A stretch of DNA of 64,000 nt from Flaccisagitta enflata. Taxonomy: Eukaryota. The notes beneath the pieces were generated by a model. The model made no database searches. It saw only the letters and a program-made list of their open reading frames with translations, and was not told the origin of the DNA. The translations under genes were made by a program, and so were the position numbers. Below are positions 1 to 64,000 of the stretch, one piece after another (the first letter of the stretch is position 1; every line of letters begins with the position of its first letter). The stretch is from contig OZ231126.1 in the NCBI GenBank assembly GCA_965153355.1, forward strand, positions 34,844,001 through 34,908,000. Direction: 5' to 3'.

Positions 1-1480
1 CAAATCTATCCTCGAGAGCTGGAAGAGCATGCCTCTCAACTGAGCTGAATTTCAACCTGAGTATGGTTCCATCATTTGTTTATACAGATTTTGAAAGATA
101 CTTTAAAGAGCCAAATGAGTTGGTCTAGGTTACTGATCCAACAGAATGCCAAGAAGTGGCCCCATCAAATGATAGCCAACAAGAACTTCTTCAGTCCATT
201 CATAATGAACTTTAGAGGAAGGAAGCAGGGAGTGAAGGAGTTTGGCCACTTCATTTTGACATTTTGTGTCAAGATCCAGATATGCCATAAGACTGTCCTT
301 CATTTCAAGGACTTTGAGGGATGGTTTGCATTGGCGACCAAAATTCATTAGTATTGCATCATTTCTGCATCTATTTTTGAGAAAAAAATTGATTTTTTTT
401 TTTGTCAATTCTTAGACTGGCAGGGCTCTTTCACTATTTCAGGCACACTTACTAGTTTAAGATAAAAAAAATAGTTAAATAAAAAAGTAAAAACATTTTT
501 TTTGCAAAAAATTGATGAAAAAAACGTCAAAAATCATAGAAAAATCAGTTTTTTAAGCGATCCCAGGGGTTTTTTTTAACCTATCGAGCTGAAAAAAGTT
601 TCTAACATCTTCTCTAAGCCCTACTCACATGTTAATTGGGTAGCAAGAGTGATATTTTGAAAATAGTGATTTTCTCCTGAATCTTGTACTCCCTTAATAT
701 AGTTGCATATACCCCCCGGCAGGGGGGAGAATAAAATCAAAGGATTTGGAAATGGGGAAGAAAATCAAAGGGTAGAAAAACTAAAAACAGAAAAATATGG
801 AAAATATTACACTTTTGACAGTACTTAAATGTAATATTTAGTCACCACAACACTAACTTTTACTATTAAAACCAAAATATTATTATATTATATTGGGGGT
901 ATATGGGGAAGAAAATCAAGTGTAATTCGACCCTGCGGGGAAGAAAACCAAAGGACCAGGGGGGGGGGAAAGAAATCAAAGGTCGTGCAACTATATACAT
1001 CCCTGCCTAGTTTTTGAAATATTTTTGACTTGACTTGAATGAAATTTACACTGTGAAAAAAACTGAAAATATCCCAAAGTGTCATTCAAATAGATAAAAT
1101 TCAACCTCAGTTCGCCTAATTTTGTCAGGGGTGTTAAAAGGCTGTGTGATACTCCATACACATGCCCCTTTCTTTGTTTCAGACTTTGGAGAAATTTTGA
1201 CTAATTGTAAATTATGACGCTTTTGTAAGTTTCCTTTAAAGGGACTCCTTTTACCAATCATTTCAAATCCCCATATGTATCTATGCACCCCCCTCTGGAT
1301 AGCCCCCAAGAGAAAAACCAAAAAACTGTTTCTGGGGACCCCAAGAACTATCATCTAGGAGGTCTTGGCTACCTAAAACAACATCAAACTAAATCATTTG
1401 AATGCAAAATTTTGATATAAGTCATTTTTTTTGCAAAAAACAAGCATTTTTTAGTATATTTGGCACTTTCTGTTCAAGTA

Positions 1481-2211
1481 CAATACCTTCCGAGCAAACC
1501 CGGTTAAAACTGGAGGATTAATTTTTGTTACTTTAATTTCATTTCCCAGACTTTATTTTTTGCATCAAACTTAATTAAAAGATACTTAATTCCTTGAACA
1601 TATTTGGCAGTCAAAAAAAATAACTCGTGAAATCAAAGTGCATGAAGACATCAATATTGAGTGTTCTAACCCAGACCATTGGCAGAAAATTTTACCTATT
1701 AGCAGAAAATTTTACCATTTGGCAGAAAATTTTACCTATTGGCAGAAAATTTTACCATTTGGCAGAAAATTTTACCATTTGGCAGAAAATTTTACCATTT
1801 GGCAGAAAATTTTACCTATCCTAGACTACAAGAACAGCTCAGTCAGACAATTATTTCAGATTTTATGGCTATATAAGTTTTTAAGGACAATTGTCCTAAA
1901 TTATTTTGAGACAATTGTCCTTAAAAACTTTAAATGGATGTAAAATCTGAAATAATTATCTGACTGAGCTGTTCTTGTAGTCTAGGATAGGTAAAATTTT
2001 CTGCCAAATCTAATGGTCGGGGTTAGAACACTCAATATTGATGTCTTCATGCACTTTGATTTCACGAGTTATTTTTTTTGACAGCCAAATATGTTCAAGG
2101 AATTAAGTATCTTTTAATCAAGTTATGTACAAAAAATGAAGTTTGGGAAATGAAATTAAAGTAACAAAAATTAATCCTCCAGTTTTAGCCGGGTTTGCTC
2201 GGAAGGTACTG
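1481..2211. mobile_element. Palindromic Tc1/mariner-type MITE
   Basis: TA|CA(A/G)TACCTTCCG termini, TA TSD, inverted symmetry centred near 1903; 20-bp array in the left arm. Confidence 0.85.
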
Positions 2212-2758
2212 TAGCTTCAAAAACTTTTGAAAATGTCTAAAATGTGTAGGGATACCTATTATACAATTGCTTTTACCATTTCAAGCTAGTTTTGGTAAAT
2301 ATTTTAAAGATTAGAGTAAAAAAATAGCAAAGAAACAGCAAATTAAGCTCTTTTTTAACATTTTTTCCGCCTAAAATTGTTCTAGCTACTTCAAAAAGCC
2401 TGTTAACTATAATAAGTGTGTGGGAATAGTTGAACTACATAAAGTTTGAATTTTTTAGCAATTTTAATAAAGTATCTATCACTTAAAAGTTTAAAGAATG
2501 ACTTAAAAACAGTAACTTTAGGTATTTTTTGATATTTTCCAGCCTCATCATGATCAAATTGCTTCTTAATTATTTTGTTAAAATAACAATATATAGTATA
2601 TGTATTTTCATAGGTATCTAACTATTATGTATATTTTTACATATATTTTACTTTTTCGTAGTTTTAATCGCGGACACGCAACTACACCTTGCTGTGTTGG
2701 TCGGTAGGTTGGTCCCTCCATCCTGTTTAATTATATTCGAAATAAGATTCAATCTTGA

Positions 2759-3257
2759 AATAGTCGCAAAAGCGTTAGGTGGTCAGCGGTACCCGTGCCC
2801 TGCTTAAGTAGGTTGAGGTTTAAGTTGAGGGGGGAGCAGGGCAGCGGCCCCGAAGGGGTCGATGACCTATTCTTCTCCGCACCCCCCCTCCCCCCAGCCT
2901 CCAGGCCCATATCTCAGCCTGGAGGCCCATATCCCAGCCTGGAGGCCCAAATCCCAGTCTTGAGGCTCAAATCCCATCCTCAAGGCCAAAATCTCTACCC
3001 CAAGGCCCAGATTCCAGTCATGAGGCCCAAATCCCTAGAGAGTGGAATCTGGGCCTTGGGGTTGAGATTTTGGCCTTGAGGATGGGATTTGAGCCTCAAG
3101 ACTGGGACTTGGGCCTCCAGGCTGGGATATGGGCCTCCAGGCTGAGATATGGGCCTGGAGGCTGGGGGGAGGGGGGGTACGAAGAAGAAGGAGGAGAAAA
3201 TTCCCCATATGTGTGAAAGCATAGGTCATCGACCCCTTCGGGGCCGCTGCCCAAAAA
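2759..3257 (-). mobile_element. Helentron-associated-like element, family 2 (GGGCAGCGGCCCC), representative copy
   Basis: AATAGTCGCAAAAGCG hairpin end, TGGTCAGCGGTACC, inverted GGGCAGCGGCCCC...GGGGCCGCTGCCC-AAAA, 21-bp central repeats. Related copies in 17790-20170, 23748-27270, 53350-56160, 60645-61327, 62510-62978. Confidence 0.65.
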
Positions 3258-5120
3258 TGGGTGGGCAGGGGTTGTTTTTGAAGTCACCCTACCATTTGGG
3301 CAGGAGCAGTGGGGCCAAGGACTGCAAAAAAACACAAAAAAAGTAAAGTGTGATGGACGGACTGACCAAAGGACGGACAGACCGATGGACCAATGGACGG
3401 AAGCGGGGTGTAGAGTCGCGTAGCATGCGACTAAAAAACCTGTATCCTATAATTTTTTTACCATTTGTAGTGAATTATATATAAAAATTTAGATAATATA
3501 TATATTCACACCTTTATAAAATAGTTTGAGGGTATTTAAACATCAAAAACTTTAAATTACTAAAAAACTCACCTGAATTTACTGAATTTGAATTTAACAA
3601 CATCTATTTGAAAACCCATGACAAGAACCCATGACAAGAACACAGTCGCAAAGAATGTGAAACATATCAAAGTAGGCATGTTAAGGAGGGGGGGAGAAAC
3701 ACGGGTTCATTTACAATGTTCTCGTCTTCACTGAATTTGAGAGATCTTTTTTTCAATTTCAAGCCGACGTCGCGTCTGTCGCATGAGTCTAGACAAAAGC
3801 GTAGTCCCGCTCCGCTTTTAACATGAGTTTACTGTTTTCAAGTCATTTTTTTTACTTTTAAGTGATAGATATTTCATTATTATAGTTAAAAAAGTCAAAA
3901 CTACATGTAGTCCAACTATATATACTATATATAGTTTACAGGCTTTTTGAGATAGCTACAACAAGTTTAGGGAGAAAAAATGTTAAAAAAGAGCTTAATT
4001 TGCTGTTATTTTGCTATTTTTTGCTCTAATCTTTAAAATATTAACTAAAACTAGCTTGAAATGGTAAAAGCAGTTGTATATTAGGCATCCCTACACTGTT
4101 CAGATATTTTCTTAAGTTTTGGAAGCTATGTGAACAGAAGAAGTGCCAAATATGCTAAAAATGCTTGATTTTTACAAAAAAAATGACTTATATCAAAATT
4201 TTGCATTCAAATGATTTAGTCTGCTGTTGTTTTGGGTAGCTAAGACATCCTTGATGATAGTTCTTGGGGTCCCCAGAAATGGTTTTTTGGTTTTTCTTTT
4301 GGGGGCTATCCAGAGGGGGGTGTATGTGTCTCAATGGACGGACGGGCGGACACACCCTCTTAAAGCGATGCGAGGACGCATTTTTATTTAAAAGTGGTCG
4401 GGACAAGCGAATCTACATGTGTTGGTCGGTCAGTCCGCCAGTGCCCTTTTAAATCGCTTCAGTCGCTTGCAAAGCGATTCTACTAGTGATGGCTATCGCC
4501 GTGAGGAAAAAAGTCGTAAGCATTGGCCATTTTCTACTATGTCTTTGTCTTCAGTCGCTGTTATTTTTTTTCTTTGCTTGTCAAATTATATCAAAAGCAT
4601 TCGCATTTGTTGATAGCAGTGAAAATCACAGAAAAATTGGATTGAGCCAAAAGAGCTAGATAAGCTAAAATACTTAGAATTATTCACACAGATAACCATT
4701 TATGTTTACTGATATGCTGTCTTGTATTTGCGAGCTAAAACAATTATCAAAGCGGTTATTTATTTTTTGTCGCCTGAATGCAACTAAAACCCGCTTTGTC
4801 CGTCTATCTATATGTCCATCAATCTGTCCATTGTCTGGTTGGTCAGTTTGTTGGTTGGTTGGTCTGTCGATCGTGTTTTATTTTTCTGATGATTTTATTT
4901 CTTTAACTTTACTGCTCTTGCCCAAATGGTCTAGTGACCTCCAATATGGCCCCTGCCCACCCCCACCCAACTTGGAAAGCCGTGAATCAGGCCCTGTTCA
5001 TGTTTAAAATCAGAAAAAAAAAACCTGAGCTTAATAAGCTAAATAAGAACTCAAAAACACCTATGTCACAGTGCAGACAAAGAAAGTTTAATGAGCCATC
5101 ATATTTTTTTGACTGTTTAA

Positions 5121-5703
5121 CACCCTGAGCAGGAAATTTGGCACAAGTCCAATAAAACAATTGATAACTGTTCAAAATAGATAAAATCTGTCCAAAATAT
5201 GGCTGGAATGCAAAAATATTGTTATTATAAATACGTAAGAGTCAAAAAGCAGTAAATATCAATTTATTTGAATGTCAAATAGGGTCTATAAGCCGCAGAT
5301 TTGACAATTTTGTCTTTGATCAAGCAAAAAGATAGATGATAACTTGTCAGTTGATTTTGCAGATTTTGGCGTGGATCCGGTGCTGCACAGCATTGAGGGA
5401 CTCAACTTAGTAACCCCCTGCATACACTGCTTGCTTCAGACCACCCCAGTAGTTCTAAAATGGCCTCAAGTATAAGTGTTTCCCTTCATCAAATTTTGCT
5501 GGTAAAAACCCATCAAAATCTAACACCGCATTTCTAGTTTGAAGCTTTCTATGGCAGAGAGTGGTTGCATGACTGATCAACGGCGCATTCTTACGTCCAG
5601 TAGAGCTAGTCAGGAGGTTATGTTTCAAATTTTAACTCACTGGGCCATCTAGAAATATCGTTTTTGTGTCAATACGTTTGTGCCAAATTTCCTTCACAAG
5701 GTG
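5121..5703. mobile_element. piggyBac-like MITE
   Basis: TTAA on both sides; 26-bp imperfect TIR CACCYTGWGMAGGAAATTTGGCACAA. Confidence 0.7.
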
Positions 5704-6043
5704 TTAATATCATGAAATGATAATTTTTTAAACTAAAAATAGGTTTATTCATTTTTATTTATGATATTTTTGCATGAAAGATAATTGATATCTCACTTGA
5801 ATGTAAGACGCACTGAAAATTAAACCGGAAGAACTTACCCAGAGGACATAGTTACCATTTCCATCACTGATTTTGCTCCAATCAATACCTCTATCATTTT
5901 TTTCCAACCTTGACATGTTAAGTTATTAAGAATCTCCATTCTGTAATCGCCAAATGAGATAAATGCATTATGATTGAGAGAAATTCGATAATAAAGTGCA
6001 AAAAAAGTGAAGAAATTATTGACAATCATCTCATTCATGCTTA

Positions 6044-6182
6044 GACAGAATTACAAATTTGCATAGAAAATCAAAATATCAACAAAATAAGAACATAGCG
6101 CGCTCAGTACATGATTTAGGAATCGCGCTATGTTCTTATTTTGTTGACATTTTGATTCTTTATGCAAATTTGTAATTCTGTG
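6044..6182. mobile_element. ~140-bp hairpin MITE
   Basis: ~57-bp near-perfect inverted arms with a ~20-nt loop, TA flanks. Confidence 0.7.
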
Positions 6183-8482
6183 TAGGTCATGGTAGAATTA
6201 CAAATCAAACCCTTCTATGTTTTGTCCTATTTTTCAACGATAAAATGAGAAGTTTAGAGGTCAAAACTGGCATGTGAAAGTTTATCCATGCAAAATATAT
6301 CGATTCACAACTGTATTGAAAACACCCAAGAAAAAAATTTCCCGCAATTTAATTTTATAAAAATCATGATTCATTGGGCATGGGTAGCAAATTCTATGCT
6401 AATTTTCAGTGCGACGTAAAAAAAATAAAGATAAAGACGCAAAAATTGTGGATTTATAAAGAAAATTTGATTTCCCAATCGGAGTTGTCTTAGGTGAAAT
6501 TCTAAGCCGGCTCCCCATAAGATAAATTTGCATTTCTAAAAACACAGCCTCATTCCAAAAACATGAAAGAATGGAGATAGTGTAAAAATTTCACCCAACT
6601 GCTTCCTAAATTCTCGCCACTATATTTTTAGGGAATTCTTGCAAATGAGTGTTTGTTTCTGTCTCTCATCAATGCAATATCAAGTTTCTTGGTTTGTTTT
6701 TATTTCCAAGCATTGTATATGTAAATAATGAAACTAAAAAAACAAAGTATACTTTGAAATATAGTTTGAATTTCTTTAAAAAAAATCTTTGAAAAATTAC
6801 AGTGCGACTTATAAAAAAAGTTACAAATTTCAGTATAGTTTTACATAGTTTATATTTAACAAATCTTATTGTTATTCATGAGCATTTTAAATAGCTTCAA
6901 AAAATTAACAATTTGCTACCAGTCTCATGGAATTTGATCAATTTGTTTGGATTTTAGGTTAAAATGAAGACAAATGTATCAAAACCTAAGTGGGAAAACA
7001 ACAGATTTTCTTTTATAGCTTGTAAATGATAAATTTTATTAAAACTATTTTAATTTGGAAACCAATTGAGCTAGTAACTCCAGAAACGGTCAACAGATTT
7101 TTCATAGGGCTTTCTCAATGTCATTGATTTCGATAGGTTTTTAGTTGATTTGAACCTTTTATGAATGATAAATGAGGGAATTTTTTTATCACACAAATTT
7201 TAAAAAATATTGATAGTTTTCTTCTCTCAAAATATCCATGTTTGAATAAAAAAAGTAAACAAACTCAGTGACCATTTGAAAGATTTTCAAATGATCTTTC
7301 GTTCTAGGCCAATCCCAGCCTCCTAGCTTTATTTGTTTGGCAATGACATTCATTTGAAGTAAAATAGGTACATTTTGGTGATGCGCCTTTTCAAACTTGA
7401 GAATGAATACTCTTCCGTCTTTTCTTTTCTGCATCTATACAAATTAAGCTAGAAATGTGAGATTGGCGGCAAATGAAAGCTCTCTTGAATATCTTTCGAA
7501 TGGTCTATGGTTTCAATTGGTTTCTTGCACTGCTAATGACAAAAATCAAATAAAAAAGGTCCCTTATTAATACTTTTTGAAGAATTCATAGTTCAGACAC
7601 AGATTCTGGCACCATTATCTTCTTTTTATCATAAAATCTGAAATAATTGATGAAAACTCATGGGATTTATGACATTCGCTTCATTTGATGGCACTTTCCA
7701 TTTCTCACAAAAAGAATATTGAAAAGTCATTTTTTTTCAAAAGAATATCTTTTAGAACAGCTGTGATCTGTTTTATGGTTCACAGTGTACATGGAAAAAA
7801 TATTAGTAAAGCATTACGCTTGGCGTCAAAAGAAAGTTATCAAATCTACTTTCACCATCAATAATATTTGAGACCTCAATCAGCTAAATGAAGCTAAAAC
7901 TTTTTTTTTTGGAAAAAAGTTGAAGTCAGTCTTTGACTTTTTGACATATTCGAGACAAATAGGGTTTTTATTTTCTTTTTAGGAAGTTCTGAATCTTCAC
8001 CAAGCGAATGTGCCGAATGTGGCCTCCAATGAGAGATAAATAAATGTTTTGATAGGAGCATATAAATACAAAAAGGCATGTCAGTGAGCACAGCTGATTG
8101 TCTGGTTGAGTGATTTTGAGCATTTTAGCTCATCTAGCTCATTTGTCTCAGTAATATTTTTCTCTGATTTTCAGTGCAATCAATACATACAATTGCTTTT
8201 GATTTTATCTAATAGAAAAAAAGATTTGCAGTGACTAAAAACAAAAGCTTGGTGAAAAGTGACCAATGCTTACGACTTTTTTCCTTACGGCGACAGCCGC
8301 TATTACTGGTAAGAAAATAACAAGGCCGTATGCACAGCAGCATAAGTCGCGGACGGGTGGGCAGGAGCGGAAAACCTCGAAAAAGAGCTTTGTGACCGAC
8401 CGACAGACTGACCGACGGACCGACAGAAAAGTGGGTTATAGAGTGGCGTGTCCGCGACTAAAAGCCATATTTGGTCTACGTC

Positions 8483-9018
8483 TAGGAGACGGCCGCACTA
8501 AGTTTAAACCTTTCCAATCATAGCTAAATCACCAATTTCAACACGGTTGAACAATTGGATGGGTTGGAATTGGGTTTAGGGGTAGGGTTGGGTTTAGGGG
8601 TAGGGTTGAGTTAAGGGGTAGGAATGGGTTTAGGGATAAGGTTAGGTTTAGGAGTAGGGTTGGGTTTAGGGGTAGGGTTGGGTTTAGAGGTAGGGTTGGG
8701 TTTAGGGGTAGGGTTGGGTTAAGGGGTAGGTTTGAGATTAGGGGTAGGGTCGGGCTTAAGGGTAGGGTTGGGCTTAGGGGTAGGGTAGTCTAGGGCTAGG
8801 GTTGAGATTAGGGGTAGGGTTGAGTTTAGGGGTAGGGTTGGGTTAAGGGGTAGGGTTGGGTTTAGGACTTTAGGGGTAGGGTTGGGTTTAGGGGTAGGGT
8901 TGGGTTTAGGGGTATGGTTGGGTTTAGGGGTAGGGATGTCACTAAAAATTCATTGTAAGAGTGGCATCGCATGAATAAATGCGAAAATGAACATTTACGT
9001 AACTGCGGCCGTCTCCTA
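8483..9018. mobile_element. TIR element carrying a telomere-like G-rich array
   Basis: 15-bp perfect IR TAGGAGACGGCCGCA; ~20 units of GGGTAGGGTTGGGTTTAG at ~8571-8935. Confidence 0.65.
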
Positions 9019-9384
9019 CACCTTTGCCCCGTATTTCTCTGGAATAGGTAAAACAGAAAAATGTCATAATGATTTGAAGCCTTGATGTTCTTATAAACTA
9101 GGTTCTTATCAAAAAACAAGAGACGCGGGGTCACAATATCGTTGCGGAAAGTTGAGCAGGGGCATCCAACCCCCATCGACACCCCAACTCCCACCCACAC
9201 ACAAACAGACACATTAAGTATCCAAAACGCTCGTTTTTTCACTTTTTAACTCAATAATCACGGATCAACAGAGCAATGGACCGACGGACCAAACGATGCA
9301 CAACCCCTCTTACAGAATTGCGTATCCACAACTTAAAAGTGTACAAGCGCAACTAGGGGAAGGATTTTGTCCTCCAGTAGTTTT

Positions 9385-10260
9385 TGAGTTTTCCACGTTT
9401 TATCATTGAAAAGTACTTATCTCAGGCCAGGGGGAGACAGATGGATGGGTGGATGGAAAGAAAGACTTACAGACATATGGAAAGTCACTCCTGTGTTCCA
9501 CAGGACATTGTTCAAAAACTATCCACGTAGAGATGATCATACCGTGTTATGGTGGACTGTGCCGATGGACCAACCAATGAACCGACCGACCAATATTGCG
9601 ATGGATAGATGGGCTGACAGACCGATGGACCAATGTCTGTCACACCATCCATACTTCTCCAATGTTTGTCAAACCAAGAATTCTGTCACACAACCCAGAG
9701 TTCTCAAATGTCTGTTTCACCACCCGGAATTCTCTGATGTCTGTTATACAACCCAGAATTCTCCAATGTCTGTCACACAACCTAAATTTCTCCAATGTCT
9801 GTCACACAACCTGAGATTCTCCGATGTCTGTCACACAACCAAGAATTCTCTAATTAATGTCTGTCACACAACCCAGAATTTTTCATTAGCTGTCACACAA
9901 CTTAAATTTCTCCAATGACTGTCACAAGACCCAGAATTCTTCAATATCTGTCACATGACCCACAGTTCTTCAATTACATACATACATAACCCATTTTTCC
10001 ACGTTTTATCTTTGAAAAGTACTTATTTCAGGCTGGGGGGAGACAGACGGATGGGTGGATGGAAAGAAAGACTTACAGACATATGGCAAGTCACTCCTGT
10101 GTTCCACAGGACACTGTTCAAAAACTATCTGAGTTAGAGATGATCATACCGTGTTATGGTGGACTGTGCCAATGGACCAACCAACGAACCAACCAACCGA
10201 TATCGCGATAGATAGATGGGCTGACAGCTGGACGGACCGACATACCAAGGTGTAGAGTAG
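9385..10260. repeat. Direct duplication enclosing a ~31-bp tandem array
   Basis: ~9390-9630 repeated at ~9997-10230; TGTCTGTCACACAACCCAGAATTCTCCAA-type units at ~9633-9975. Confidence 0.75.
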
Positions 10261-10273
10261 CGTGGTATATGGG

Positions 10274-11037
10274 CTGAGGCGGATCACCCAATAGGCTTAA
10301 TAGGCTTAAGCCTAGGGCCCCGCGCCTCAGGGGGGCCCCGCGCCTGCCCCCCCCCAAAAAAAAAATTGAAAAAAAGAAGAGAAAGAAACAAAGAGAAAAA
10401 AAAATTAAGACAGTAACATAAGAAAAGAAATAAAGAAAAAAAGTAAAGAATAAAGCATGAGTAGAAGAAAAAAAAAGAAAAAAAAAAGGAAAACAGAAAA
10501 AAGATCATTAAGAATTGTGATCTGCATGAGTGTATTAGATGCTCAATGATGGTAAACAATTGCAGAGGTATTATTCAAAACAGAGATATAAAAAGATCAA
10601 TAACAAATATCTTGTACTTTTAAAAGAATAATTATATATTGAGCATGAATATGAATGGCATGAATGACATTATTAATTATGACAACAATTTTCAGATTTT
10701 TAAAGCCAGAAAATTTTTTTTATATTTTTTTTCAGTTCAACTAAAACTAAATGTTGTATGTTGCTTTATGCCTCATAATTAATCAGTGAAAGAATAATCA
10801 AATCTTTTTAATCAATAAACAGAAACATTGAATAATGTACAACAAATGTCATTGTAAAAATAGGAAAATGATATATAAGACGCCAAGGGATCTAAAATAG
10901 AGATGAAGGGGGGTCCACCTACCAGTCAAGCCTAAAGCCCCGCGCTTTGTTGATCTGCCTCAGGCTGATAGGGGGGGGGAGGGGGGCCCCGCGCCCCAGC
11001 CAAGCCTAGGGCCCCGCGCATTGTTGATCCGCCTCAG
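10274..11037. mobile_element. hAT-like MITE
   Basis: TIR CTGAGGCGGATCA, 8-bp TSD TATATGGG, subterminal GGGCCCCGCG motifs, duplicated right end at ~10925-10963. Confidence 0.8.
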
Positions 11038-11444
11038 TATATGGGCGTTCTAGGTCGTCACATGTAAATATTGGCTTTGTGATAACTTTGTTGAGTGGCT
11101 TTTGATTTCTTTCCCCCCCCCTCCCCTGGTCCTGGATCTCCTTCCCTGGCTGGTTGAATCATTTGATTTGATTTAATTTGATTTTCTGGTAAAATTTGAG
11201 TCAAAAACAGTTTAAACTTCTGTTGCAATAATCAAATGCAAATATCACCGTTTGGAACCACCAAAAGTGTTGTATCTTCAAAAAAATTTCAATTCTTTCT
11301 TTTTGAGCCTTGGATTTTTTCCCCCCATGTTCAAACCCTTTGATTTTATCCCCCAGTTTTTATTGCGTTTTTTTCTTTTCTTTATTGTGTGTATAACTTG
11401 TGACAAATATGACGGTTTAGTGTTTCTCTGTCTTCTTTTGACAG

Positions 11445-11774
11445 ATTTCAAAAATTCAAGACAATCTTAAAGCCAACAATATCAACATGAATAAAGAAAA
11501 ACAAGTCATGGACAAAAAAGTCTTGATAAAAGCAGTCTTGATAAAAGCACAACCTGAAATAAAGAGTGATCCGCCCTCAGACAAAAATGAGCCCATTGGT
11601 GTCCTCAAGGCAGGCAATGTTGGAGGTCAAGAGGATGAAGTTGATGATGAGACACAAGACAGCCAACTCTACAAGGAAAGAGAAATTGGCGACAGCGATT
11701 TTGTTGTTTTCAATTTACAGAAGACGTTTAAAAGTTTTAAAGCTGTAAACGGGCTGTCTTTTGTAGTACCCAAG
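11445..11774 (+). CDS. ABCA-subfamily transporter, internal exon 1 of window (linker and start of NBD)
   Basis: Acceptor tcttcttttgacag, donor AAG|gtaatt, phase 0-0. Translates ISKIQDNL...EDEVDDET...FVVFNLQKTFKSFKAVNGLSFVVPK; the end matches the ABCA 'L.K.Y...AV..LSF.V' motif preceding Walker A and joins in frame to the next exon. Confidence 0.85.
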
Positions 11775-12821
11775 GTAATTGTAAATGACCTTCGAGTGAA
11801 TCACCATCAGTGCACATTTGGTGCTTCTCATGAGTCATTCAGTACAATGGGAGTAATAACAGCTGTACAATGACTGCTTCCTGTAGTCTCACTGTTTGAA
11901 TGAAGAATCAAAAGCTTTAATTTTTTCAAAGCTGATAGTCTCAAATATTTAGTGAATATAAAATTCAAGTGATTTGAAAAAAAAAACTGATGATTGATTT
12001 CTCTTCATTGCATATGAAGCAATAGCTAAAAGGAATGTTGCGAAATTGCTCTTATCAGGATCACGGGTTCAAATCCAGAGAGGTGTGGGACTATTTTTCT
12101 ATCTGGTCAATTGGTCAAGAGTTACAGTTAGAGATACCAAACTATATTCACTCAAAGCTCTTAACCATTCGCTTTCAGAAAAAAAACATGATTGAAGTTT
12201 CTTCATTTGAATAGTGAAGAAATGACCCTCCATCTGAGGTCCTCATTGCTCCCATTGTACTGTAAGTCATGACCGCTGGGAAAATGGAACACTGTGGACC
12301 GATGGACAAACAACAATTTACCTTTATTGATTTTGAAGTCTGGGTGGGTCAAGTAAATGTAATTAATCTTGAGTCTTGAGTCAAATGAGTAACAGAAGGA
12401 CGGAGAGACAGAAGGACGGAGAGACCCTCTTATAAAGATACTATGACATTGCACAGAACAGTTAGGCTTAAGGTTGGTTTGTTGGGGATTTTGTTCATCA
12501 TAGATTTTTTGTAAAGTAATTGTGGTTTGAATTCTTGCATGGAACCTGCAGCCTGTAACATGCATTATGATATTGGTTGATTTCATTTTGTAATCAATAT
12601 GTGAAAATTCAAAGTGAAGGAATTTATGGATGAGTATGGTGGTTGTAAGAACCTTCTTCGTAGTAAATCATTCCCTGTGGACTGTGAAGGCTTTAATGGT
12701 TTGATTTGAAGCCTATGAAACTGAAAGTATATTCTAGACAGAATTTCTAGTTCGGTTTGGTTTTCTTTTGGTTGAGATTTAGTCTTAAAATACAAATAAA
12801 AAGTCTGTGGAGGTTGATTAT

Positions 12822-15599
12822 CAGACGTTCTGTTATGCCCCCATATTCATAGGGGAAGGCTGGCTCGCGATTAAATTGGTACTTTATTGTATCAAAAAGC
12901 AATTTCAGGTCTTGTTAAGGATTTTCTACCTTCCCTGGAGTAACGGTTTTGGTTTTCCTATCATGTGTAATAGGTGGTTGTTGGGAAAATGTCCAATTTT
13001 GGTCACTTTGGCCTCAAATTTAGGCCACTTTGCCTTTAAAATCGAACCTAAAATCCATGAGATTATTAAACTAGAGCTCAAGAGCTAACCAGTGGTGCAA
13101 TCTGCATGTTTTTATCTTTATCCGTTTAGATTTGAGAGAGTTTTAAAGATGGGGCTTGAGAGGTTTTTTTTGCAGCATGAAATCTGGGGTTAATTTGGAC
13201 ATTTTTCACGTTTTTCACTATATCGAAGCTTTGGATGGACCAATCTTTAAAAGATTGGTGACCAAATTGAAGAGTTTTTGATGATGCTTCATGTCCTGGT
13301 TCTGGGAAAAAATTTTGATCGATATGGCCTCAAAAAATTTTTATTTACTCTCAAAGCAGGTGAAAAAAGCCAAATTTTCATGTCATTTAGGTTGTTTTTC
13401 ATTGAAAATTTAAGCCACTCACAAACTGAAAATTGACTTAAAATCCATGAGCAAATCAAACTACAGCTCAAGAGCTAATCAGTGGAGCAATCAGACATGT
13501 CTATTTGTTTTTGAATTTGGATTTTACAAAATTAAAGATATAAGGTATGGTGGAATGATGATTATTTTAGTCACTTTAGCTCTAAGTTTAAGCACGGTTT
13601 TGAAATCATGTAAATCCATGAGATTATTAAACTAGAGCTCAAAGGCTAACTAGTGGTACAATCCGCGTGTTTCCATCTTTTTTTGTAAAGATTTGAGAGG
13701 GTTTTAAAGATTGGGCTCATGAGAGCTTTTTTGCAACACAAAATGTGGGGAAAATTGGACATTTCTCACGTTTTTCACTATATCTCAACTTTGCATCAAC
13801 CGATTTTTAAAAAAATTGGAAGATTTTTTGATGCTCTAGCTTATCCTTGAAAAAGTTTTGATCAATTTGGCCTCCAAAAAATTTTATTGACTCTCAAAGC
13901 AGGTGTAAAAAGTCGAATTCTACTGTTATATAGAAAATTTTGGTTTTACCGATGCTGGGTACACAGCCATTAGGCAGTTGCTTGCGGGTAGGCAGGGTCA
14001 GAATGAAGATGGCTGGATACAAGGCACAGTTGGGCAGGGGCAGTAACACAGGAACTGTTCAAAAATTTTGCAAACCTACTGACGGACCGACGGACCAACA
14101 TGGCAAGGTGTAGAGTTGCACATCCGCGAATAAAAACCGCCTGAATGGCATTAGGTAAAACTTCAAACAAAGGCATAATTTCATGCATCAATCCATCTTT
14201 TTTTCTGATATATCTCTGAATAGCATTTTTTTCTTATTTCAAAGAAATAAGGAAATATTATTGATATTTTTGTAAAAAGAATCATTGAATCAATTAAGTA
14301 AGTTTTTTTTTCAATTTACACAATTTAATCTTATGTCTTCAGAATATGTTTAAATATGTTTTAAAAAAAATAGTAAAATTCACTATTTAGATTCTACAAT
14401 CAATTATGTAAAGGAAAATTATATGAAATTGTTCATCTTCACTGAAGATCAATTTTTGTCTTTGTAAGCACTTTGACATGAAACTCGACTTTTCACACCT
14501 GCTTTGAGAGTCAATAAAATTTTTTGGAGGCCAAATTGATCAAAATTTTTTCAAGGATAAGCTAGAGCATCAAAAAATCTTCCATTTGGTCACCAATTTT
14601 TTAAAAATCGGTTGATGCAAAGTTGAGATATAGTGAAAAACGTGAGAAATGTCCAATTTTCCCCACATTTATTTGTGTTGCAAAAAAGCTCTCATGAGCC
14701 CCATCTTTAAAAACCTCTCAAATCTTTTTACAAAAAGATGGAAACATGCGGATTGCATGACTAGTTAGCTCTTGAGCTCTAGTTTGACAATCTCATGGAT
14801 TTTACCTTCGATTTCAAAGGCAAAATGGCCAAACTTAGAGCTAAAAGTGACTAAAATAATGAAAAATCATCATTTCACCATACCCTTGTATCTTTGTGAA
14901 GTTTTGTAAAATCCAAATTCAGAAGCAAATAGACATGCTGATTGCACCACTGATTAGCTCTTGAGCTGTAGTTTGATTTGCTCATGAATTTCAAGTCAAT
15001 TTTCAGTTTGTAAGTGGCCTAATTTTTCAATGAAAAACAACCTAAATGACATGAAAATTTGACTTTTTTCACCTGCTTTGAGAGTAAATAAATTTTTTTT
15101 GAGGCCATATTGATCAAAATTTTTTCCAGAACCAGTTAGAGCATCAAAAACTCTTCAATTTGGTCACCAATTTTTACGATTTGTCTATCCAAAGCTGCGA
15201 TATAGTGAAAACTGAAAATGTCAAAATTGCCACTGAGATTGAAGCTGCAATATTCCCCTCAAGCCCTTTCATCTTTAAAATGCTCTCAAATCCCAACGAA
15301 TAAAGATAAAAACATGCGGATTGCACCACTGGTTAGCTCTTGAGCTCTAGTTTAATAATCTCATGGATTTTAGGTTTGATTTTAAAGGCGAAGTGGCCTA
15401 AATTTGAGGCCAAAGTGACCAAAATTGGACATTTTCCCAACTACCACCTATTACACATGATAGTAAAACCAAAACCGTTACTCCAGGGAAGGTAGAAAAT
15501 CCTTAACAAGACCTAAAATTACTTTTTGATACAATAAAGTACCAATTTAATCGCGAGCCGGCCTTCCCCTATGAATATGGGGGCATAACAGAACGTCTG
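12822..15599. mobile_element. Foldback element with ~1.1-kb inverted arms and 8-bp TSD (hAT or P/Galileo-like)
   Basis: CAGACGTTCTGTTATGCCCCC at both ends, TSD TTGATTAT; arms 12822-~13920 and ~14485-15599 with internal repeats. Confidence 0.85.
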
Positions 15600-16163
15600 T
15601 TGATTATTGTCCAAAGGGGGTTGATGCAAGGTCCAAAGTGGCATGGGCAACTCAAAAAAAAGTTATGTGAGGCCTCGGGGCTAGGAGGACTTATACTTAT
15701 GGATCTAGCAGCTGTCGTTATACCAAAGTTATCCTATTCGCACAAGTAATCTTCTTCAGAATGACTTTGAAATGTTTTTTTTCCTTCAAATGATAGAAAG
15801 TTTTCCTTTGCACACGTATAACTATAGTGACTGATGAGACAAGGTTGCAGGTTATTAACCTTGTGAAAGAAAGCATGAATTCGCTCTCTTTACTCTGTTT
15901 TGCAATGTTTTACTGTTTATGGCATTATGTAAATTAGCACAAACTGCCAAAATAATGTTTGTAGGGTCCAAGTATGTTGCCAAAATTTAAACGCTTGGAA
16001 AATGATCTGACAACAAAATTTTCAATTTTTTTATACAAAATTCTTTACCAACTGGACCGGTTGAAGAACTGTATTGGCTTCATGAAGTATCGCTAGAAAC
16101 CGTTTCTTTCTTCCATATGCATTGCAACGGCCACACATTCAGGAGATGTTTTCTTTTCTCCAG

Positions 16164-16251
16164 GGTTATCTATTTGGGTTGTTGGGCGTGAATGGAGCAG
16201 GAAAATCAACTACTTTCAAAATGCTTAATGGAGACATCACCATGACTAAAG
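16164..16251 (+). CDS. ABCA transporter exon 2 (Walker A)
   Basis: Acceptor ttcttttctccag, donor AAG|gtaggc, phase 0-1. [29 protein letters not shown](G), the typical [16 protein letters not shown] motif. Confidence 0.95.
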
Positions 16252-16763
16252 GTAGGCAAAGAAGTGTGTTCAACTTTTTGACGGTTCACAATCAAGATTT
16301 TTGGCTCATACGCCAAGAAGCATGACATCAGCTAGTATTTCAAATTTCAGGACAATCGCATCAATAGTTTAGAAGTTAGAGCCTTTTTCATACTTAAAAA
16401 GTAAAAGAAAAAAACGACGTTCTTTTTTTCCGTTCTTTCTTTGAACTCGCCCTCAATCAATTTTTTAAAATTTTTTGAAAAAAGTAAGGTTATAGGATTT
16501 TGGATATAGGCGAATTAAACAATTTCTTATCGATTGCACCTCACTTTTAAAAACCATTTTTCAGAAAAATATTTTGTGATTTTTTTTTCTAAGTAACTGA
16601 TGTGCGACACAAAATTTTCAAAGTTTTTTGAAAAAAAAAATGAAAATATAAGATTTTGGATCTCGGCAAATCAAACAATTCCCTATTGATTGCACCCCAC
16701 TTGTAAAAAACATTTTTCAAAAAAATATTTTAGGATTTTTTTTTTTTGAAGTCCCTGACGCGC

Positions 16764-19700
16764 CACAGGGTCTTTGAAGCTGGTATAACTTTTTAAAAAT
16801 GTTTAAACCTGGAGACTATGTTTTTTTTCACTATGTATATATTTCTGAGCAAATTCTGACCAAAAACGAAAAAATCGGTTGGGAAATTTTTGAAATATTT
16901 ATATTTTATACCTCCACAATGTACAATTTATTGAATTTTTCTATTTTTTTGAACAATCAACCTTGTTTTGCCCGTAACTTTTGAACGAATTGAGCTAGAA
17001 ATGCCAGATTGGTCCCATTTAAGAGATCTTTTCCAGATCTTTCCAACCGTCACCGATTTTTTGTAAATCCGCTCAAAAACAACTGAATTACAACCTGTCA
17101 AACATGACCAATTTTATGGGGATTTTGGACGTTTTTCCAGGCTATTGAAGTTTCCCATTTTTCAAGAGTTTCACTTGTTTTGCTTGGAACTTTTGAACGA
17201 TTAAAGCAAAAAATACCAGAGTGGTTCCTTTTTAAAGGATTTTTAAAGATTTTTGTCTCTGTCATCAATTTTTGTGTGAATCTGTTAACAAATGATACAC
17301 CGGGGTGCCGATTCTGTAAAGCTGCTGCGTAGCATGAAAATTCCCACCAAGGCTGCCGCACTTTCTTTACCAATGATATCCCTCTGTTTTCTAGCCCTGT
17401 GAAGCTTATTTGATGATGGTTTTACTTATATACAATCATTAAAACAGGTTTTACATCACATTAATCTGGTTTTTCATAAAATTTACATCCCACTTATGTT
17501 AAAGATGTCTTCTGTTATTCATCTTCTTCTCTCTTTTATCCTTACTTCCCATTTTCGATTTGTTTTCCCCACCATCTGCCACAACTGCCGCACTTGGTGG
17601 CTGTCCTGCCGCATAGCATTGCTACCCTGCTACCCTGAATCGGCACCCCGGATGATACGAGTTTTAACTTGTCAAATATGAGCAATATCCCACCGCCACC
17701 ACCTTTTTTCACAGTCTGATTCTTACTGAAGATGCATCTTTGAATCCTAACATCTGTAAATGAGGCTTTAAACGTCTATTTGTTCATCTGCAGTGGCAGC
17801 GGCAGATGAACAGGAAAAAGTTCTGTAAAACACAGGACTGTGGGACTTTTGTTAGCTTGTCTTTGTCTGTCAATTCATTTGCTCTCTAATCAGGCCACCC
17901 AGGTCTCAAGTCACGCCTCTAAAGACTTAAATCAGGTCTCTCAGGCCTCAAATCTGCCCTTTCAGTCCATAAATCAGACCTTACAAAACTCAAATCCAGC
18001 CTCTCATGCTTCAAACCTGCGCTCTCAGGCCTCAATTCAGCCCTCTCAGGCTGCAAATCTGCCCTCCTTGTCCTCAAAACATGCCTCTTGGGCCATAGAT
18101 AATTGCTCTCAGACCTCAAATCAACCCTCTAATTTGAGGCCTGAGAGGGTTTATTTGAAGCATGAGAGGGCAAATGGGAGTCTTTGACAGACTGATAAAG
18201 GTCTAGGAGGGTAAATTAGAGACCTGGAAGGCCGGACTTGAGGACTTAGAGGGCTGATTTGAGGTTAAAGATGGCTGATTTGAGGTCTAGAAGGGCCACT
18301 TTGAGGTGTGAGAGAGCTGGTTTGAGGCACAAGGGGCTGTTTTGGGCGTCCTAGAAAGGACTGATTTGAGGTTTGATAGGGCTGATCTGAGGCCTGAGAG
18401 GATGGATTTGAGGCCTAAGATGGGTGAATTGAGGTCTGGGACGTCTGAAAAGGCTAATTGGGCAGAGGCCACGAAGGGGACAAAGTCCTGTAGAACACAG
18501 GGGACTTTCTTTCATTCGTTACATCCGTTGACGTCCCTCTAGGCCTCCTGGGCTGAAATTTGCCTCCCTCTTGGGCTAAAATCCTGCCTCAGGCCTTAAA
18601 GCATCTCTCAGGCCACAAGAATCTGCCCTTCCCAGGCCTGAAATCTGCCTCCTCAGATTCAAAGCCTGAGAGGGCAGATTTCAGGCCTGAGAGGGCAGAT
18701 TTCAGGCCTGAGAGGGCCTGGGGGGTCGGACGAACAAAAATCCCCAGTGTCCCTACTGCCCTGCCTCTCATTCTAATTTACAACCATGCAACGGGTACAG
18801 CTGACCACATACTGCCCGTGGGCGACCTGTTTGGGGTATGAGACGGCTGATTTGTGGCATGACAGGGCTGCTCAGGGGCCTGAGAGAGTTGATTTGAGGT
18901 CAGAAAGGGCAGATCTAAAACCTTAGGTGGCTGATTTGAAGTCTGAGGAGGCTGACTTGAGGCCTGAGGGAGCTGACTTGAGGGCGGGGGGGGACAGAAT
19001 AGTCGCAAAAGAGTCAAATGGTCAGCGGTACCTGTTGCCCCAATGTGAGTATATGCGGATGTGTGATGCTGAGAGGGGCAGCAGCCCTGAAGGAGCCAAT
19101 GACCTATGCTTAATAAGCTTTGAGGCACTAGGCCTGAATTTGAGCAACATTAATGGAATTTGAGCCTTGAAGCTGTGATTTGAGCCTCAAAGCTGTGATT
19201 TGAGCCTCAAAGCTGTGATATGAGCCTCAAAGCATTGATTAGAGCCTTAAACCTGTGATTTAAGCCTTGTGGCTGGGATGTGAGCCTGGAAGCTGGGATG
19301 TGAGCTTTGAAGCTGGGATGTGAGTCTTGATGCTGGGATGTGAGTCTTGATGCTGGGATGTGAGTCTTGAGGCTGGGATTTGAGTCTTGAGGCTGGGATT
19401 TGAGTCTTGAGGCTGGGATTTGAACCTGAAGGATGGGATTTGAGCTTCAAAGATAGGCTTTGATCCTCGAGAATGGGAGTTCAGCCCCAAGGCTAGGATT
19501 TGGGCCTCAAGACTGGGATTTGGGCCTCAAGACTGGGATTTGAACCTCAATACTGGGATTTGAGCCTTGAGGCTGGAATTTGAGCCTTGAGGCTGGATTT
19601 TGGGCTTTGAAGCCAGGGGGGGGACGGAGAAGGAGGAGAAGAAGAAGAAAATCCCATCCCATATGTGTGAAAGCATAGGTCATCAGCCCCTTCAGGGCCG

Positions 19701-20844
19701 CTGCTCAAAAGTGCCCTCTGTGGAATCATAGGTCAATCAGTCAGCCAAGGGCAATATGTGGTCAGCGATACCTCTTGCCCTGCTTTGCATGATTGTGAAT
19801 TGGAGTGAGAGGAAGCAGGGCAGCGCTCCAAAGGGGACAAAGTCCTGTAGAACACAGGGGGACTCTCGTTCATCCATCCGTTTGTCCTGAGGGCTGATAT
19901 TAGGGCCAAGAGAACTGTTAATAGGTCTGGAAAGGCTGATTTCTGGCCTAAGAGAGTATATTTAAGGTCTGAATGGGCAGATTTCAGGCCTGAGATACCT
20001 GATTAAAGTCTTTAGAGGCATGATTTGAGACCTGGGGGGCCTGAGATGCCTGCTAGGGGGGACAAAAGAATGAACAAATAAATTGACAGACAAAGACAAG
20101 CTAACAAAAGTCCCATTGTCCTTCGTTTTACGGGACTTTGTCCCCTTTGAGGCCGCTGCCACTGCAGATGAACAAATAGACATGTAAAGCCTCCTATAGA
20201 GATGGTAGGATCCAAGGATGCATCTATAGTTACCAATAGGATCAGAATGTGAAAAAAGGTGGGGGTGGTGGTAGTGGTGGGATACTGCTCATATTTGACT
20301 TCAATGACTTGTCAAAACTCATCTCATTTGTTGATAGATTCCCACAAAAATTGACGACATGACAAAAATCTTTAAAAATCCTTTAAAAAGGGACCAATCT
20401 GGTATTTTTAGCTTTATTCGTTCAGAAGTTCTAAGCAAAACAAGTGAAAAGGGGAAACTTCACTAGGCTAATAAAACATCCATAGTCCCCATGAAATTAA
20501 TCATGTTTGACAGGTTATAACTCAATTATTTTTGAGCGGATTTACAAAAAATTGGTGACCGTTATAAAGATCTGGAAAAGATCTCTTAAATGGGACCAAT
20601 CTGGCATTTCTAGCTCAATTCGTTCAAAAGATACGGGCAAAACAAAGTAGATTGTCCAAAAAATGGAAAAATTCAATGACATGTATCTTTGGGAGGTATA
20701 AAATGTGAGTATTTCAAAAATTTCCCAACCGATTCATTTGTTTTTGGTCAGAATTTGCTCAGAAATACATATTTAATAAAAAAAAAAACAGTCCCCAGGC
20801 TTAAACATTTTTAAAAAGTTATACCAACTTCAGAAGACCCTGTG
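16764..20844. mobile_element. Foldback TIR element with CAC...GTG ends and 4-bp TSD (Chapaev-like)
   Basis: CACAGGGTCT...AGACCCTGTG, inverted arms several hundred bp long, TSD GCGC splitting a tandem unit of the host hAT-like element. Confidence 0.75.
17300..17651. mobile_element. hAT-like MITE nested in the 16764-20844 element
   Basis: TIR CCGGGGTGCCGATTC; 8-bp flanks ATGATACA/ATGATACG. Confidence 0.7.
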
Positions 20845-21905
20845 GCGCGACACAAAAATTTTCAAAGTTTTTTGTAAAAAAGTGAAAATACAAGATTTTG
20901 GAACTAGGCAAATCAAACAATTTCCTATTGATTGCACCCCACTTTTGAAAACCATTTTTAAAAAAAATATTTTGTAATTTTTTTTTCAAAGTCCCTGACG
21001 TGCGACACAAAAATTTTTAAGTTTTTTGTAAAAAAGTGAAAATACAAGATTTTGGATCTAGGCAAATCAAACAATTTCCTATTAATTGCACCCCACTTTT
21101 TTTTTCAAAAAAAAAAATTTCAATAAGGGCTTTTTTAGGGGCCCTTAGGGGCCCCTAAAAAGAAAATGATGTTTAGTTAAAGCCGATGGCGAGAGAAATC
21201 GAATCTCCGTCAAACAAAACCAAGAACACCTAGATCAGTGGTGATTTGCGCCTTCAATGACTCTCAACACTTCAGGGGGCGAGTTTTTTTCAAAACGAGA
21301 TGCGCATTCAGCCTTAGAAATTTTTAGTTGTTGCTTGTTCCCTACTAAAGGTAGTAAGGGAAAGCTTAAACAAGGCCGGATACACGGCTACCCTAGTCGC
21401 GTGCGGGTGGGCAGGGGCAATGATGAAATTGACCAACCAAGCAGTTGGGCAGGAGCAGTAACCCCAAAACCGCCCGTAAACGCCAAAAAAAGCTAAGCGT
21501 GACCGACCGACCGACGGACCGACGGACAGAGCGGGTTGTAGAGTCGCGTGCACGCGACTAAAAATTTTTTTGGAATAAATCATATAGTTGAAATTCTATA
21601 GTCATACACATATGGTTATATAGATGAAATTATATAGTTGAAAAAGACTTTATTTAGCGTTTCTAAAAGTTTAAATTCAATGAAATATTAGCAGGCCTGT
21701 ATATAGTGGCATATTCCCCCTCCCCCCGCAGGGAGGAGAAAGAAATCAAAGGATTTGGAAATGGGGAAGAAAATCACAGGGTAGAAAAAACAAAAACAGA
21801 AAAATATAGAAGATGTTACACTTTTGACAGTGCTATAATGTAATATTTAGTCACCACTATCGGTGAACGGATACCCGATTTTATCTTTCCGTCGGTTTGT
21901 TAATA

Positions 21906-22513
21906 ACAGGGTGTGCAAAATTATCCGCACAAGGCAGTTTTATTTTCAAAAACCCTGTAGAAAAAAATGATTTTTGTATGCCTAAAAGATAGATATGAAA
22001 ATTTATCTCTTTTAGCATTCAAAACCAAAATTCACAGAGAACAACAAAGTCAGAAACAAAACTTTTCAGGTAAATTTGATTCACTTAAAACACTCCTTTA
22101 AAAGAATCATAAAAAAACAACCAGAAATCTATTGTTAGTTTTTCTTGCTCTGTAGGCTTAGTTTATTTGCATTTCTGAGCTCCATTGATGTTGATTTAAC
22201 TTACCTCCCTCAGCATAGTGTGTGTCAAGCTAAAAGTGTCACTATGGAGTGGTTACAAATACAAAAATCTATGATTTTGTGACATATTTTGCGTATAAAA
22301 TAAAATCCAGTCAAAATCAAAATTTTTGCTTCAAATCATTTAACTCCCATAGTGACAAGGAATTTAGAAAAGACCTACAATCAATTCTTGCTTCTAGTAT
22401 GATTAACTGAGGTACTCAGGCTCAAATTTCATAGTCCTGGGTCACTTCTAAGTATGGTTTTCTTTCTATGGTACCAATAGAGGCGGCTAATTGCCGTAGG
22501 AAAAAAGTTGTAA

Positions 22514-22581
<68 letters not shown>

Positions 22582-23367
22582 GGACAGACAGACAGATAGA
22601 CAGACAGAAGGTGAGAAAGAGACAGAGAGAGAAACAGAGAAAACCATGTAACACGGGGTTTTCATTGGGGACAGGTGGACAGGGGCATCCAACCCCCATT
22701 CACACCCCAACCCCCACACACAAGCATCAAGACCACATTTTTTTCCACTCGGACGGACAGACGGACCAACAGACTGATGGATGGACTGACAGACAGACAG
22801 ACAGACAGAGGGGGAGAAAGAGACAGAGAGAGATTAAGAGAAAAACATGTAACACGGGGTTTTTGTTGGGGACAGGTGGACAGGAGCATCCAACCCCCAT
22901 TCACACCTCAACCCCCACACACAAGCATCAGACCACATTTTTACCACTTGGACGGACAGACGGACCAACAGACTGATGGATGGACGGACAGACAAAGCCT
23001 CTCATAGAGTCCCAGTTGATGAGAAAGGACTGTGCTGCTAGGATGCACAATTATCACCTGGGACATTTCAAAGTTTAAATAGACTCAGATCTCATTTTTA
23101 GGAGAAAAGCGAAAAATAAAAAAGATTCAAAAATCATAGCTCCAAAACTATTGATCGCCGGTTTCTGCTTAGCGTCATCTGAAGAAAGAGGAGGAGTAGC
23201 TCTTTCATAGCTATTAATTTCATGCGTAGTCTCCACTCTGCCCCCAAAATGCAGCTTTCTCAAAGCGCTTCATGAGAAAAAAACTCTGCAGGACTCAAAA
23301 AGACCGAAGGAAACTTCGTTCCTTCGACTTTTTTCCAAACAAGTGCGGATAATTTTGCACACCCTGT
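21906..23367. mobile_element. TA-flanked TIR element (Tc1/mariner-like)
   Basis: TIR ACAGGGTGTGCAAAATTATCCGCAC; contains a (GA)n tract and a ~200-bp duplication; related end at ~41516. Confidence 0.7.
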
Positions 23368-23540
23368 TAGCTGTCACTCGGCTTATCCGTGACTACTAAT
23401 TGATGCAATTACAATCAATTATGGCTAATGACCCATCTCCTCTTCCTTTTCCTCCTCTTCCTCCTCCTAGCAGAAAGTCGCCACTAAACCTTTCTCTAAG
23501 TCTATCTATTTATCATCCTGTCTGTCAATCTGTCTGTCTG

Positions 23541-23625
<85 letters not shown>

Positions 23626-24192
23626 ATCTCTATCTCTCTTTCTCTCTTGTTTTCTCTTTTAAGTTGCGGACACGCAACTCTATAAGAGGCTTTAACCATC
23701 CGTTGGTCTATCCATTGGTTTGTCGGTCTGTCTGTGAACACATGTCAAATAGTCGCAAAAGCGTTAGATGGTTAGCGGTACCCGTGACCTGCCCTAGTAG
23801 GTTGTGCTTGAAGTTGAAGGGGAAGCAGGGCAGCGGCCCTGAAGGGGTCAATGATCTATCTTTGACACATATGTGGAATTTTATCCTTCTCCTCCTCCTC
23901 CAAAAACGCCTCCCAGCTTTGGGCCAAATTCTAGTCCGAGACCCAAATCCCAGGCCCTGGCCAAATCTATCCGAAAGGCCCAAATCAACCTCAAGGCCTA
24001 AATTCTACAACTGGGGCCAAAATCTGTGTGTGAGGCCCAAGTCTCATCATTAGCTCAAACCCTGACAAATAGGCTCAGGGTTATATCCACCTCCAGACTG
24101 TCTCGGGACCAGAATTTGGGCCACTCAAAGCTGAAGAGGCAGGTGCAGTTGTAGGAGGAGGAGGAGGAGAGGAAGGAGAAGAAAATTTTCTG

Positions 24193-25884
24193 CAGTGAGA
24201 ATCAAGAACTGGGTAACTGGAGAAATATCTGTGGCTGTTAAGATTCATGATCATTTTGCACATTTTATGGTGTACTATGTTGTTAAGGTTTTAGACCATT
24301 GCTAAATTCATTTTTTTTGATAAAAATTTTTTCAGTTTTGCTGATTTTGACCACAGAAATTACACTAAAAATAAATTCTTTCATGTGTATATTAGTTAGA
24401 TAGTTTAACATAAATTTCATTTTCATTGGGATTACAGCAATTTTGTAACTGTAACCTCAAAACTCAAAAAACACAAAAAGTGGAATATTTCCTAAGGTTT
24501 TCAATAATATAACCTGATTTTTTGGTGTGGTAGTAGTTTTAGAATTCACTAATAAGTGTGCAAAATTTTAGCTCTTAAAATAAATTTTTGATACAGTTAT
24601 GAAGGACAATTTTCCCTTCAAATTTTTTTTTTCAAATGAAAAATCCTGCCAATTGTTATTTTTTGATAAAATTGATAACAAATTAAAAGTTTGTAAAAAA
24701 GATTTTGAACTAGCACTCTTGGAAAAAAAAATTTTCTCAAAAATTGCGAAAATGACCAATTTTTTGAGGTAGAATAAAAATTGTTCCTGTCATCCGATCA
24801 TCTTCATTTTTAGTGGAGTTGTTACCTGTTATCTACTTTTACTTCACCTAAAATTTGAGCTTACTGCGGTTGTGGAAATATTGACGTTCAAAGTTACTTT
24901 GTCAGAGCAAAATCAGCAAATTGGCATTTTAGCTATTTTGAGCTTTATAAAGTATGTTTTAACACACACCTCCATTTTAGCTGAAGTTACTCATTTTTAT
25001 GGTTAAAAATTTCACACTTGTCAGATCAAACATTTATAGTTATGGTGATCCAAAGTTTCAAATGCAAAATTTCCAATCAAATCTTAGTTGGAAAAATCAG
25101 CAAAAAATTTTCAAAAAAAGGTCTCCAAAGGGGGGGTCCAAAAAATTAGAAACTTTTCTATTTTCCCAACTCAAAAACCCTGATGAAAACTTTTTCATTT
25201 TTAAGTACCCCAGTAAAATCAGGCCCAGCTAGAGCAGTTTCAAGGGACTGGACTTCTTTATACATTGGAAACAGACTTCCGTTAGAGCCAATATTCTTGT
25301 CACATAACAGAACATATATACACATACACACACACATACACACACACACACACACACGCACACACAGATAGACAGACACATATAGACAGACAGACCGACA
25401 GAGACAGATGGACAGACAGGCAGATAGACAGGCAAAGACAAATGACAGACAGAAATACCGATAGAAACTGATATACAAGCAGTCCCTTAGAGATAAAACG
25501 GTCAGAAAAAAAGATTGTATGGTACACAGACACTTGAAATAGATACACCAGCCATTCATGTATCGATTACTCCCGAAACAAAATGGAAATGAACAAACGA
25601 TAGATAACAAGCAATGATTAAGGAAAAAGGGATATGAATTATGAGACAAATTTTGACTGAGATGACCCACTGTAAAGAAAGCTGCGATGCGAGAAGGTGA
25701 AATGAAAAAAAGGGAAACACCTGCTTAGCTTTTCATGGATTTTGAGTCGATTCAACCATCCTTTTGAACTAGTGAATTCAGAGATCACAATTTTCTAAGC
25801 GCATTAATATGGTTGCACTATTGATAAAGCATATGCACTTGTCGTCATCATCTCTCTTTCTTTTTCTCTCTCTTTCTTTCTCTC

Positions 25885-25921
<37 letters not shown>

Positions 25922-27221
25922 TCTCTTCTTTTTCCCCCTCCTCCTCATACCGCTTACATTCCGCCGATAATTTCGAATTGATGCAGATCATCGCCAATCC
26001 TGAATTACCATTTTTCCTCAGTCAGGGCTAATTTCAGGTCAGGGCGGAAATAGTCAACCTTCCATGGCCGAAAAACTTGCGTTCAAGCCGAAATTTCTGC
26101 TACAGGTGGAACCGGTTTAGACGGAATTTTCTAAAAAGAAAACTAAAGGGAATGAGTTGGGACTTAAGCTTATCATGCATTGGAGGCGGGTTTCCGCTCG
26201 TAACGGGTCCGTTGGAGCGGGATTCTACTGTAGTTTTTGTTGAAAAATTTGCATTTTTTGAAACTTTGGACCACCATAAATGTAAAACGGCTTAACTGAC
26301 AAGTGTGAAATTTTGGAATATGAATATTTGCATAAACATGAGTAACTTCAGCCAAAATGGAGGTGTGTGAAGGAAAATATACAATTTTATGCAAGCTCAA
26401 AAATAGCCAAAATGCCAATTTTGCTTGTTTTTGCTCTGACAAAGTAACTTTGAACGTCAATATCTCCACAACCGTTAGTCGCAGTGAGCTCAAATTTTAG
26501 GTGAAGTTAGGGTAGATAACAGGTAACAACTCCACCAAAATTGAAGATGATCGGATGACAGGAACAGTTTTTATTCAACTTCAAAAAATGGGTCATTTTC
26601 ACAAATTTTGAGAAAAAAATTTTTTTTCTAAGAGGGCTAGTTCAAAATTTTTTTTAGAAACTCTTAATTTGTTATTTATTTTATCAAAAAAAAACAATTA
26701 ACAAATTTTTTTATTTAAAAAAAAATTTTTTGACCAAAAAACGTCCTACATTGCATTTTGTGAAAAATTTAAAATTTCATAACTATATCAAAAATTCATT
26801 TTAAGAACTGAAATTTTGCACACTTATTAGTGAATCCTAAAACTACTACCACACCTAAAATCAAGGGATTTTGTTGGAAATCTTAGGAAATATCCCACTT
26901 TTTGTGTTTTTTGAGTTTTGGGTGCCATAGCCACAAAAATTGGCGGAAAATCCCCAACAAAAAATGAAATTTGTGTTAACGCATCTAACTAACATACATA
27001 TGAAAGATTTTTTTTTAGTGTGATTTTTGTGGTCAAAATCAGCCAAAAACAAAAAAAAAATTTTTGGACAAAAAAAATGAATTTGTTGGAATGGCTCCAA
27101 AACCTTAAACAACATAGTGCACCTATAGGTGCATTTTGTGGTAAAAAATTTGATCATGAATCCTAGCCGTTTTACAGATATGGCTTCCCTCCAGTTACCC
27201 AGTTCTTTGATTCTCGTACTG
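24193..27221. mobile_element. Foldback element with ~0.9-kb arms (Tc1/mariner-like CAGT end)
   Basis: 24193-~25075 inverted against ~26245-27221; splits a family-2 Helentron-like element whose tail resumes at 27222. Confidence 0.75.
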
Positions 27222-27455
27222 TATGTGAAAGCATAGGTCATTGACCCCTTCGGGGCCGCTGCCCAAAAGTGGGAAAATGAGCGTTTTAGATACTTGTTTG
27301 AATGTATGGATGGGAGTTGAATGTGGATGGTAGTTGGATGCCCCTGCCCACCCGTCCACAAATATATTGTGACCCAGCGTCACTTGTTTCATTATTCTCT
27401 CTCATTTCTTTGTGTTGGGTTTGACTGCTGCCATGACAAACCTCATCAACCATTG

Positions 27456-28054
27456 CACATAGATCTGTGAGCATATCATACCAAGACAAAACTATAAGGC
27501 AGTACCTAGAAATGATAGCTATGGTATAAACATGTCCTCTAGGTTTTTTAGATCACATCTATATAGGGTTTTGCCTCCGCCCTAATTCATCTAAGGACAT
27601 TTTTTTTGCTCAGAAAGTCATTAGGTTTGCTATTTTGAAGGCGCGAAATTGACAAAATCTTTTTCAGTTTAGATTGGAAATTTGCGGGGTTTTTTTGTTG
27701 GTCCTTCAAATCTTGGAGCAGGGTTAACAAATTTCACACAAGTCGTTTTCAATCCACCCTGAAGCTTTCCCAAAAAGTTCGTGTCTTCCCTTGCATTCTC
27801 AGTATCATTTTTGATGTCTAGAAAAGTAACAAATAAAATCAAAAACACATTTTTTGCAACATTTAATTTTGAGCGAAGTAATTAACTTCAACTTCAAGGA
27901 GGAAAATGAGGCTTTGGATGAGCTAGGGCGGGGGTAAAACCATATATTTTCTTGCTTTCAGTAAGCAACTGTACCAGTTTCTGCCCTTGTTATGAGTCCA
28001 AAGTGCTGCCTTAATTTTTCTTGTCCTGAGGTGCTGTGCTTTCAGACCATAGTG
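27456..28054 (-). mobile_element. Transib-like MITE, copy 1
   Basis: CACATAG...CATAGTG ends; 5-bp flanks CATTG/CATTC; reverse complement of 51461-52084. Confidence 0.75.
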
Positions 28055-30775
28055 CATTCCCTCGGCTCACCTACTATCTCTTACTGGTATTCTACAATTT
28101 ATCAGTGGAACTGAGTTTGTCAAAATGAAGCGCGACTCTAGCATGAAGCTATTTCGTTTTTTTTAACAACATTAGTGCTAAAAATTGATTTATCACTGCA
28201 GTAAATTCTATTCTTTTTTTCATCCATTTCTATGACAACCATCCATTTTACAGTAGAAATTTCTCTAGTGGAATACTCAAGCTAGGTAGGTAGGATGAAA
28301 GCAAAACTTATGATATGTGCATCCGTCATGTTTAATGATCATTTGCTAAATCTATTTTGCATTAAAAGTAAATAAAAATGAAATATATAAAAACTGTAAA
28401 GAAATAAAAAAAAATATGCAACAGTGGTAAAATCTGAATTTAAAAAATGAAAAACTAAAAAAATATGTCTTCTTTAAAACTGCTTTTGTTATGCTTGGAA
28501 GATCAGCAATTTTCAAACATGCAAACAAAATGTCACTTTGTTAAAAAGAATCATTGGGGAAAAGGTCCCACACTCGTTGCCTAGATAACCTCCTTATTCA
28601 CTAACTGATAGGTTCATCAGATCTTTTTTTCATAATTTGTTTTTTCCTAAACGGAAAAGAGAAAAGTTAGGAACGCTGTCCTAATGGTGAAGAACAATAT
28701 GCTAATTTGGAATTTTAATTGTGAGCTCGATTGGGCAAGTATTTCTAATTTTAAAGCGCCGGGACTAAATACAGAAAGGAAACTGAATTCATTATCTTTT
28801 TATTTCAGTGAATTGATATACTTCTTATAACTGAAAAGTCAGTTATAGCATTCAAGCTGAACCTATATTACAAATGCAGTGTAAGGTGAACTAAATTGGA
28901 GCCCATTTTTGATAGCCAGAAGTATATAATCTTAGCACTATTTTTATACTATTTCAACCAAAATATTACTATATAGGGAGTATATGGGAAGAAAAGAGTC
29001 AAATGTGGTTCAGCCACTGAGGGAAAAATCAAAGGACAGGAGCAGGAAAAATGAGGAGTTGTGTTATACACTGAATATTAGTTAAGTTCATGTTTTTAGT
29101 CGCGTGCCACGCGACTCTACACCCCGCTTTGTCGGTCTGTTGGTTCATCTGTTGGTCCGTCTGTTGGTTTGTTGGTCCCTCCGTCACACTTAACTTTTTT
29201 GTGTTTTTTTTTTTTTTTTGGTCTTTGGCCTTACTGCTCCAGCCCAAATGAAAAAGTGACCTCTAATACAGCCGCTGCCCACCCGCATGCGACTGGGGTA
29301 GCCGTGTATCCGGCCTTGTTATACTTCAGACAGTGATTGTTAGACAAAAATTGAGCTTTAACGTTAATCTTCGTTCATTTCCGCTGGCTTTCTTCTGACT
29401 CGATAACCGAAGTTGTCTTGCAGAGTGCTATTGTCCATACAAGACTTTCAAGCCACTTCTAACCACCTACATTTTAAGTTAACATTGATTGGTTCATAAA
29501 GGGTTACATCCTGCGATAAAGGATCTCAAAGGAACGACCGATTCCATTTTCAATTGACAAACTTGATTAATTTTCAATGTATATATTAACAAGGCCAACA
29601 CCTATCAGTCGCGTACGGGACATAGATAAGTTAAGATGATTTTTATAGACTCCAGATGACTTAAAATGACTCAAGACGACTTTAAATAACTTAAAAAGAC
29701 ATAAAATGACCGACCTATAAAATGACTTTGACCTATTTGACAAAAGTGACTTAACATATCTTAGAATGACTTAGAATGACTTAGAATGACTTAGAATGAC
29801 TTAGAATGACTAGAAATAACTTAAAGCATAATAAAAAAGTATAGTGTGATGGACGGACCAACGGGTTCTCGAATGTCGAGTCGCGTGCACGCGACTTAAA
29901 AAATAAAGAAGATTTTCAAAATTGCGTGAGTTTCAATGAAAAAGAAAGATGCATGGTCACGAATTTAGTCATGAAAGTGAAAAATGCAGAACATGTGACG
30001 CGTTTCACTATTTAGCTCATCAAGAGACGTCTGTAACAGCATAAAAATGAGGAAATTAGTGTAAAATGTAGAAAACAAAATACTAAAACGAAAATGGTGG
30101 ATATACACTGTCATTAAAGAAGCCTTAACTTCATAAATGATCCAGTATCAAGAGACAGAGTTCATCCATTAGAATTTGAAGAAGAATCAATTTGAGAGAC
30201 CTCTCTTAGCCTTGATCTTCAAATCTTAGCCTCCAAGCTCAAAACCAACACCACTTGCTTCAATCCCAACTGTAGTTGTTTAGACGTCTTGCCTTGCAAT
30301 CTGGCCTGTGTAACTGCCATAATGCAGTTATTCGTCATCTTTACAATTTTTGTTTGCTTGTATTTATTACCACATTCTATGTGTTGCAAATGAAAGATCC
30401 ATCATCATCAGCAAAAACTTGTTTCACTGCAAGAGCTTAGGATTGGGGTAATACCCTTCACTTCCACAATTTTTTAGGTCAAGCGTTTTTTCAATTTTCA
30501 AGCAGAAGAAAAGACAGAAAATAATTGTTGACGGTTTCCTCGGTAAGCTCTTTTATTGCTCTTTTTCTTTATTTTTTTCGGCAGACTTTTCTATGTATAG
30601 TTTTCTTAAAAACTCATAGAAGAGCTATGTTTACCAAAAAAGTTGAGGCTCAGAATACCATGGAAACCACCGGCCAAAACTATCTCCAATGAAAATGACT
30701 GTGGAAGAAATTTCTCTCACAACTACAGCATTGATAACAAAGTGTCTAGATCAAGTTCAAATTGATTACGCAATA

Positions 30776-32148
30776 GGCAATTTCTCCTATAAACTGGGCC
30801 GGCCAAAATCAAGCACCTGATTGAGTCAACATTCAAAAAAATAACATAATTCAATGATAGTTGCATCTATCAGCTTGAAATTTTGGTTGCAGGCTCAGAA
30901 TTTGATACTCTTTCAAGTCATAATGAAAAAATCACTTGAAGTCTTGAACTGTGTTCAATTATATAAATTTTTGTGAGAAACAGTGCGACATAGTGTGAGA
31001 AAGTGTTAACTCGATAGGACACTTTCTTAAAAGAATCGATATCTCCGGCTAGAAATGACATAAAGTTCTGAAATTTGGCATGTAACCTGGGTTATGTCTT
31101 TACTTGACAAGGGGAAAAAAATCTTAACATCATACTTAAAAATATATTTTTGTTAATGTGTTGTATATTACTGTATCAAGATGAGATATTTATTCATTTT
31201 TAACAAATCAACTATAAACGAAATTTTTGCATAGTAAATGTTCATCAGTCACCATCAAATTTTTGATACTTCTTTAGGGATAGCAATGGTACAAAAATGA
31301 CCTATTGTTGGAAAGGCTTGACAATTTTTTGATGTTTTTATCATAGTAGATATGAAGTGTGACACAAGTGTGACAGGGAAAATAGGCTGTTTTGGCTCTA
31401 CTTTTGGCCACCTAACCTATAAAAATCATGAGTCTGAAGGATGTATGTTGAGCACTTTGTCCCAAGGGATGTCTAAGAACAGCTTTCATAGTGCACTTCA
31501 AGCGCATTTGGATGAGTCCTGACATAGAGTCAAAAACATTAGCAAACAGTGCTCTTTTGTTTATTCTGTAGCATAGAACCCTTATGATTAAAGTCTGTAC
31601 AGGTAGCCCTCTACATTGAACAGACAAAAGGTCTTATTTTGGGGATATGGATGGGGTACAGTGAGTCTGTTTTTTGAAAGAAAAAATGCTGAAAAAAATG
31701 CTTCATACACGTTTTATTCAGTTACAGCTCCCTGGCAGCAAGGATTTTTCTCATTTTTGCCTTAAATGCTTATCATTATGTTGTATCACTAAAAAACAAG
31801 TGGTGGTGATACCAGTTGGCCTATTTTACAAAATAATGAAGATCAATGTTGAGATGGTCATTTCTATCCTTTTACATAATCTTGCAGCCTAATCACCACT
31901 GGCTACTAGAAACCCTAAATTGCCAATTGGAGTTCAAATGTGAAGTATAATAGTAGCTAGGGGGAGTGTCATTATGAGTTTTCTTTGAAAAAATGAGCAA
32001 TTTTGGCTAAAAACCTGGAAAACCTATTATTTATTGATTTTGCTGTTGTGCACCCTTCATCATTGAAAGAATGATTGGTGAAAAAAAAACTGTTTTTTTG
32101 CCGCCAAATCATGTTTTTCAGCCGGCCCACTTTATAGGAGAAATTGCC
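30776..32148. mobile_element. TIR element with 4-bp TSD, superfamily uncertain
   Basis: 28-bp TIR GGCAATTTCTCCTATAAASTGGGCCGGC; AATA on both flanks. Confidence 0.7.
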
Positions 32149-32508
32149 AATAAGATTTCACTTCAATGACGTAAGTGGATTATGGAGTGCTTAAAAAATA
32201 CCCTCTCTTCAAAAAACTCAAAATATGCCCGGCCTATTATAGAATCAATGAACAAGCATTTCTTGTTTCTACTAACTCTTTTTAGGTGCGCCAACGCACC
32301 TCATTATTTGGCTGTGTCCGCTGGTCGGTCAGTCGGTAACGCAAACGTTTCACAATTCGGCTCACCCATGTGGTCTACTTGGCCTTGTTCATTTTATGTT
32401 TTCCGTTTTTGTCAAATGTGTATCCAACATCTGATGTTGTCCAACAGTAGGTAGTTAGCTGACGCCTCTGGTGTCGCCACTTATACATCAAAATTACTGT
32501 TTTCTCAG

Positions 32509-32616
32509 GAAATGTTTGGCTTGGGAAACGTTTTTCCCTTAGGAAGGACTTGTTTGCCATACAATCAAGAATGGGCTATTGCCCGCAATTTGATGCAATC
32601 CTGCCACTCATGACAG
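32509..32616 (+). CDS. ABCA transporter exon 3 (Q-loop)
   Basis: Acceptor ttttctcag, donor CAG|gtacgt, phase 1-1. (G)NVWLGKRFSLRKDLFAIQSRMGYCPQFDAILPLMT(G). Not shown in the ORF track in this frame. Confidence 0.95.
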
Positions 32617-32793
32617 GTACGTGTGTTCGGATATGCGACTGATCACATGAGTTTTTAGTCATGGACACGCGACTCTACACCTTGCCGTGTCAGTTTGTCC
32701 GTCCGTCCAAAACATTTCTAAAATTGCGTGCAGTTTTTGCATCATCGCACAAAGGGCCACGGATTGCGCTAGATGGCTCCTTGGGTATATGGG

Positions 32794-33431
32794 TGTAAAG
32801 TAGCTGCAGTGAGATGGAAATATCCTGACCGACGGCCCTACTGATACGACAACATAATATCACGATGTAACATTGTATTCTGAGAAATGGGAAATGGGGA
32901 TGGGAGAGAGATTAAAGAAAACGATAATGATGATGATGATAAGATGTGATTGCAATTTAACGTCTTTGTCTTCTGTCTTTGTCGTCTATCTTTGTCTTCT
33001 GTCTTTGTCTTCTGTCTTTGTCTTCTGTCTTTGTCGTCTGTCTTTGTCTCCTGTCTTTGTCTCCTGTCTTAGTCTTCTGTCTTTGTCTTCCTCCGTCATC
33101 ATCCTTGTTGTTCCTCTGTCATGTCTCTGTCAGTCCTTTATCATGTCTCACCAAAAACGGTCTTGGACTGACGGACACGTCGCCAGTATATTTCCTCTGA
33201 CTGATTTCTTCTTCTCCGCAGATCTATTTTCTTCTCTGCCAATTTTCTATTTTCTTCTCTGTAAATCTATTCTCTTCTCTGGATCCGCTCCGAGCGTCTA
33301 TCGCCGGCTTAATGGCTAAGAGCTTTGCGTAGCTCTATTTGAAAATCTCTCTCTCTGCAACTACTGTCTAATCCAGGACCGATTGGTCTTATGTCCAGTA
33401 ATGCTCCGACAGAGGCTAACCTTCGTTTACA
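32794..33431 (-). repeat. 3' LTR of the BEL/Pao element
   Basis: 638 bp, TG...CA, highly similar to 38680-39311 with scattered substitutions and indels; internal TCTTCTGTCTTTG-type repeats. Confidence 0.92.
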
Positions 33432-34923
33432 CCCCCGTCGAAACCTTGTTTCTTTCAGAATGTTAGCCGAGTCCCATGGCTTGTCTATCTATATTACATC
33501 TTTGCATAGATGGATGTTTTATCTCCTCCCATCTTGAAACAATGAGTGAAGCTTAAAAAAACATTTATTTTTTAAGCCAGTATCCCACAGCTTATCGAGT
33601 TTCTCACTTTGTCGTAATTGCAATTATCGACTGACGCCGACTAATCTCCTGTTCTCTTTTCATTTATTTATTTTTTTTGTCAGCAAAAAATATCCATCTG
33701 TCTTGACTTGGCTTCCTTCGCTTATCTATCAAATATCGCCATAGCGCTAAGCTGGGAATCCAAGAGCTTGATATTGCGTCAGCTAATTTGCATATTGCTG
33801 TAGTCGCTGTTAGTGATCTTCATCACTAAGCCCGTGATTGAAACGTAATTTGACTTTGTATAAATTGATATGGTCTGCTCACGCAGTCTTGGACATCTTC
33901 CTCTCCGTTGTTTACTTATCATCTTCTTTCTCTTTGCTGCACTGCAAAAAGGATTATCTTGCCTATCCTGGCATTGACATGTCTTGTCACAATCCTGTCT
34001 CATCGCATAGCATATTCTGTCAATGGCATAATCTGTCACTGGTGTGATCTGTCACCGGCGTAGTCTGTCACCGGCTTACAAGGTAAACGTAATGGATCTC
34101 TGCAAACGCGGAATGGATAATTGAACCTCTGCAAACGCAGAATAAGCCTAGTTTCTATAAATGCCAAATGAACAAATATAACATCGAACCACGTCATTGA
34201 GTCCAGTCCTGATCACTAATCTTCTTCCTTTCCTCCGATCTTCCAAAGGGCAACCGCCGCCCTAGCAGTATTTCATTCCCCCGCCGTATTGGCAACCATT
34301 AGGGAGCAAATTCCTTATGTTCTATTCCGCATCTATGCGACATAAAAACATTTAATTTCTTATTGTCGCTGTATAATGAAGCAAATGCCTAGTGTGCATT
34401 TGCGCTGCTACCACTTTCAACCGAGATTATGGTCGAGTAACACAAAATTATTCGAATAACATCCCACACGCTAATCATGTGTTTCGTCCTTTCTTCTCCC
34501 TCTGCTTTAGTCTTCTCTTCTTCCGTTTCCTTTCTCCTCTCTCTCTTCTTCTGTCCGTCTTTCTTTCTCTCTTGCGGCTTTGCGTCGCTCAAACTGAAGG
34601 TATTGACCTTTTATTCTTCCTTCAGTCACGTGACTCCTTGTGACGTCACTTTCTCCGCTTGCGCTGCCTGGAGAGTTTTCAGCATCTCCTTCATCAATCG
34701 TTAATGTAATGCACTTTATTTTTCTTTGTCGCATTTCCTCATGGGTTCTGTCGCTTTCTTACCCCGCCGTCTTTGCTCATCTTGATCTTTTGCTCATTTT
34801 CAGCAAAAATAATTTGCCGCCTCTCCTATTGGAGCATCCTTGTCTGTTTAACAACAAACATCATACAGTGACCAATGAATGCCTATTTTGTGCTTTGCAC
34901 GCCATCGCTAATGAAAGTAACAC

Positions 34924-36856
34924 TTAATTACCGCCCCCGCCATTCATGCATCTTGTGCTAGACCTTCGATAGAGCGTCTTGCTAGCTGTATTTACAACAT
35001 TTTTATACAGTGTTAAACGGGATTTGTCTCTTAGCACCCCATTTGCCAGGATGACTGTCCCGATTGCATCATGCATGGCTGTGCTGTGTGACTGGCCGCA
35101 CCTTCGGCATGGTTGCTTGAACCAACACCTTTCAGTCTTGTGCTTCCTTGTACATTTGAGGCATCTTTCAACGCTGATCAAGTAGTCGATGTTTTCGTCT
35201 GACTTCAGATCTCTGAATCGGCTGCATTGATCTAAAAAATGTCCCTTTGCACTCAAAGGACATTTTGTGATTCAACTTTCCTGTACTATTGCAGCCGTTT
35301 CCCCCGCCATTTCTGATATATTTGCCGACGCTGCATATAGACTAAATTCTGTGTCGTCTAATTCTGTTGCTTCATCTACACTGTCAGCGTATTCTTGCAA
35401 CAGCTCTGTTGCCTTCATGTTCAACAGCAGGAAGCTCAATAGATCCTCAAATTTGGGCTTCTTCAGTCCTCTTTTTGTTAAGTGCCATGCCCACTTATTC
35501 CGTAGGAAAGGTAACTTTGATGCCAGCACCTTTTTGTATATTGCATCTCTGTTGAAATCAGTGTCCCTGTCTGTCTCGACTGCCAGCGTGTACACTTCCT
35601 CAAGCATTAGCATGAACTCACAAATCGCCTCTTGTTCCTGCGCTTCAATAGTATCTCCCTCTAGAATGATGGCCAGCATGTCCTCGGCTGTATCTCTTTT
35701 TTCTCGGTACTCCTTCCTTAGCCTTGCCACTGCTTCGCTGAAAGCTGTCTCAGCGTCGTCTCTTCTCATGTAGCTTGCCACCCTCAGGTAGGCTGTCGAC
35801 CCAAACCAGTATTTCATTTCCACTAACTTGTCTCAAAACGCCAATCCTTCAATTTCTAATGTTCTCAAAAACATGCGCAAGTGGCTTTCAAAGTCCACCC
35901 GCTTTCCTCACCCCTCAAATTTCATATCAGGTATTTTCCTCTCAACCACTTTCAGTGCCTCAAGTCTTGAGGGGGGTGGGTACTGTCTCCTCTCCTCTCT
36001 TAGCTGTTCTCTATTGCTCTCTGAGGCTTGTACCGCGGCTATTGCTGCTCTTGCCATTTTTGCCATTTTTTCCTCTTCAGTACTTCCCCCTGCTCTTGTC
36101 TCGTGCTCTCTGTTGCCCCTCTCGCCATTCTGTTTTCCTCTGCTTCTGGAGGAGGCGCTCTCTCTTGGGCTCTTCCTATCTCCTCTGCTTTTCTTTGCTT
36201 CTTCGGCGGTATTGCAAAAGAGCCGTTGTTGCCAGTGCTGCTGCTGTCTGCTTCTTGGGCCTTCTGCAACTTGTTCTGGTGCACTTTTTTGCTTTCGCGC
36301 CTTTCCTCTGCCTTTTCTCTCTTGTCTCTTTCATATCTGTCTCTCTTATTCTGCCATTTTTCTTTTTTCTGCCTCGTTTCTTCTTCTAGATCTTCAATCT
36401 CTTCCCTTCTCGCCCTCATGTCTCTTTCATGCCTGGACTGTTCAATCTTCCTGATCGATTCTTCCTTCTCTCCCTCCTATTCTCCTCCTCCACTCTGCTC
36501 GATGCCGAGGACCTAGACTTTTCCGTCTTTCCAGACCTAAAGCTTTTGGCTTCGGCCTCTCGTGATTGAGGCTTCTTTCCTCTCTTATTTCCCTCAAATC
36601 TTTCTTTCTTTTTCTGTATTTCCACTCTTTTGGCGGCCAACTTTCTTTCTAGATCCTCTACTTCGTCCTCTCTCGTCCTTATATCGCTGTCGTGTACGGA
36701 CTGTTCGATTCTATTGGCAGCCAGTTTGTCTTCCCTCTCTCGATTTATCTCTTGCTCCGCTCTGCTCGTGGCCGAGGACTTTCTGCTGCTTGACCCGTTT
36801 GACATTTTTGACCCATTGGCCTGGCTTTTTGCCTTCCCTTTCTCCTTTCCCGTCAA
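34924..36856 (-). pseudogene. Disrupted BEL/Pao gag
   Basis: Charged coiled-coil-like N-terminus with frameshifts, then IPDMKFEG*GKRVDFESHLRMF...KLVEMKYWF (BEL gag core-like) and the Cys/His array CPLSAKGH...C...CLKCTRKHKTERC...CRRCGQSHSTAMH; in-frame TGA at 35908-35910, 35833-35835, 35272-35274. Confidence 0.8.
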
Positions 36857-37379
36857 AACATCGAATGCGTTTCTCTTCTGTGCCTAGGGCCACGGCAGCC
36901 ATATTCATATGTCTTTTACGAAATGGGATCAAATTTACGTTTTTACCACCGATGTCAACTTAGTCGATGATTCTTTGCTCAATTTCTAGAACGAGCACTC
37001 TTGAAAGATGAAAACGTCATTTAAGTAGTGCAGAATAGACCAATAATAGCAAGGAAACAGATACAGTTTGTGCACAGAGACCTTTCAACATTACGCTTAC
37101 TCGTTCATTATTCACTATCATATCCATTCATTGGTTCACTCTTTCATTCATCTTACTACTAGTTCATTCAATCATCCTTTATTTGTTGCTCTTTGATCAA
37201 TCGGTTTCATCGTTTTTGTCAAGATCGCCCTCGTCATTTTAATCATTGTCCTCGTTGTCGTTGTTGTCGTCGGTTTGTCGTTGTCGTTGTTGTGGTCAAA
37301 GTCATTGTTGTCGTTGTTGTCCCCGGTGTGTCGTTGTCGTCGTTGTCATCGGTGTTTCATCGTTGGTGTGTCGTCATCG

Positions 37380-37423
<44 letters not shown>

Positions 37424-37619
37424 ATTATCAGTTTGATACGTTCAACCTCAACAGACTTTCATTGCAGAACAAGCGTCAGACATAAAAAAAAAGAAATGCT
37501 AAAAAAAAGTAAGAAAGAAATCAAAATCTGTTCAAACTTTTTAATCTTTTTCATTTTCTGTACGAGGCAATCGTAGAGATTGGTTTAAACAACGTATACC
37601 ATGTAAGGAGACATTTTTT

Positions 37620-38259
37620 TTATTCTACTTTGTCAATATGCCCGCCGTGGGGCATTTCCGCTTTCATCTTGAATTGGCCGTCTTTCTTCCTGGGCAGCGG
37701 CGAAGGCAGCTTCTTGAAACTTGGCTCTGTCGTTGACACTGGCAATGGGGATCTCAGATCTTGCCCCTTTTTTACTGGTGTCTTCTTTCCCATTCCCTTG
37801 GGCCAAGGCATCTGCTTTGTGGCTTTAGACCGGGTTGCGTAACCGTTCTCTTCGTCAATATCTTTTGGGATTCCTTCCCCCCTCTTCAAAGCCTTTCAAC
37901 TTTTTTCCAGCTCCCCGGGGTCCCTTTCCCCGACCTTTGTTCGGGTACGCCTCGTTTGCTTCCATCTGTGTTTGTTCTAGTCCCTCTGTGTCGAGACCGA
38001 CCCTCTTTGCCCTATTCTGTACTCTTGCCACGCCTTTCATCTCCTTGTACAAAGTGGCCTTGGCCTTATTTGCCAGATCCTTTTCTCTGTTTTTGCCTGT
38101 TTCCGTTGCTTGTTCTCTCGTCTTTTTCACACTGTCCATCTTTTTCTTGAGGCTCGTGATTGTCGCGTTCATCTCCTGCGCTATTTTCTGTTTCTCCGTT
38201 TCCTTCTCCTTTTCTTTGTGCGCCTTTGGCGACTTTCCCTCTTTTGTTTTATCGGGCAT
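37620..38259 (-). pseudogene. Lys-rich accessory ORF upstream of gag (one frameshift), unknown function
   Basis: ATG-initiated ORF 38259-37855 overlaps ORF 37889-37620; both are K/E/G-rich with similar composition and would join to about 210 aa. Confidence 0.5.
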
Positions 38260-38679
38260 CTTATCCAGCTCAATCGCGATCTAGTAACGACTTCTCACCT
38301 TATCTTGACTCAATCGAAATCTAGTCCAACTTCTCGCTTGAATGACTGGGCTCAATCGAGATCTTGACCCAACTTCTCGCCCTGCATGACTGATCTAATT
38401 GTTTCCTTTTCAGTCTGTGACTGTGAATGACTGATCTGATCTTAAATCAACCCGCCACCCTTCTCTATTCGTACGATGCCCAGACTAGTTGGACTTTCCA
38501 ACTCTCATAAGAGAGCAGCCTGAATTTAATCAGGTCTTCCCAACTCTCAGAGAGAGCGGCCAAAATTTAATCGGGACTTTCCAACTCTCAGAGAGAGCGG
38601 CCAAAATTTAATCGGGACTTTCCAATTGGAACTTAGCGTTACCATTGTCGTTCCGGCGTCCAATAGAGTTTTCGAATAC

Positions 38680-39311
38680 TGTAAAGTAGCTACAGTGAGA
38701 TGGAAATATCCTGACCGACGGCCCTACCAATACGACAACATAATATCATGATGTAACATTGTATTCTGAGAAATGGGAAATGGGGATGGGAGAGAGATTA
38801 AAGAGAACAATAATGATGATGATGATAAGATGTGATTGCAATTTAACGTCTTTGTCTTCTATCTTTGTCTTCTGTCTTTGTCTTCTGTCTTTGTCTTCTG
38901 TCTTCGTCTCCTGTCTTTGTCTCCTGTCTTAGTCTTCTGTCTTTGTCTTCCTCCGTCATCATCCTTGTCGTTCCTTTGTCATGTCTCTGTCAGTCCTTTA
39001 TCATGTCTCACCAAAAACGGTCTCGGACTGACGGACATGTCGCCAGTATATTTCCTCTGACTGATTTCTTTTTCTCCGCAGATCTATTTTCTTCTCTGCC
39101 AATTATCTATTTTCTTCTCTGTAAATCTATTCTCTTCTCTGGATCCACTCCGAGTGTCTATCGCCGGCTTAATGGCTAAGAGCTTCGCGTAGCTCTATTT
39201 GTTGACATTAAAACATTGTTGAAAATCTCTCTCTCTGCAACTACTGTCTAATCCAGGACCGATCGGTCTTATGTCCAATAATGCTCCGACAGAGGCTAAC
39301 CTTCGTTTACA
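38680..39311 (-). repeat. 5' LTR of the BEL/Pao element
   Basis: 632 bp, TG...CA, partner of 32794-33431; carries an extra ~20 bp near 39201 and fewer TCTG repeats. Confidence 0.92.
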
Positions 39312-39837
39312 ATGGGTGAAAATTTGCATCCCTGCTATATGGCTCAATCAAAGTAGAATGGTCATGGTAGCATTTGAGCATACATTACCGGTCCATATGA
39401 CAGGTTTTAAGGCAATTACGAGTGAAAAAAGGCGACCTAAATCGATATTACTACAAAAAATGCTACATTTCAAGAAAAATCAATGATTTTTTTGGGATTA
39501 TCTGTTAAGACTACAAAAAGCTCATGATATCTTCAATATTGGATGGGATTCCTTCATTAATGTTCAAATGTCTGGAAAAATTTTAAAAATCATTATTTTT
39601 TACATTTTTAGCACTATCAAAATAGTTTACTATTACTACATTTTTGACCTAATTGGCATGCTTTTTTTACCCTATAAATATAAAACATCGCACAAGGACG
39701 CACAATGAGCCACCTATGCCAAAATGTAGTTCAAGGGGTCCTGAATCCAGAATGCTATGGCTCAAGTGGGCCTTCGGCGTCCAAATTGCAATTTTCATTT
39801 TCAAATGTCAAAATGTGGATAAAAGTCAAAATCTATA

Positions 39838-40401
39838 CAGTAGATCTCATCTAGACTTGAGATAACGGGGGCAAGCATTGTAGGAAAACAAATGAAGCCA
39901 GGGGAGTGATATTTCAAACATTGATTAATAACGGGATGCTTTATTACCCATGATAGCTGGTTGCCATGGAAACACATTTCCATGTATTCACAATATTTTG
40001 AAAGATTTTTAAAGAATTTTAAATAATTTAAACTTTTCACAGTATGTTCTGTAAGAATGTCGCTCATTTAGCGGTTGCTAGGGTTGTCACACATGTCACC
40101 CTAGCAACGGCTAAAGAAAGCGACATTCTTACAGAACATGAAGTTGTAAGCAAATTTTTAAAGCAATGTTCTAAAAATCTCATATTGATAAATACATGGA
40201 AATGTGTTTCCATGGCAACCAGCTATCATGAGGAATTAATCATCCTTTGATTAGTCTATGATCCAAATATCGCTCCCCTGCCTTTATTTTCCCCTGCCTT
40301 TATTTGCCCCTGCCTTTATTTGCCCCTGCCTTTTTTTGCCCCTGCCTTTGTTTGTTCACAATGCTTGCCCCCGTTATCTCAAGTCTAGACGAGATCTACT
40401 G
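39838..40401. mobile_element. Palindromic Tc1/mariner-type MITE
   Basis: TA|CAGTAGATCTC...GAGATCTACTG|TA; inverted symmetry over the whole length, centred near 40092. Confidence 0.85.
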
Positions 40402-43400
40402 TATTTGATTGGAAGAAAAATAAGCTAAATGAGCAAAAACATGAGCACTTTATTAAGGAATCTTATTGAACAAAGACAAAAATTTAATTGATTTGGTCAA
40501 AACATTAGACAATTTAAATACTAAATGTAAGACAGTTTAGCAGTATTTTTCACTTTATTTTCTCAAATTTCTCTTCTTATGTTCTATAAGTAGGAAAGTA
40601 ACCTTGACACAACTTTCCAGAGACGCCAGCAAAAAGGCAATGTCAGAATTTGTTTACCCGCTCACTAGGCGGCCCAAGACTTATTCATAGTCAAATAATA
40701 CACTTGGATAGTTTTATTTTGTCAATTTTTGCTATTATCATGGCCTAATACTTAAAAAAAAATTTTTGATTGCGTAAAAAAACTAGGTTATGACCGAGTT
40801 GGCTTCAATGGGTCACTGTGGCTAAACTAAGCCGCCGTGAGTTAACGTCGACCATTCGGAATATCTCTGAAGTGTGCTGAATTCAAATCTCTTTTCATTT
40901 TTTGTGTGCGATGACGCCCTGAGACGCCATGAAAAAAAGAAGTAGCATATTTTTTAATATAGAAATGAAAAGAAGCGCTGGTTTTATTTTCCTGAATTCG
41001 TTTCTTTTTGAATGAATAATGTTTCTGATCGGTTGAAAATGCGACAGACATGTCAACAAACATACTCATGAAATATATCAAATGAAAGCTAAAACAATTT
41101 TCTTTCTGATAATGATGAAATGCATTGGTTTTAAATAAAAGCTATTTCTTGGTTTACCTCTCGACTATAAGCTCATAAAGCTCTTGATCCAATAGAAATG
41201 AGTCAATATTGGATATAAATAGTTTCATAACATCTGAAAATATGCAGAAAAATGTTTTTCACTCTGTATATTTCATAAGGAACAATGTAATGGAAAAGAT
41301 GTAATGTTAATCCCCAATAAGCCACCTAGCGCACAATGCAGCCCACAGTGCATCGCTCCTGCTCATACGTCCGCGACTGGATTGCCGTGTATCCGGGCTT
41401 TTTTTTTTGCAGGTGTCACAGGTATCGACAGTACAATTTTCATTGAACTACAGATACCTAAAACAAACAAAGGGACTTATAAAGTCTCAAAGGATGTGCT
41501 CGAAATGACATTAAACAGGGTGTGCAAAAAAATTGGTATTTGAGAAAGAAAAGAAGTTCCTTCAGCCTTTTTGAGTTCTGCAAAGTTTTTTGGATTTCCC
41601 TTTTTCTCATGAGGCGTTTTAGAAAATTGGTAAGCTTAGAGGGCCAGGGGAATACACATGAAATTTACAGCCAAGAAAGAGCTAATTTTTCTCTCTCAGA
41701 TGGGGCAAAGCAGAATTCTCTGCGATCAATAGTTTTTTACCTTTTTTTTTTATTTTTTTTTATTTATTTGCATCTTCCTCATCTTCCCCAGAAATCAATT
41801 CTTTTCATTGATCCTTACCATCTAGCTCATGAATATACAGACAGCTGGAAGAAAATGAGCGTTTTGACTTACTGAATGAAATATATATTCAAATGAATCA
41901 ATTTTTAGTCATAATATGGTATTTCGATCTATCAACTGCTTCTGTTTCGAGTTTCTATCTGATCGGTCTATGATTTTTCAACTCAAATCAGTGAATCCTT
42001 AATTTCTTAAGGAGCAACAAAAAAACATTGAATCATTTTTTTGTTTTCTTTTGATATCAGATGTTTTTGGAGCAATATGTTTAACTGTAAGCTTCAATTT
42101 TTTCAATATTAAAAATATTTGGTAAAAATGTGATTTAATGAGGTCAAGAATGATTTTGGCCAATCTGTTTTGATTTGATAACTCTTTGAATGTAGGTTGT
42201 CCTTCATAGATTTGAACTGAAAACTTCTGAATCAGATTTTTGTAAAAGGACCTTTTTTCTTCAAGACGCTGTCATTTGAAAACGGATAGAGCTACCAAGC
42301 TCTGCTTGGTCTTGAATGGTTGATTTTTGTCATGGTTTGTTGATCTGCTTCCATTTCTTTATTGGATATTGAAGTTCAGCTGCTATGAATGGGAAGGCCC
42401 ACGTATTTTGAATGGTAGATTTCTGACATAGTTTATTGATCTGCTTTCATTTCTTTATTGGATATTGAAGCTGCTATGAATGGGAAGGCCCACGGATTTT
42501 TTTCATAGCGACAAAAATCTCTTTTGACCTCAGAAGTCCAGTTTTGATGTTAGTGAATGAAAACAAAAAGAATTTGGCAAATCCATCCAAGTGTTTTAAA
42601 GATATGACCAAAAACGTAAAGTATGCTGCGCTGTAAATGGTGACAAAAACAACGCAATTTGTTAAGCTGCGGCGTCCAAACACGCTTTAATTTGAGACTG
42701 GAAAAATCACAATTATTGCAAAAAAAGGCTAAAACTATAGATAGGGGCCAATATTCCGGGTAATTTTCCTGATCTAGAAGCATGAAGGGATCATAAAAAT
42801 TTCATGTTGTTAATAGGGCGGCTACCTGGAGGGTCAAATGTGGTCAAATTTCAAAACGCCTCAGCCAATTAACCATACACTCTACGTCATATTTAAAAAG
42901 GAATTGAGGCCAGCGGAGATTGGTATCTGGAAAGAAAACCCGCACGGCAACACTATAGAGTTACAATGGGCGTAAAATTGCTTTCATATACTTACCATTG
43001 TGTTGCCGTGCGGGTTTCTTGATCAAATACAGACTTCTGCTTGTCTGATTTACTGCCCAGATGCCGCTTAGAATGCATGGTTAGATGGCGGAGGAAATTT
43101 AAATTTTGAGCCAAATTCTCCCTACAGGTAACCAGCCTAGTTGTTAAGGTACTCATAGACACGGCCGGCATACAAGTCCGGAGCCAAGCGACCACTCTGC
43201 TAATATAAAATCTAAAGATGAAAATGTTGCACGCTCACCAGCAGATTGCTGGCACCGCTACTATGAATATGGATAGGTGTCCGTATGTCTATGAGCTAGA
43301 TAGTATTTTGGGCCCTATTTAACAACAAGGCCAAGTAGGCCAGTAAAGTGCGCCGTGTGGATTGTCCAACGAATGCGTTACAGACCAACCAACCAACCAA

Positions 43401-43413
43401 CGGACACAGCCAG

Positions 43414-43543
<130 letters not shown>

Positions 43544-45417
43544 TCTTCTCTTCTCTCTCTCTCTCTTCTATCTTAATTCTAATATCTTATATTTAATAAT
43601 GAAAAAAGCATTTACATTTATGGCCAAAAAAAAAGTAGACGCAATTTTTTGATTGTTGATTGTTTGGTAACTAAAAATGGAAAACGCTAAAAATCCATGA
43701 AGGATTCAAAGAGCTTCAAAAAATCTTTCATTTGAGCTCTCTCTGAACATTCTAGCTTGAAAACTTTAGAAGTTATGATATTTTAAAGATAACTACTCAA
43801 AAATCTTTCAAAAAATATTTCAAAAGTAACCAACTTTAAATTGATACAGTTCTTAAAAGAGGCAAAATCATGAATTATGCTTGGTTCCATCTTGTAGTGA
43901 ACTAAAATTCTTCATTTTTACCTAAAATTCTTCATTTTTACCTAAAATTCTTCATTCTTACCTAAAATTTTATATTATTCATTTCGTTCCTTTATTCTAC
44001 AGAAAAAGCTAGTTAAAACATGCCTTGTTGACGGGGATGAAATTTGCTGTTCTTACCTAAAATTTTATATTATTCATTTCGTTCCTTTATTCTACAGAAA
44101 AAGCTAGTTAAAACATGCCTTGTTGACGGGGATGAAATTTGCTGTTTTTGGCATTTTGAAACTTAAATATTATATCATTTCTAAACAACTTAAGTCACAA
44201 AATTCTGCTTGGTCTAAATTTGTAGAGTTTTTCAAGCTTTTTTAAATGCTTATAGATTTCATGTAAAAAGTATGACTGGTTTTTAATAAAATGATAAAAA
44301 TTGAGCGTCTACTTTTTTTTTGGCCATGGTTAAAAACTACACTTCCAGATGTCCTGGTAAAATCAAATCTGAAATGCAGTCTTAGAATTAACAAGGCGAA
44401 GGCTTTGTCGCACCTAAAAATGTTAAAGTTTATTGGTTCCGTGTTCAACTTCCCTGATTTGTGAACAAGGTAGTTATGCTGAGGGTTTACTCTCCAATTT
44501 CATGAGATTTTTACTGGCAAAATCTGGCAAATATAGAACCCTATACACTTTGATCAAAGTGGACACCAACCATTCAAACTACCGCCAGGTTGTTTTTTAA
44601 TAGTACTTGAGATTTTTTGTTTGTTTACACTCAGGATGGACATCCTGAACTAGTATTCAGCTTCATTTCATTTCATTTCATTTCATTTGAATTCCTGGTA
44701 AAATTTCCTTTCATTTGATATGTCGCACTATATGTTTTATTAACCACTACTGAAAATAAAGATTTGCAATGGTAATTAAACAAGGTCATTAGACCTAAGT
44801 CGCATGCGTCGGCACTTTCAAAAAAAGTCAGACAGACAAACGATTTTTTTTTCAAAAAGACAATTGAAATGGCTGTCTACTCCTCAAAGTTGCTTCTTTA
44901 CCATTCAGAAACATAAACAGGCTTTAAAAAGCCATTAAAACAGTTTTGTGACCCACCGACGGACGGACGGACGGACCAACCAAAAAGTGGCTTATAGTGT
45001 CGCGTAGCATGCGACTAAAAATTGAAAATTGGAATTCTCTTTAAAAGTACAAAGTGCAACCTAACAAAAGAAAGGAAATTTTATCAGGAATTCAAATATG
45101 CTATCGAAAAGGTTTTTAACAACCCCGTAAAATCTGATTGCAAAATGTTTTGAAAAACTATCAGTCTTGGATTTTTCTCAAAAGGCGCCACAAGAAAGAT
45201 TTTTCTCAAAGCTGGATCTTAGTTCAGTAAGTCCATTTTAAGTTTAAACCAAGGGAAAATCCAGAGAACTACTTTAAGTCACCTGGCAGTAGTTTGAACA
45301 GGTGTTGTGGACAACCATATTGTTTAAAAATCCTCAAGGTATTCCAAAACAAGGCCAGATACACCGCAATCGCTGACAGTTGGGCAGGAGCGGCAATGCA
45401 AAAACCACTCGCAAATC

Positions 45418-47009
45418 AACAAGGCCAACACCTATAAGTCGCGTGCAGGACAAAAATAACTGAACTGACCTGACTCCTTATTGTACCTTTTTATCGAAAA
45501 TCAGACTTAAACGCAACCCAAAACAGACCCAAACCAGACTCAAACCAGACTCAAACAAGACTCAAACCAGAATTAAACCAGACCGAAACCAGACCTAAAT
45601 CAGACCTAAACCAGACATAAACCAGATATAAACCAGACATAAACCAGATTTAAGCCAGACTCAAACCAGACTCAATCCAGACTCAATCCAGACTCAATCC
45701 AGACTCAATCCAGACTCAATCCAGACTCAAACCAGACTCAAACCAGACTCAAACCAGACTCAAACCAGACTCAAACCAGACTCAAACCAGACTTAAACCA
45801 GACCGAAACCAGGCTCAAACCAGCTCAAACCAGAATCAAACCAGACTCAAACCAGACTCAAACCCGACTCAAACCAGACTCAAACCAGAATCAAACCAGA
45901 ATTAAACCAAACCAAAACCAGACCAAAACCAGACTGAAACCAGACCTAAATCAGACCTAAATCAAACATAAACCAGACAAAAACCAGACATACACCAGAC
46001 CCAAACCAGACCTAACCCAGACCTAAACCAGACATAAATCAGACATGAACCAGTCTTAAACCAGACTAAAACCAGACTTAAACCAGACTTACACCAGACT
46101 TAAACCAGACTTTAACCAGACTTACACCATACTTATCTTTAATACCATTTTAACCAGCAGACTTAAACCAGCAGACTTAAACCATTAGACCAGCAGACTT
46201 AAACCATTAAATTTAAACCAGCAGACTTAAACCAGCAGATTTAAACCAGCAGACTTTAACCAGCAGACTTAACCCATTAGATTTAAACCAGCAGACTTAA
46301 ACCAGCAGATTTAAACCAGCAGATTTAAACCAGCAGACTTTAACCATCAGACTTTACCCAGCAGACTTTAACCAGCAGACATTAACCAGCAGACTTTAAC
46401 CAGCAGACTTTAACCAGCAGACTTTAAGTTAAAGTTTAACCAAAAATGACCAAAAATGACCAAAAATGACCAAAATGACCAAAAATGACCAAAATGACAA
46501 AAATGACCAAAAATGACCAAAAATGACGAAAATGACCAAAATGACCAAAATGACCAAAATGACCAAAATGACCAAAATGACCAAAGATGACCAAAGATGA
46601 CCAAAAATGACTAAAAATGACCTAAATGACCAAAAATGACCAAAAATGACCAAAAATGACCAAAATGACCAAAAATGACCAAAATGAATCAAAAATAATC
46701 AATAATGATCAAAAATGACCAAAAATGACCAAAAATGATCGAAAATAATCAAAAACTACCAAAATGACCAAAACAACCAAAATAACCAAAATGACCAAAA
46801 ATGACCAAAAATGACCAAAAATGACTAAAAGCAACCAATAATCCTCAATAACAACAAAAAAATGACTCAAAATAACTCCAGATGACCCAAAAAGACGAAA
46901 AAAAGCAAAGTGTTACCGACGGACGGACGGACGGACGGACGGACGGACGGACGGACGGACGGACCGACCGACGGAGCGGGTTGTAGAGTCGCGTGCACGC
47001 GACTAAAAA
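45418..47009 (-). mobile_element. Helentron-associated/DINE-1-like element, family 1, with three satellite blocks
   Basis: On the minus strand: TTTTTAGTCGCGTGCACGCGACTCTACA hairpin end, (GTCC)n, central arrays, CGCGACT subterminal repeat and GGCCTTGTT end; no TSD, T-rich insertion sites. More than 15 related copies, e.g. 8318-8463, 21369-21563, 29094-29320, 48058-48613, 58602-58755, 60092-60308. Confidence 0.75.
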
Positions 47010-47351
47010 TGTGACCTACCGACCGACCTACCGACCGACCAACACGGCAAGTTCTAGAGCCGCGAGTCCGCGACTAAAAACCTGCAAAAACAATTTTGAA
47101 TTTATCATGACTTTTTGTCAATAAAGACCAACATTTTTTAACTACTGCGAATAGGCCTATTCCACCCTCTCATTCTTTTTTCATTTTTTTTTCACAGATC
47201 TTTGCTGACTATCCTTCAATAGACATTCATAGTCTTCCCCATGGCATTTCCAATTTTTATGCACATCCTGTTGACAATCTTTCTAGAGTAAGGATTACCC
47301 ATCGAAGGCAACTAATCAATTATGTCAACGCCATAATCCGTCTTATCATAG

Positions 47352-47450
47352 GGCGAGAAATGCTGACGATGTTTTCCCTCCTTCGCGGTATCCCTCCAAA
47401 ATTTATCAAGTGCACTGTGAACGATTTGGCGAGTGGATTGTTATTGACAG
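47352..47450 (+). CDS. ABCA transporter exon 4
   Basis: Acceptor tcttatcatag, donor CAG|gtcgtt, phase 1-1. (G)REMLTMFSLLRGIPPKFIKCTVNDLASGLLLT(D), matching ABCA 'TGRE.L..FA.LRG(I/V)P'. Confidence 0.9.
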
Positions 47451-47904
47451 GTCGTTGGGGTATTTACAAACAGAAGCATCAAAACTGTTGATTGTGTAGG
47501 TCACCGACTATGATTTTAAAACAAGAGTGAGACGGTTTATGAAAAACAAGGCCAGTGTTTCATGTGCGTTCTCGTAAATCTAAAAGCAGGGCTTTGGATG
47601 CGCGAGATTTTCAATAGCATTCGCGTTTTCCTACACCTCGCGCTTCGCGTTAAGCGTTTACATTCAACGTTTTTGTTGCTTAAGCATTCGCGTTTTGCAT
47701 TTTCAACGCTCTCTTATACTAACATGGTCAAGTTATGGCCGATATGCGCGCCTCGCTGATTGGGAATATGCGATTGAATGTTTAATCAATGAATGATTGA
47801 ATGAATGGAAGAATGAATGAACACCTGAATGAGAATGAATATCGCAAAACAGATGGGGGAACAGGAATTATGTTTTACTTGTCCTCTTCCTTTTCTTATT
47901 TCTT

Positions 47905-47980
<76 letters not shown>

Positions 47981-49097
47981 TTCTTTTCATTGGTTCTGTC
48001 TGTCTTTATTTTCTTTTCATTGTTTTTCCTCTCTTCTTTTTCTTTCTTGATTCGTACTTTTTAGTTGCGGACACGCAACTCTATAAGAGCCTTTGTCCGT
48101 CGGTCTGTCGGTCCGTCGGTCCATTGGTCCATTGGTCATTGAACATGAGTCAAAAAATGTGAAAATGCGCATTTCCGCCCCTGCCCACCCGTCCGCAACT
48201 GGCATTGGCCCGATTTGGCCGTGTATCCGGCCCTGTTTTCATATTTTTCCATTTTTCAATTCTTTCAGTCTTCCCTCCTTTATCCCGTTTGTTTTTAGTC
48301 GCGGACACGCAACTCTAGAACTTACCGTATCGGTCGGTAGGTTGGTAGGTCGGTAGGTAAGAAATTTTGTTAAATTGCAAGCGGTTTTAGCATTACAGCT
48401 CCTGCCCAACCGTCCGCGACTATATTGCCGTGTATCCGGCCTTGTTTTGAATACTCTTCCTTTTTTAGTTGCGGACACGCAACTCCATAAGAACCTTTGT
48501 CCGTCTGTCCGTCCGTCCGTCCGTTGGTGTGCATGAGTCAAAAAGTGTGAAACCGCTCATTTCCGCCAATGCCTACCCGTCCGCAACTGGTATGGGCGTG
48601 TATCCGGCCTTGTTTCCTTCTCTCCTTCATTCTGTTTTCCTTCCTTATTGGTCGCGTGCTCTATGTACACCCCGTTTTGTCGGTCTGTCCATCCATCCAT
48701 CGGTCCATCCATCCGTCACACTTTACTTTTTATCATAATTCAAGTTATTTTTGATTATTCTAAATCATTCCGTCTGTCCGTCCGTCCGTCCGTCCGTCCT
48801 TCCGTCACACCTCTTTAAAAATCGCGTCTCTGAGCTGTTTCTGGCCTTGGCGAGATCGTATACTGAATCAAACGATCGATACACGTGTTTTGAGAGACTT
48901 CTTTGACTCTTATGTCAGATATTCCAGACGTTTGTCTATCTGTTATGTCTGTTCATCCATCTGTCAAACACAATCAGCGCGAATTTCAATCCACGTAAGG
49001 AGACAGTCAGGACGCATCGTTGCCCGGTCGGGCTTGTTTGTCTCATCAGAACCAAGTTTATAAAAATGTTACGCTGTTTGACTATGTCGATCGACTA

Positions 49098-49523
49098 CAC
49101 TCTTTTTTTTTTATAAGAACGTCATATTTTTTTTAAAGGCCTTATGTTCTTATTTTCTTGGCCAAATGAAGCCTTCAACGTTCTTAGAGTGTTCTTAATT
49201 TTAGATATTATATTAATCATAGGAAACCTTGTAATATACTATTACTCAATTATGAAATAAGTGTATTCTTATAAGATACTGTTAAAAAAAGTCAATCATT
49301 AAAGTTTGGGGATATTTTTTTAATATTTATTTAAGAATCATGAAATATCATCTTAATCATATGAAAATTCAAGTGCTTTCTTAATGTTCTTTAAATATCA
49401 TCGTAAGCAAAATTTTTTTCTCAAGATTTGAAGCCTTTGTATGTTCTTAAGATGTTCTTAATCTTAAGGCTACATGAAGCCTTGATGTTCTTATAAACTA
49501 GGTTCTTATAAAAAAAAAGAGTG
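49098..49523. mobile_element. TA-flanked MITE
   Basis: TA|CACTCTTTTTTTTTATAAGAAC...GTTCTTATAAAAAAAAAGAGTG|TA; repeated GTTCTTA motifs. Confidence 0.7.
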
Positions 49524-49739
49524 TATGCCAATTGATTGTACAATTTGACTATGCTGTTTGACTACGTCGTTTGACTGCGCCGTTCGACTACGTTGCGGAT
49601 CCCCTTCTAGATTTTTAGATGCGTCCACGCATCTCTTTAAGAGGCTTTGTCCGTCCGTCGGTCCGTCGGTCGGTCGGTCCGTCGGTCGGTCGGTCGGTCC
49701 GTCACGCTCGAGTTGAAAACGATCGCAAACGATCGCAAA

Positions 49740-50539
49740 CGGTCAGGGATCCGGTTAGAGAAAATCTCAATTCTAAGGGTTTTGAAAAAAAAAACATGGA
49801 CACCTCCCAGATTTTTGCACAGGGGACCTAAAAAGGCTGTAGAACACGATTCTGATATTCATTTTGACCTAACTTGAGCCAAAAAAATTAGAAACAGTTT
49901 TTTGTGTTTAAAATTGTGTTTTTTGCTGTAAAAACGCTAATTTTTCAACATTTTTTGGTTAATATGGACTGAAATTGATGTATTTTGATTATTTGTACTG
50001 TGCTGATTCAATTTTTGGTGTGTTTCCACGATTTTTGCTAATTTTGAAAATTTGCACTTTGATCTCATTTGCATATTGCGGTTTCGCGTTTTTCGTTTAT
50101 AACATGCATGTTTTTTTAAGTACGTCGATGAAATTCATACTGACACTATATCTTACCCTAAGAAACTGTTCCAAAATATCAGTTTTTGAATTTTTTTATT
50201 TTTGGGTCATTTCTTCATTTTTAGGGATTTTAACGCTATTTTTGAACCTCTTAGACCTATTCAAAATCGTTCTAGGTTCACTCAAATATCAATTGCTATT
50301 GGTACTTTATGTTTCTGTAAAAAAAAAGTCCAAAATGTTTCATTTTATACTATTTTTTTATGAAAAATAGCTGTTTTTAGCACAAAAAACCGTTTCTAAT
50401 TTTTTTGGCTCAAGTTAGGACAAAATGAATATCAGAATCATGTTCTACAGCCTTTTTAGGTCCCCTGTGCAAAAATCTGTGAGGTGTCCATTTTTTTTTT
50501 TTTTTTATTTAAGCTTTTTGCAACCGGGATCCCTGACCG
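49740..50539. mobile_element. TIR element with ~180-bp arms nested in a Helentron-like element
   Basis: CGGTCAGGGATCC...GGATCCCTGACCG with CAAA on both flanks. Confidence 0.7.
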
Positions 50540-50589
50540 CAAAGTCGATTTCATCATTTTATTTTCTGACATTGGGCTGATGCAATGTT

Positions 50590-50633
<44 letters not shown>

Positions 50634-50703
50634 TCATTTACAAGCTAACCAGCATGTGGACGCATCGTTGTAACCCCGGGTTACTTGTTTCATAACACAT
50701 CAG

Positions 50704-50817
50704 ATCATCTTGATCGACGTTGTGGTTCATATTCTGGAGGGAACAAGAGGAAACTTAGCGTTGCTATCGCTCTCTTGGGAAGGCAAGAACTGGTTTTACT
50801 GGATGAGCCGTCAACAG
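50704..50817 (+). CDS. ABCA transporter exon 5 (ABC signature and Walker B)
   Basis: Acceptor acatcag, donor CAG|gttatt, phase 1-1. (D)[37 protein letters not shown](G); SGGNKRKLS is typical of the second NBD of ABCA proteins. Confidence 0.95.
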
Positions 50818-51460
50818 GTTATTTGACAATCATCTTTTGTTAAGTTATTCGTTTCTATGGGACAATAACAAAACAGATCGTTAAATCTATTTTATTTGTA
50901 AACAACATTTTTTTATCGTTTTAGGACCAGTAATTTTTTTCTGGGGCTGGGATATCCTTAAATTTTCAGGGATCTTAAGTTTAAATGCTCTTACCGTATC
51001 CTTTATATTTCCTATGATTTTCTTATAATACATAGTATATATGTATTGTAAGAAAAAACAAGCAAAATATTATACAAACTGATTTATATTTGTTATTAAC
51101 AAGATTTTTAATTCTATGAAAAGAAAATTGTTAGTTTCTTTAAAAGATACGCATTACTTTAAAAATATTTCATGAAAATGATTTGGATGGTCAATGTAAA
51201 ACATGGTTTCTAAATCTGAGACTGGGCCTTGTCCTTAGAATGTCCTTAACTTTTAGCAAAATTTCGGCCTCATGTCCTTAAAAACATTGACCCGACTAAA
51301 AAAACAAACAAGGCCAACACCTATAAGTCGCGTGCGAGACTTACAGAATGACATAGCGTGACTTAAAATGACTTAGAATGACTTAACATACTCTAAAATG
51401 ACTTAAGATGACATGAGGCAATAAAATTGATAAAAAAAGTAAAAGTCTGACGGACCGACG

Positions 51461-52084
51461 CACTATGGTCTGAGCGCACACCACCTCAGGACAAGAAAAA
51501 TTACGGCAGCACTTTGGACCTATAACATGGGCGAAAACTGGTACAGTTGCTTACTGAAAGTAAGAAAATATATGGTTTTACCTCCGCCCTAGCTCATCCA
51601 AAGCCTCATTTTCCTCCTTGAAGTTAGCTACTTCGCTCAAAATAAAATGTTGAAAAAATTTTTTTTTGGTTTCATATGAAAGTTGGACAACATTACTACT
51701 CAATAATATGTTACTTTTCAAGATTTCAAAAATGATATTAAGAATATAAGGGAAGACACAAACTTTTTGGAAATGCTTCAGGGTGGATTGAACACGACTT
51801 GTGTAAAATTTGGTAACCTTGCTCCCAGATTTGAAGGACCTATGAAAAAACCCCGCAAATTTCCAATCTAAAATGAAAAAGATTTTGTCAATTTTCGCGC
51901 CTTCAATATAGTGAACCTAATGACTTCCTGAGCAGAAAAATGTCCTTAGATGAATCAGGGCGGAGGTAAAACCCTATTTAGATGTGGTCTAAACATAATA
52001 GGGGACATTTGTATACCATAGCTATCATCCCTAGGTACTGCCTTATAGTTTAGTCTTGGTTTGATATGCTCACGGATCTATGTG
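51461..52084 (+). mobile_element. Transib-like MITE, copy 2
   Basis: CACTATG...CTATGTG ends; perfect 5-bp TSD CGACG; interrupts the GACG/GGAC microsatellite of a Helentron-like element. Confidence 0.8.
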
Positions 52085-52419
52085 CGACGGACGGTCGGTC
52101 GGACGGACGGACGGTCGGACCAAGCGGGGTGTAGAGTCGCGTGCACGCGACTAAAAAGAAAAAAACTAAAAAAGTGTATTCTATGACAAGTGGAACAATG
52201 CCCCTCGCTATATACAGACTGAAAAATATGTCAGACGGTCTTGAGAGTCCTTACTGACCAGTTACTACGCGCATCACTCCTAGTTTTCTATTAAGCATAA
52301 CTTACTTAGCAAACATCCATTCTGAGTCTAACCCAAAACACTAATGCTTAATTTGTTTACCAAACTGGTTAAGGGCAAATGATGTTATTTTCACGTACTG
52401 TAAATATAACTTTTTACAG

Positions 52420-52517
52420 GCGTGGATCCTATTGCGAGAAGACGATTGTGGGAGGCGCTTTTAGATGTAAAAGCTGCAGGGGATCAAAGCATCATCCTCA
52501 CTTCTCATTTCATGGAG
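52420..52517 (+). CDS. ABCA transporter exon 6 (D-loop and H-loop)
   Basis: Acceptor tttttacag, donor GAG|gtttga, phase 1-0. (G)VDPIARRRLWEALLDVKAAGDQSIILTSHFME. The expected next exon (ECEALC-like) was not found before 64000. Confidence 0.95.
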
Positions 52518-52707
52518 GTTTGAATCGATAGTGTGAGTGTTGTTGTTCGTTTTGTATTTGGTCTCTAAAACTCTCGTCATAGTTTTGCTTTCAGAAAAAA
52601 GCTATAATATTAAGGGTTAACTGACAATGAATAATTTAAGGATCCTATAACATGTCTTCATCCCGACGTTAACCTAATCCCGCTTTCAAATCAGGGGAGG
52701 TGCCAGC

Positions 52708-55700
52708 CACTGCTCTGTATCTCCACCGTGTACTTCAAACTAGGAGAACTGCCACTTTTATGACGGTTTCTGGTGGTCCAGCCTATGTATAATCCATGGC
52801 AAATGAGTGCAAAAAAATTCCCAGAGCGCTTTTTGAAATATTCACATTTTTTACCTTCATGAAGTACAGGTCATTGAATTTTCCCATTTTTTGGACAATC
52901 AATCTTGTTTTGCTTGTAACTTTTAAACGAATTGAGCTAAAAATGCCAGATTGGTCCCATTTTAAAGATCTCTTCAAGATCTTTCCAACTGTCACCAATT
53001 TTTTGTAAATCCGTCCAAAAATAACTGAGATATAACCTGTCAAACTTGAGCAATTTCATGGGGATTTTGTACAACTTTCCAGGTTATGGAATTTTCCCTA
53101 TTTTTGGAACAATTTACTTGCTTTGCTTGTAACTTTTAAACGAATCAAGCTAGAAATGCCAAATTGGTCCCATTTTAAAGAATTTTTGAAGTTCTTTCAA
53201 ACCGTCACATATTTTTTGTGAATCTATTAAAAAATGGCTGAGTTATAACTTGTCAAACACAAACAATTTCATGGTGATCTGGAGCGATTTTCCCACCACC
53301 TTTTTTTGCAGTCTGATTTTGACTTTAGTTAACTCCTTGGCTCCTCACATCTGTATAGGGGACTGGGCCTCGAGGTTGGGGTTTGGGCACAGAGGCTGGG
53401 ATTTGAGCCTAGGGGCTGGGGTTTTGGCATAAAGATGGGTTTGGGCCTCAAGGCTGGGGTTTGGGCTTCAAGGCTGGGGTTTGGGCTTCAAGGCTGGGGT
53501 TTGGGCTTCAAGGCTGGGGTTTGGGCTTCGAGGCTGGGGTTTGGGCTTCGAGGCTGACATTTGGGCCTCGAGGCTGATATTTGGGCCTCGAGGCTGAGAT
53601 TTGGGCCTCGAGGCTGAGATTTGGGCCTCGAGGCTGAGATTAGAGCCTGAAGACTGGGATTTCAGCTCTAAGGCTAGGATTTGGGGGTGGACGTACAGAG
53701 GAGAAGGAGAAGAAAATTCCCTATATGTGTAAAAGCATAGGTCATCGACCCCGCCGGGGCCGCTTCCCAAAAGCTGAAAGAGTTTAATTGTTCAATTTTT
53801 CATGGAGTTTTGAAAGGAAAGTTGTGCCAATCTAGGGATCTGGGAATATCCTGAAGTCGAAGATAGTACCTTTCCTTTACGGGCAATGGTCAATGGGACT
53901 AATGACCATCATGCGCTGGGCGTGTGTGCTCATTCTTTTTGGGCAGCCTGTAAAACACTGGACCTTTGTTTTTGGGCAGTGGCCCAGAAGGAGATAAAAT
54001 CTTGTAGAAAATAGGGGAGCTTTCTGTCCATTGGTTCCACCCAGGATGGCCGAAACAGGGGCACACATGGCATTGTGCCTTTGAACTAAGCTTAAAAGTT
54101 GGAGGTATAGATTTAATTAAGAACAGGCCGCTCAAGTGTCGGTACCTGATGCCCCACTGACTTTATCTGCTTTTGATGTGTTGAGGTTATGGGGCAGCAG
54201 CCCTGGGGAGGCAGATGACCTACAATTCCACACAGGGCAATTTTTCTGATCATGTCTTAACAGGCCTGAGTATCTGAGGTCTGAGAATCTTGATTTAGGG
54301 TTTGGTAGGCTTGAACAAGTTATCCAAGGATTGCACATGGTCAGCGGTACTCGATGCCCTGCTCGGAGTGATCAGCTGAAGAAGTAGAGTGAGAGCAGGG
54401 CAGCGGCCCCAAAGGGCCGATGTCCTGTAGGACACAGCGGTGAATTTCCTTACGTCCTGAGAAGGCATATTTCAGGCCTTTGGGGCAATTTTCCATGATA
54501 TTCAATGGGAGTTCTATATTTTTTAGAATTTCCTGTTAATTTTCTTTTTTATTCAATGAGAAATTCATTTTTTATCAATTTTCCATGTAATCCAATTGCA
54601 ATTTTGCAATTTTTTTCATTTTTTATTAAATCTCCATGTTATTGGATGGGATATATGCATTATTCTATTTTTTGTAATCTTCCCATGTTATTCAATGGGA
54701 AGGTTGTATTTTGTCGTTTACCCATGTTATTCAATGGGAAGTTTGCATTTTTTTATTTTCCCATGTTATTCAATGGGAAGTTTGCATTTTGTCATTTTCC
54801 CATGTTATTCAATGGGAATTTGAGAACTCAGAAGCTTCAGGGGGGGACGTACGGACGGATGTAAGGAAATTCACCCCTGTGTCCTACAGGACATCGGCCC
54901 TTTGGGGCCGCTGCCCAAAAAGAAGGCGTGCCTTGGTAACTGATTGAGGGTCTGGGAGACTTGATTTGAGGTCTGAGAGGCCTGATTTAGGATCTAAGAT
55001 GCCTGATTTGGTGTCTAGGAGGCCTGATTTAGGATCTGAGAGGCCTGATTTAAGGTCTGAGAGGCCTGAAATAAGGCCTGATTTGGGATCTAGGAGGCTC
55101 AATCTGAGGTCAAATAGCAGCCCAAAGGCAGTAAGTGGTCAGCGGTACCCGTGCCCTGCTTGAGTAGTGTGTGATTTAAGTTGAGGGGGAGCAGGGCAGC
55201 GGCCACAAAGTCCTGTAGAACACAGGAGGAATCTGTCTGTCCGTCTGTCTGTCCGTCACCCCCTGCCCCATCCTCAGGGCTTCGTCTCCTTTGGGGCCTA
55301 TTCTAACCCAAATTCTGCTAAATGGCCCAAATCCAAGCACTATGGCCCAAATCTAAGCAAAATGGCCCTAATCCAAACAAAATAGCCTAAATCTAAGCAA
55401 AATGATTTTGCTTGAATTTGGGCCATTTTGCTTAGACTTGGGCCATTTTGCTTAGATTTGGGCCATATTGGATAGATTTGGGCTATTTAGCAGAGGAGAC
55501 GAAGCCCTGAGGATGTGGCAGGGGGGGACGGACAGATGGACGGACGGACAGACAGATTCCCCCTGTGTTCTACAGGACTTCGTCCCCTTCGGGGCCGCTG
55601 CCCAAAAGCTGGAGTTAGGCTCAGAGAGGCCTGATATGGATCTGGGAGGCCTGATTTAGGATCTGAGAGGCCTGATTTGGGATCTGAGAGGCCTGATTTG

Positions 55701-57110
55701 GGGCCTGGGAGGCCTGATTTGAGATCTGGGAGTCCTGATTTGCGGTCCGGGAGGCCTAATTTAAGGTCTTGGATGGCCTTGTTTGGGGTCTGGGAGGCTT
55801 GTAATGGGATCTGGGAGGCTTGTAATGGGATCTGGGAGGCCTGATTTTGGATCTTAGAGGATGGATTTACAGCAGGGGGGGGGACACCAGACTGGAAAAA
55901 TCGCCCTGCCCTCATAGGTCATCTGCCCCTCCAGGGCTGCTGCTCAAAAAGAATGAAATTGGGGGACAAAACGAGGGCATCCTGGAGAGAAGAAAGGCAG
56001 ATAGAGGGACAGACAGACGGATGGACAGATTCTCCGTGTTCTACAGGACTTGTCTCCTTTTCGGCCACTGACCTGCTCCTCCTCAACCTAAATCACAGAC
56101 CACTCAAGCAGGGCACCCGTACCGCTGACCTCTTACTGCCTCTGGACTTCTATCGCGTCTTAGCCATGATTTTGTGGAAACTAAGAGTATATCAAAAGAA
56201 TAGGAGATTAAACCTCAAACCCCATAAAGCCTATAGATTTTTTTCAGTGTTAATATAATGATATAATGCTTCCTCTCATTTACAAAGATTTTGCTCAAAG
56301 ACCAGATTTCAATCCTGAAACCCATGTCTATAGGCTCATATCCTTACAGTGATGCCATAATCAAGGCCTTTAGTCTTTAAACATGATAAGGGTCACAGAT
56401 CGAAAGGCCAACAGACAGACTGACAGACCGACAGATGGACTGACATACATATAACAGCTCTTATACGGATGTGACGAGCCAAGGAGGTATCTAAAGTCAA
56501 AATCAGACTGCAAAAAAGGTGGTGGGAAGATCGCTCCAGATCACCATGAAATTGCTTGTGTTTGACCAGTCATAACTCAGTCATTTTTTAACTGATTCAC
56601 AAAAGATTTGTGACGGTTTGAAAGAGCTTCAAAAATTCTTTAAAATGGGACCAATCTGGCATTTCTAGCTTGATTCGTTTAAAAGTTACAAGCAAAACAA
56701 GTAAATTGTTCCAATAATGGGGAAAATTCCATAACCTGGAAAATTGTCCAAAATCTCTATGAAATTGCTCATGTTTGACAGGTTATATCTCTGTTATCTT
56801 TGGACGGATTTACAAAAAATTGGTGACAGTTGGAAAGATCTTGAAGAGATCTTTAAAATGGGACCAATCTGGCATATTTAGCTCAATTTGTTTAAAAGTT
56901 ACAAGCAAAACAAGGTTGATTGTCCAAAAAATGGGAAAATTCAATGACCTGTACTTCATGAAGGTAAAAAATGTGAATATTTCAAAAAGCGCTCTAGGAA
57001 TTTTTTTGCACTCATTTGCCATGGAATACACATGGGCTGGACCACCTGAAACCATCATAAAAGTGGCAGTTCTCCTAGTTTGAAGTACACGGTGGAGATA
57101 CAGAGCAGTG
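52708..57110. mobile_element. Foldback TIR element with CAC...GTG ends and 4-bp TSD (Chapaev-like)
   Basis: CACTGCTCTGTATCTCC...GGAGATACAGAGCAGTG, near-identical inverted arms about 52708-53350 and 56470-57110, TSD CAGC. Confidence 0.8.
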
Positions 57111-57601
57111 CAGCCTTTTATCATCTTTACTCAACAGTCACAGCAAGTTAGAAAGCCATATTCACTTAAATTATTGGCTCGTCTCTCTGGAAAAGACTGG
57201 GTCAGGCTACTTAATTGATTCCGTTAAATCGGAAAACAAGCCTGTATGTAATGGTCTTCTGCCTGGCACATCCACGCTCTAGGGAGAAACATAACATTAA
57301 AATTCATTACATAACTATGATTCTTACATTTACAAGTTAAAACTACAAGTATGTAATTCATATGGAGGTAGCGACAATAGATATCAGTAAAGGACTTTTC
57401 CAATCAAACGCCTGAAACCATTGCATTCAGGTTAACAAATTTTGTCAGCCCAGATTGTTCTTTTCAAAACATCAAATCCTAATTGTCATTCCAAGTCATT
57501 GGCAGAGGCATGGATGTAGGACAATGGCCTTCAGGGCCTTCGGACAATGGTCATCTGAAGGTTGAAATGTCGCATAGAGAAGCTGGTTTGACTCACTCGT
57601 C

Positions 57602-58537
57602 TAGGGAACGAGCAACAACTAAAAATTTAAAAGGCTGAATGTGCATCTCGTTTTGAAAAAAACTCGCCCCCTGAAGTGTTGACAGTCATTGAAGGCGCAA
57701 ATCACCACTGATCTAGGTGTTCTTGGTTTTGTTTGACGGAGATTCGATTTCTCTCATCGTCAGCTTTAACTAAACATCATTATTTTCTTTTTAAGGGGCC
57801 CCTAAGGGCCCCCAAGAAAGCCCTTATTGAAAATTTTTTTTTGGAAAAAAAGTGGGGTGCAATCAATAGGAAATTGTTTGATTTGCCTAGATCCAAAATC
57901 TTGTATTTTCACTTTTTTACAAAAAACTTGGAAATTTTTTGTGTCACACGTCAGGGACTTAAAAAAAAAATTACAAAATATTTTTGTAAAATTATGGTTT
58001 TCAAAAGTGGGGTGCAATCAATAGGAAATTGTTTGATATGCCTAGATCCAAAATCTTGTATTTTCACTTCTTTACAAAAAAACTTTGAAAATTTTTGTGT
58101 CGCGCGCCAGGGACTTAAAAAAAAAATCACAAAATATCTTTTTTAAAAATGGTTTTTATAAGTGGGGTGCAATCAATAGGGAATTGTTTGATTTGCCTAG
58201 ATCCAAAATCTTATATTTTCTTTTTTTTTCAAAAAACTTTAAAAATTTTTGTGTTGCGCGTCAGGGACTGTTTAATTCGCCTATAACCAAAATCCTGTAA
58301 CCTTTCTTTTTTCAAAAAATTTTAAAAAATTGATTGGGGACGAGTTCAATTAAAGAACGGAAAAAAAGAATGTCGCTTTTCTCTTTTACTTTTTAAGTAT
58401 GAAAAAGGCCGTAACTTCAAAACTATTGATGCGATTGTCCTGAAATTTAAAATATTAGCTGATGTCATACTTCTCCACATACGAGCCAAAAATCTCGATT
58501 GTGAACCGTCGTAAAGTTGAACACACTTCTTTGCCTA
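57602..58537 (-). mobile_element. hAT-like non-autonomous element, second copy
   Basis: TAGGGAAC...TTGCCTA with perfect 8-bp TSD CACTCGTC (57594-57601, 58538-58545); three ~130-bp internal repeats. Confidence 0.88.
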
Positions 58538-58782
58538 CACTCGTCATTAAAAAAGTATGAAAGTTTGAGATAATGAGGAAGAAAAATCAAGGGCCAAACA
58601 ATTTTTAGTCGCGGACAAGCGACTCTATAAGAGGCTTTGTTCGTCCGTCCGTCGGTTGGTTAGTCCGTGAACATGAGTCGAAAAGTGGAAAAACATGCAT
58701 TTCCGCCCCTGCCCACCCGTCCGCGACTGGTATTGGCCGTGTATCCGGCCTTGTTTTACCTATAGTTCTGATGCATTATCAA

Positions 58783-59223
58783 CAGGCCTGTATAAAATTG
58801 AGTTCCATCCCCCCCCCCTTGGGGAGGAGGGTAAGTCAAAGGGTTTGGAGATGGGGAAGGAAATCAAAGGGAAAAAATGAGAACAAAAGAAAATTTGGGG
58901 AAAATATGACAAATCTTAAAAACTAGTTAGTAAAACACAATAAACCATGACTACACTGTTCTTAGCCGCATGCTACGCGACTCTACACCCCGCTTCGTCA
59001 GTCCGTCCATCAGTCACACTTTACTTTTTTGGGGTTTTAGCGGTCTTTGGCCTCACTGCTCCTGTCCAAATGATGAAGCGACCTCAAATACTGCCCCTGC
59101 CCACTCGCACGCAACTGGAATGGCCGTTTATCTGGCCTTTTATTGGTCTGTGGGGAAGAAAATCATTAAAGAAAATCAAAGGCAGGGGGGGGACCAGAGG
59201 AGACTCAATTTTGTACAACCCTG
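58783..59223. mobile_element. hAT-like MITE (GGGGAAGAAAATCAA family)
   Basis: TIR CAGGSYTGTAYAAAATTGAGT, 8-bp TSD ATTATCAA; related partial copies near 700-1005, 21692-21860, 28930-29070, 60544-61440. Confidence 0.8.
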
Positions 59224-62200
59224 ATTATCAACAGCTCTCAGTAAGGATAAACAAGCCCAAGAGGGCAACAGTCGCGTGCGTCTGGAAATGACAAACAAAA
59301 GAGCAAAAACATGTCATAATGTTAAAAAATGTTAAAAAATGTTAAAAAATGTTAAGAAATGTAAAAAAATGTTAAGAAATGTTAAAAAATGTTAAAAGAT
59401 GTTAAAAAATACTAAAAAATGTTAAAAAAAGTTGAAGGGTAAAAAATGTTAAAGAATGTTAAAAAATGTTAGAAAATGTTAAAAAATGTTAAAAAATGTT
59501 AAAAAATGTTAAGAAATGTTAAAAAATGTTAAAAAATGTTAAAAAATGTTAAAAACAATCAAAATTAAGAAATGTGACCGACGGACGTACGGACCAATGG
59601 ACTGACAGAGCAAGGTGTAGAGTCGCGTGCACGCGACTAAAAATTGTGATTTCCTAACATCCTTTTGAGACTAGACCAATATTGAGGTGAGGAATCCATT
59701 CAAACTGTCAGAAATGACTCAGGTCAATTTTTCAATCCCCATGGCCTAAGGTTCTTAAGTAAAAGACTATAAAAGGTCAAATTTTAAAAATGTGAAATTT
59801 TCATATCTGATTGCAGATTCAGAATCCTTGTTAAGGGCTGTCTGTTAAAAGTGTCTTCTTTTTTTTGAAATTCTAGATCTTGGTCAAAACTGACGTTAAA
59901 GGTTAAAATTGAGTAGTAGTTGCTTTTTTGTTTAAAATTTCGCTAATTATGACCTAAAACGTCCATTTTGACAGTGTTCTGGCCGGAATTTCGAATAAAG
60001 GAAGGCATTTTGAAAGACAGTTTTTTACATGGATTTTGAATCTGCAAGCAGATATAAACATTTTACAATTTGAAAATTCGACCTTGAATGTTTTTTTAGT
60101 CGCGTGCTACGCGACTCTACACCCCACTTTGTCAGTCCGTCAGTCCGTTGGTCCGTCCGTTGGTCCGTCGGTCCGTTGGTCCGTCTGTCCGTCACACTTT
60201 ACTTTTTTGGAGTTTTTATGGTCTTTGGCCTCACTGCTCCTGCCCAAATGATATGGCGACCTTGATTATGGCCCCTGCCCACCTGCACGCCGTGTATCCG
60301 GCCTTGTTACTTAAGAGCCTTAGGCCATGGTGATCGAAGAATGGACCTGAGAACATTATCAACGGTCTAGAGTGGATTCCCCACCATAATATTGGTCTAG
60401 TTTCAAATTGAGAGGAAACCATAATTTTTATAGGTTTCTGAGAGTCGTTACCCTGATTAGCAACGTAATTGCTTTTGACGCTATAAGAATTGGATTTACT
60501 GTCGAACTTGAAATTTAGGCTCTAGGCCCTATGCATTTTCCTCCAGGCCTGTATATTATTGAGTTTTCCTCACCGGGGGGAAAAAATCAAAGGGTCCGGA
60601 GATGGGGAAGGAAATCAAAGGGGAAAAAAGAGAAAAAATAGAAATTAGTCGCAAAAGCTTTACATGGTCAGCGGTACCCATTGCCCCTAAGTTGGTGTAG
60701 GTAAGGATGAGCCGGTGAGAGGGGCAGCGGCCCCGGAGGGTCCAATTACCTATGATTCCACACTGGGCAATTTTCTCCAGAGGCTGTTTTCTGTTTGTTG
60801 ACCAATGGGCCTGATTTGAGGTCTGAGATGCCAGATTTGGGGTCTTAAGGGCCTCATTTGAAGCCAGAGTTGAGAGGAATGATTTGTGCCTGGGTGGAGA
60901 GGACTTGGACAAATGGAGGTTTGAGGCTGATTTTGGGGGATAAGTCTAAGATGTCTGATTATGGGTCTGGGAGGTCAGATTTAAGGAATATGAGGCCGGC
61001 TTTTTGGATGGAGAGGCCAGATTTGGGTCTGAGTCCTAGTCTGTGGTCTGAGAGGTCTAATTTAGGGTCTCATAGGCCCAATTTGAGGTATGAGGCCTGG
61101 AATTTGAGGCCTGGAAAGCTTGAATTTGGGTCTGAGAGCCCTAATTTTGGGTCTGAGAGGCCTGAGAGGCCTAATTTGTGCTTATATAAGCTTGATTTTA
61201 GGCCTGGGAAGCCCGGTTTGAGGTTTCGGGGAGGGGGGGGACAGACAGACGGACACACGGAAACTGGAGAAAATTGCCCTAAGTGGAATCATAGGTCATC
61301 GGCCCCTCCGGGGCCACAGCCCAAAAAGGAAATCTGGGGAAGATACATCTTTTGACAGCACCTAATCAGAAAACACAATTTGTAAAACACAATTTAACAC
61401 TATTCAAACCTTAACTACAATATTTTATTGCTATATGGGGACACGACGGTCTACATACTCCGTATTAATCAGAAGTGAGCGTCCATGGTGCCGGTTGTGC
61501 GAGTGGTGATCTACACAGCTTGTGGAACACAAATCACTCTCTCGTAAGTTTTTTTGAAGGCAAAATTCTTTTTAAACATCACTTTCTATTGAGGAGGCTG
61601 ATGGGAATGATTGTTGTCGTCGACCACTGAGAAAAAAATATAGAATTATCTTCTACAAGAGATATCTTGGCTTCTAGATAAGCTAGAAACTTTTTTTAAA
61701 AAAGCAAATTCATCTACATCTAAAAATCTACAAAGTGAGCGCAATCCGGTTTTTGTAACTTTAATAGTTTAGAAATGACAAGCAAAAGAGCGTAAACAGT
61801 CATTTTCAATATTGGAAAAAAAACTAACGAAGGAAAAAAAGATTTGGGGTACCTTCTGCTTGAGACAGCTCGTCTTTTACAAGCGGAAGAGAGCTTCTAG
61901 TGACGGACTAGCAATCCTGTTTGTCCGTCGGTCCTTCGGTCCTTTGGTCTCTTGGTCTGTCAGTCACGCTCAAATCAGAGAGGGTGAAAACGCGCATTTA
62001 AGGTGCTGCGTGCGTGCGTGTGCGTGTGTGTGTGTCTGTGTGTAGGGAGGGGTGCGCACCCAGCCACCTGTCCAAGTTAATTACTCAATGGCCAAGTCTA
62101 ACAAAAAGACAGACTGACCAATGCACGAGGCTTATGTTGAGTCAGAATATGTTACTTTTGTCTCACCACCATGATAAATAATTATTTTTAAAGATCTCCG

Positions 62201-63480
62201 CAAATTAATCTAGCAGTTTCAAGCTTATTGAAGTGAGAATTCTAAACCCATCGGCGCTGATCATGCTAAAAACTGAAGGAAAACAATACTGACCATTTAT
62301 ATTATTTTTTCTAATTCAATTTGGCGTCATTCTATTGCTGTTTCTTTTAGCAGATCATTGGAGACTTTAGGAGATTTTTCTTTACTATTCATTACTAACA
62401 AGGCCGGATACACAGCTACCCTAGTCGCGTGTGGGTGGGCAGGGGCAGTGAGGGAAAAGGTCACTGGGGCATTTGGGCAGGAGCTGAGAGCTCACAACGC
62501 TCAAAAACCTAATAGTCGCAAAAGCGTTGAATGGTCAGCAGTACCCGTTGCCCCTAAATGAGTGTATGTGGGTGTGATATAGTTTGAGGGGCAGCGGCCC
62601 TGAAGGACGATGACCTATGCTTTGTTTCTGAGATTTGGGCCTCAAGGCTGGGATTTGGGCCTTAAGGCTGGAATTTGGGCCACAGGGCTGAAATCAGGGC
62701 CTCGAGGCTGGGATTTTGAGCTTAAGGCTGGGTTTTAGGCCTCAAGGCTAGGATTGGGCCTCTAGGCGGGGATTTGGGCCTCAAGGCTAGGATTTGGGCC
62801 TCAAGGCTGGGATTTGGGCCTCAAGGCTGGGATTTGGGCCTGGAGTCTAGGACTTGGGCCTGGAGTCTAGGACTTGGGCCTTAAGGCGGGGGTGGGGGGA
62901 CAGATAGACGGAGGAGGAGAAATCTCTGCATATGTGAAAGCATAGGTCATCAGCCCCTTTGGGGCCGCTGCCCAAAAAGGGGACTGACCGAACAAACAAA
63001 CTGATTCTAAGAGAGGATTTCCTTTGATCGTACGTTAAGAGGCGGCATGGTAGAATGCGTTTGGGTGTCTCCCTATCAGCCCCTTAGGGACCTGAGAATA
63101 ATCTTCAGGGTCTATTTAGCTATTTGCATGAGAGATCACCTAGGAGATGGAGAGAAGCACGTTCAGAAATAACGGCAATGGCAGCAATCCTCAGCGCAAG
63201 AAAATGCTAAAGTTTCAGACTAATTTCTCTCTGAGACGTTGTTATTCCAATCTGATAACCTAGCAACTAAATGAATATCTAAAGAGGGGAAAGGAATATA
63301 TAACGATATTGAAAATGACTGGCAACAAAATATATATCATTGGCAAAACAGATCATTTCCGTTTCAATCTATCTACTGGCATGATCAATGATCAACTGAT
63401 ATCACGTAGGAGAGTTCATCAGGGAATCCACGCTTACACAACCGACCAGCAAGGCTTTTAAACCTGCGCCCCAACCAACC

Positions 63481-64000
63481 TAATCTCAGCCTCAGTGACC
63501 TAATCCCAGCCTCAGTGACCTAATCCCAGCCTCAGTGACCTAATCCTAGCCTCAGTGACCTAATCCCAGCCTCAGTGACCTAATCCCAGCCTCAGTGACC
63601 TAATCCCAGTCTGAGTGACCTAATCCCAGCCTCAATGACCTAATCCCAGCCTCAGTGACCTAATCCCAGCCTCAGTGACCTAATCCCAGCCTCAGTGACC
63701 TAATCCCAGCCTCAGTGACCTAATCCCAGCCTTGGTGACCTAATCCCAGCCTCGGTGACCTAATCCCAGCCTCAGTGACCTAATCCCAGCCTCAGTGACC
63801 TAATCCCAGCCTCAGTGACCTAATCCCAGCCTCAGTGACCTAATCCTTGCCTCAGCAAATTTATTCTGTTCTCTGTGACCTAATACCCGCACTTGCAGTC
63901 TAATATCAGCTTCAGGGACCTAATACCATCCTCAGCGAACTTATATTGGCCTTAGCAACCTAGCATCAGCCTCAGCATCTCAATACTGACCTCAGCGACC
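63481..64000 (+). repeat. 20-bp minisatellite (TAATCCCAGCCTCAGTGACC)n
   Basis: About 19 near-identical units at 63481-63860, degenerating to the window end. Confidence 0.95.

Follow-up and report, generated by a model that had tools for sequence, protein, structure and literature searches.

The window analysed here, a 64,000-nucleotide stretch of Flaccisagitta enflata contig OZ231126.1, carries on its + strand a gene that, judging from sequence similarity, is an ABCA-type ABC transporter. The ORF around exon 2 (16086-16322) matched the Pfam family ABC_tran (E=6.9e-7), and a homologue search gave matches at E<=1e-3 for 137 of 395 candidate proteins, the best named ones being ABCA3-like. Exon 1 of the window (11487-11774) is an upstream coding exon with the donor AAG/GTAATT (slashes mark splice junctions throughout). 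Exon 2 (16164-16251) is 88 nt long, ends in phase 1 and encodes the Walker A motif of nucleotide-binding domain 2; exon 3 (32509-32616), of 108 nt, follows the acceptor ttttctcag/.

Two transcript-like proteins found in the protein cluster of P0001, namely P0173, of 382 aa and encoded on a contig of 1337 nt, and P0174, of 246 aa, match the exons of the window. A tblastn search revealed 100% identity of exon 1 to P0173 over 79 aa (11538-11774), and a match to P0174 from 11487; exon 2 matched both proteins at 100%, and also ABCA3-like homologues. Both proteins read ...DITMTKGNVWLGKRF... across the exon 2/exon 3 join. A model of six exons, with GT-AG bounds at each of the five introns, gives P0173 correctly at 248 of 248 residues; every exon in it is intact and 100% identical to this protein. 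An indel of 5 aa in exon 1 sets P0174 apart from the window; a different haplotype must therefore have given rise to at least one transcript. With just 78-95% identity in exons 4-6, P0001 itself was left aside; it would be a paralogue, an allele or a relative. A start of exon 2 at 16143, suggested by tblastn extensions, was ruled out because the sequence ...FVVPK/GYLF... of P0173 and P0174 fits 16164. No identical protein turned up when the ORF around exon 2 was used as a protein query, and 11000-33500 gave no hits in Rfam and tRNA scans.

Anatomy of the insertion at the end of exon 2

Exon 2 ends at 16251 in ...ACTAAAG/GTAGGC, and a TIR element at 16253-21344, with the ends TAGGC...CCCTA, begins inside its donor. 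The ends of the family were fixed from two copies only, this one and a second, uninterrupted copy of 936 bp that lies inverted at 57602-58537 on the - strand. The two copies have unrelated flanks: at the two termini, 38/40 (left) and 37/40 (right) positions are identical inside the element, against 12/40 and 12/40 just outside. The left part of the focal element (16253-16763, +), with the terminus TAGGCAAAG..., is 91.1% identical to 58538-58269, and the right part (20845-21344, +), which contains internal tandem units of ~154 bp and ends in ...GTTCCCTA, is 92.9% identical to 58116-57602; the corresponding blastn alignments within the window cover 16252-16521 (270 nt) and 20834-21344 (518 nt).

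The second copy is flanked on both sides by a perfect 8-bp duplication (8/8), CACTCGTC, at 57594-57601 and 58538-58545. Duplications of 8 bp are also made by other transposon superfamilies. At the focal copy, CCCTA (21340-21344) is followed by CTAAAGGTAGTAAGG, and the duplicated sequence on the + strand is CTAAAGG, found at 16246-16252, where it comprises the last six exon bases and the G at intron +1, and again at 21345-21351 (8 nt if the T at 21352 is counted). Because the ends were fixed independently by the second copy, this 7-nt match of the flanks is unlikely to be a coincidence (probability about 6e-5 for a single given pair). A length of 7 rather than 8 bp suggests that one base was lost or is shared. 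The whole direct repeat is 10 nt long (16246-16255 = 21345-21354), since the first three bases of the element (TAG) equal positions +2 to +4 of the old intron. An earlier note on this sequence had read the end of exon 2 in the same way, had taken TAGGC as the terminus of the element and had placed the old donor 5.1 kb downstream, at 21351, behind CCCTA and a duplicated CTAAAG-GTAGTA; all three readings are borne out, as is its caveat that the duplication is shorter here than at the other copy.

The perfect terminal inverted repeat is limited to the four bases TAGG, with 7/14 paired terminal bases in the focal copy and 8/14 in the second. A Pfam search found no transposase among 150 + strand ORFs, and 39 ORFs of at least 100 aa, picked from 60 listed, had no Pfam match at E<=0.001. 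MITEs of the hAT superfamily are described in PMC3942097 as having 8-bp duplications and short TIRs of 10-25 bp. The present family resembles them in the 8-bp duplication of the second copy, the TAGG...CCTA ends, the lack of coding capacity and the internal tandem repeats, but differs in its perfect inverted repeat of only 4 bases and in that no hAT transposase or autonomous partner was found among the ORFs searched. These features point to a non-autonomous, hAT-like TIR transposon (MITE) at 16253-21344.

The insertion of 5.1 kb is composite, made up of a MITE of ~1 kb and a nested, foldback-like element of 4,081 bp (16764-20844). The latter has the termini CACAGGG...CCCTGTG, inverted arms of ~540 bp (16756-17295 and 20852-20324, 86.5% alike) and 20-21-bp tandem arrays in its interior, and a 4-bp duplication of the host GCGC is found at its junctions. 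The two MITE copies are 91-93% alike, i.e., 7-9% diverged. With a nested element whose arms are 86.5% alike and this divergence from the second copy, the insertion looks old.

Two RNA and two DNA runs were aligned, as contigs only, to 15500-33500 at 90% likeness. High-copy repeats dominate these alignments, and the likeness threshold probably made the flooding by repeats worse. Summed contig depth over the element, which gives no copy count, was high in the four runs and suggests that the family has many more copies.

The donor in use and the old donor

The step from 16251 to 32509 is the only GT-AG path that gives the sequence of P0173. As read from proteins predicted on contigs, the mature message joins exon 2 (16251) to exon 3 (32509); this join and the anatomy of the insertion are what the data show. 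Since the 16251-32509 join yields all 248 residues of P0173, the upstream donor works. This donor, GTAGGC (16252-16257, +), has a G from the duplication, a T that is shared or ambiguous, and AGGC from the element. The leftover of the old intron start (21351-21368, +) begins with the old donor GTAGTAAGG... and runs into the next repeat; contig loose ends at 21368/21369 in all four runs show where a high-copy repeat begins.

Because the TAG of the element equals old intron +2 to +4, the new donor (GTAGGC) and the old one (GTAGTA) are the same through +4 and differ only from +5 on, where T is replaced by G. The other five donors of the gene (GTAATT, GTACGT, GTCGTT, GTTATT and GTTTGA) are so degenerate that little beyond GT seems to be needed. 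By U1 duplex energy, a crude measure, the new donor reached -9.2 kcal/mol and the old one -7.5, with the other five ranging from -5.0 to -9.8. The new donor is equalled or exceeded by only 0.7% of the 756 intronic GT sites, and the old donor is stronger than 97.8% of them. The claim of the earlier note that the TAGG end rescued splicing is therefore partly right: the upstream duplication copy and the element end do form the donor in use, but the wording overstates the part of the element, as the G at +1 and perhaps the T at +2 come from the duplication and the sequence is changed from +5 onward only.

We consider it very likely that a TIR element was inserted in the 5' splice site, that its end and the duplication made a working donor, and that the intron is spliced in one step. 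A hAT-like non-autonomous transposon would have entered an existing intron at its 5' splice site, at or next to +1/+2, and the staggered cut would have doubled the last six exon bases and the donor G, possibly also the T. The upstream copy of the duplication would have stayed on exon 2, running into the element end as AAG/GTAGGC, and the second element would have been nested inside the first later. If the new donor pairs with the acceptor at 32508/32509 in a single ordinary splicing reaction, the element simply makes up the initial 5.1 kb of an intron of 16.3 kb, and the downstream duplication copy with the old donor would be a relic deep inside it. We infer both this order of events and the one-step removal. 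The empty site would be expected to read ...ATGACTAAAG/GTAGTAAGG, i.e., CTAAAG followed by GTAGTAAGGG.

The proteins P0173 and P0174 could in principle stem from insertion-free alleles or from a processed copy. The insertion allele might then be splicing-defective or null and still segregating, with the correct transcripts coming from empty alleles. No read ties the insertion to the spliced message, and the indel in P0174 means that at least one transcript is from another haplotype. However, the element looks old, given its nested insertion, the 86.5% likeness of the arms and the 7-9% divergence from the second copy; none of the six exons is damaged, and each matches P0173 at 100%; and the new donor at least equals the old one in strength. 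Furthermore, an independent marine-metagenome run (X3, record 26) has a contig that covers 16052-16277 with four differing letters and runs on into the element, with 25 letters within it, below the 31 letters used as the threshold for bridging. Scans of public metagenome contigs with the last 22 nt of exon 2 and with the 22-nt element end each gave 0 matches. We regard a defective insertion allele as very unlikely, and infer that the sampled transcripts derive from insertion-bearing alleles.

The sequence also allows for a cryptic exon. The TAG at 21325-21327 provides an AG (21326-21327) that, together with the donor at 21351, which outscores 97.8% of the intronic GT sites, would define a frame-shifting pseudo-exon of 23 nt (21328-21350) in a minor, degraded isoform. 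Such an exon would be very short, the pyrimidine tract ahead of the TAG is poor, and P0173 and P0174 both join exon 2 directly to exon 3. A pseudo-exon of this kind is extremely unlikely in our view, and we retain direct splicing from the new donor.

The candidate recursive site at the far end

At the far end of the element, the acceptor AAG directly abuts the old donor GTAGTA, forming a candidate zero-length recursive AG/GT site (21349-21352, +). In a two-step, introner-like removal, 16252-21350 would be excised first, and the restored AAAG/GTAGTA would then be spliced to 32509. The earlier note had raised this possibility, observing that an AG directly precedes the old GT behind a T/C-rich element tail and that the excision would restore the pre-insertion donor exactly. 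Both observations hold, the second as sequence logic; for the first, 15 of the 20 positions upstream are pyrimidines, compared with 12-13/20 at the five real acceptors of this gene. The old donor, at -7.5 kcal/mol, lies within the range of working donors, and the intron is long (16.3 kb). Against this, the intron contains 52 AG/GT tetramers (58.8 expected from base composition), and the site ranks fourth among them in pyrimidine content, behind three with 16/20, two of them TAG and one GAG. Its acceptor is AAG, while all five real acceptors are CAG (4) or TAG (1); the earlier note had likewise called AAG a weak acceptor. From any distant branch point, the TAG at 21325-21327 would be met before the AAG.

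The candidate acceptor has C at -6, T at -5 and AA at -4 to -3, and thus lacks the TT at -5/-6 that 10.1101/006163 gives for 196 of 197 Drosophila ratchet points. The ten recursive motifs of Sibley et al., as quoted in 10.1101/2024.12.11.627982, include AG/GTAGG but not GTAGT. From its sequence, 21350/21351 looks weak as a recursive site. Moreover, a second step is unneeded, as one-step splicing gives the same mRNA; the two routes yield the same mature message and are indistinguishable from it. Among the joints listed for the four contig runs, none starts at 16251, including 16251->21351; this says nothing about absence, and a further 2174 joints and 6526 loose ends lie beyond those listed. 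Two-step removal is, in our judgement, very unlikely, and one-step splicing is preferred.

Comparison with known systems and significance

Introners, described by Gozashti et al. 2022 (PMC9860276) and by Huff et al. 2016 (as presented in PMC12403724), are non-autonomous DNA transposons that give rise to introns: one splice site is their own, and the other is recruited from the target-site duplication. They are reported to be enriched in marine organisms. The present case is similar in that the duplication holds core splice-site bases, the element end completes the signal, GT at 16252-16253 and AG at 21349-21350 bound the element plus duplication, and the source organism is marine. It differs in that an existing intron was entered and that precise removal of the element is not needed for the mRNA. 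No new intron was created in continuous coding sequence, because the sequence after the duplication (21352-21368) is noncoding and the next coding bases, those of exon 3, lie 16 kb away at 32509.

[quoted passage not shown] The focal locus likewise has an intron-like segment in or at a donor, whose removal would regenerate the donor for a second reaction. In contrast, the focal element has a duplication, and the one-step 16251-32509 join gives the right message, reproducing P0173 exactly. Zero-nucleotide ratchet points are known from recursive splicing in Drosophila and vertebrates (PMC8605326, 10.1101/006163). The focal site resembles them in having a juxtaposed AG/GT in a long intron behind a pyrimidine-rich stretch, but differs in its weak AAG acceptor with C at -6, in a GTAGT that is off the quoted vertebrate motif list, and in an AG/GT that arose by duplication and not by selection. 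Prior removal of the element as an "intron within an intron", making it a transposon-born ratchet point or a stwintron-like nested intron, appears very improbable. Keyword searches of open-access text listed no direct precedent for the insertion of a transposon into a donor with regeneration of a recursive site.

The insertion is a neat but ordinary case of a tolerated intronic element; its principle is known from introners, and no new mechanism is involved. It provides a clean natural example of how a transposon can land right in a 5' splice site without doing damage: the invariant base or bases of the donor are contained in the duplication that the transposase generates, and the TAGG terminus completes a usable donor. 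As TAGG is present at both element ends, this completion is possible in either orientation. Introners make introns by the same logic, which here applies to an already existing intron, in an animal gene of a repeat-saturated genome. If the AG/GT at the far end were used after all, recursive splice sites could arise in one step, since a duplication spanning AG/GT at a donor would automatically plant a zero-length recursive site at the far end of the element. This would offer introner-type elements a route to persist harmlessly within existing introns, in an animal.

Structure of the element and its duplication

The transposon with terminal inverted repeats at 16253-21344 abuts the end of exon 2 of an ABCA-type gene. 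On the + strand, exon 2 ends in ...CCATGACTAAAG|GTAGGCAAAGAAG..., with 16251 as the last exon base, and the far end of the element reads ...GTTGCTTGTTCCCTA|CTAAAGGTAGTAAGGG..., with CCCTA closing at 21344. An uninterrupted sister copy (57602-58537) is inverted and has a perfect 8-bp direct repeat, CACTCGTC, on both sides (57594-57601 and 58538-58545). A blastn search within the window aligned 16252-16521 with 58538-58269 (91.1%, 270 nt) and 20834-21344 with 58116-57602 (92.9%, 518 nt). Counted position by position, the copies are identical at 38/40 and 37/40 positions inside the termini, but only at 12/40 and 12/40 immediately outside, indicating that their homology stops exactly at TAGGC... 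and ...CCCTA. These are the ends named in the earlier note, whose observation of a transposon inside a splice donor was confirmed from the sequence.

The note had also cautioned that the duplication differs in length between the copies, and the repeat flanking the focal element is indeed 7 nt (CTAAAGG), against 8 bp at the sister copy. Because the element's TAG coincides with +2 to +4 of the old intron, the direct repeat extends to 10 nt (16246-16255 = 21345-21354). The shorter duplication can be read as target CTAAAGGT with the first T of the element lost or as target ACTAAAGG with its last A lost, the two being indistinguishable. Either way, the new donor (16252, GTAGGC) owes its +1 G to the duplication and the AGGC at +3 to +6 to the element. 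Since TAGG starts both termini, G|TAGG would have formed in either insertion orientation.

Aligned to the sister copy (936 bp), the focal element is broken at 16764-20844 by a nested foldback-like element of 4,081 bp, whose termini (CACAGGG...CCCTGTG) may be CACTA/Chapaev-like. Its inverted arms of ~540 bp are 86.5% alike (16756-17295 versus 20852-20324), it holds arrays of 20-21-bp tandem repeats, and GCGC of the host is duplicated (4 bp) around it. Sequences related to the arms were found at 52830-53236 and 56581-56988. The host element itself is ~1 kb long, codes for no protein and includes tandem units of ~154 bp. No Pfam family matched any of 39 ORFs of at least 100 aa chosen from 60 listed, and no transposase was found among 150 + strand ORFs in Pfam. 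The element agrees in duplication length with hAT-like MITEs, as described in PMC3942097, and is tentatively assigned to this superfamily, tentatively because its inverted repeat is very short.

The new donor in the ABCA message

The ORF around exon 2 matches Pfam ABC_tran (E=6.9e-7). Its homologues are ABCA proteins (137 of 395 candidates with E<=1e-3), the best named ones being ABCA3-like, and tblastn with ten homologues assigned the exons of the window to nucleotide-binding domain 2. With the ORF surrounding exon 3 as query, a search found the protein P0001, whose 90% cluster includes the transcript-like proteins P0173 (382 aa, 1337-nt contig) and P0174 (246 aa), both continuous across ...DITMTKGNVWLGKRF.... 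Because an uninterrupted 382-aa open frame on a 1337-nt contig takes in exons >40 kb apart in the window, we infer that the P0173 contig is a spliced message. A brute-force search for GT(GC)-AG boundaries returned one single model, with exon 1 at 11538-11774, exon 2 at 16164-16251, exon 3 at 32509-32616, exon 4 at 47352-47450, exon 5 at 50704-50817 and exon 6 at 52420-52517. Its translation equals P0173 residues 1-248 with 0 mismatches; the mature message is therefore made with the donor at 16252, which opens an intron of 16,257 nt between exons 2 and 3. Residues 249-382 were not found in the window among matches of at least 70% identity.

The earlier note held that the TAGG end rescued splicing. 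Its interpretation holds in part: the donor was rebuilt from the duplication and the element end, and it works. "Rescue", however, is too strong a word, as the new and old donors are identical from +1 to +4, differing by T->G at +5 and A->C at +6. By a crude U1-pairing energy, the new donor (-9.2 kcal/mol) is no weaker than the old one (21351, GTAGTA; -7.5 kcal/mol), so the insertion left donor strength intact or perhaps raised it. On the same crude scale, the five remaining donors of the gene (GTAATT, GTACGT, GTCGTT, GTTATT and GTTTGA) range from -5.0 to -9.8 kcal/mol; nearly any sequence after GT seems to work in this gene.

Five residues (VLIKA), duplicated in tandem in exon 1 of the window (11487-11550), are missing from P0174; the difference is an indel of 15 nt separating haplotypes or individuals. 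P0001 matches the window perfectly in exon 3 but has only 78%, 95% and 88% identity in exons 4, 5 and 6 (47327-52517); transcripts also exist from a close paralogue, a divergent allele or a sister species. Read in frame with exon 2, the final 27 nt of intron 1 (16137-16163) bear a weak resemblance to the homologous ABCA segment, and tblastn alignments run on into them. The message takes this segment from exon 1 (...LSFVVPK), and the likeness is probably due to chance.

The candidate recursive site

The earlier note also raised the possibility that 16252-21350 is cut out as an intron of its own, which would restore the old donor and make the AG|GT at 21349-21352 a candidate recursive site; in such a two-step removal the old donor would then be joined to 32509. 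The note's logic is correct in that 16251->21351 joining recreates the pre-insertion sequence. As a recursive site, this tetramer looks less convincing. Base composition predicts 58.8 AG|GT tetramers in the intron, and 52 are present. The focal one, with 15/20 pyrimidines, ranks 4th in pyrimidine content; three reach 16/20, two with a TAG acceptor and one with GAG. The gene's five real acceptors are CAG (four) and TAG (one), whereas the focal site has AAG and would face competition from a TAG lying 23 nt upstream. Of 197 Drosophila ratchet points, 196 carry TT at -5/-6 (10.1101/006163), whereas the focal site has C at -6. The ten recursive motifs attributed to Sibley et al. in an excerpt of 10.1101/2024.12.11.627982 include AG/GTAGG but not AG/GTAGT; the focal site thus departs from ratchet points in two of their sequence features. 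For long vertebrate introns, the same preprint puts the share with recursive splicing at under 1-2%. When a fungal [D1,2] stwintron is spliced in one step, an extra G is left behind (PMC12403724); no second step is obligatory in the focal case, which is thus not a stwintron. Two-step removal is unnecessary at this locus, and recursive removal of the element, although possible, is unsupported and, on sequence grounds, unlikely.

Sequence from 13000-22000 was found in four metatranscriptomes, in marine metagenomes and in two 'organism A' DNA runs. Contigs of X13 and X14 (RNA) and X3 and X1 (DNA) were compared with 15500-33500 and were repeat-dominated; none of the joints listed for these four runs starts at 16251, from which nothing was inferred. 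One X3 contig spans 16052-16277 with 4 other letters, reaching 25 nt into the element (under the 31-letter bridging rule), a weak hint that the insertion is present in an independent sample. The exon end and element end gave 0 matches in the metagenome contigs scanned. All four runs have loose ends at 21368/21369, indicating that a further high-copy repeat begins 18 nt past the old donor G. This very high-copy repeat of ~196 bp (21369-21564) has loose ends at 21368/9 and 21564 and a summed depth in the millions in X1; similar sequence adjoins the sister MITE copy near 58600-58720.

Repeat context and significance

The share taken up by intra-window repeats is 44.5% for the whole window and 53.6% for the intron between exons 2 and 3. 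Long open frames occupy several frames of both strands over ~3 kb of intron 3 (35231-38367); they have no Pfam match, and the stretch is probably a compositionally biased or satellite-like repeat. Upstream of exon 1, an ORF at 8551-8790 (+) matches the Pfam Collagen triple-helix repeat (E=6.4e-7, 29.5 bits, cut-off 27.2) and may be either a simple repeat of GXY type or a piece of another gene or element.

The nearest intra-window repeat lies 1 nt from the new donor, against at least 71 nt at each of the ten remaining splice-site flanks in the six-exon model, which makes the donor's position an exception in this gene. Where a genome is so full of insertions, some donor insertions would be expected, and those preserving GT through the duplication can survive. 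According to PMC12403724, Huff et al. 2016 set out the introner principle, in which duplication and element end together supply the splice site. According to an excerpt of PMC9860276, introners take core splice-site bases from the target-site duplication and the remainder from the element end. The focal donor follows the same principle, whereas the insertion made no new intron. The focal donor is a clear and well-documented single case of an already known principle, of modest significance.
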